Assembly: GCA_038328415.1 (NCBI GenBank)
Contig: JBBQMA010000001.1
Coordinates: 1 to 37,152 of the forward strand
Direction: 5' to 3'
Source: Chitinophagales bacterium
GTDB taxonomy: Bacteria > Bacteroidota > Bacteroidia > Chitinophagales > Saprospiraceae
Length of the DNA stretch: 37,152 nucleotides
Both the position numbers and the translations under genes were made by a program. How positions within the stretch are numbered: position 1 is the first letter of the stretch; each line of letters begins with the position of its first letter. Under the pieces are notes generated by a model. It was not told the origin of the DNA and ran no database searches. It saw only the letters and a program-made list of their open reading frames with translations. Below are positions 1-37,152 of the stretch, one piece after another.

Positions 1-1
1 G

Positions 2-1981
2 GATACCCGATTTGATCACGCCATGGATATTCAGTCATTGGGATTGGCCCCTGGTGATCAGGTTTCTTATTATTTTGAAGTGTGGGACAATGATGCTATC
101 AATGGCAGAAAATCGTCCCGCTCGCAAGTCATGCAATTTGCCAAGCCAAGTGCTGAAGCGCTGGATGCCAAAGAGAAAATGAATAATGAGCAGATCAAGG
201 ACAATCTGAAAAAGGCCCTTGAGGAGTCGAAAAAAATTCAAAAAGACTTACAAAAGCTTTCAGAAAAGTTACTTCAGGAAAAGAATCTGGATTGGCAGCA
301 ACGAAAGGAAATGGAGAAGTTGTTGAATCGACGAAAGGAGTTGCAGGAAGAGATTCAAAAATCAAAAGACCTTTTCGATCAAAACCTTCGCGAGCAGGAA
401 GAATTCTCCAAACCCAGCCAAGAACTTCTTAAAAAACAGGAAAAGGTACAAGAGATGTTTGAAGAGATGCTGAGCGAGGAAATGAAGGAAATGCTCAAGC
501 AAATGGAAGAAATGCTTCAAAATCTGGACAAGGAAAAAAGCCTTGAAAAGTTAGAGGAGATGAAAATGGATGAAGAGCAACTTAGCAAGGAGCTCGATCG
601 GATGATGGAGATGTTTAAGGAACTTGAATTAGAAAAAGACATCCAGGAGCAATTGGACAAACTGAATGAATTGGCCAAGGACCAAGAAAACCTAGCTGAA
701 AAAACAGAGAACAAGGAGCTTTCTCAGGAGGAGCTTCAGAAGAAGCAGGATGAATTGAACGACAAATTTGACGATGTCCAAGAAAAAATGAAGGACATCC
801 AAAAGCGAAATGAAGAGCTAGAAAGCCCAAAGGAATTAGGTGATCCGGAGGAGAAGATGGATGAAATTGATGAGGATATGAAGGATTCCAGTGATGAGTT
901 GGAAAAGGGCCAAAACGGAAAAGCATCTAAATCTCAAAAAAGTGCGGCTCAGAAGATGAAAGATGCTGCCAAGGCCATGGAGATGAATATGCAGGCAGGA
1001 GAGGAAGAGCAAATGGAGGAAGACATGAAGGCGCTGCGTCAGTTACTGGAAAACCTGGTTACCTTATCTTTTGAGCAGGAAAATCTTATTGCAGATGTTG
1101 GAAAGACGTCAGAAGCAGCACCCCGATATGTGCAATTGGTGCAGGTACAGAAAAAATTGCAGGATGATTTCAAACTTGTAGAGGACAGTCTCCATGCATT
1201 GAGCAAGCGCAACATGCAAATCGAATCCTTCATAACGGAGAAGGTAACAGAGATAAAAGGGAATATGAAGCGATCGGTCAATGATCTGGAGGAACGTCAG
1301 AAAAATACAGCTGCTGTTGATCAGCAATTCTCGATGAAAAATCTGAATGACCTAGCATTGATGTTAAGTGAAGTCATGAACCAGATGCAACAGCAGATGG
1401 CAAATATGAAGGCGGGTGACCAGAACTGTAAAAAACCGGGAGGCAATAAACCTAGTGGTGGAAAACCTTCGGATAAGATGGGGCAGGGGCAGAAGTCCTT
1501 GAATCAGATTATGAAGGACATGCAGGAACGAATGAAAAACGGCCAGGGTGGAAGTAGTAAGCAGTTTGCACAGATGGCAGCAAAACAGGCGGTTATGCGA
1601 AAAGCACTGGAGGAGTTGGCCAAAGATAAAAGACAAAGTGGCAAGCCAGATAAAGAGCTACAGGATATCATCGACCAGATGGACAAAACGGAGATTGACC
1701 TAGTAAATAAAAGGCTAAACTCAGAGACCATGAAGCGCCAGGAGGACATCCTAAAGAGGCTGCTGGACCATGAAAAGGCAGAGCGCGAGCGCGATCAGGA
1801 AGAAAAAAGACGTTCAGAGACCGCTACCCAATACGAGCGCAAAATGCCACCCAGTCTGGAAGAATATTTACGTAAACGAGAAGCTGAACTTGAACTATAC
1901 CGTACGGTTTCCCCCAATCTGAAGCCTTATTACAAGAATTTGGTCGAAGAATACCACCGAAACCTGAAAAATATCAGGTAG
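2..1981 (+). CDS. K/E/Q-rich coiled-coil protein, C-terminal part (5'-truncated by window edge); possibly a DUF4175-like large Bacteroidota protein
   Basis: The frame is open from nt 2 with no upstream stop. The first in-frame ATG is at 23 and the stop is at 1979-1981. A short beta-like segment (GDQVSYYFEVWDNDAINGRK) is followed by about 600 aa of low-complexity heptad-like K/E/Q/M sequence. The family name is from memory only. Confidence 0.6.
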   Translation, partial: DTRFDHAMDIQSLGLAPGDQVSYYFEVWDNDAINGRKSSRSQVMQFAKPSAEALDAKEKMNNEQIKDNLKKALEESKKIQKDLQKLSEKLLQEKNLDWQQRKEMEKLLNRRKELQEEIQKSKDLFDQNLREQEEFSKPSQELLKKQEKVQEMFEEMLSEEMKEMLKQMEEMLQNLDKEKSLEKLEEMKMDEEQLSKELDRMMEMFKELELEKDIQEQLDKLNELAKDQENLAEKTENKELSQEELQKKQDELNDKFDDVQEKMKDIQKRNEELESPKELGDPEEKMDEIDEDMKDSSDELEKGQNGKASKSQKSAAQKMKDAAKAMEMNMQAGEEEQMEEDMKALRQLLENLVTLSFEQENLIADVGKTSEAAPRYVQLVQVQKKLQDDFKLVEDSLHALSKRNMQIESFITEKVTEIKGNMKRSVNDLEERQKNTAAVDQQFSMKNLNDLALMLSEVMNQMQQQMANMKAGDQNCKKPGGNKPSGGKPSDKMGQGQKSLNQIMKDMQERMKNGQGGSSKQFAQMAAKQAVMRKALEELAKDKRQSGKPDKELQDIIDQMDKTEIDLVNKRLNSETMKRQEDILKRLLDHEKAERERDQEEKRRSETATQYERKMPPSLEEYLRKREAELELYRTVSPNLKPYYKNLVEEYHRNLKNIR

Positions 1982-2152
1982 TTCGGCATCTTTTGGGGAA
2001 CTTTCTAAAGAATCCCTTAGTTATGGAAAGTGGAGATAGGAAATAGGCTGCCTTCCCTCCCGCTGCAAAGTGGCTTTGTATTCCCGTGAACAATGAACAA
2101 TACATCTCGTATTGTGTGGTAATGCATTGCTAACTCAAAAAGGTAACTTAAT

Positions 2153-2563
2153 ATGAACTTGGCCTCAACGGATTTCATGCTTCGTATTTCTTCAAATCCT
2201 CGTAATATTCGAATGCTTGAATCATTCGTGGAAAGGCTTGCTGCAGAGCACAAGCTTAATGCGGAGCAATATGCAAATATCCTGGTTACCGTTACTGAAG
2301 CTGTCAACAATGCCATTCTTCATGGCAATCGACTAGATGAGCGTAAAAAAGTATTGGTCCATGCAGAGATGCAACAGTCGGGACTAGCCATCGTCATTGA
2401 AGACGAAGGGTGTGGATTTGACTATCTCAAACTGCCTGATCCAACCGCGCAAGAAAACCTCACTCAAATAGGAGGTCGGGGCGTGTTTCTGATGTTTAAC
2501 CTTTGCGATTCTGTGCGATTTCATAGGAATGGATGTAAGGTTGAACTTGGTTTTAATCTATGA
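2153..2563 (+). CDS. Small GHKL/HATPase_c protein, RsbW/SpoIIAB-like anti-sigma factor serine kinase
   Basis: 136 aa with an N-box (EAVNNAILHGN), a G1 box (EDEGCGFD) and a G2 box (GGRGVFLM). The size and motif order match single-domain anti-sigma kinases. The stop overlaps the ybeY start (ATGA). Confidence 0.75.
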   Translation: MNLASTDFMLRISSNPRNIRMLESFVERLAAEHKLNAEQYANILVTVTEAVNNAILHGNRLDERKKVLVHAEMQQSGLAIVIEDEGCGFDYLKLPDPTAQENLTQIGGRGVFLMFNLCDSVRFHRNGCKVELGFNL

Positions 2564-3027
2564 GCGACATTCCTTCATGGCCGGAATCTGAGCAAGAAGA
2601 AGGTTTTGACTTCTTTTCAGAAGACATTCTATTTGAACTGCCTGATGCGCCTGCTTGTGAAGCATGGCTTATTGATGTTGTTCAGCAAGAGAATAAATCT
2701 GCCGGAACCGTGAACTATATTTTTTGCTCCGATACGTTTCTCCACGCCATGAATGTCGAATACCTTCAGCACGATACACTTACGGATGTTATCACCTTTC
2801 CGTATAGCGATGATCATGTTCAAGGTGATATTTTTATCAGTATCGACCGAGTCCGTGAAAATGCAGATGAATTGAGTATTCCCTTTATTATAGAATTACA
2901 TCGTGTAATGGTACACGGTATTTTGCATCTGATAGGATATGACGATCAAACATCTGATTCAAAGGCACTCATGAGGCTTAAAGAAGATAATTACCTTAAA
3001 CTCCTTACTCATCATGTAACAGCGTAG
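2560..3027 (+). CDS. ybeY: rRNA maturation endoribonuclease YbeY
   Basis: 155 aa with the zinc-binding H-x-x-x-H-x-x-x-x-x-H motif region (HGILHLIGYDD), typical of YbeY/UPF0054. Confidence 0.9.
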   Translation: MSDIPSWPESEQEEGFDFFSEDILFELPDAPACEAWLIDVVQQENKSAGTVNYIFCSDTFLHAMNVEYLQHDTLTDVITFPYSDDHVQGDIFISIDRVRENADELSIPFIIELHRVMVHGILHLIGYDDQTSDSKALMRLKEDNYLKLLTHHVTA

Positions 3028-3049
3028 TCCAGTCGAAGCTGGATTTTTA
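3028..3049 (+). terminator. Candidate rho-independent terminator after ybeY
   Basis: The stem TCCAG(T)/(G)CTGGA with a CGAA loop starts directly after the ybeY stop and is followed by TTTTT (3045-3049). The stem is short. Confidence 0.45.
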
Positions 3050-3166
3050 AATGCACGCTTTCACCTGCTCATGGGGCGGAATATTCGATTAGATCATAGC
3101 TTTGCGCGTGAAATCGATATCTGACCTTTTCTCGAGATACACGTTTACCCTTGAATAAAATTTTCC

Positions 3167-3616
3167 ATGCGCATTCTGGTTTTAGTCGGAATATTCGTCT
3201 TTCTTAATGTATCGCCAAATCAGGTCCAGGCGCAGCCGGTAAATATGTGGCATGTATTTGAAAAGGTTAACTTTAGAGATGCATATATAAAAGAATTCAA
3301 AGATATTTTGCCCGTTCCTGATTTTGACACAACGATCAAAGCGTGGGAGGGAAAGGAAATAAGTCTTACCGGATATGTGATTCCGGCAACGGAGGCCCCG
3401 GGCTTTGAATGGATTGTCCTATCTCGTTTTACGTTTGCCAATTGTTTTTTTTGTGGGAAGGCCGGCGTAGAGAGTATCGCTGAAATTCAATTCAAAGGGA
3501 AACGCCCGTTTTTTAAAATGGATAAAACATACACCTTCAAGGGGCGTTTAAAATTAAATAAAGATGACTGGAACCATTTACATTTCATCTTAGTAGATGC
3601 AAAACTGGTAAAATGA
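3167..3616 (+). CDS. Secreted hypothetical protein with CFFCG motif (paralogue of 7334..7789)
   Basis: It has an N-terminal signal peptide (MRILVLVGIFVFLNVSPNQVQAQ). Blocks shared with the 7334..7789 product are G-K/Q-x-I-x-L-x-G-Y-x-I-P, CFFCGxAGxE and KGxLxLNxxDxNxL. A DUF3299-like architecture is only a guess. Confidence 0.6.
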   Translation: MRILVLVGIFVFLNVSPNQVQAQPVNMWHVFEKVNFRDAYIKEFKDILPVPDFDTTIKAWEGKEISLTGYVIPATEAPGFEWIVLSRFTFANCFFCGKAGVESIAEIQFKGKRPFFKMDKTYTFKGRLKLNKDDWNHLHFILVDAKLVK

Positions 3617-3725
3617 GTTCGGAACATTTTATTGCACCACTCTCTTCACGCTACTTATGTAGTATTCTGGTGATTATCATTTTTTTATAATCTCAATTCC
3701 ACCTGTACATCAGATCAACGTATTG

Positions 3726-6311
3726 ATGCATTCATCTTCTCTATCACCATTGCATATGCCACGTTTATTCATTCTATTCATCGGGTTGTTTGTTCTGTCA
3801 TCATGTTCTCAAAGTCGCAAGCTAACGATCGAACCGTTGGATGATATTCAGGATTTACCAGAGCTTGTCATTACAGCTGATCAGTCAACACCGGATCAAG
3901 AAGAACCTATCTATCCTTACCGGGCTACAGATCCTCGTCCTTTTGATTTATTGCATACAACGCTAAAGGTATCTTTCGACTGGGAAAGACAATGGTTGCT
4001 CGGAGAAGCACATTTAAAAATGACACCTCTTATCTATTCTCAGGATTCAATAGTGTTGGATGCAGTTGGATTTATCATTCAAGACTTACGCTATCTGGGT
4101 GGGAAGGACACGCTTGCCTATAAGTATGATCATACGGAATTGACCATATACCTGCCGCGAACCTCCCGGCGAGGTGACACACTTGATCTGGATATTCACT
4201 ATATCGCTCGTCCGAATGAAAATCCTGCAGGTGGTAGTGACGCTATTCAGGGGGATAAAGGATTGTACTTTATAAATCCTACCGGTCAGTATAAAGATAA
4301 GCCTCGTCAGGTTTGGACACAGGGTGAGACGGAATCGAATAGCCGTTGGTTTCCAACGTTTGATCAGCCAAATGAACGATGTACCCAGGAAATGCACATT
4401 ACAGTAGATTCAATCTTTGAGTCGCTATCAAATGGTTTGTTGATCAAACAACAACTCAATTCCGATGGAACCCGTACGGATATTTGGAAGATGGATTTGC
4501 CTCATGCCCCATATCTTTTTATGATGGCCATAGGTGATTATGCGATACGTGAAGAGCGCTGGAGAGATATTCCATTGACCTATTATGTGGAAAAGGAATT
4601 TGCAGCACATACAAGGGAAATATTTCCCGAAGTACCAGCTATGTTGAGCTTTTTCTCTGATTATATCGGTGTGACTTATCCCTGGTCGAAGTATAGCCAG
4701 GTGGTCGTACGGGATTATATTTCAGGAGCAATGGAGAATACCACCGCTGTTATTTATGGTGAGTTTTTGCAGCACACCGGAAGAGAACTTATTGACGAGC
4801 GACAAAATGAACTCATTGGTGCCCATGAATTAATTCACCACTGGTTTGGAGATTTGGTCACTTGCGAAAGTTGGTCAAATCTTGTTATGAATGAAGGCTT
4901 TGCTAATTATGGTGAATATCTGTGGCTCGAGTTTAAATATGGTCCTGACGAAGCTGAGTTGCACCGGAGGAGTGAGATGGAGGGATATCTGCATGAATCC
5001 GGCCGGAAGCGCCACCCATTAGTTGATTATCATTATGCTGATCGTGAGGATATGTTTGATGCTCATTCCTATAATAAAGGCGGATTGGTATTGCATATGT
5101 TGCGAAAATATCTGGGTGAAGCTGCTTTTAGATCAGGTATCAAAAAGTATCTTACACAAAATGCCTATCAACCCGTAGAGGCGCATGATTTGCGATTGGC
5201 AATGGAAGCTGTAAGTGGGCAGGATTTAAATTGGTTTTTTAATCAATGGTTTTTCGAGCCAGGGCATCCAACGCTGGATTGGCAATGGACCTATGACGAG
5301 GCTTCTCAACGTTTAAATGTCCTTATCAGCCAGGTACAGGAATCGGAAAAGAATTTTTCGACCTACCGGCTTCCTACAGAAATAGCTGTGGTATTGAGCA
5401 GAGATAAAGTCATACGTTTTCCGTTACTCATTGATGAACGGTCACAATCTTTTTCGTGGGTAATACCAGAAAAGCCCTTGCTCGTGGATCTGGATCCTGA
5501 CCGCACCTTATTGGCTGAGCATACATTTGATTGGAGTGTTGAAACAGCAGGGAAATATTGGCGATTAAATCCAATGATATGGACGCGTTCAGATATCCTA
5601 GACATACTTGAGGAAGAAGGAGAATATTTGGCGCCGGTTCCCTGGAATGATCCACACTGGTCGATTCGTGCAAGAGGTACGGGATGGTTAGATGCAGCGG
5701 ATCAAACCCAGGCGGCTCGTCTTGTGGATCTTGCAAAAAAAGATGTGCACAGTGAGGTACGGATGAACGCTGTCGCCAGGTTAGCTTTTGAAGGCTATCC
5801 GGACTATGTCGGTTTGGCAAAAGATATACTTTCCAAAGAACAGGCGTACAATGTGTTGCATGAAGTACTTAATGGATTAGTTGCCATTGATTCTGTATCA
5901 GCAGTTCAGGCGGTGAAAATGTTGGAAACAGATAGTTCGGTTACGGCTACATTAATATCTGGAGGATTTTATGCTCGTTTTGGTGATGCCGATCACTTGG
6001 CCTATTTCGATAAAAGCTGGAACAGGGTAAATGGGGTGACTCGGTTACTTCATATAAAAAATTATGTTGATGTACTCCATCTGGGAAGTGAAGCACAAAT
6101 TCGAATAGGTATTGACCGGTTATTTGGTGAAGCATTATCCACTGAATGGTCTCCCGTTAGGCGATTTGCAGCATTTAGAGGATTGGCTTTGTTACGCCAG
6201 CAACTGCTAAAAAAGCAAACTGGACTTGCGAAAGAGATTGCACTTAAAATGGAACGCATTAAAAACGAGGAGCGGGATCCACAGCTTCAAAACTATTATG
6301 AAAATTATTGA
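3726..6311 (+). CDS. M1 family zinc aminopeptidase (aminopeptidase N-like) lipoprotein with C-terminal HEAT-like repeats
   Basis: It carries the GAMEN exopeptidase motif (ISGAMENTT) and HELIHHWFGD...NEGFANY, which is HExxH plus E 18 residues downstream. The lipobox-like signal is LFVLSSCSQ. The track start at 3723 is TTG. The adjacent ATG at 3726 is more likely. Confidence 0.9.
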   Translation: MHSSSLSPLHMPRLFILFIGLFVLSSCSQSRKLTIEPLDDIQDLPELVITADQSTPDQEEPIYPYRATDPRPFDLLHTTLKVSFDWERQWLLGEAHLKMTPLIYSQDSIVLDAVGFIIQDLRYLGGKDTLAYKYDHTELTIYLPRTSRRGDTLDLDIHYIARPNENPAGGSDAIQGDKGLYFINPTGQYKDKPRQVWTQGETESNSRWFPTFDQPNERCTQEMHITVDSIFESLSNGLLIKQQLNSDGTRTDIWKMDLPHAPYLFMMAIGDYAIREERWRDIPLTYYVEKEFAAHTREIFPEVPAMLSFFSDYIGVTYPWSKYSQVVVRDYISGAMENTTAVIYGEFLQHTGRELIDERQNELIGAHELIHHWFGDLVTCESWSNLVMNEGFANYGEYLWLEFKYGPDEAELHRRSEMEGYLHESGRKRHPLVDYHYADREDMFDAHSYNKGGLVLHMLRKYLGEAAFRSGIKKYLTQNAYQPVEAHDLRLAMEAVSGQDLNWFFNQWFFEPGHPTLDWQWTYDEASQRLNVLISQVQESEKNFSTYRLPTEIAVVLSRDKVIRFPLLIDERSQSFSWVIPEKPLLVDLDPDRTLLAEHTFDWSVETAGKYWRLNPMIWTRSDILDILEEEGEYLAPVPWNDPHWSIRARGTGWLDAADQTQAARLVDLAKKDVHSEVRMNAVARLAFEGYPDYVGLAKDILSKEQAYNVLHEVLNGLVAIDSVSAVQAVKMLETDSSVTATLISGGFYARFGDADHLAYFDKSWNRVNGVTRLLHIKNYVDVLHLGSEAQIRIGIDRLFGEALSTEWSPVRRFAAFRGLALLRQQLLKKQTGLAKEIALKMERIKNEERDPQLQNYYENY

Positions 6312-6325
6312 TATGTCTATCTTGT

Positions 6326-7102
6326 TTAGGATTCCCGGCTTACGAGGTATTGAAGGCTTATCCAACTACTCCCGGCATTGCTATTCGTTGAAATATCGAG
6401 AATGTGAATACCTGGAACAGTAAGTAATTTGCAAACATCCTCTTTAGGTAAGCCGTACATTTCCATGCGGGGTTCCTTTTGGAAAGTATTTTTCAATTGA
6501 CTGATTCTGTTGATAATATGGTTCAGGGAATTTCCAAAGATGCGACGAAGACCAATGCGCAAAAGCGTCCCTACGCCTGAATTTTCTGGAATAACTGGTT
6601 CGCTGGGTACTTGAAAAAGCAATTTCCCGCCAGGAGCTAATAGTCGTAAAAATTCAGTAATGTATTTTTTGGAATATCGCGGCTCCATATGTTGTAAGGT
6701 AATATTGGAATATACGAAAGCAAAGGACTGATCTTCAAACAAAGCGAGATCGTCTACCTCGTTCAGGAAATATTGACATTTTTCTCCGAATTGATTATGG
6801 CTTGCAGCCATTTCTATCATTGCCGGAGCAATGTCTACGCCATATACATGATCAAAATGAGGTGCTAATGCTTGGGTTAATCTTCCTATACCACAGCCAA
6901 AATCTAATGCTCTTCCTTTAGGGGTAGCAACTTCTCTGGATTGTAGATAACGGAACATTCTGTTAATCTCTTTTCTGCCTGTTTCAAAAAAGCTTTCCTT
7001 ATCCCACTTCCCTCCTTCTTTTCCGGGCCTGGTAATGATAGCCCACATGGGATCTTTTTCACCAAACTGATTCCAATTTTTTTGGAGCTCTTTTATCTTC
7101 AT
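6326..7102 (-). CDS. Class I SAM-dependent methyltransferase
   Basis: It has motif I (ALDFGCGIGRLTQ), an acidic post-I residue (YGVDIAP) and the later motif FAFVYSNITLQH, giving Methyltransf_11/25-like organisation. It is convergent with the aminopeptidase gene, 14 nt apart. Confidence 0.8.
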   Translation of the reverse strand: MKIKELQKNWNQFGEKDPMWAIITRPGKEGGKWDKESFFETGRKEINRMFRYLQSREVATPKGRALDFGCGIGRLTQALAPHFDHVYGVDIAPAMIEMAASHNQFGEKCQYFLNEVDDLALFEDQSFAFVYSNITLQHMEPRYSKKYITEFLRLLAPGGKLLFQVPSEPVIPENSGVGTLLRIGLRRIFGNSLNHIINRISQLKNTFQKEPRMEMYGLPKEDVCKLLTVPGIHILDISTNSNAGSSWISLQYLVSRES

Positions 7103-7333
7103 TGTGGAATATTAAAAAATTCGAAAAGGAAAATAACCTGGTTCATACAAAGTCTAAGTTTCACAACCTCTCTTGAAACTGGACAAGATTCATTCTTTGA
7201 TGTAATGTTCGGATTCAAATCCAGTTACAACGAGGATTAGTTTGTTTGTTCACGTAAATCATGCCAGATTAGGCATTTCGGATCAATCCAAGTATTTTGC
7301 GAACTTCCTGAGCATCACCTTTGTTTCCTTGAC

Positions 7334-7789
7334 ATGAATCGTAAAGCTATTCGTTTATTATCTGTTATTTTTACTGGGTTGTTCCTTTCGTTTGGATTTA
7401 TTGGCAAAGCTCAGGACAGTACATGGAAAACATTGGGAAAGATAACGTTTACAAAAAAATATGATGAGCTTCTTGGGTTCAAGGTTGATGTACCGATTTT
7501 TTCCTCTGAGGTGAAAAAACTGGATGGGCAGCGAATTACACTCAAAGGCTACATCATCCCGGTGGAGGGCTACAGAAGCCATAAGGAGTTTATTTTTTCA
7601 GCATTTCCCTACAACATGTGTTTTTTTTGTGGTGGGGCAGGACCGGAGACCGTTATGGAAGTAAAGACAGTCAAGCCTGTAAAATATACTACTGAACCGA
7701 TCATTCTGAAAGGCACTTTAAGACTTAATGACAGGGACATTAACCGGCTGATGTACTGGCTAGAAGACGCTGAAATAAGTGGTTCCTGA
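7334..7789 (+). CDS. Secreted hypothetical protein with CFFCG motif (paralogue of 3167..3616)
   Basis: The signal peptide is LLSVIFTGLFLSFGFIGKAQD. It has the same conserved blocks as 3167..3616: ITLKGYIIP, MCFFCGGAGPET and LKGTLRLNDRDINRL. Confidence 0.6.
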   Translation: MNRKAIRLLSVIFTGLFLSFGFIGKAQDSTWKTLGKITFTKKYDELLGFKVDVPIFSSEVKKLDGQRITLKGYIIPVEGYRSHKEFIFSAFPYNMCFFCGGAGPETVMEVKTVKPVKYTTEPIILKGTLRLNDRDINRLMYWLEDAEISGS

Positions 7790-7869
7790 TCGAATAGGCT
7801 TCAAAACAAACGGATCGTTGCAGATCAATTTTGCTCAAGACACAGTCAACATACCTGAAGGCTGTACAT

Positions 7870-8382
7870 TTACCTCGGCTTTTCAAACATGGCGAACCAG
7901 CCATATCTGAAGAGGACCAGCAGGATGATAAGGATGATGATAACAATATAGAAGGGGAGATAGGTAAACGCAATGATATGGGTACGGTCAATGGCCCACA
8001 TCAGGATAAGTACTACAAAAACCATTATCAGCAAGCCTGCAATTTTGCCAAAGCCTGGCACTTTGTCTAAAGGTGTATTCCAGCGGATCAGCCAAAAAGT
8101 GAGCACCATAGAAAGTATAGGCAAAACCTGAATGTAGATGTCCGTATCAAGTATACTGCGTCGTTCAAACAACCAGAAATAAAGTGTCAGAACTATGGCA
8201 AACATTCCCGGTACAGCAGCCAGGTAAACCAGAGCGCTGTAGAGATACTTCCAAGGCGAAAGGTGTCCTTCTGCCTGGCCCAGGATACCGGCTAGGAGTG
8301 CAGTCAATGGCACGACCAGGTAAAAGCCGATGAGCAGGATTGGATTTTGTCCAATGAGGGTGAAAAAGTCACCAAGGGTCAT
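7870..8382 (-). CDS. Integral membrane protein, unknown function
   Basis: 170 aa made almost entirely of hydrophobic helices, about 5 predicted by eye. It begins 9 nt downstream of the sucB stop on the same strand. Confidence 0.55.
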   Translation of the reverse strand: MTLGDFFTLIGQNPILLIGFYLVVPLTALLAGILGQAEGHLSPWKYLYSALVYLAAVPGMFAIVLTLYFWLFERRSILDTDIYIQVLPILSMVLTFWLIRWNTPLDKVPGFGKIAGLLIMVFVVLILMWAIDRTHIIAFTYLPFYIVIIILIILLVLFRYGWFAMFEKPR

Positions 8383-8391
8383 AAGATAAGT

Positions 8392-9636
8392 TTAAAGCCC
8401 AAGTACAAAGCGAAGAGGATCTTCCAACAACTCCTTAACTTTTACAAGAAAGGTTACGGATGAACTACCATCTATGACACGATGATCGTAGGATAGTGCA
8501 AGGTACATCATCGGACGAATAACGATTTGACCATCAATAACGACAGGTCTATCCTTGATGGCATGCATCCCCAGAATTGCTGATTGAGGTTCATTTATGA
8601 TTGGTGTACTCATAAGGGAACCAAATACACCACCATTTGTAATCGTAAAGGTACCACCGCTCATCTCCTCAAGTGAAAGCTTTCCGGACCGTGCTTTGTC
8701 AGCCAGATTTTTAATGGCTAATTCAATTTCGTGAAGAGCCAAACTTTCTACGTTATGGACTGGAGGCACGACCAAACCAGCCGGGGTTGAAATAGCTATT
8801 GAAATATCCGCATAATCATGCATAACCAGATCATCACCATCAATAAATGCATTTACCTCTGGCATTTCCAGAAGCGTTTGAGCGCATGCTTTTGCAAAAA
8901 GGGACATAAATCCCAGTTTTATAACATATTTTTTAACAAATTCGTCCTGATATCTAACACGGAGTGAAAAGATAGCACTCATATCCACCTCATTGAAGGT
9001 GGTCAGCATGGCCGTATTGTTTTTGGCAGAAACCAATCTCTTGGCAATTGTGCGGCGCATGCGGGACATCTTTTCACGATGCTCTATTCGGGAGAATGCA
9101 ACCGGAGCACTCGGATTGATTGGAATGTCTATAGAATCAGCAGTTGCGGAAGGAAGCGGATTTGCCTGTAGGTCAGTGACTTTCTTTTCTACATCTTCTT
9201 TGGAGATGCGGCCTTCGCGACCGGTACCAACGACGCTTTGAGGTGCGATGGCGTGTTCCCTTAATAATTTTGCGGCAGCAGGCCCTGGATGACCTTCGGC
9301 ATACGACACAGATTTGGGTGGTTGCTCTGAAACAGAAGCAGGAGCTGGCGGCTCAGGCACTCTTTCAACAATGGGGCTTATTGATTCAGCTTGTTTGGCG
9401 CTGGTATCGAGACGAGCAATAAGGGCTCCGATCTCCAGGTCATCTCCTGCCTTTGCTATTTGGGTCAATAGGCCCGATGCTTCAACAGGATACTCAAGGG
9501 TTGCTTTATCTGATTCAAACTCGCAAATAGGCTCATCCATATTTACATAAGACCCATCCGCCTTTAACCATTGTGCAAGGGTAACTTCAGCGATTGACTC
9601 ACCAATTGAAGGCACACGTATTTCAATAATAGCCAT
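8392..9636 (-). CDS. sucB: Dihydrolipoyllysine-residue succinyltransferase, E2 of 2-oxoglutarate dehydrogenase
   Basis: It has a single N-terminal lipoyl domain with the lipoyl-lysine motif ([10 protein letters not shown]), a Pro/Ala linker and a PSBD-like segment. The catalytic C-terminus ([32 protein letters not shown]) closely resembles SucB. Confidence 0.9.
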
Positions 9637-9652
9637 AGTTTAAAATTGATTG

Positions 9653-9660
9653 CAAAAATA
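9653..9660 (-). promoter_or_regulatory. Candidate Bacteroidota sigma-A -7 box (TATTTTTG) for sucB
   Basis: This is an exact TAnnTTTG match on the minus strand, 16 nt upstream of the sucB ATG. I saw no clear -33 TTTG. Confidence 0.3.
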
Positions 9661-9713
9661 CCTGAATTCTCTCTACTGCCAGGTTCATTGGTTATAATTG
9701 GTATTGAAACGGC

Positions 9714-10622
9714 TCAGTGGCCGTCTGGTTCCACGTTTTGCCGGTTTTTTAATTTGTTTCGAAATATACTAATTTGTCCTGGCTTCTTTTTAGTTCCTTC
9801 ACTAGCTATAAACAGATCTCCCTTCTGATTGAAAGCAATGCCCTCCGGTTGTGGGAACATGGTTGGATCCAAGGCAAAGATATGCTTACAAAAACCACCA
9901 TTATTAAAAACCAATAAAACTTTGCCCCTATGGCTGAGCATATAAACTTCTCTTGTTTCCGGGTGAACGGCGATAGCGGAAGGGCCAAGAGGAAATTGAT
10001 CGGGCGTCTTCTTAAGCCAGGCCATGATGCGTTTTTTACCCGATTTATTTAGCTGCTTGCGAGCAACGGCGATAAACTGCTCTTTATCAATTCCCACCAC
10101 CTTAGAATCGAGAATACCAGTGCCAGGATCGTAATAAAGCCATCCTTTAATGGAATTATTCGTTAATAATGGATCATCCTTGACGGCAATAAGTAATTTT
10201 TTCAAAACCGGATCCCAACCTAGTCCTTCAAGGTCGACCCCTTTTCGAGAAAGAATAGGAATAGGAGTTACTTCTTCGTTAGGTCCGTTGAGCCAGAGGG
10301 ATTGAAACAGGACACCATCACTGCGTAATACGAATAAGACCGAATCTGCAACTTCAATCCCTTCAAAATCACCTTTGCCTGCCAACGGCCAGGTCTTTTT
10401 TATTTGACCCGTTTCCGGATCAATTCCAAAGACAATACCTTTTTCATCTTGTATGGCCAGTAACCATGAATCTTGATCAGCGAAACATAAGCCAGAAATC
10501 TCTTTTAATGAAACGGGCAAGGGCCACCTCAAATCTGGCATGGAAAGATCATAGGCTTGTCCGTGAGCAGGACTAAACGAGAAGAATAACAACAATACGA
10601 CTATAAAGAGGGATTTGATCAT
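9714..10622 (-). CDS. Exported beta-propeller protein, SdiA-regulated/YjiK-like
   Basis: The signal peptide is MIKSLFIVVLLLFFSFSPAHGQ. It has the EISGL motif followed by repeated D-x-x-G/EGI blocks (AIQDEKGIVFGIDPETG, GDFEGIEV, DLEGLGWD, PEGIAF), as in the YjiK family. The start overlaps the upstream stop (TAATG). Confidence 0.55.
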   Translation of the reverse strand: MIKSLFIVVLLLFFSFSPAHGQAYDLSMPDLRWPLPVSLKEISGLCFADQDSWLLAIQDEKGIVFGIDPETGQIKKTWPLAGKGDFEGIEVADSVLFVLRSDGVLFQSLWLNGPNEEVTPIPILSRKGVDLEGLGWDPVLKKLLIAVKDDPLLTNNSIKGWLYYDPGTGILDSKVVGIDKEQFIAVARKQLNKSGKKRIMAWLKKTPDQFPLGPSAIAVHPETREVYMLSHRGKVLLVFNNGGFCKHIFALDPTMFPQPEGIAFNQKGDLFIASEGTKKKPGQISIFRNKLKNRQNVEPDGH

Positions 10623-13600
10623 TAGGAAAGTTGTTTTAATCTATGCAACATTTGGATATGTGGCGTCAACTTCACACCCTTTTGGTACAAATCACGTGCT
10701 ATGATTCGCGCTTTCATGTTCTTAGTTGAAAGCCAGAGCAGATAATTAGCCTCCGCCTGAGTCCATAAATCTGAACTATCTAAACGGGCACTTTCCAGCG
10801 CTTCCAATTTTTCCTGTTCAGAAAGTAAGTGGAGCCTTAAACGCTTCCACTGACCGGTGAGCAAAGGATCTTCCCAAATGATTACATCTGGTTCAGCAAA
10901 AGACAAACATTTTTTTGCTTCTTCAAAATTCTTCTGTTTGATAAACAATGCTGCCAATTCAAGGTATGCTGTCGCTACGAGTTTCCGATTGCCTATTTCT
11001 TTAGCTACATTGAGTGCCTCGGCGATATAAATGGCTGAGGTAGGATAGTCATCCTGCCAGCAGCGTGATTGCGCAAGACCTAATAACGCTTTTATGATTC
11101 CTTTCTTGTAGCCCATAGTTCTTCCTATAGACAGCGCATTAAAAAGCAATGACTCTCCGTTTGTCCATTGACCAAGTTTAATTTCAAGACTACCCAGTAG
11201 TTCAAGGGCTATAGATTCCCCCTGTGGGTCGCCTAACTCTATGGCAAGGGCAAGATCAGTTTCAAAGTCCTTGCGAGCACTATTCCAGTCTCCGGTGTTT
11301 TGCAAAGCTAAGCCTCTAGTCCCAAGGGCTATACTCATCCAAAGTTTGTTTGAAAATGTTTGGGCGAGGTTGTAGCCCTTATGTAAATTCGTTAAGGCTT
11401 TACCATATTTGCCCATCTCATTCTGTATGACACCGAGATTAATGTAAAGTGAAATAAGTGATTGATTTTCACCTGTCTGGTGTCGAAGCATTAATTCATT
11501 AAAGACCAACTGTTCTGCTTCCTGATACCTGCCTTGATTCATTCGTATGAGTGAAAGGTTCATGACTAAACCATTATCCTTTTGATGGTCTGCCTTTAAT
11601 AGTTTAAACGTTTGAGTGATGTAGTTTTCGGCCAACACATATTCACCCTTTCTAAAATGTAAAACAGAAAGGTCCCGAGTACACCCTGCCATACCTTCAT
11701 TATTGTCCATAGATTTAAAGGTTTCATAACTGTCATTTAATACAATGGCAGCCTCCTTATATTTTCCTGAGAGTGTCAAAATATGTCCCTTAAGTGACAA
11801 TTGTTGTGCTTTGAGTAGAGGTGTTATTTTTTCGTTGAAGACGGGATCTTCCAATTCATGGAAAGCTAGTTCCCATTGACCTAGTGCAACACGTGCCGGA
11901 ATGCCATCAATAATTATGGACATTTTAACTGGTGATGTTGCTGCCAGTATGAGTGCTTTTTCAAAGAAGTCGAGTGCTTCACGATTCTGGTATTGCGACA
12001 ATGCAAACTGACCAGCTATTTGGAAATAAAATGCTGCTTGTTCAGGCAGTCCAGCCTCCTGGCAGTGAAGGGCCAACTCTGCCGCATAAATTTCCAGGTT
12101 ACGCCCGTAAAGCACTTCCATCGTTTCAATAACAAGCCTGTGGTATTTTTTAAGCTTTGAATGCATTTGTACCTCCAGGATCACTTCGCGAAGAAGACCA
12201 TGGCGGAAGAAATATATTTGATCTTCACCGGCATATACAATTTCTGCAGCTTCGGCCTTTTGCAGCATACTTTCCATTCCGTCAGCTTTGCCAACTACCA
12301 CCTTGAGAAGTTCATTGAGAAGTAATTGGTCAAAGTGTTGACCAATTACAGCCGCCAGGGTCAACATTTCTTTGACCAAAATGTCCAGTTGGTCTAATCG
12401 GGCAAGCAAAATATCTCTCAATGATCCACCTAGCTTTATGTCTTTATCGGAGGTTATGGCGAGTCCCTGCTCATTGGTTTGAATCAAGTTTTTACTCCGC
12501 AAATAATACAAAAACTGTTCGCCGTAGAATGGGTTTCCATTTGCTGCTTGTTGAAGGCTTTCAACGAGATGTGAGTCAGGGGTCTGGTGGAGTATACTCG
12601 TTGCGAGCTGCGCCATCCCTTCATTAGACAACGGAGGTAATTTCAACAATTTATGCTGATCAGGTTGTATCGCATTTAGTTCAATAATTGGTTCTCGGGT
12701 TGTGATAAGGAGTTCAATGACCTGTCGATTAACCAGCCTTATTAAGAGTTCGCGGGAAGCATAATCCAGATCAGGCCAATGTTCAATCCAAATTCCTACA
12801 GGCTGATTGAACGTCTTTTGTTGGAGAAGGCCTTCATGAATATTGGTTATTTGGTCAAAACGTTCTTTAATAGGCAAATCAGTATTTGATCGAATACGTT
12901 CTAAATTATCTAATGCTAAAATTATACGTTCCTTACCGGACTGGCTCGCATTGTTTCGCCAAGCTATTTCAAGATCTTCAAAGGGTGCCGTGCGCATCTG
13001 ATGTGCATCCACGTTTAGCCAAAAAAAATGATGCGCCATCAATTGAGTCAGCTTCCGGGCCGTAAATGACTTTCCTACACCAGGCTCACCCGTTATTTCA
13101 AGGCAAGTTCCACGGGAAGACAAATACATATCCCGAAACGGGAAAAGAAACGCTGGTGAGCGATAATAGCAATCATCCTTATCAGAGGGTATCTGAAAAG
13201 AATGTAGGGAATAGATTTGAACTGGTTCAGCAAAACCTTTTGCCTTGATTAAACCTAGGTCTTCCTTAACCATAGAATACTGAGATATGGTGAGTTCATC
13301 TGAGCGAATCTCGCCATATGCAGCATTTAAAGCAAAGCGGGCGGCCAGATTGATGGACCTTCCAGCCACAATATATTGGCGGCGGTGATCATCACCTGCT
13401 ATACCACAAAATGCAGGGCCCGACGAGATCCCAAATCGCAATGAAAGATTTGACGGTGCAAAATGGTCCCTGATTGCGAAAGCCGAGTCGATAGTGGCTT
13501 TGCGGGAGTCACCCATATTAACCGGTGCCCCAAAAAAGGCAACGAATAACCCACCTTTATCTGTAAAATCAACTTCTTTGAAATAGCCATCCCGGCGTTC

Positions 13601-14350
13601 GATCTCTGCACAAGAAAACCCCAGGAATTCATCTAAGGCAATTTTGTCCAAATCGCCAGGGAAAGAAATAAAAAGACTAGTGACGGTCCGGAATTCGCCA
13701 CTATGGAACCGACCACTTAGGGAATCGGGATAAAACAAGTGAGCATTTGGGGTTGGGATTGGTTTAGCATTAGAAACATAAGACGATACAATCGGTGTCA
13801 ATCGAAAATAACCATCTTCCGGGAGTGCCTCATACGTAGAAGTTTCCGTCAGATCGGCGATGGCTTGCGAAATACAAATTTCATTCGGACCTGCATGCTC
13901 TTCTGAGCCAACTGCATCCGCAATGCCAGCACCACGTATATACCACCTGCGGGGATGATCCCTTGTAATATGCCATTCCAGACTACCTGCCCCAATGCCT
14001 ATCCGAAGCGGAATATCAATAGCAAGTTGAAGAAGTTTTTGCCGAATTTCATTAGCGGCATGAATAGCCTGGTCAATTCTATTTTTCCCAAAAAAAACCC
14101 CGGTAAACGCATCTCCAGCAAAGTAGGGGATGAATCCATCTCTAGTATGAATAGATGCTGAAGCTGCACAAAACACATCATTCAACATTCCGGAAAGTAA
14201 TTCGGCACCTACATTGCCCTTTGATAGCAACTTTTCGGTGTACCCGGTAAACCCCTGAAGATCAGCAAAAATGATGACCGCCTGCAAGAGGCCATCATGG
14301 TTATCCTGCGCAATTTGTTGATCAATAAAATTTGGAATAAATCCTTGCAC
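10622..14350 (-). CDS. Multidomain signalling protein: two tandem class III adenylate/guanylate cyclase-homology domains + STAND/AAA_16 P-loop NTPase + TPR repeats
   Basis: CHD1 spans about aa 22-165 (IIFADLQGFT, YFAGDAF, LRIGIGAGS). CHD2 spans about aa 219-385 (LFISFPGD, FFGAP, LRFGISSGPAFCG, GRSINLAARF). Walker A is GEPGVGKS at aa 421-428 (nt 13067-13090), and Walker B-like is RIILALDNLE. The C-terminal half has many TPR signatures (YQNREALDFFEKAL, GKYKEAAIVL, GRYQEAEQLV, GKYGKALTNL, GDWNSARKDF, KNFEEAKKCL). The start is GTG at 14350, and no in-frame ATG lies before the first cyclase core. Confidence 0.85.
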   Translation of the reverse strand: MQGFIPNFIDQQIAQDNHDGLLQAVIIFADLQGFTGYTEKLLSKGNVGAELLSGMLNDVFCAASASIHTRDGFIPYFAGDAFTGVFFGKNRIDQAIHAANEIRQKLLQLAIDIPLRIGIGAGSLEWHITRDHPRRWYIRGAGIADAVGSEEHAGPNEICISQAIADLTETSTYEALPEDGYFRLTPIVSSYVSNAKPIPTPNAHLFYPDSLSGRFHSGEFRTVTSLFISFPGDLDKIALDEFLGFSCAEIERRDGYFKEVDFTDKGGLFVAFFGAPVNMGDSRKATIDSAFAIRDHFAPSNLSLRFGISSGPAFCGIAGDDHRRQYIVAGRSINLAARFALNAAYGEIRSDELTISQYSMVKEDLGLIKAKGFAEPVQIYSLHSFQIPSDKDDCYYRSPAFLFPFRDMYLSSRGTCLEITGEPGVGKSFTARKLTQLMAHHFFWLNVDAHQMRTAPFEDLEIAWRNNASQSGKERIILALDNLERIRSNTDLPIKERFDQITNIHEGLLQQKTFNQPVGIWIEHWPDLDYASRELLIRLVNRQVIELLITTREPIIELNAIQPDQHKLLKLPPLSNEGMAQLATSILHQTPDSHLVESLQQAANGNPFYGEQFLYYLRSKNLIQTNEQGLAITSDKDIKLGGSLRDILLARLDQLDILVKEMLTLAAVIGQHFDQLLLNELLKVVVGKADGMESMLQKAEAAEIVYAGEDQIYFFRHGLLREVILEVQMHSKLKKYHRLVIETMEVLYGRNLEIYAAELALHCQEAGLPEQAAFYFQIAGQFALSQYQNREALDFFEKALILAATSPVKMSIIIDGIPARVALGQWELAFHELEDPVFNEKITPLLKAQQLSLKGHILTLSGKYKEAAIVLNDSYETFKSMDNNEGMAGCTRDLSVLHFRKGEYVLAENYITQTFKLLKADHQKDNGLVMNLSLIRMNQGRYQEAEQLVFNELMLRHQTGENQSLISLYINLGVIQNEMGKYGKALTNLHKGYNLAQTFSNKLWMSIALGTRGLALQNTGDWNSARKDFETDLALAIELGDPQGESIALELLGSLEIKLGQWTNGESLLFNALSIGRTMGYKKGIIKALLGLAQSRCWQDDYPTSAIYIAEALNVAKEIGNRKLVATAYLELAALFIKQKNFEEAKKCLSFAEPDVIIWEDPLLTGQWKRLRLHLLSEQEKLEALESARLDSSDLWTQAEANYLLWLSTKNMKARIIARDLYQKGVKLTPHIQMLHRLKQLS

Positions 14351-14529
14351 GCGGTGAAAATAGGTTTTCTTCTCCGTTGGTATGTTTATTCAGCTATCCA
14401 AACGTGATCTTACGTCTTCTTATAGCGAAAGTCAACATTAAAAAAAGTGAATTCCAATTTCAAGACCATCGTTTTGAAAAAAACGTATCTACTTTGTATC
14501 GTTTGGGCGGCTAGCTCTGAAGAATAAAA

Positions 14530-15264
14530 TTAGTTGACGGCGCAAATCCTACGAACTACTTTATAGATCCGTGTGTATTCGTTGATTTCTTCTTCAAACG
14601 GATCATGCTCCAGATGGTTGGCTGATATCAGACGCAACTGACGGATACGCCCTTTTCGATCAGGTATTTTCTGAACATATTTTACCCAAATCGCTCCATT
14701 TGATTTAACGGCATAAATATCGTTGTCCCTGATTTTTTCAACTGAATCTAGGGACTTACAAATAACGATGTCATCATCATTGATTACTGGTTCCATGCTA
14801 TTTCCCTTTATGGGAAAGGAAACAAAGTCTTTGCCTGCCAACCCAGGGATATGAAAAAAATCAAGGTCCTCTTTATCGAAGCTATCAGCTCCAATTGTCG
14901 ATCCGGCAAAAGCCTGCGTTGTTGTGAAAAGGATATTGTTTGAGGTATTTCGTAATGGCTGGGCGGATTGATACCCAGGTTCAATACCAAACGGGGACCC
15001 TTTCCCATAGAGCATCCAATTCTGATTAACACCAAATTCTTTACAGAGTATTTGGGCGTGGTGGTAATCTATGACCCTTCGGTCATCGCGATTCAAAAAT
15101 GCGCGAATGATATGTCCGTATGTTCTATTACCCAGGATCTGCTCGGCAAAATCCCCCATCCCTCTTCCATCGCGGTCGTTTTTCACTATGACGCCTCTGG
15201 CTTCAAGAATGTCAAATACTTTAATAAACCGCTCATTGAGCTTTATTCGATCCTTAGTAATCAT
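14530..15264 (-). CDS. CI/LexA-type repressor: N-terminal phage-CI-like DNA-binding domain + C-terminal S24 autopeptidase
   Basis: The C-terminal S24 core is IKGNSMEP with Ser156, and a Lys lies in AIWVKYV (Lys195). Ala-Gly dipeptides occur in the linker (QAFAGS at aa 120-121; GLAGK). The N-terminal 90 aa resemble the phage CI repressor HTH family (FAEQILGNRTYGHIIRAF...NQNWMLYGKG). Confidence 0.8.
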   Translation of the reverse strand: MITKDRIKLNERFIKVFDILEARGVIVKNDRDGRGMGDFAEQILGNRTYGHIIRAFLNRDDRRVIDYHHAQILCKEFGVNQNWMLYGKGSPFGIEPGYQSAQPLRNTSNNILFTTTQAFAGSTIGADSFDKEDLDFFHIPGLAGKDFVSFPIKGNSMEPVINDDDIVICKSLDSVEKIRDNDIYAVKSNGAIWVKYVQKIPDRKGRIRQLRLISANHLEHDPFEEEINEYTRIYKVVRRICAVN

Positions 15265-15301
15265 AGCCGGTTATTTTAAAACAAAATCAGGTTTCCAGCT
15301 A

Positions 15302-15309
15302 CAAATATA
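15302..15309 (-). promoter_or_regulatory. Candidate -7 box (TATATTTG) for the S24 repressor gene
   Basis: This is an exact TAnnTTTG match on the minus strand, 37 nt upstream of the ATG. A minus-strand TTTG at 15327-15330 could be the -33 element, but its 17-nt spacer is shorter than the usual 19-21. Confidence 0.3.
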
Positions 15310-15569
15310 AAACATTTATTTTTAAACAAAGCGTTTGGTTTATAAAAAACCAACATATGTACTTGTTGTCATCGTTTTGGCGAGTGATAGAATTTAAGCA
15401 GGAAGACAAAAGCTTACTCTTTTGGCCTAACACAACTGATCGTTGATCTTAAGTATGCCAAAAGAATGGTCCATTTATACATTGTCAATCAACAATACAA
15501 AACAGACCGCATCAAATACCCTCGAGAAAGCTGTCCGTGGATGGTTGAAGCAAAACCTATGATACGGAT

Positions 15570-17141
15570 TTATCGGATATGCACCAACGCATGTGTAAGT
15601 TGTCTGGAAGGCGTACGTAAGTGTGCGAAATAATTTCCTGGAGGAAGATTACTGCCATCCAGGGTAACTTCAAATCGTCCAATTTCTAGATAGCGGTCTA
15701 TCAAGACTTTTAATTCATAACCGGAGGAATTGAACACACTAAGGTAGATACGTTCGCCATTGCTTGAAAACGTAATTCTGGTGCTGCCGGAGAATGGATT
15801 TGGAGCGTTGGTCAATTCATTATTCACCTGAAGTGAGCCACCATTTTGATCAGTTGAGGTTGTTTCGCAACCTTCAATGACCGCTATCTCTGAAAAATCA
15901 CTATACAGCAATGTTTGAACATCCTCTAAGGGTAATTCAAACCATTGTTTAAGTAAAGACCCATAAACAGACCGGAAATCAAACTGCATGGCCACCCCTT
16001 CTTGTTCATCAACGGTGTCATTGATGGTAGGATTATTACCTAAGATGCCCGGCTTGACACAAGAACCAAATATGAAAAGAGGTGCAGCAGAACCGTGGTC
16101 AGTGCCATTAGCACCGTTAGAACGAATCCGTCGACCAAATTCGGAAAAAGTCATTCCGACAACGCGTTGATCCAGCTTTTGCAAAATTAAATCATTTTGG
16201 AATAGACCAATAGCTTCAGATAGGGTAGCCATGAGATTAGCATGTCCGCCAGTTGTTGTGTCCGTGGTGTCGACTTGGTTGGCATGTGTATCAAATCCAC
16301 CAAGACTGGCTACATAAATACGTGTCTTTAAGCCACCTGAAATGAGAAGTGCGATGGTTTTTAGCTGTTGGGCAAGCCGGTTGGTTGCAGGGTAGGTAAC
16401 CAGATTGGTTCCTTTAGTTGCTGCTTCAGTTATGACGGTTCCATAGGCATTTGTCTGTGCTATTGCTGTTCGTACAAAATTTACTTCTTTGCCATAACAG
16501 ACTGTTGGATCTGTATTGTTATCGTCATCTTCCAAAAGCGGTGATATACCAAAAGGGTCCTCCAGCGCCAATGAATAGTTGGCAGCAAATCCCTGACAAG
16601 TTTCGGAAATGATTGAACCAACAGTTATAGCGAATGGATCTGGATACTGGGTATTGGGATATCCTTCAGGATAATCCATAACATAGGAGTCAAAAAATCG
16701 TCCTGCCCATCCGGTGTTTATCACTTCATTGGCGGCAGAGCCAGTTTGCCAAATATCAGTTGAACGAAAGTGGGAGCGGTTTTGGTCCGGGTAGCCTACA
16801 TTTTGAATAACGCTAAGTTTACCCTCATCAAAACTTGTTTTAAGATGGGTCATCGAAGGATGCAGGCCTGTTTCCAGCGAAAGTTTTAATGCTTGATTTT
16901 CAGGTATCAGAATATTCTCCCTTGCTGTAAATAAGTTGCTGTATTGATCAAGAGGAAGCACCATATTCAATCCATCATTACCTCCATTAAGCTGGATAAG
17001 GACAAGTACCCGGTCTGAGTTCTGGTTCATCCCATTAAAAAGTGCATGGCGAGAAATGGCAGACAACTTGTTGCCATGAAGGAGAAGGGGCAGCGAAAAT
17101 GAGGCCGCAGCAGTATTTTTTAGGAAAGTTCTTCTTTTCAT
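15570..17141 (-). CDS. DUF1501 family protein (sulfatase/phosphatase-like fold) with Tat signal and T9SS C-terminal sorting domain
   Basis: It has a twin-arginine motif (KRRTFLKNTAAAS) and the DUF1501 blocks LNGGNDGLN, GGFDTHANQ and FSEFGRRIRSNGANGTDHG. The last 80 aa or so (NAPNPFSGSTRITF...LSVFNSSGYELKVL...LPPGNYFAHL) match the type A Por/T9SS CTD pattern. Confidence 0.85.
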   Translation of the reverse strand: MKRRTFLKNTAAASFSLPLLLHGNKLSAISRHALFNGMNQNSDRVLVLIQLNGGNDGLNMVLPLDQYSNLFTARENILIPENQALKLSLETGLHPSMTHLKTSFDEGKLSVIQNVGYPDQNRSHFRSTDIWQTGSAANEVINTGWAGRFFDSYVMDYPEGYPNTQYPDPFAITVGSIISETCQGFAANYSLALEDPFGISPLLEDDDNNTDPTVCYGKEVNFVRTAIAQTNAYGTVITEAATKGTNLVTYPATNRLAQQLKTIALLISGGLKTRIYVASLGGFDTHANQVDTTDTTTGGHANLMATLSEAIGLFQNDLILQKLDQRVVGMTFSEFGRRIRSNGANGTDHGSAAPLFIFGSCVKPGILGNNPTINDTVDEQEGVAMQFDFRSVYGSLLKQWFELPLEDVQTLLYSDFSEIAVIEGCETTSTDQNGGSLQVNNELTNAPNPFSGSTRITFSSNGERIYLSVFNSSGYELKVLIDRYLEIGRFEVTLDGSNLPPGNYFAHLRTPSRQLTHALVHIR

Positions 17142-17165
17142 GAGTGGGTTATTTTTACAGATTGA

Positions 17166-18839
17166 TTAGGACAATTGATATTCGGGCATTTGCATCATTG
17201 TAGCAATCAGGTTCCGTAATTTATTGGAAACGGCGTTGGCCAGATCCGTGTCTGAAGGGTTTGCAAGATGATCAGTATACTCCACGGTCCATTCATAGTC
17301 AGGCAAACCAGGGAGAAGAACTTCCTTTAGGTAGGCCATTTTTTGGGCAGAAATGGGTTTAGGGAAAAGCTGTTTTGCAAATCCTTCGATAAGCGGGTCA
17401 GGTTCAAAAGGGTTTTCCAATGTTGCGACCCAGGTCAAGACAGGAAAAGCAGCAGCAGGATTATTTCCAACCTTTAATCCATTATAAGTCAATGTCTTCA
17501 CCAAATTGGACCGAATAGGAAGTGTTACGGAATTTATCCAGGTCTGATAGAAGGAAGGTTCCTGGTACCAGGCTTTCCAACCCGACACACTGGGGGGGTC
17601 GTAATAAGCCATTTGCATCAGTCCGAAAGAAGGGAAAACCAATGCCCAATAACGGTAATTCAGATTGAGGTTTCCCGGAGCTGACCATCCCGACTGACGG
17701 ATCATGGTCATCGTAAAATCAATAGGATGTTTGATCATTGCACCCAGAATGCATTCCTCGTAAAAATGTGCACTTGATAGTAATGCTTCCAGAGCAGGTG
17801 TTACTTCGTAATCGTTGCTAAGAATCAATTGAGCCAGTGGTTCAATAACTTCTGCCTCTGTCTCCGCATCAATATCGTAATAGACAAACCAGCGATACAA
17901 TTTTCGTGCAATAAATCGGGCGCATTCACTTTTCTGGAAGATTATATCAATAAGATGGGCATATTCCTGATCGCCTAAGTTTGTAATGACTTCATTGTCA
18001 AATCGATGTGATAATGTTTTTGTGCCGGTATCGTGCCTTGCGATCCTAAATTCAGAAGCCACCTCTATAGCTGGATTTTGCGTGTTGTATCCGGTTGTTA
18101 CCCATCCGGTCAGCACTTTTGCCATAGCAAGGACATCATCTTCTGTATAGTTGGTATAATCACCAGGGCCCACTTGTAGGCCTTTGCCTATGGTAAAGAG
18201 TTCCAATAATTCTCGGGCATAATTTTCATTCGGCTTGGTCTTGGTGCTTTGATTGCCATTCAAATACTGCAGCATGGAAGGATCAATGGTGATTCTTTTA
18301 GCTAGTTCCTTGAAATTACCCATGGCGTACTGCCGCAATAGTGAAATGTAAACATATTGGAACTTTGGGTCATTGACCTCTACTCGTGAGGTCACAAAAT
18401 GATTATGCCAAAACAAGGTTAATTTTTCACGAATATTAAAACCACTCTGAATGATTGTGCCCACTGTCCAGGCATATAAAGATGTTATTCGATAGCCTTT
18501 CAAATTAACTACGGCATCATAAGGTGCCTCAATCCATGTTTCACCAAGTGGGACATTTGGATCGTTGGTAGCTTGATGGTTTATCGGAGGGGCAGGCATT
18601 ACCTGGCTTTCAAAGAGTTTGTTTATAGTACCACTCAGTCCGAGATTGACTGATTCCGCAATTTCAGCTTGTGTAGGCCCAAATGTTGTTCTTCGCAGTA
18701 GGTGTGCTGCCGTCTCTGTAGTCCAAGGCCCTAAATAGGGTTCAAGCCCACCATTACCGGAAAAGGTTATTTTATTTAATGTCCTCTTTGTTGCGGTTTT
18801 ACCGGTAAGCAGGACTTCGAGTGTACTTCTTCTATCCAT
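17166..18839 (-). CDS. DUF1800 family protein
   Basis: Characteristic blocks are AAHLLRRTTFGPTQAEI, LFWHNHFVTS, ARELLELFTIGKG and YTEDDVLAMAKVLTGW. It sits 24 nt upstream of the DUF1501 gene on the same strand, which is the classic pairing. Confidence 0.85.
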   Translation of the reverse strand: MDRRSTLEVLLTGKTATKRTLNKITFSGNGGLEPYLGPWTTETAAHLLRRTTFGPTQAEIAESVNLGLSGTINKLFESQVMPAPPINHQATNDPNVPLGETWIEAPYDAVVNLKGYRITSLYAWTVGTIIQSGFNIREKLTLFWHNHFVTSRVEVNDPKFQYVYISLLRQYAMGNFKELAKRITIDPSMLQYLNGNQSTKTKPNENYARELLELFTIGKGLQVGPGDYTNYTEDDVLAMAKVLTGWVTTGYNTQNPAIEVASEFRIARHDTGTKTLSHRFDNEVITNLGDQEYAHLIDIIFQKSECARFIARKLYRWFVYYDIDAETEAEVIEPLAQLILSNDYEVTPALEALLSSAHFYEECILGAMIKHPIDFTMTMIRQSGWSAPGNLNLNYRYWALVFPSFGLMQMAYYDPPSVSGWKAWYQEPSFYQTWINSVTLPIRSNLVKTLTYNGLKVGNNPAAAFPVLTWVATLENPFEPDPLIEGFAKQLFPKPISAQKMAYLKEVLLPGLPDYEWTVEYTDHLANPSDTDLANAVSNKLRNLIATMMQMPEYQLS

Positions 18840-19081
18840 GGTCCGAATTTTTTTCAGGTAATAATGATGACTTGATTATTTTATCGATATTATTCAGTGT
18901 ATCCGTACAAGTGGAAACAACAAACTTGAAAGCAATGTAATCGAATAGTTTCAAAGCATTGTAAACAGCCTACAAACTAGGTATGCACTAATTTGTAAGG
19001 TTCAGCAATTGCTTCGGCTATTCCTGTTAAACCTGTTTCCAATTTAAAGATATGGTGTAAAAAGTATAAAACGGGTTGCCT

Positions 19082-19089
19082 TAGGTTTG
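19082..19089 (+). promoter_or_regulatory. Candidate -7 box (TAGGTTTG) for lgt
   Basis: This is an exact TAnnTTTG match, 63 nt upstream of the lgt ATG. Confidence 0.3.
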
Positions 19090-19152
19090 AAATTTTTTTC
19101 AATCAAGTGTTGCTAAGCAGCCAATTGCTAATTTTACCCCATAAGATGTACT

Positions 19153-20313
19153 ATGTATCCTAATCTCAGTTACCTCATCCATGCGCTTACCGGATGGGGA
19201 CCAGACAATGCCTTATCGATCGTCCAAACTTTTGGACTGATGCTTGCTATTTCTTTTTTAGCTAGCGGGTGGTTCCTATCGATGGAGTTAAAACGCAAGG
19301 GCAAGGAAGGACTATTGCAACCCACACAAGTTACCATCACAGTAGATAGCCCACCCTCCTGGATAGATATTTTATGGAATGGCCTTTTTGGATTTCTCAT
19401 TGGGTATAAAGGTATTTATGCCTGGCAGCAAAGCGACACCTTTCAATCAGATCCAGGTTCGATCATCCTTTCAGGGGAAGGGCATCTTTTGGGTGGAGTG
19501 CTTGGGCTATTCCTTTTTGGCGGATTAAAATGGTGGCAACGCTATCGTGCTGAAGGTCCGGGAGTAAAAAAACTGGTATCTATTTGGCCGCATGAACGTG
19601 TATGGGACATAGCGATGATCGCCGGTATAAGCGGCGTTGCAGGTTCAAAGCTTTTTTCGGTTCTGGAAGATCCTCAGGCGCTCATCGAAGATCCAATGGG
19701 ACAATTGTTTTCGGGTTCAGGGCTTAATTTTCTTGGTGGACTTATCATGGGATTTATTGGTGTGTATACATATATCCGTTTAAAAAAGCTTCCGGGTATT
19801 CATATTCTTGATGCTGTTGCACCTGCTCTGGTGGTTGGTTACGCCGTAGGTCGGATTGGCTGTCAGCTTTCTGGTGATGGAGACTGGGGAATCGTCCATC
19901 TTGAGCCGGTACCATCCTGGTGGTTTTTGCCTGAATGGATCTGGTCTTTTCGATTCCCTCACAACGTTTTAAATGAGGGTGACCTTATTCCGGGGTGCAC
20001 TTGGAACTATTGTAGTCAGTTGACTGCTCCGGTTTATCCTACTGCATTTTATGAAACGGTTCTCGGTGCAGGTATACTAGGTATACTCTGGACGATTCGA
20101 AAGCGGATTCATATAGCGGGAATGCTCTTTTTCATATACTTAATACTCATTGCGACAGAACGATTCATCATTGAAAAGATTCGTGTGAACAACAAATATG
20201 ATCTACTAGGTATGCAGGTTACTCAGGCCGAGGTCATTTCAGTTATATTGTTTTTAATTGGGGTAACTGGCGTTGGTTATTTGTGGTACCGTTCACGGAA
20301 TTTCAAAACCTGA
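19153..20313 (+). CDS. lgt: Prolipoprotein diacylglyceryl transferase (long form)
   Basis: It is a polytopic membrane protein with the Lgt signature region VGYAVGRIGCQLSGDGDWG and the downstream PTAFYE block. At 386 aa it is longer than the E. coli enzyme. Confidence 0.85.
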   Translation: MYPNLSYLIHALTGWGPDNALSIVQTFGLMLAISFLASGWFLSMELKRKGKEGLLQPTQVTITVDSPPSWIDILWNGLFGFLIGYKGIYAWQQSDTFQSDPGSIILSGEGHLLGGVLGLFLFGGLKWWQRYRAEGPGVKKLVSIWPHERVWDIAMIAGISGVAGSKLFSVLEDPQALIEDPMGQLFSGSGLNFLGGLIMGFIGVYTYIRLKKLPGIHILDAVAPALVVGYAVGRIGCQLSGDGDWGIVHLEPVPSWWFLPEWIWSFRFPHNVLNEGDLIPGCTWNYCSQLTAPVYPTAFYETVLGAGILGILWTIRKRIHIAGMLFFIYLILIATERFIIEKIRVNNKYDLLGMQVTQAEVISVILFLIGVTGVGYLWYRSRNFKT

Positions 20314-20452
20314 TTCAAACCCTGGATTTGATCATACTGATAATGCTATCGAGTGCCTCTAATAAAGGCATTTGGGCGTGACATGGTATAGGACTGCACG
20401 CTACTGAAGACTTAAGCATCGGCCGTAACGTTTTTACCCAAGAATTGCTGTG

Positions 20453-21064
20453 TTACTCCCGATACATTTTACAGGTGTCCAGGTAGTGAAAGACGGGATC
20501 AGGTAGCATATAACGCATACTCCGACCTTCGCGCAATCCCTGGCGGATGAACGTAGCTGAAATGTCAAGGAGTGGAGCATCGAAGAACCGGACATTAGGA
20601 TGGTTATCGAAGGCTGTTGATTCTATACCGGGCCGGCGGTATACCAATATGGAATAGTCTCTTAAAAGGATGTCGAAGTTTTTCCATTTGTCCAGAGTTA
20701 CCAGATTATCGCCACCCATAATCAGAAAGAATGAGTCACTGGGATATTTTTCTTTTAAATAAACCAAGGTGTCAACGGTATAAGATGGTTTGGGAAGTCC
20801 AAATTCTATCGATGAAGCATTTAGTTTGGGATTGTCTTCAATGGCGAGGCGAACCAGATGCAAACGATCATGATCCTTCGCAAGGGTTTGTCGTGGTTTT
20901 AATGGATTGTGCGGTGAAACGACAAGCCAAACCTGGTGTAGATTTGCCAATTCGGCCATGTGATTTGCAATAATCAAATGGCCAATGTGAATGGGGTTAA
21001 ACGACCCAAAAAAGAGGCCAATTTTTCTACCTTCCTTAGTCATTGGCTCCATTTTGTTCACCAA
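20453..21064 (-). CDS. nadD: Nicotinate-nucleotide adenylyltransferase
   Basis: It has the nucleotidyltransferase (H/T)xGH motif (GLFFGSFNPIHIGHL) and the C-terminal ISATFIR (ISSTxxR) motif. The real start may be Met8 (nt 21043), which would cut the overlap with the upstream gene from 29 to 8 nt. Confidence 0.9.
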   Translation of the reverse strand: MVNKMEPMTKEGRKIGLFFGSFNPIHIGHLIIANHMAELANLHQVWLVVSPHNPLKPRQTLAKDHDRLHLVRLAIEDNPKLNASSIEFGLPKPSYTVDTLVYLKEKYPSDSFFLIMGGDNLVTLDKWKNFDILLRDYSILVYRRPGIESTAFDNHPNVRFFDAPLLDISATFIRQGLREGRSMRYMLPDPVFHYLDTCKMYRE

Positions 21065-21515
21065 TGCGATCCGGTAAGTCTACTTTCCAGGTTCCATTTA
21101 TCCGCACCACCCGAACGCTATCCAATTGGAGCATATCTTCCCTTTCTTCAGCAAACATACAGAAAGCCGTATCGCCTATTATTTTACATTGAATGCTCTC
21201 GATCTTGGTGAGGGATTCCTTTTCTGAGGGTTCGGAGGAAGCTGCAAGATCTTTTAGTACCCCTACCCATACCTGTGTAGCCGGTGTACTCCACTTTAAA
21301 GCCTCATTGAAACGGCCAAGGTCTAATGCCTGCTGCCAGGCAATGAAGACCTCGTCGGGTATGTTTTCAGGTTCTTTGATAATAATTTGATCTGGCATTT
21401 GATGATCATCGCCATCAGATTTTTCACTATCCGTTTGACAGCCGGCCAGACTGAGGTATACGACAATTATGAAAGCACAGATCAATCCTTTTTGCATGAC
21501 ACAAAAGTAACGCAA
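21036..21515 (-). CDS. Small lipoprotein, unknown function
   Basis: It has a lipobox (VVYLSLAGCQ). The likely start is Met7 (nt 21497). An acidic linker is followed by an alpha+beta domain ending in VVRINGTWKVDLP. I am not confident of any family assignment. Confidence 0.55.
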   Translation of the reverse strand: MRYFCVMQKGLICAFIIVVYLSLAGCQTDSEKSDGDDHQMPDQIIIKEPENIPDEVFIAWQQALDLGRFNEALKWSTPATQVWVGVLKDLAASSEPSEKESLTKIESIQCKIIGDTAFCMFAEEREDMLQLDSVRVVRINGTWKVDLPDRIGEQNGAND

Positions 21516-21616
21516 AATGATTCACCAACTTTTAAAAGGAAACCGATTGCTTAGAGTGAATAGGTCTCTTCAATTCTCTTAGGAGCAGAATGAGAAAAGG
21601 CAAATGGACAATCAGA

Positions 21617-22732
21617 TCAATTTCCCAGCATAACAGGCATCACTAACATAAGGATATCTTCGCCTTCCGATTGCTCTCCAGGCAGCAATAAACCGGCTCT
21701 TTGGGGTGTGGATAATTCCATTTTGATCTCATCATATTCCAGTACGTTGAGCATTTCGATCAGGTATTTGCCATTAAAACCTATGGATAGAGGTTCTCCT
21801 TCGTAGGAGCAAGTCAATTGCTCAGTAGCTTCGTTGGCAAAGTCGATATCCTGTGAAGAAATATTAAGGCTGCCAGCACTCATGCTGATCATGATCTGAT
21901 TCGTGGTCTTGTTGGCATAAAGCGCAATTCTCCGGATTGAACTGAGAAAATCCTTACGCGACACATGGAGTACATTTGGATTAGAAGTAGGGATTACGGC
22001 ATTGTAATCCGGATAACGGGCGTCTATCAAACGGGCGCTCATGCGAAAATCACCAGCATCGAAATAGACATGTGATTTATTAAAGCTTATCAGGATGGAT
22101 GCATTTTCATGCACGATACCTTTAAGCAGGTTGAGTGACTTTTTAGTAAGGATCATGGATGCGGAGGTCTCCTGGCCGGAATGGTTCAGTCGATAACGCA
22201 CCAGTTTGTGGGCATCTGTGGCGACAAAGGTGAGTGATTCCGGCTCAATCAGAAAATAGACACCCATCATGGCAAGGCGCATTTCATCGTTGCCGGCGGC
22301 AAAGGCGGTGTGGGTAATCATATGACCCAATTCCATACCCGTCACGGTTATTTCATCGACACCATCAGGTTGAGGTGGGTCAGGAAAATCGGTACCATTT
22401 TCACCAGCCAGTTTATACTTTCCAAAAACAGATGTAATCTCGATATTGAAATTATCGGTGTTGACATGAAAGGTCAACGGTTGTTCTGGAAGACCTTTTA
22501 GTGTATCAAGGAGGATTCGCGCAGGAATGGCCACTTCGCCGTCGGTATCTGCACTGACTTCCAGCGAGGTCGTGATAGATATATCCAGATCAGAGGCGGT
22601 GATGGTTAATTTGCTACCAGTAATAGAGAACAGAAAATCCTCCAATATGGGCAGAACCGGATTATTTCCAATGGCGCCACCGGTTAATTGAAGCCTTTTT
22701 AGCAGTTCGGCGGAAGAGACAGTAAATTTCAT
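21617..22732 (-). CDS. dnaN: DNA polymerase III beta sliding clamp
   Basis: 371 aa with the typical N-terminus (MKFTVSSAELLKRLQ...G) and blocks PILEDFLF, FLIEPESLTFVATDAHKL, DARYPDYNAVIP and C-terminal LVMPVML. Confidence 0.92.
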   Translation of the reverse strand: MKFTVSSAELLKRLQLTGGAIGNNPVLPILEDFLFSITGSKLTITASDLDISITTSLEVSADTDGEVAIPARILLDTLKGLPEQPLTFHVNTDNFNIEITSVFGKYKLAGENGTDFPDPPQPDGVDEITVTGMELGHMITHTAFAAGNDEMRLAMMGVYFLIEPESLTFVATDAHKLVRYRLNHSGQETSASMILTKKSLNLLKGIVHENASILISFNKSHVYFDAGDFRMSARLIDARYPDYNAVIPTSNPNVLHVSRKDFLSSIRRIALYANKTTNQIMISMSAGSLNISSQDIDFANEATEQLTCSYEGEPLSIGFNGKYLIEMLNVLEYDEIKMELSTPQRAGLLLPGEQSEGEDILMLVMPVMLGN

Positions 22733-22760
22733 GTAGGAGTACTTGCAGTTAGCTTGGGGT

Positions 22761-22768
22761 CAAAGATA
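22761..22768 (-). promoter_or_regulatory. Candidate -7 box (TATCTTTG) for dnaN
   Basis: This is an exact TAnnTTTG match on the minus strand, 28 nt upstream of the dnaN ATG. Confidence 0.35.
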
Positions 22769-22814
22769 GGTATCTTGGTATTTATAGAGGGTATAGGATT
22801 GCAATACCTGCAAC

Positions 22815-22822
22815 TATCTTTG
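22815..22822 (+). promoter_or_regulatory. Candidate -7 box (TATCTTTG) for the M16-like gene
   Basis: This is an exact TAnnTTTG match, and the octamer is identical to the divergent dnaN one. It ends only 4 nt before the ATG at 22827. Confidence 0.3.
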
Positions 22823-22826
22823 CAAA

Positions 22827-24095
22827 ATGATTGATCGGACCGTTGCACCCCCTTTCAGGGAAATCACCCATTTGAAAATGCAGGAGCCCCAAATGCTGCA
22901 CATGAGTAATGGAATTCCTTTGTATGGGCTTCCCGGACCTACTCAGGGTTTAGTGAAGTTGGAGGTGATTTTTCTGGTTGGCAGGGTTCATGAACGGCAG
23001 GCATTAACAGCCCGGGCTGCCTGCAGGCTGATCAGGGAGGGAACAATAAGCCATGCTGGAGGGGAGATTGCCGAAACAACCGACTTTTTTGGCGGTTCAA
23101 TCAGCTCTTCAGATAGTATGGATCACAACGGTCTTATTTTGCAGTGTTTGACTCACTTTTTCCATGAACTGTTGCCCGTATTTAGCGAAATGCTATTGCA
23201 ACCGTCTTTTCCCGAGAAGGAATTGCAGTCATTTATCAGGAATAATCAACAGCGCTTATCAGAGGACTTATCCAAAAATGAAATCATTGCTTACCGCGAA
23301 TTGACTTCATATATTTTTGGAGATGATCATCCTTACGGGTATAATAGTAGTCGGGAAAGTTATGCTGCGTTGACCAGAGACGCCTTAGCCGGGTTTTGGG
23401 AGGATCATTTCCGGGCTGGCAATGCGGTCATTCTGCTCAGTGGCCAATATGATGACAAGGTCATACAGGCTATCGATGACTTTATTTGCAAGCCTATGCG
23501 AAAGGGTCAATCGTTAACAAGCTTTCCTTCGCCGGCACCCGTTTCGCGCCGCATTCTGCACGTAAAGGAGAGGGAATCTTTACAGAATGCTATTCGAATA
23601 GGTCGTTTGCTTTTTGATCGGTCCCATCCGGATTATTACCCTTTACATGCTGTGAGTCTGCTACTGGGTGGATATTTTGGATCAAGGCTGATGACCCAAA
23701 TCAGAGAAGAGCTAGGTTTAACATACAATATATACTCGCATATCGATGCTATGCGTTTAAGTGGCTACTTTTATATTTCTGCTGAAGTGAGCAAGGAAGA
23801 AACCGGGCGCACATTGGAAGAAATCTATAAGGAAATCACGAAGCTTAGGACTGAGCCAATGCAAGCAGAGGAGTTACTTATGATGCAGCGGTTTGCTGTC
23901 GGAAATATGCTTCACTTGCTTGACGGTCCGTTTAGTCAATCGGACACGTTGAAAAACCTGATCGTTGAAGGCGGAGATTATGAGGATTTTAATAATATGG
24001 TCACAGCTATTCGTGCCATTACCCCTGAAAAAGTAATGGAATTGGCCACTAAGTGGTTTGATCCCAATGAAATGATTGAAGTCGTTATAGGTTAA
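22827..24095 (+). CDS. M16 (pitrilysin/insulinase) family protein, probably the non-catalytic type
   Basis: The two-domain M16 layout is present, with the C-terminal-domain block HPDYYPLHAVSLLLGGYFGSRLMTQIREELGLTY. Where HxxEH is expected, before the GT of REGT, the sequence reads RAACRLIREGT, so the zinc ligands appear to be missing. Confidence 0.75.
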   Translation: MIDRTVAPPFREITHLKMQEPQMLHMSNGIPLYGLPGPTQGLVKLEVIFLVGRVHERQALTARAACRLIREGTISHAGGEIAETTDFFGGSISSSDSMDHNGLILQCLTHFFHELLPVFSEMLLQPSFPEKELQSFIRNNQQRLSEDLSKNEIIAYRELTSYIFGDDHPYGYNSSRESYAALTRDALAGFWEDHFRAGNAVILLSGQYDDKVIQAIDDFICKPMRKGQSLTSFPSPAPVSRRILHVKERESLQNAIRIGRLLFDRSHPDYYPLHAVSLLLGGYFGSRLMTQIREELGLTYNIYSHIDAMRLSGYFYISAEVSKEETGRTLEEIYKEITKLRTEPMQAEELLMMQRFAVGNMLHLLDGPFSQSDTLKNLIVEGGDYEDFNNMVTAIRAITPEKVMELATKWFDPNEMIEVVIG

Positions 24096-24175
24096 ATTGT
24101 AAATCTTGGCTTCGTTAACTGATTTTTCTGTTGCTTTGTAGGTTCATAACCCCTTTCTCGCTGTATTAACCACTT

Positions 24176-25207
24176 ATGGGATTATTCAATTTTTTACGTC
24201 AGGAGCTTGCCATAGATCTCGGCACAGCCAATACACTCATTATTCAGGATGGCAAAGTGGTAGTGGATGAACCATCTATTGTCGCCGTCGATCGAAAAAC
24301 CGGGAAGATCATAGCCGTTGGGCGCAAAGCCATGTTGATGCATGAAAAGACGCACGATGACATTAAGACAATCAGGCCACTCAAGGATGGGGTAATTGCC
24401 GATTTCCAAGCTGCGGAAGGAATGATTGAAGGATTAATCAAAATGGCTGGAGGGAAACGACGGTTTTTCTCGCACCTTAAAATGGTGATCTGTATACCAA
24501 GCGGTATAACAGAGGTCGAAAAACGAGCTGTTTTTGATAGTGCAGACCATGTAGACTCCAAAGAGACCTATCTAATTCACGAACCAATGGCTGCCGCATT
24601 AGGTATTGGGTTGGATGTTGAAGAACCAATTGGACACATGGTCATCGATATAGGGGGTGGAACAACAGAAATTGCCGTAATTGCACTGTCGGGAATCGTC
24701 GCTGACCAATCGATTCGTACAGCAGGGGATGAACTGACTGAAGATATCATCGATTTCATGAAACGTGAGCACAACCTGCTTATCGGTGAACGCACGGCCG
24801 AGCAAATCAAAATCAACGTCGGATCAGCGCTGACCTTCCTTGAAAACCCACCAGACGATTATCCGGTGAATGGGAGAGACCTAATGACGGGAATTCCCAA
24901 ACAGATTAAAATACACTATGCTGAAGTGGCAGAAGCGATAAACAAATCTGTTGCAAAAATTGAAGAAGCCGTCCTACGTGCGTTGGAGAATACACCACCT
25001 GAATTAGCTTCTGACATATTCAAAACCGGACTATATCTCACAGGGGGTGGCGCTTTGCTCCGGGGACTAGACAAACGCATATCTGCAAAGACTGCTTTGC
25101 CTGTCCATGTTGCAGATGATCCATTGCGTGCCGTTGTACGAGGAACAGGTATTGCCTTAAAAAATACCGATCGGTTTTCTTTCCTGATTGACAGAAGGAG
25201 TATGTAA
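24176..25207 (+). CDS. mreB: Rod shape-determining actin homologue MreB
   Basis: Actin-fold ATPase motifs are LAIDLGTANT, MVIDIGGGTTEIAV and GLYLTGGGALLRGLD. The protein is 343 aa. Confidence 0.95.
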   Translation: MGLFNFLRQELAIDLGTANTLIIQDGKVVVDEPSIVAVDRKTGKIIAVGRKAMLMHEKTHDDIKTIRPLKDGVIADFQAAEGMIEGLIKMAGGKRRFFSHLKMVICIPSGITEVEKRAVFDSADHVDSKETYLIHEPMAAALGIGLDVEEPIGHMVIDIGGGTTEIAVIALSGIVADQSIRTAGDELTEDIIDFMKREHNLLIGERTAEQIKINVGSALTFLENPPDDYPVNGRDLMTGIPKQIKIHYAEVAEAINKSVAKIEEAVLRALENTPPELASDIFKTGLYLTGGGALLRGLDKRISAKTALPVHVADDPLRAVVRGTGIALKNTDRFSFLIDRRSM

Positions 25208-25210
25208 TGC

Positions 25211-26023
25211 ATGATTAATCTTCTTTACTTCCTCACACGGTATGGAGGGTTGCTTACCTTTTTGGTTTTGGAAATTGTGTCCATCTATCTCATTGTGCGT
25301 TTCAACCATACACAGCGGGATATCTATCTAAACTCCTCCCGTTTTTATGCGGCTGTGTTTTATGATAAAACAGCCAGGGTGAGGGAATATGCCACATTAT
25401 CGTTTACGGCAGATTCACTCGGAAAGGAAAACGCACAACTTTATAACCGACTATACAACCAGCTTGCGCAATCCGGTCCGGAAACACCATTGGACTCTGC
25501 GTTTGCAACCTTTGATTTTGTCCCTGCAAGGATTATAAAAAACAGTATCAATCTGCCAAATAATAGCATTACTTTAGATAAAGGTGAGAGGGACAGCATT
25601 TCACCTGGAATGGGTGTCATGCTTCCCAACGGTGTATTGGGCATCGTAAGGAGCACCTCCATCCACTTTTGCAGGGTGATTTCTGTTTTAAATTCACAGT
25701 CCCATATTAGCGCTGCCATTCTTCGGAATAGCAGTTTTGGGACATTGACTTGGGATGGCAAAGACCCAGGTATTCTGACTTTGGAGGAAATACCAAAGCA
25801 CATCGTTCTTCAAAAGGGTGATACAGTTGCAACAAGTGGACATTCCGCCATTTTTCCAGCCGGTATTCCGATAGGTATCGTAAGAAGCTATTATGTGCCA
25901 TCAGGAAGTAATAGCTTTAAAGTTGAAGTTGCACTTTTTGCAGATCTATCACGAATTAATCGTGCGTATATCATCCGAAACCGTTTTTGGGAGGAAATTC
26001 ACTCACTGGAGGTAGTAGAATAA
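25211..26023 (+). CDS. mreC: Rod shape-determining protein MreC
   Basis: It begins 3 nt after mreB. It has an N-terminal TM helix, a coiled segment and the conserved block GDTVATSGHSAIFPAGIPIGIV. Confidence 0.85.
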   Translation: MINLLYFLTRYGGLLTFLVLEIVSIYLIVRFNHTQRDIYLNSSRFYAAVFYDKTARVREYATLSFTADSLGKENAQLYNRLYNQLAQSGPETPLDSAFATFDFVPARIIKNSINLPNNSITLDKGERDSISPGMGVMLPNGVLGIVRSTSIHFCRVISVLNSQSHISAAILRNSSFGTLTWDGKDPGILTLEEIPKHIVLQKGDTVATSGHSAIFPAGIPIGIVRSYYVPSGSNSFKVEVALFADLSRINRAYIIRNRFWEEIHSLEVVE

Positions 26024-26024
26024 T

Positions 26025-26546
26025 ATGTATTCCGAATTGCGGCCTCACATCATTCGACTGTTGCTACTTGTGTTGCTACAGGTTTTAGTCCTTCGCCAGA
26101 TAATCCCTGGAGATGGATGGTTAAGGCATGGAGAAGTGATCCTTTATCCGCTTTTTATAATGATGCTTCCATTGCGGTGGCATGCTGCATTCATAATAAT
26201 GGGCGCTTTCTTCTGTGGGTTAATAACCGACCTCTTTTATGATACGCCAGGCGTGCATGCGGCTGCATCGACACTAACTGCATTTCTTCGGCCACTTATT
26301 CTACAAATCATCTCGCCCCGATCCGGCTATGACCCTAAGCAACAATTAACCCGGTCTACCTTTGGGCCAAGATGGTTTGCCTTTTATGCAGGTACTTTTT
26401 TGTTAGTGCATATTTTATCACTTCAGATTTTTAACGTCTTTACCTTTTATTATTTTACGGAAATTCTATGGAGGACGCTACTTACCTGGATAATGTCATT
26501 CGGCGTAATCATGCTTCAGGATCTTATATTTAATCCAAAACGATGA
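26025..26546 (+). CDS. mreD: Rod shape-determining protein MreD
   Basis: It is a 173-aa polytopic membrane protein placed between mreC and mrdA. Its stop overlaps the mrdA start (ATGA). The call rests mainly on position. Confidence 0.7.
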   Translation: MYSELRPHIIRLLLLVLLQVLVLRQIIPGDGWLRHGEVILYPLFIMMLPLRWHAAFIIMGAFFCGLITDLFYDTPGVHAAASTLTAFLRPLILQIISPRSGYDPKQQLTRSTFGPRWFAFYAGTFLLVHILSLQIFNVFTFYYFTEILWRTLLTWIMSFGVIMLQDLIFNPKR

Positions 26547-28387
26547 AAAGCGAAGAAGCCGGGATCTACTGGTTTGTCGTGGGGATAGTCATTCTATCTT
26601 CTTTAGTCCTTATTGCCAAAGTGGGCTATATCCAGCTCTTTGATGATACGATTAAAGATCGCAGCCGAGCTTATGCCATTGAAAAACAATTAATCTATCC
26701 TTCCCGTGGGCTCATTTTCGACAGAGAAGGTCGTCTCTTAGTGCATAATGAAGGAAGTTATGACCTAATGGTTACTTACAGCCAGCTCGATCCGGAGATG
26801 GATACACTTTTGCTCTGCCAGCTTTTAGGCATTGATCAAAAGACGTTTGAAGCGCAGATCCAAAAGGACTGGACCGATAATAGGTTCTCCCGACATGTCC
26901 CATTTATGTTTTTAAATAAGGTCAGCCCTCAGGTTTTTGCCCGAACTAAAGAGGTGCTCTTTGAGTTCCCCGGATTCTATTTTCAAAGCAGAAATGTTCG
27001 ATCCTATCCCTTTCCTCATGGCGCTCATTTGTTGGGGTACCTGGGAGAAGTAAGTCTTGAACAGGTCGAAAAATCAGAAGGATCTTACTTGGCTGGTGAC
27101 TATATTGGGATGGCAGGATTGGAAAAATCATTCGAACAACCATTGCGAGGTGTTCATGGTGCCCGTTATTTGCTTAAGGATAACCTTGGTCGTGTAGTGG
27201 GTCCCTGGTTGGATGGCAGTCGGGATATCGAACCCATTTCCGGAATGGATATAAAGTCAACTATAGATATTGAATTGACCAAATATGCTGAAACCCTTTT
27301 AAAAAACAAAAGGGGATCTGTTGTTGCTATCGAGCCCGCCACTGGAGAAATTCTGGCTATTGTTTCCTCACCAAACTATGATCCCAATTTACTTTCTATC
27401 TCCAATGAGCGGAGTAAGGCATTTCAGGCCTTACAAAGGGACACACTAAAGCCCTTTTTTGACCGAAGCATTATGGCTAGGTATCCCCCTGGTTCTATTT
27501 TTAAATCGATCGTTTCACTCATCGCATTGCAGGAGGGGGTTTCCTATGCCAATCGAACCATACCTTGTTCTGGAGCATATTACTATAATGAAGAGTCATG
27601 GGGCTGTCATAATCACTATAAATGCACCAATGTGCAATCAGCTCTTACGGTCAGTTGCAATACTTATTTTTTTACACTGATACGAGACATTCTGGACAAA
27701 TATGGCGCTAAAAATGTCAAGCAGGGATTAGACCTTTTTAATTTTTATTTGGATGCTTTTGGGTTGGGAAGACCGTTGGGTATTGAGATGCCTAATGAAA
27801 AAGGGGGGTTCATTCCCACCCCGGCGTACTATGATAACTTGTATAAAAACCGAAAATGGTATTCTCCCACGATCATGAATATTGGCATTGGCCAGGGGGA
27901 AATCCAACTCACAACATTGCAAATGGCACAATTGGCCACCATTATTGCCAACAGGGGTCAGTATTACACGCCGCACCTTGTAAAAGCTTACATACAAGGA
28001 AATGGATTGTTAGACACTGCATATGCCACATTGAAACGGGTGCCTATCGATCCCAAACATTTCCTTCCGGTTATAGAGGGGCTGGAGCAGGTGATGCAGT
28101 ATGGTACAGCAAGTTCTTCTTTTATACCAGGAATTTCATTTTGTGGAAAAACCGGGACATCAGAGAACCCTCATGGTAAGGATCATAGCGTTTTTTTTGG
28201 ATTTGCGCCCAAAAACAATCCCAAAATTGCTATCGCGGTTTATATTGAAAATGCAGGGTTCGGAGGTGATTTTGCTGCACCCATAGGCAGTTTAATCATA
28301 GAGAAATTTATAAATGGCGAGATCATGCCTATGCGCCTTTATCTTGAAGAAAAAATGATTAACAGTAACATTAATGCCATGCCCTGA
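26543..28387 (+). CDS. mrdA: Penicillin-binding protein 2 (elongasome transpeptidase)
   Basis: It has an N-terminal TM anchor and the transpeptidase motifs SxxK (PGSIFKS), SxN (SCNTYF) and KTGT (GKTGTSE). Operon context is with mreBCD. Confidence 0.9.
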   Translation: MKSEEAGIYWFVVGIVILSSLVLIAKVGYIQLFDDTIKDRSRAYAIEKQLIYPSRGLIFDREGRLLVHNEGSYDLMVTYSQLDPEMDTLLLCQLLGIDQKTFEAQIQKDWTDNRFSRHVPFMFLNKVSPQVFARTKEVLFEFPGFYFQSRNVRSYPFPHGAHLLGYLGEVSLEQVEKSEGSYLAGDYIGMAGLEKSFEQPLRGVHGARYLLKDNLGRVVGPWLDGSRDIEPISGMDIKSTIDIELTKYAETLLKNKRGSVVAIEPATGEILAIVSSPNYDPNLLSISNERSKAFQALQRDTLKPFFDRSIMARYPPGSIFKSIVSLIALQEGVSYANRTIPCSGAYYYNEESWGCHNHYKCTNVQSALTVSCNTYFFTLIRDILDKYGAKNVKQGLDLFNFYLDAFGLGRPLGIEMPNEKGGFIPTPAYYDNLYKNRKWYSPTIMNIGIGQGEIQLTTLQMAQLATIIANRGQYYTPHLVKAYIQGNGLLDTAYATLKRVPIDPKHFLPVIEGLEQVMQYGTASSSFIPGISFCGKTGTSENPHGKDHSVFFGFAPKNNPKIAIAVYIENAGFGGDFAAPIGSLIIEKFINGEIMPMRLYLEEKMINSNINAMP

Positions 28388-28454
28388 GGCGGTAATTATG
28401 CCTTGACACCATCGGAAGGTGAAGAAAACATATCCATCCCTATCTTTGGTGTGC

Positions 28455-29210
28455 ATGATTTACCAGAAACTACTTACAGACGCTCGATTTGGAGAGAAAA
28501 AATTAGCCTTGCTCGTGGACCCGGACAAGCAGCATTCTATTAGCTTATCTGAGCTCGGCCTTTTGGCAGCACAATCCGGCGTTGATTTTATTTTACTGGG
28601 AGGTAGTCTATTGATGAAGGACCAACTTGATGATTGTATCCAGCAACTAAAAACCCAAAGCCAGTTGTCCGTTTTACTTTTCCCTGGCTCCACATGGCAA
28701 ATCAGTCCAATGGCAGACGCGCTTTTATTTCTGAGTCTCATTTCTGGCCGAAACCCGGAACTACTAATAGGTCAGCAGGTTTTGGCGGCCCCTCTGTTGA
28801 AAGACCTTCAGCTAGAAGTCTTGTCTACTGGTTACATGTTGGTCGATGGTGGCAGTGCAACATCCGCATCCTATATGAGCCAGACGATGCCTATTCCAGC
28901 AAATAAGCCTGAAATAGCTGTTGCTACAGCACTGGCAGGAAAGTTTTTAGGTATGCAAATGTTTTATCTGGATGCGGGTTCGGGAGCCGGGCATCCTGTA
29001 CCATTTGAGATGATCAGCGCTGTTCGAAAGGCAACGGAATCTCCTTTATTTGTAGGAGGAGGTATCCGTACCCCTGACCAAGCTGCCCAGGCTGCCTTGG
29101 CTGGCGCTGATATTGTGGTGGTTGGGACGGCAGTGGAGCATGATCCGACAATATTACAGGCACTGTGCCAGGCAGTCCACAGTGCTAATCATATTGCTGA
29201 ATTGTTGTGA
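28455..29210 (+). CDS. Geranylgeranylglyceryl phosphate synthase family prenyltransferase (GGGPS/PcrB)
   Basis: It has TIM-barrel GGGPS/PcrB blocks: LALLVDPDK, ILLGGS, FYLDAGSGAG and LFVGGGIRT. The track start at 28419 is GTG. The ATG at 28455 (MIYQKLL) is more likely. Confidence 0.8.
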   Translation: MIYQKLLTDARFGEKKLALLVDPDKQHSISLSELGLLAAQSGVDFILLGGSLLMKDQLDDCIQQLKTQSQLSVLLFPGSTWQISPMADALLFLSLISGRNPELLIGQQVLAAPLLKDLQLEVLSTGYMLVDGGSATSASYMSQTMPIPANKPEIAVATALAGKFLGMQMFYLDAGSGAGHPVPFEMISAVRKATESPLFVGGGIRTPDQAAQAALAGADIVVVGTAVEHDPTILQALCQAVHSANHIAELL

Positions 29211-30154
29211 TGGAAAAGGGCACTGTCATTAAATCTACCGGAAGCTGGTATCAGGTCAGGCTTGAGGATGGCTTTGTACTTCCATGTCGGATTACCGGAA
29301 AACACAGGTTGGGCAAAGACCGTCTCACCAATCCGGTAGGGGTAGGCGATGAAGTGCGCATTGTGAGAGAAGGCGATGGGAGCGGAATGATAAAGGAGAT
29401 AATGCCTCGCCGCAATTATGTTGTTAGGCAAAGCCCCAGGCAGAAACACCAGGTACATTTCCTGGCTACAAATATTGACCAGGCTTTGTTGGTGACGACA
29501 ATTATAGAGCCTAACTTAAAACAAGGTTTTATAGACCGATTCCTCCTGATGACTGAACCCTATGGCATAACCACTTTAATATTATTGAACAAATGTGATT
29601 TGTATGGGGAGGAGGAGTGGGAGCTGGTTGACGCTTTAAAAGGACTTTATGAACCTCTGGGATATGAAGTCATTGCATGCTCTGCTACAACAGGTGAGAA
29701 TCTGCAGGACATCAGGGATCGCCTGAAAGATAATCGCAGCCTGATAAGTGGTCAAAGTGGCGTAGGCAAATCCACCCTCATTAATGCCCTTGAACCCGAA
29801 CTCGATATCCGCACTACAGAATTGTCGGATTATAGTGGCAAAGGTCAGCACACTACGACATTTGCCGAAATGCACCTTCTTCCTTTTGGAGGAGAGATTA
29901 TTGATACGCCAGGCATAAAATTGCTGTCGTTTAACCACCTGACCGTACAGGATGTCATCCATAACTTTCGGGAAATTTTTCAGTATAGTTCTACTTGCAG
30001 ATTTGGAAATTGCACACATCGTAATGAGCCTGGTTGCGCTGTAAAAAAGGCTGTAGAAAATGGAGAAATAAGCCAACTCCGGTATATGAATTACCTGCAA
30101 ATACTGGATGAAATAGAAAATCAGAAATACTGGGAACTGCGGGAGGATGTGTAG
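29210..30154 (+). CDS. rsgA: Ribosome small-subunit-dependent GTPase A
   Basis: It shows circularly permuted GTPase order (LLNKCDL before GQSGVGKSTLINAL) and the C-terminal zinc knuckle CRFGNCTHRNEPGC. The ATG at 29210 overlaps the GGGPS stop (TGATG). The track start at 29207 is GTG. Confidence 0.9.
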   Translation: MEKGTVIKSTGSWYQVRLEDGFVLPCRITGKHRLGKDRLTNPVGVGDEVRIVREGDGSGMIKEIMPRRNYVVRQSPRQKHQVHFLATNIDQALLVTTIIEPNLKQGFIDRFLLMTEPYGITTLILLNKCDLYGEEEWELVDALKGLYEPLGYEVIACSATTGENLQDIRDRLKDNRSLISGQSGVGKSTLINALEPELDIRTTELSDYSGKGQHTTTFAEMHLLPFGGEIIDTPGIKLLSFNHLTVQDVIHNFREIFQYSSTCRFGNCTHRNEPGCAVKKAVENGEISQLRYMNYLQILDEIENQKYWELREDV

Positions 30155-30206
30155 ACCCGGATAATGAAATATTGTTTTTGCAAATCAGATTTTCGATTGT
30201 CAGGAC

Positions 30207-30941
30207 CTAGCCGTATAGCTCGTAACTCACCTGTTCTTTTGCGTACCCAGACTGAATGATTAGATTGGCAACAGCATCATCGATCATATTGGTCCACCCA
30301 CATAACATGAATCGACGATCTAAAGCGGGCGTTGAGAAATGGTTCATATATACATTATGGACATAACCCTTAGAAATCCATGATTCAGTTGGTTCATTGT
30401 CAATGCGGGACAATGCTGCCGAATAATTAAAGTTCGGATGTCTTGTTGCCAAGGCTAAAAACTCATCGGCATAAAGTAAATCTTCTTTAGACCGGCTGCC
30501 ATAAATCAAATGAATTTTCCGTTTGGTCCAACCAATTTGTTCCAGATCAAGCAGCATGCTCCGAAACGGGGCTATCCCAGTACCCGTACAAACCATAACC
30601 AGATCCTGGAGCAAGGGATCTGGTAAAACAAATGTGCCTTCGGGACCTTTAAACCGCAATGTATCGCCTACCTGCAATACCTCGAACAGGTATGATGAGG
30701 CTAGTCCGCCGGGCATATGGACGATACATAATTCAAACTCCTCCTTTCCCGGAGCGCTGGAGATGGAATAACTGCGCCAGCGCTCCAGGCGCTTCGCGCC
30801 AATTGGAAGGTCAAGCGTTATGAATTGACCAGCACGAAAATCAAAAACAGTTTGATTGGGGAGCACTAACCAAATACGTCGAACACGTGAAGTTGCATTT
30901 TCTATGCGTGTAACTTTAGCGTCAAACCAAATAGCGGGCAT
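30207..30941 (-). CDS. FNR-like FAD/NAD(P)H oxidoreductase (no Fe-S domain)
   Basis: The FAD-binding motif is RSYSISS (RxYS) with GGLASSYLF. The NAD(P)-binding motif is MVCTGTGIAPFRSM. It starts 4 nt downstream of the GHMP kinase gene. Confidence 0.8.
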   Translation of the reverse strand: MPAIWFDAKVTRIENATSRVRRIWLVLPNQTVFDFRAGQFITLDLPIGAKRLERWRSYSISSAPGKEEFELCIVHMPGGLASSYLFEVLQVGDTLRFKGPEGTFVLPDPLLQDLVMVCTGTGIAPFRSMLLDLEQIGWTKRKIHLIYGSRSKEDLLYADEFLALATRHPNFNYSAALSRIDNEPTESWISKGYVHNVYMNHFSTPALDRRFMLCGWTNMIDDAVANLIIQSGYAKEQVSYELYG

Positions 30942-30945
30942 AATA

Positions 30946-31869
30946 TTATCCTTCGAGTACCAAATCCGACCAGGAAAAAATAGTCGTAAATCCCTGGCTT
31001 GTCAACCTCTTTTTCATTTCAATGGGATCTTCTTGACTGGCGGCCATAAAAAAATCGCCTCCCCATGCGCCAAGTGGCTTTATTAAACCCGGAAATGCGG
31101 GAGCCCAAGGATTGGGATCCAGGTTCAATAACTTTCCAATCTGCTGATTATGTTCACTTAACAATCGGATAAATGTATCCATGTCAGGTGCATCTTCAAT
31201 CTGCTGGGTTAAAGTTGAAATAGCTTGAATATCCGATGCAGAAACCTTTTTTAAGGAATTGGAATGGGAATGGATGGACGCTCTGGAATTTTGTTTCCTT
31301 CCCGACCAAACTAAAAGGAGGTGTTCCTTGAAAGACCAATTTAATGTTACTGGAGTAATCCTGATTTCTTCATCGGTACTCTGGAAAACAATTGGCCCCT
31401 TTGATGTGGCACAGGCGAGGTCATAACCAGAACCGCCAAAAGTCTGTTCAAGCAATGTAAAGGGCTCTGCTTCGCCCCATTCTGCCATTGCATGGACCAA
31501 AGTAGAACTGGCTCCTAACCCCCATTCGGGATTAAATTCAAGTCGGCTTTCGATACTTTGGCCCTTCCAATCGGCAAGAAAATCAGGATTCTGACGTGTA
31601 ATTGCCGTTAAAATCTTTGTAATGCCGGCTGCTATTTCAGGATCAGTAGATTCCTGAGCACTAAAGTCCAATAACGAAAAGACCCCCTTAAACCACTCAC
31701 TGCCATCTGGCCGCAGACTTTTCCAGTGCAGATCAGCTCCACGCATTTTTTTGACATGGACATGTTGCCCTAAACGCAAGGGGACAGCTAAAGCTTCGGC
31801 TCCTCGTAAAACAAGGTACTCACCCGTAATAAGCAGTTTTCCGTGACCGTAGAAGGAAGTTTGGGACAA
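30946..31869 (-). CDS. GYDIA-type GHMP kinase (putative mevalonate-pathway kinase)
   Basis: The N-terminus is GKLLITGEYLVLRGAEALAVP, a GHMP-like motif is GLGASSTLV, and the family-name motif is present as GSGYDLACA. The family description (Bacteroidota, mevalonate context) is recalled from memory. Confidence 0.7.
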   Translation of the reverse strand: MSQTSFYGHGKLLITGEYLVLRGAEALAVPLRLGQHVHVKKMRGADLHWKSLRPDGSEWFKGVFSLLDFSAQESTDPEIAAGITKILTAITRQNPDFLADWKGQSIESRLEFNPEWGLGASSTLVHAMAEWGEAEPFTLLEQTFGGSGYDLACATSKGPIVFQSTDEEIRITPVTLNWSFKEHLLLVWSGRKQNSRASIHSHSNSLKKVSASDIQAISTLTQQIEDAPDMDTFIRLLSEHNQQIGKLLNLDPNPWAPAFPGLIKPLGAWGGDFFMAASQEDPIEMKKRLTSQGFTTIFSWSDLVLEG

Positions 31870-31881
31870 AGGACAGCTTTT

Positions 31882-33240
31882 TTATAATTTCGTCGCTAAG
31901 GTAGTAGCTGCGTGGCGAATGCGCACCAAATAGTCGCGAACACCTTGATAGGTTACTGTTTTATCAGCGAAATGAGCTTTAGTATCTTCTTTTTCCGCCT
32001 CGGAAGCACCAAGTCCCTGCAGGATATTCTTTAGGTGCATTTTCATATGTCCATGCTGGATGCCTGTGGTAATCAGTGATCGCACTGCAGCAAAATTTTG
32101 GGCCAGACCCACAGCTGCTACAATTTGCATTAATTCAGGCGCACCAGGATTTCCAAGCATTTCAAGTGAACGTCGAGCGATGGGGTGCAAAGCAGTCAGG
32201 CCACCTACTGTCCCCAATGCGAGCGGGAGTTCCAACCAAAATCGGAAGGTACCGTTGTCAAGACTGCAATAACTCAAGCTGCGGTATTGACCATCTCTGG
32301 AAGCATAGGTATGCCCGCATGCCTCCACGGCTCTAAAATCGTTGCCGGTAGCAATCACGACAGCATCTACTCCATTGAAAATCCCTTTATTGTGGGTAGT
32401 TGCCCTGTAAGGATCCTGTCGGGCAACACGCACAGCTATCTCGAATTTTTTTGCAAATCCCTGAGGCGTCAAGCCATTAAAACCAGGTCCCAATGATTCA
32501 ATTGGACAAGTCACACTGGCTCTAACCAGACATTGAGGGGTGTAATTAGAAAGGATGGACATGATGATCTGGACCTCCCTTTCTTCAAGTGAAAAAATCG
32601 GATGTGATTCGATGAAGTCAGTTAATGTCTGGGCAAATGATTCCAGTATCGTATTGGTAAAGTTTGCACCCATGGAGTCACAAGTCTGTAGGTCGAGGTC
32701 CAACTGGAAATATCCAGGTTCAATCAGGGGCATTTCCAACAATCGAATGGCTGTAATGCCACCGCCCCGTTGTTCCATATTTGCTGTATGAATAAGTGCA
32801 TTATCCCTCAACAGGACTTCCAACTCAGGAAATACAGTCCGCAATTTATCGGCGGTGCCTTTCCAAATAAAATGCACCTGTCCTTTTTTTATGGTTCCCA
32901 ATACTTCAGTACGAATGCCTCCACGATCCTGCCAAAATTTTGCCGCACTTGAAGCAGCAGCTACAACAGAGCTTTCTTCTGTCACCATTGGAACGCAGTA
33001 GAACCGATCATTTATGCGAAAATTGGGCGAAACGCCAAAGGGAAGTGGAAAATTGCTGATCGTATTCTCACTAAATCCATCTAATATTTTTTGTTGTTCT
33101 TCATTGTGGTGCCAATAGCTGACTAATTCGCGCATCACGGTTTCCGGATCGCGAAAGAAGTGCTCCACAATCCACTTGATTTTGCCCTTTTTAGACAACT
33201 TGGAAAAGCCACTTATTGGTGTTGGTTTAGGTGTACTCAT
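31882..33240 (-). CDS. Class II hydroxymethylglutaryl-CoA reductase
   Basis: Class II motifs are ENTISNFPLPFG (ENxIG-like), TCDSMGANFTN (DAMGxN), LALGTVGG (GTxGG) and the C-terminal catalytic His region IQHGHMKMHLKN. Confidence 0.9.
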   Translation of the reverse strand: MSTPKPTPISGFSKLSKKGKIKWIVEHFFRDPETVMRELVSYWHHNEEQQKILDGFSENTISNFPLPFGVSPNFRINDRFYCVPMVTEESSVVAAASSAAKFWQDRGGIRTEVLGTIKKGQVHFIWKGTADKLRTVFPELEVLLRDNALIHTANMEQRGGGITAIRLLEMPLIEPGYFQLDLDLQTCDSMGANFTNTILESFAQTLTDFIESHPIFSLEEREVQIIMSILSNYTPQCLVRASVTCPIESLGPGFNGLTPQGFAKKFEIAVRVARQDPYRATTHNKGIFNGVDAVVIATGNDFRAVEACGHTYASRDGQYRSLSYCSLDNGTFRFWLELPLALGTVGGLTALHPIARRSLEMLGNPGAPELMQIVAAVGLAQNFAAVRSLITTGIQHGHMKMHLKNILQGLGASEAEKEDTKAHFADKTVTYQGVRDYLVRIRHAATTLATKL

Positions 33241-33251
33241 CCTCTTTCCAC

Positions 33252-34307
33252 TTATTTCACCTTTAAAAAAGCATTTGCCATTTCAAGACCGCGAATCTGT
33301 GCCTGCAAATAGTCATTGAGAGCCTCATCCCCTTCCAACGCATATTGTAAAAGGCCAGATGCCTGGCCATAGATGGCAGGCAATGCTGACTTTTCCATTA
33401 GATAAAAACCATCCAGAAAATCCTTTACACCACCGGAGATTATGATTTGTTGACAGGGCAGTTTGCCTTTGTTTTCCTTTAAAATAGCATTTACCCAACT
33501 CACCATTTCTTCAGCATCATGCCCAATTCGAACTAATGGAGCCCAGTAGTCCTTGTTAATATTATTCCGCCGAAGGTTTTCAAGTAAAGCAAAATTCGTT
33601 CCCCCGGCCGCTCCAAAATCGACAGCTGCAAGTGGCAGGTGCAATAAATGCTTTAAACTATTATAACCCATTCCCTGACCTACTTCCTTGACAATGATAG
33701 GATAAGAAGCAGCATGCAACAATTGTTGCAACGTATGGAGTGGTGCTTTATAGATGCGGTCACCCTCGGGCTGAAACCATTCCTGCATAGGGTTGAGGTG
33801 AACAATCATACCATCAGCACGTAATCGGTGTATCAGATCATCAATTAAGTGCAATGCGCCACTATCTAGCAATTTTTCAATTTGAGCGATACCTAAATTA
33901 GCATAAAGAGGTAGTGAATCACCGATAAGATCGCGCACATCAAAGTCGGCAAAATGCTCATCACTTGTTAATAACGCACGGCAAGAGCCGAGACCCATGC
34001 CCATGCCAAAACGTTGACAAGCCCGTGCCAAGGCAGTATTGATTTGAAACGCCCATTGGGCACCACCAGTCATACTAGAAACCCAGATTGGTGTGCTTAG
34101 CGCTTTTCCGAGAAAAGTGAACGGCTTCAAACTTCCAACTTCCGGATGTCCCGATAGTAAAGGCTCATAATAGAATCGACGGTCTAACTCATCGCTTTCA
34201 GTCCTGGCACGAAAGGCGAGCTCGATATGATCCGATTTACGGGTTTCTGCTTGCCCAGGTGCTTCTGCTGGCACAATAGTATTTTGAGGGTTGCCCTTCT
34301 CATTCAT
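33252..34307 (-). CDS. fni: Type 2 (FMN-dependent) isopentenyl-diphosphate delta-isomerase
   Basis: Motifs are RKSDHIELA, VSSMTGG, IVKEVGQGM and AAGGTNFA, in a TIM-barrel flavoprotein of the IDI-2 family. Confidence 0.9.
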   Translation of the reverse strand: MNEKGNPQNTIVPAEAPGQAETRKSDHIELAFRARTESDELDRRFYYEPLLSGHPEVGSLKPFTFLGKALSTPIWVSSMTGGAQWAFQINTALARACQRFGMGMGLGSCRALLTSDEHFADFDVRDLIGDSLPLYANLGIAQIEKLLDSGALHLIDDLIHRLRADGMIVHLNPMQEWFQPEGDRIYKAPLHTLQQLLHAASYPIIVKEVGQGMGYNSLKHLLHLPLAAVDFGAAGGTNFALLENLRRNNINKDYWAPLVRIGHDAEEMVSWVNAILKENKGKLPCQQIIISGGVKDFLDGFYLMEKSALPAIYGQASGLLQYALEGDEALNDYLQAQIRGLEMANAFLKVK

Positions 34308-34398
34308 AACCCGAAGTTAACATAATCGCACATTAGCCGGTGTATAATGGTTGGTCTAAATAAGACAAACTAACAAAAGGAAACTTCTAAAGGTTGAA

Positions 34399-34406
34399 CA
34401 AACCTA
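34399..34406 (-). promoter_or_regulatory. Candidate -7 box (TAGGTTTG) for the idi2-HMGR operon
   Basis: This is an exact TAnnTTTG match on the minus strand, about 90 nt upstream of the fni ATG. Confidence 0.3.
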
Positions 34407-34472
34407 CCTTGACTTAAAGTCTTTACCTTATTTTTGGACTTGCTCATCTGTTTAGGGCTATCAATCCACTTC

Positions 34473-35972
34473 ATGATTTCTATTGACGACGACCATCTTT
34501 CAACTGCGGATCTGTATTTCACGGTCACTCAGCGAGAACCAATTGCACTTGATCATACTACATGGAAAGACATTCAGACGGGAAGGGAGGCATTGGACAA
34601 ACTAATTGATGAGCCGGGTGCTGTACATTACGGGATCAATACAGGATTTGGCGACTTACATAATATTCGTATTTCAAAAAGTGAACTTCGCGACCTTCAG
34701 CGAAACCTAATTCTCTCCCACGCTTGTGGTTTAGGTGAAGAAGTGCCACCACATATTAATGATCTTATACAACTGCTTAAAATCAGAAATCTTTGCCAAG
34801 GATATTCCGGTGTACAACGTATTACGGTCGAGCGATTGATAACTTTGTATAATGCCGGTGTCCGACCCGTAATTTATCAACAAGGATCATTGGGTGCTTC
34901 CGGCGACCTCGCCCCACTTGCGCACCTTTCACTGGTACTCATCGGTGAGGGAGAGGTTGATTACAAGGGCCATCGAATGAATTCATCCGTGATTCTGAGT
35001 GAACTTGGATTGAAGCCCATCCAGCTTGATGCAAAGGAAGGTTTGGCCTTGTTGAACGGTACCCAGTTCTCTACGGCTTACGGTGTCTGGGCAGTGGAAC
35101 AGGGCCGATCTCTTTTAGCCTGGGCCAATGCTGTTGCCAGTTTATCCTGGGATGCTTTTTTATGCCAATCAGCACCACTTGATGACCGTTTGCATCAGCT
35201 CCGCAAACAAACCGGGCAGATTCATGCTGCATCTTCTCTTCGGTATTGGCTGGATAAATCACCGCTGCAATTACAACCCAGACAGGGCGTTCAGGACCCG
35301 TATGCTTTTCGCTGTGTTCCGCAGGTGCATGGTGCCTCATATGATGCCTGGTCCTATGCCCAACAAATCATCGAAAGGGAAATAAATGCGGTAACCGATA
35401 ACCCGACTATTTTCCCGGCAGAGGGTGATATTCTGAGTGGTGGTAATTTTCACGCACAACCTGTAGCACTGGCACTGGATTTTTTGGCCATTGCTCTGGC
35501 AGAGATTGCAAGTATATCAGAGCGTCGATCCTTCCAACTGCTTAGCGGAAAACGAGGACTGCCAGCATTTTTGGCAAATAATCCAGGTCTTCATTCCGGA
35601 CTTATGATTGCACAATATACGGCTGCCAGTATTGTCAGCCAGAATAAACAATTGTGTACACCAGCATCGATCGACTCTATTGTTTCGTCCAATGGGCAGG
35701 AGGATCACGTAAGTATGGCTGCCAATGCAGCGACTAAACTTTATAAAGTTGTTGAAAATACACGTTCCGTTTTGGCAATAGAATGGCTTTGCGGTGCACA
35801 GGCGTTGGACTTTCGAGCCCCTGCACAGACAAGCCCTGCTTTGCAATCGCTGATAGATGAGTATCGTGCGATCGTGCCTTTTTTATCCGTGGACCGAATA
35901 CTTAGTCAGGATATTAGGTCAACTTGCAGATTTCTTTCAGAAAGGGATAGCTCCATTCTCTGCCATCCTTAG
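34473..35972 (+). CDS. hutH: Histidine ammonia-lyase
   Basis: It has the MIO-forming Ala-Ser-Gly triad (GSLGASGDLAPLAH) and YGINTGFG. The substrate-selectivity switch reads Ser-His (LILSHACG), as in HAL rather than TAL or PAL. The track start at 34434 is TTG. The ATG at 34473 (MISIDDD) is more likely. Confidence 0.9.
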   Translation: MISIDDDHLSTADLYFTVTQREPIALDHTTWKDIQTGREALDKLIDEPGAVHYGINTGFGDLHNIRISKSELRDLQRNLILSHACGLGEEVPPHINDLIQLLKIRNLCQGYSGVQRITVERLITLYNAGVRPVIYQQGSLGASGDLAPLAHLSLVLIGEGEVDYKGHRMNSSVILSELGLKPIQLDAKEGLALLNGTQFSTAYGVWAVEQGRSLLAWANAVASLSWDAFLCQSAPLDDRLHQLRKQTGQIHAASSLRYWLDKSPLQLQPRQGVQDPYAFRCVPQVHGASYDAWSYAQQIIEREINAVTDNPTIFPAEGDILSGGNFHAQPVALALDFLAIALAEIASISERRSFQLLSGKRGLPAFLANNPGLHSGLMIAQYTAASIVSQNKQLCTPASIDSIVSSNGQEDHVSMAANAATKLYKVVENTRSVLAIEWLCGAQALDFRAPAQTSPALQSLIDEYRAIVPFLSVDRILSQDIRSTCRFLSERDSSILCHP

Positions 35973-36094
35973 CATACTGATTTCACAGGTTCCAATGCAA
36001 TAAAACGAACAGTTTGTGAAGCCCGGTCTTCTTGTACTGTTGAGATGAATTCCAGGGTTCATTTTTGAGTTTCACCCAAATTTAAATACCTGCT

Positions 36095-37152
36095 TTGGTA
36101 CGTTTTTCATTTTTCACCATTTTAATCATTTTGAGTAGCACCATAAGCATGTTTGCTCAGGAACGCAAAGGCATTGGTTTTACGTTGGCTAACCATACAG
36201 GGGGTATTATCAAACATACCTCAAAATTGACCTTTACGCCACCGGCACTAAGCAGCGGGTTAGAAGCAACAACTACCTTTCGTACCTATGGGCGCAGAGA
36301 TTGGGAGGCATGGCGGAATTATCCGATTCTTGGGCTGAGTGCGCATTGGTTTCACCTTGGTTCAGATCAACTTGGCCATGCGGTAGGTTTTTTTCCTTTT
36401 GTAGATGTGCCTCTGGTGCATCGTCCCCAATGGCAGGTTTATTTTCAGGTGGGTAGTGGGTTAGCCTGGCTCAGTCAGCGATATGATCGCATCAGAAACC
36501 CATTCCAAAATGCAATAGGCTCCAACTTCAACAATGTAACCGCATTTCGCATTCATGTCGATTACAAACTTCATCCAGCATGGTTATTAACTGGGGGATT
36601 TAGTTTTACCCATTATTCTAATGGTCAGGCCCAAATCCCAAATTTTGGAATTAATGTCATTGGTGGCTTGCTCGGTTTGCAATGGACACCAAGACCTCTG
36701 GAATCCGAAAATTACCGACCTGCCAGTTTGAATAAAAAAGCGCTCAGAAAATGGGGTGTTTCTGCACATGCCGGTCTGGCTTTAAAGGAGTATTTTGCGA
36801 CTGGCGGCCCACAATACCCTGTTTATATTGGTTCTATGGCGGGACTTTACCAACTGTCCCGCATCAATCGTTTATATTTTGGAATCGAATATGAGTTCAA
36901 TAAAGGTGTCTATACATTCAGCAAATTAAACTGGCAACACAATTCTGAAAATGAGCGGATTTGGGCCTCCAGCAGGATAATGGCATTTGTCGGCGAAGAA
37001 TTTCTTTTTGGCGATTGGGCCATCCTTCTTCAGGCAGGTACTTATTTGGGAAACTTTGGATTATTGATCCCTTTTCCTGTTTATACCAAATTAGCTGTAC
37101 GGTATTATTTGCCACCGTTTCCAAAACAGCGTACCCGTTTATTTGGAGGGGT
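36095..37152 (+). CDS. Acyloxyacyl hydrolase / lipid A deacylase PagL-like outer-membrane protein (3'-truncated by window edge; absent from the ORF track)
   Basis: The frame is open from the stop at 36083-36085 to the window end. It has a PagL-type HxSNG motif (FTHYSNGQ) and an aromatic-rich beta-barrel-like sequence. The first ATG is at 36149. A TTG at 36095 would add a typical signal peptide (VRFSFFTILIILSSTISMFA/QE), so I prefer it. Confidence 0.65.
   Translation, partial: MVRFSFFTILIILSSTISMFAQERKGIGFTLANHTGGIIKHTSKLTFTPPALSSGLEATTTFRTYGRRDWEAWRNYPILGLSAHWFHLGSDQLGHAVGFFPFVDVPLVHRPQWQVYFQVGSGLAWLSQRYDRIRNPFQNAIGSNFNNVTAFRIHVDYKLHPAWLLTGGFSFTHYSNGQAQIPNFGINVIGGLLGLQWTPRPLESENYRPASLNKKALRKWGVSAHAGLALKEYFATGGPQYPVYIGSMAGLYQLSRINRLYFGIEYEFNKGVYTFSKLNWQHNSENERIWASSRIMAFVGEEFLFGDWAILLQAGTYLGNFGLLIPFPVYTKLAVRYYLPPFPKQRTRLFGG

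Follow-up and report, generated by a model that had tools for sequence, protein, structure and literature searches.

Is a bacterial protein that carries two incomplete cyclase homology domains (CHDs) in one chain, fused to a STAND NTPase and a TPR array, an active cyclase, and if so of which kind? The question is raised by a gene in a 37,152-nucleotide stretch of a Chitinophagales genome (Saprospiraceae; contig JBBQMA010000001.1, assembly GCA_038328415.1), called the window below. A preliminary description had likened the two domains to C1 and C2 of the mammalian membrane adenylyl cyclases, had held that cAMP should not be taken for granted as the product and, in an Avs-like framing, had called the protein the most system-like novelty of the window. 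Here we examine the gene by profile alignment, AF2 models, homologue surveys and comparison of gene neighborhoods.

Results

Domain Anatomy of the Protein. The open reading frame had been placed exactly; it lies on the minus strand and encodes 1242 aa in the order C1, linker, C2, STAND NTPase and TPR-like sensor (Table 1). A homologue search returned 64 full-length homologues that match the protein in length and at the N-terminus, where they share MQGFIP or MQGLIP. Conservation was assessed in these 64 close homologues and in 143 wider representatives, and the family as a whole counts 595 representatives at E ≤ 1e-30. No transmembrane segment was found in the 1242-aa protein; its maximal 19-residue Kyte-Doolittle hydropathy is 1.57, within a TPR helix.

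Table 1. Features of the cyclase locus, in window coordinates
Feature	Position	Strand	Basis or remark
Downstream co-operonic gene, 302 aa, "SdiA-regulated" domain (PF06977), signal-peptide-like N-terminus	9714..10622	-	Start overlaps cyclase stop (TAATG)
Cyclase gene (C1-C2-STAND-TPR, 1242 aa)	10622..14350	-	GTG start at 14350; stop codon 10622-10624
Arm and TPR-like sensor (aa ~729-1242)	10625..12166	-	Pfam TPR, AF2 secondary structure, fold matches
STAND nucleotide-binding oligomerisation module, NOD (aa ~398-728)	12167..13159	-	Sub-threshold Pfam, motif conservation, AF2 fold
Cyclase homology domain 2 (C2-like, aa ~218-386)	13193..13699	-	Pfam, PDB search, profile alignment, AF2 fold, hhalign
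R338, domain 2	13337-13339	-	= sAC R416 (alignment)
N334, domain 2	13349-13351	-	= sAC N412 (alignment)
K265, base-recognising Lys, domain 2	13556-13558	-	= sAC K334 (alignment)
C1-C2 linker (aa 186-217)	13700..13795	-	AF2 model; aligns with sAC linker inside single profile stretch
Cyclase homology domain 1 (C1-like, aa ~17-185)	13796..14302	-	PDB sequence search, profile alignment, AF2 fold, hhalign, conservation
D80, metal-binding, domain 1	14111-14113	-	= sAC D99 (alignment)
D30, metal-binding, domain 1	14261-14263	-	= sAC D47 (alignment)
Upstream gene, 244 aa, Peptidase_S24 (LexA/CI-like)	14530..15264	-	Same strand as cyclase

One Predicted Active Site from Two Half-Domains. All cyclase motifs quoted in the preliminary description are present as stated. 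Domain 1 contains IIFADLQGFT (residues 26-35, with D30), YFAGDAF (76-82, with D80) and GIADAVGSEE (142-151), and its Asn and Arg positions are degenerate, being occupied by A144 and G148, both of which vary among homologues. R116 of this domain aligns with K144 of soluble adenylyl cyclase (sAC); R134, basic (K/H/R) in most relatives, is presumably the counterpart of R484 of the transmembrane cyclases (tmACs). Domain 2 contains LFISFPGD (226-233), DKGGLFVAFFGAP (264-276) and SINLAARF (332-339). Its metal positions are occupied by S229 and F269, I327 stands at the sAC T405 position (the second specificity position), and K371 is the Lys of a conserved KG motif, which we take to be the equivalent of tmAC K1065.

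The HMM search suggested earlier recovered these features in part. Pfam matched a cyclase in the 1242-aa protein at domain 2 only (aa 300-372) and found TPR_12 in four stretches of the sensor together with TPR_1/2; AAA_16/nSTAND3 matches to the NOD fell below Pfam's thresholds, and domain 1 was below detection. Although beyond Pfam's reach, domain 1 is real, on the basis of sequence and profile alignments with sAC and of its AF2 fold match.

Profile-profile alignment of domain 1 with domain 2 by hhalign (probability 95%, E 3e-8) pairs D30 with S229, A144 with N334, and G148 with R338. The metal-binding Asp pair is thus confined to domain 1, and the Asn/Arg pair and the base-recognising K265 to domain 2, with Y76 at the position in domain 1 that corresponds to this Lys. 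The reciprocal loss proposed in the preliminary description is borne out by the sAC alignment, by hhalign and by superposition of the AF2 model, and the suggested homologue survey found the complementary pattern kept in both conservation sets: D30, D80, K265, R323, N334, R338 and K371 are invariant in the close homologues and near-invariant in the wider representatives, while the "lost" catalytic positions, unlike those that are kept, drift. Such constancy alongside drift marks selection that acts on catalysis.

As modelled by AF2, aa 1-405 (pLDDT 92.1, pTM 0.89) have the two CHDs packed head-to-tail, the arrangement for which a structure model had been suggested as a test, and superpose on sAC crystal structures with an rmsd of ~4 Å over ~445 columns. 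Family profile, fold match and hhalign therefore support an intramolecular C1/C2-type pseudo-heterodimer with one complete predicted catalytic site and one degenerate pocket, as had been suggested.

Kinship with Soluble Adenylyl Cyclase. A single-sequence search of the PDB ranked human ADCY10 first, in two colinear stretches corresponding to C1 and C2. With the family profile, sAC residues 37-470 aligned as a single stretch (E 1e-67); the values for CyaB, CyaC and AC8 were 1e-34, 5e-30 and 6e-26, and all others were 1e-34 or weaker. The best 24 PDB fold matches of the aa 1-405 model (Foldseek) are all human sAC, covering both domains with TMq of 0.76-0.81, and the next fold class comprises the soluble domains of tmACs (TMq ~0.7). 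Judged by these profiles and models, the nearest relative of the cyclase core is sAC (ADCY10) rather than a membrane cyclase. The earlier comparison with the membrane enzymes (ADCY1-9) holds for the pseudo-heterodimeric arrangement, in which one site is catalytic and the other, the forskolin site, degenerate, and for the replacement of the first metal Asp of C2 by Ser; as best comparator, however, they give way to sAC. Unlike them, the bacterial protein has neither membrane domains nor a helical/coiled-coil domain, its second specificity residue is not Asp, and its similarity to AC8 is far below that to sAC.

With sAC the protein shares the order C1, linker, C2 and P-loop STAND NTPase (for ADCY10, the STAND by description), the lack of transmembrane segments and the division of the active site, to which C1 contributes Asp/Asp and C2 Lys/Asn/Arg. 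The alignment adds Y76 = K95 and V147 = R176 to the equivalences given above; published roles of the sAC residues were taken from PMC12867704 (Table 1) and PMC12250328. The bacterial protein differs in being shorter (1242 vs. ~1610 aa), in ending in a clear TPR array, and in having Ile327 for Thr405; a haem domain and the sAC autoinhibitory motif were not identified in it. Both bicarbonate ligands, K95 and R176, are likewise replaced; across the bacterial family these positions hold Y/H/T/G/S and A/V/S/T, and neither of them ever has Lys or Arg. An sAC-type bicarbonate sensor was considered and rejected on these grounds. Non-mammalian sACs, in which bicarbonate regulation is lacking, are also without these two ligands (PMC12867704), so the loss speaks against bicarbonate control and not against membership in the sAC group.

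C1 fragments of animal ADCY10 share 28-38% identity with bacterial family members, and no eukaryotic member was found among the long tandem-CHD proteins collected. In published work, full-length ADCY10 has a predicted STAND/P-loop domain in addition to C1-C2 (PMC12802110), and bacterial sACs with an NTPase domain were reported in 2004 by Kobayashi, Buck, and Levin, as cited in PMC6660944, from which we also took the defining features of sAC. The layout of the 1242-aa protein is well conserved but of an already known, sAC-like kind that includes bacterial counterparts, and it does not amount to a new type of system. That the C1-C2-STAND architecture as a whole shares its origin with ADCY10 is a view drawn from published work (cited as Leipe 2004 and Kobayashi 2004); alternatively, an sAC-like core could have been fused independently to a MalT-clade STAND.

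STAND Module and TPR Sensor. The NOD carries Walker A (GEPGVGKS, 421-428), Walker B (GIWIE, 519-523), a sensor-1 Arg (R552, in TTREP), GNPFY (605-609) and a winged-helix His (H717, in FFRHGLL); Walker A, Walker B (E523), R552 and H717 show at least 90% conservation, up to invariance, in the homologue alignment. In the AF2 model of aa 396-1242 (pLDDT 92.3), the region from residue ~729 onward is all-helical, with ~13 helical hairpins. The model shows an NBD-HD-WHD fold and, after it, a helical-repeat sensor. Its top fold match is PH0952 (6MFV; E 1.2e-13, TMt 0.61, 698 columns); further matches include Avs3 and Apaf-1, and LGN/Pins TPRs for the sensor. The conserved motifs and the PH0952 match uphold the proposed fusion of a TPR sensor to a STAND NTPase and support, at the level of sequence and model, assignment of the C-terminal two thirds to the MalT-clade STANDs. 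In the ~1240-aa subfamily, to which this protein belongs, Walker B is shortened ("IWIE-HW"), its one acidic residue standing before HW, and ~40 aa are deleted from the NOD. Because of these changes, the NOD of this subfamily may hydrolyze ATP weakly or only bind nucleotide.

PH0952 and MalT are likewise STAND ATPases with a TPR/SUPR sensor, but their outputs are DNA-binding or other domains rather than a cyclase. The published mechanism of this class is autoinhibition, released when an inducer binds the sensor (PMC6468293). Bacterial proteins that join a single CHD to AAA_16 (STAND) and TPRs resemble the present protein in the MalT-clade STAND and TPR parts, including the GNPF and HW-D motifs. 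They differ in having one complete CHD each, so that they must homodimerize and oligomerization could directly make active sites; here, the dimer would be pre-formed in cis. The single-CHD group includes the JGI entries "class 3 adenylate cyclase/predicted ATPase/TPR" and the TOMM kinase/cyclase fusion TIGR03903, and presumably also the Mycobacterium tuberculosis Rv0386/Rv1358/Rv2488c type.

Nucleotide Specificity. The preliminary description had read the specificity pair of domain 2 as Thr/Ile. The Ile, I327, was correct; the Thr was mis-registered by two residues, the true Lys position being K265. The conclusion that no canonical Lys is present, and that cAMP cannot be assumed, is not supported once this is corrected. 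K265 is aligned with sAC K334, which recognizes the ATP base (PMC12867704, Table 1), and is invariant, and the predicted reaction is therefore most likely ATP → cAMP + PPi. Base selectivity is not secure, because the second specificity residue differs both from that of sAC (Thr) and from that of tmACs (Asp); this position is Ala, Ile or Val in the close subfamily and mostly Thr, as in sAC, in the wider family.

Genomic Neighborhood. The window is a housekeeping chromosomal region (dnaN, mreBC, PBP2, rsgA, ybeY, E2, lgt), and no defence or mobile genes were found within it. Synteny is kept across orthologues that are 39-72% identical, indicating vertical inheritance within the Saprospiraceae. 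The SdiA-regulated-domain gene downstream of the cyclase is retained in all six examined members of the ~1240-aa subfamily. The upstream Peptidase_S24 gene, possibly a regulator, is present in five of them and absent in one. PDB sequence searches with both neighbor proteins returned nothing significant. Across nine neighborhoods (the window and the homologue loci) there was no adjacent gene for a cNMP-binding effector, nor did the ~1340-aa subfamily yield a conserved cNMP-binding or effector neighbor. PADLOC gave only partial, domain-level matches to PycC (E 5e-8 to 2e-3) and none for the neighbor genes. A scan for sigma-70 promoters and terminators around the operon found sites no more numerous than in shuffled sequence; for promoters, such a scan would carry no information if those of Bacteroidota follow another consensus.

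Discussion

Based on the profile alignments, models and conservation, we estimate a probability of roughly 80% that the 1242-aa protein is a cytosolic, Saprospiraceae-type sAC-like enzyme with a MalT-clade STAND switch. We propose that the two CHDs would fold onto each other within one chain, like those of human sAC. C1 would supply the metal ligands D30 and D80 and the basic residues R116 and R134, and C2 the base-recognising K265, N334 and R338 and the phosphate-binding K371; the pseudo-symmetric second pocket, which lacks the bicarbonate ligands of mammalian sAC, would be catalytically dead. The STAND switch presumably keeps the enzyme ADP-bound and autoinhibited, and a ligand on the TPRs would trigger nucleotide exchange, followed by opening or oligomerization. 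Since the catalytic dimer would be pre-formed in cis, the switch more likely relieves autoinhibition than joins two cyclase domains, and this relief may be likened to the role of the C-terminus in full-length sAC.

Could the tandem CHDs instead be inactive and serve a STAND regulator only by binding nucleotide or as a scaffold? The class III cyclase-like ATP-binding protein 6YII of Pseudomonas aeruginosa, which appears at rank 37 among the fold matches, sets a precedent; the divergence of domain 1 beyond Pfam detection and the hydrophobic second specificity residue would also fit. The 6YII match, however, is much poorer than that to sAC (TMq 0.57 vs. 0.8), and the metal-binding, base-recognising and Asn/Arg residues and K371 show little or no variation among hundreds of divergent relatives, in which the dead-pocket positions drift freely, making an inactive pseudo-cyclase improbable. 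An active cyclase that makes another product, such as cGMP, or is promiscuous is suggested by the Lys/Ile pair, as against Lys/Asp in tmACs and Lys/Thr in sAC, and by the Ala/Ile/Val occupancy of position 327 in close relatives. Class III specificity residues are, moreover, imperfect predictors, as M. tuberculosis Rv1900c and Rv0386 illustrate. The invariance of the Lys that corresponds to the ATP-recognising residue of sAC, the absence of a Glu/Cys-type guanine pair and the predominance of Thr in the wider family argue the other way, and we regard this reading as quite improbable.

The remaining alternatives concern the role of the system. In an Avs- or Pycsar-type anti-phage or conflict system, the TPRs would sense a phage protein and a cyclic, possibly pyrimidine, nucleotide would be released as an alarm; the effector-NOD-TPR sensor logic, the presence of Avs3 among the fold matches, the best PycC match (E 5e-8) and the non-canonical I327 are what speak for it. 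Yet the PycC matches are partial, reflect generic cyclase-domain likeness and lie far below the match to sAC, K265 is invariant, the gene stands among housekeeping genes without defence or mobile elements, it is syntenic and vertically kept down to 39% identity, and an adjacent cNMP-binding effector is missing from the nine neighborhoods. We consider such a role very improbable; a defence-system identity was rejected on the weak PADLOC matches and the housekeeping context, and the novelty claim and Avs-like framing of the preliminary description are not supported. A further, rather unlikely, possibility is that the cyclase of the ~1240-aa subfamily works in a dedicated, not yet described three-gene module with an S24/LexA-like regulator and a translationally coupled, secreted SdiA-regulated-domain protein, in which a new ligand would act on the TPR sensor, the degenerate pocket or both. 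In this subfamily Tyr76 and Arg139 are conserved where the bicarbonate ligands would be, and the product of such a module, given that the second specificity position is hydrophobic, might be other than cAMP.

The sAC-like reading that we favor is by itself no proof of a new second messenger. It does reveal that the tandem, sAC-like nature of a large Bacteroidota family is effectively unannotated: deposited members bear the name "tetratricopeptide repeat protein", and of the two cyclase domains Pfam recognizes the second alone. A 2025 JBC study found no regulator specific for full-length sAC (sACfl). If the three-gene module is true, it would provide a genetically tractable bacterial model of STAND control over a C1-C2 cyclase, a question that mammalian sACfl also poses (PMC12802110). 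The bacterial homologues are compact, their fold is modelled with confidence, their TPR sensor is clean and, in one subfamily, an operon partner is conserved; they could serve as tractable models for the role of the STAND/P-loop region in mammalian full-length sAC.

A Tandem Cyclase Core Related to Soluble Adenylyl Cyclase

The cyclase gene lies exactly where the preliminary description placed it, and every motif quoted there was found, with residue numbers as stated. Pfam recovers the protein only partially: PF00211 covers part of domain 2 (aa 300-372, E 1.3e-8) and TPR_12, TPR_1 and TPR_2 repeats are matched, while the AAA_16/nSTAND3 match around the P-loop is sub-threshold and domain 1 has no Pfam-A match at all. 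Since Pfam is blind to domain 1, its detection by eye required independent confirmation. In a plain phmmer search, the top PDB match is human soluble adenylyl cyclase (sAC, ADCY10; e.g., 4CLF; E 1.3e-13), in two colinear stretches that place aa 23-174 on C1 and aa 248-354 on C2. A family profile built from 72 members aligns with sAC residues 37-470 without a break (E 1e-67, 232 bits), and far more weakly with a set of single-domain bacterial cyclases and membrane adenylyl cyclases (CyaB, 1e-34; CyaC, 5e-30; AC8, 6e-26). AlphaFold2 models aa 1-405 with high confidence (pLDDT 92.1, pTM 0.89). In Foldseek, the 24 best PDB matches of this model are all human sAC catalytic cores with both domains aligned (query-normalised TM 0.76-0.81 over about 445 columns); soluble domains from AC9, AC8 and AC5 rank next, and single cyclase homology domains (CHDs) align to just half of the model. 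These searches support the proposal of tandem cyclase domains within one chain and, because the sAC matches span both domains, the prediction is that the two pack head-to-tail in cis, like those of sAC.

Features of the cyclase protein and of the surrounding genes (sAC residue roles from PMC12867704 Table 1 and PMC12250328)
Feature	Position (nt, strand)	Position (aa)	Human sAC	Remark
Cyclase ORF	10622..14350 (-)	1242 aa		GTG start
Domain 1	13796..14302 (-)	17-185
D30		30	D47	metal ligand
Y76	14123..14125 (-)	76	K95	bicarbonate ligand in sAC
D80		80	D99	metal ligand
R116		116	K144	PPi "receptor"
R139	within 13931..13951 (-)	139
V147		147	R176	bicarbonate ligand in sAC
K265		265	K334	ATP base recognition
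I327	13370..13372 (-)	327	T405	adenine contact in sAC
N334		334	N412	product release; class III Asn position
R338		338	R416	alpha-phosphate contact
Walker A		421-428		GEPGVGKS, conserved
NOD deletion (~40 aa) and shortened Walker B region	~12776..13000 (-)	~450-525		~1240-aa subfamily
Walker B		519-523		GIWIE, conserved
Sensor-1 R552		552		conserved
GNPFY		605-609		conserved
H717		717		in FFRHGLL, conserved
"SdiA-regulated" (PF06977) gene	9714..10622 (-)			directly downstream; signal-peptide-like N-terminus
S24/LexA-like gene	14530..15264 (-)			immediately upstream
DUF1800/DUF1501 pair	15570..18839 (-)
PcrB-family gene	28419..29210 (+)			GGGP-synthase-like
HMG-CoA reductase gene	31882..33240 (-)
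ORFs	23..1981 (+), 3167..3616 (+), 21036..21515 (-), 26025..26546 (+)			no Pfam match at E<=1e-4
ORF	7870..8382 (-)	170 aa		no Pfam match at E<=1e-3
ORFs	30946..31869, 33252..34307			either side of HMG-CoA reductase gene; no Pfam matches

Active-Site Residues and Predicted Product

The reciprocal loss of Asp and Asn/Arg positions between the domains, noted earlier by eye, reappears in exactly that register in an independent hhalign profile-profile comparison (probability 95%), which pairs D30 with S229, A144 with N334 and G148 with R338. The cyclase core has a single complete active site, formed at the C1-C2 interface, and a second, degenerate pocket. Across 64 full-length homologues (29-72% identical), D30, D80, K265, R323, N334, R338 and K371 are invariant, the positions of domain 1 that correspond to Asn/Arg vary freely, and the first metal position of domain 2 is Ser or Ala. 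We take K371, which lies in a KG motif of domain 2, to correspond to tmAC K1065. When 1.84 billion representatives were searched exhaustively, 595 proteins scored E<=1e-30; of the best 150, nearly all align through both domains, N-terminally placed in proteins of about 1200-1450 aa, and in 143 of these, conservation of those catalytic residues is at least 96%. The complementary pattern is kept in both the 64 close and the 143 wider relatives and, on this sequence conservation, the tandem complementary arrangement is under selection.

The preliminary description found no canonical Lys for base recognition and read the specificity pair of domain 2 as Thr/Ile. Ile at the second position stands; the true Lys position, however, is the invariant K265, two residues downstream of the chosen Thr. 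The second position is Ala, Ile or Val in the close subfamily and mostly Thr, as in sAC, in the wider family (77/143 representatives). Because K265 is invariant and aligned with sAC K334, and because of this prevalence of Thr, the alignments indicate that conversion of ATP to cAMP is most likely the reaction of the protein. Ile327 is a lineage-specific change within the base-binding pocket.

Two further residues are conserved in domain 1, Tyr76 (58/64) and Arg139 (60/64). Since the former occupies the sAC K95 position and the latter adjoins the position in domain 1 that corresponds to the second specificity residue, both are likely to point into the degenerate pocket, where they could form a putative alternative regulatory ligand site.

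The STAND-TPR Region

The STAND NTPase and TPR array proposed to follow the cyclase domains are borne out by conserved motifs and by fold. AlphaFold2 gives a high-confidence model of aa 396-1242 (pLDDT 92.3, pTM 0.85), whose best PDB match is PH0952 (6MFV; E 1.2e-13, target-normalised TM 0.61 over 698 aligned columns), a MalT-clade STAND protein with a TPR sensor; Avs3 and Apaf-1 are also among the matches, and the NCBIfam entries for the TOMM kinase/cyclase fusion and AfsR are partly similar. Along with a deletion in the nucleotide-binding oligomerisation module (NOD), the ~1240-aa subfamily of close Saprospiraceae relatives has a shortened Walker B, "IWIE-HW", with one acidic residue; the paralogous ~1340-aa subfamily and distant relatives carry "LELEDxHW". 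The NOD of the ~1240-aa subfamily may hydrolyse nucleotide weakly, or may be a switch that binds nucleotide without hydrolysing it.

Genomic Context

The S24/LexA-like, cyclase and "SdiA-regulated" genes form a conserved module in the ~1240-aa subfamily, beyond which the flanks differ between genomes. The "SdiA-regulated" gene directly follows in 6/6 members examined (in the window, its start overlaps the cyclase stop as TAATG), and the S24/LexA-like gene immediately precedes in 5/6. The ~1340-aa subfamily loci examined have no conserved neighbours and lack both genes.

We also considered an Avs-like role in defence, as the preliminary framing had implied. PADLOC gives PycC matches, which are weak and partial; the region is ordinary chromosome (dnaN, mreB/mreC, PBP2, rsgA, ybeY, 2-oxoacid dehydrogenase E2, lgt, HMG-CoA reductase), and the closest homologue, 72% identical and from a Saprospiraceae MAG, has identical synteny. 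Given this context, the defence reading is unsupported and we reject it.

Elsewhere in the window, the DUF1800/DUF1501 pair is syntenic in the genome of the closest homologue, and the C-terminal end of the DUF1501 protein has a sub-threshold match to Por_Secre_tail, a type IX secretion C-terminal sorting domain (23.7 bits; cut-off 27). The PcrB-family and HMG-CoA reductase region is possibly a gene cluster for isoprenoid or mevalonate-related metabolism. The five Pfam-less ORFs outside that region span 149-652 aa; the 170-aa ORF is conserved in homologous loci, where it too lies downstream of the E2 gene.

Relation to sAC and Possible Mechanism

Full-length mammalian sAC has been described as C1-C2 followed by an autoinhibitory motif and a predicted P-loop STAND domain (PMC12802110; PMC6023465), and a comparative study defined sACs operationally as having a pair of catalytic domains and a P-loop NTPase domain but no TM segment (PMC6660944). 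The window protein, which has no TM segment, fits this definition, the STAND regions being likened by description. It is shorter than mammalian sAC, ends in a clean TPR array unlike that enzyme, and lacks both bicarbonate ligands, which are likewise missing from non-mammalian sACs (PMC12867704). Most of the distant bacterial relatives combine one complete CHD with the same STAND-TPR chassis, the tandem form being in the minority. The protein is a bacterial sAC-like C1-C2-STAND-TPR cyclase of a known kind, not a novel system.

We suggest that the enzyme would make cAMP and that its NOD-TPR module would hold it ADP-bound and autoinhibited until the TPRs bind a ligand. As the catalytic dimer would be pre-formed in cis, activation is more likely to proceed by relief of autoinhibition, like that exerted by the C-terminus of full-length sAC, than by induced proximity of the cyclase domains; single-CHD relatives could use induced proximity instead.

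With domain 1 missed by Pfam-A and the closest homologues named merely "tetratricopeptide repeat protein" at NCBI, current annotation effectively misses that this large Bacteroidota family has tandem cyclase domains. The main value of the finding is better annotation, and the family could perhaps offer a tractable bacterial model for studying what the sAC STAND domain does.
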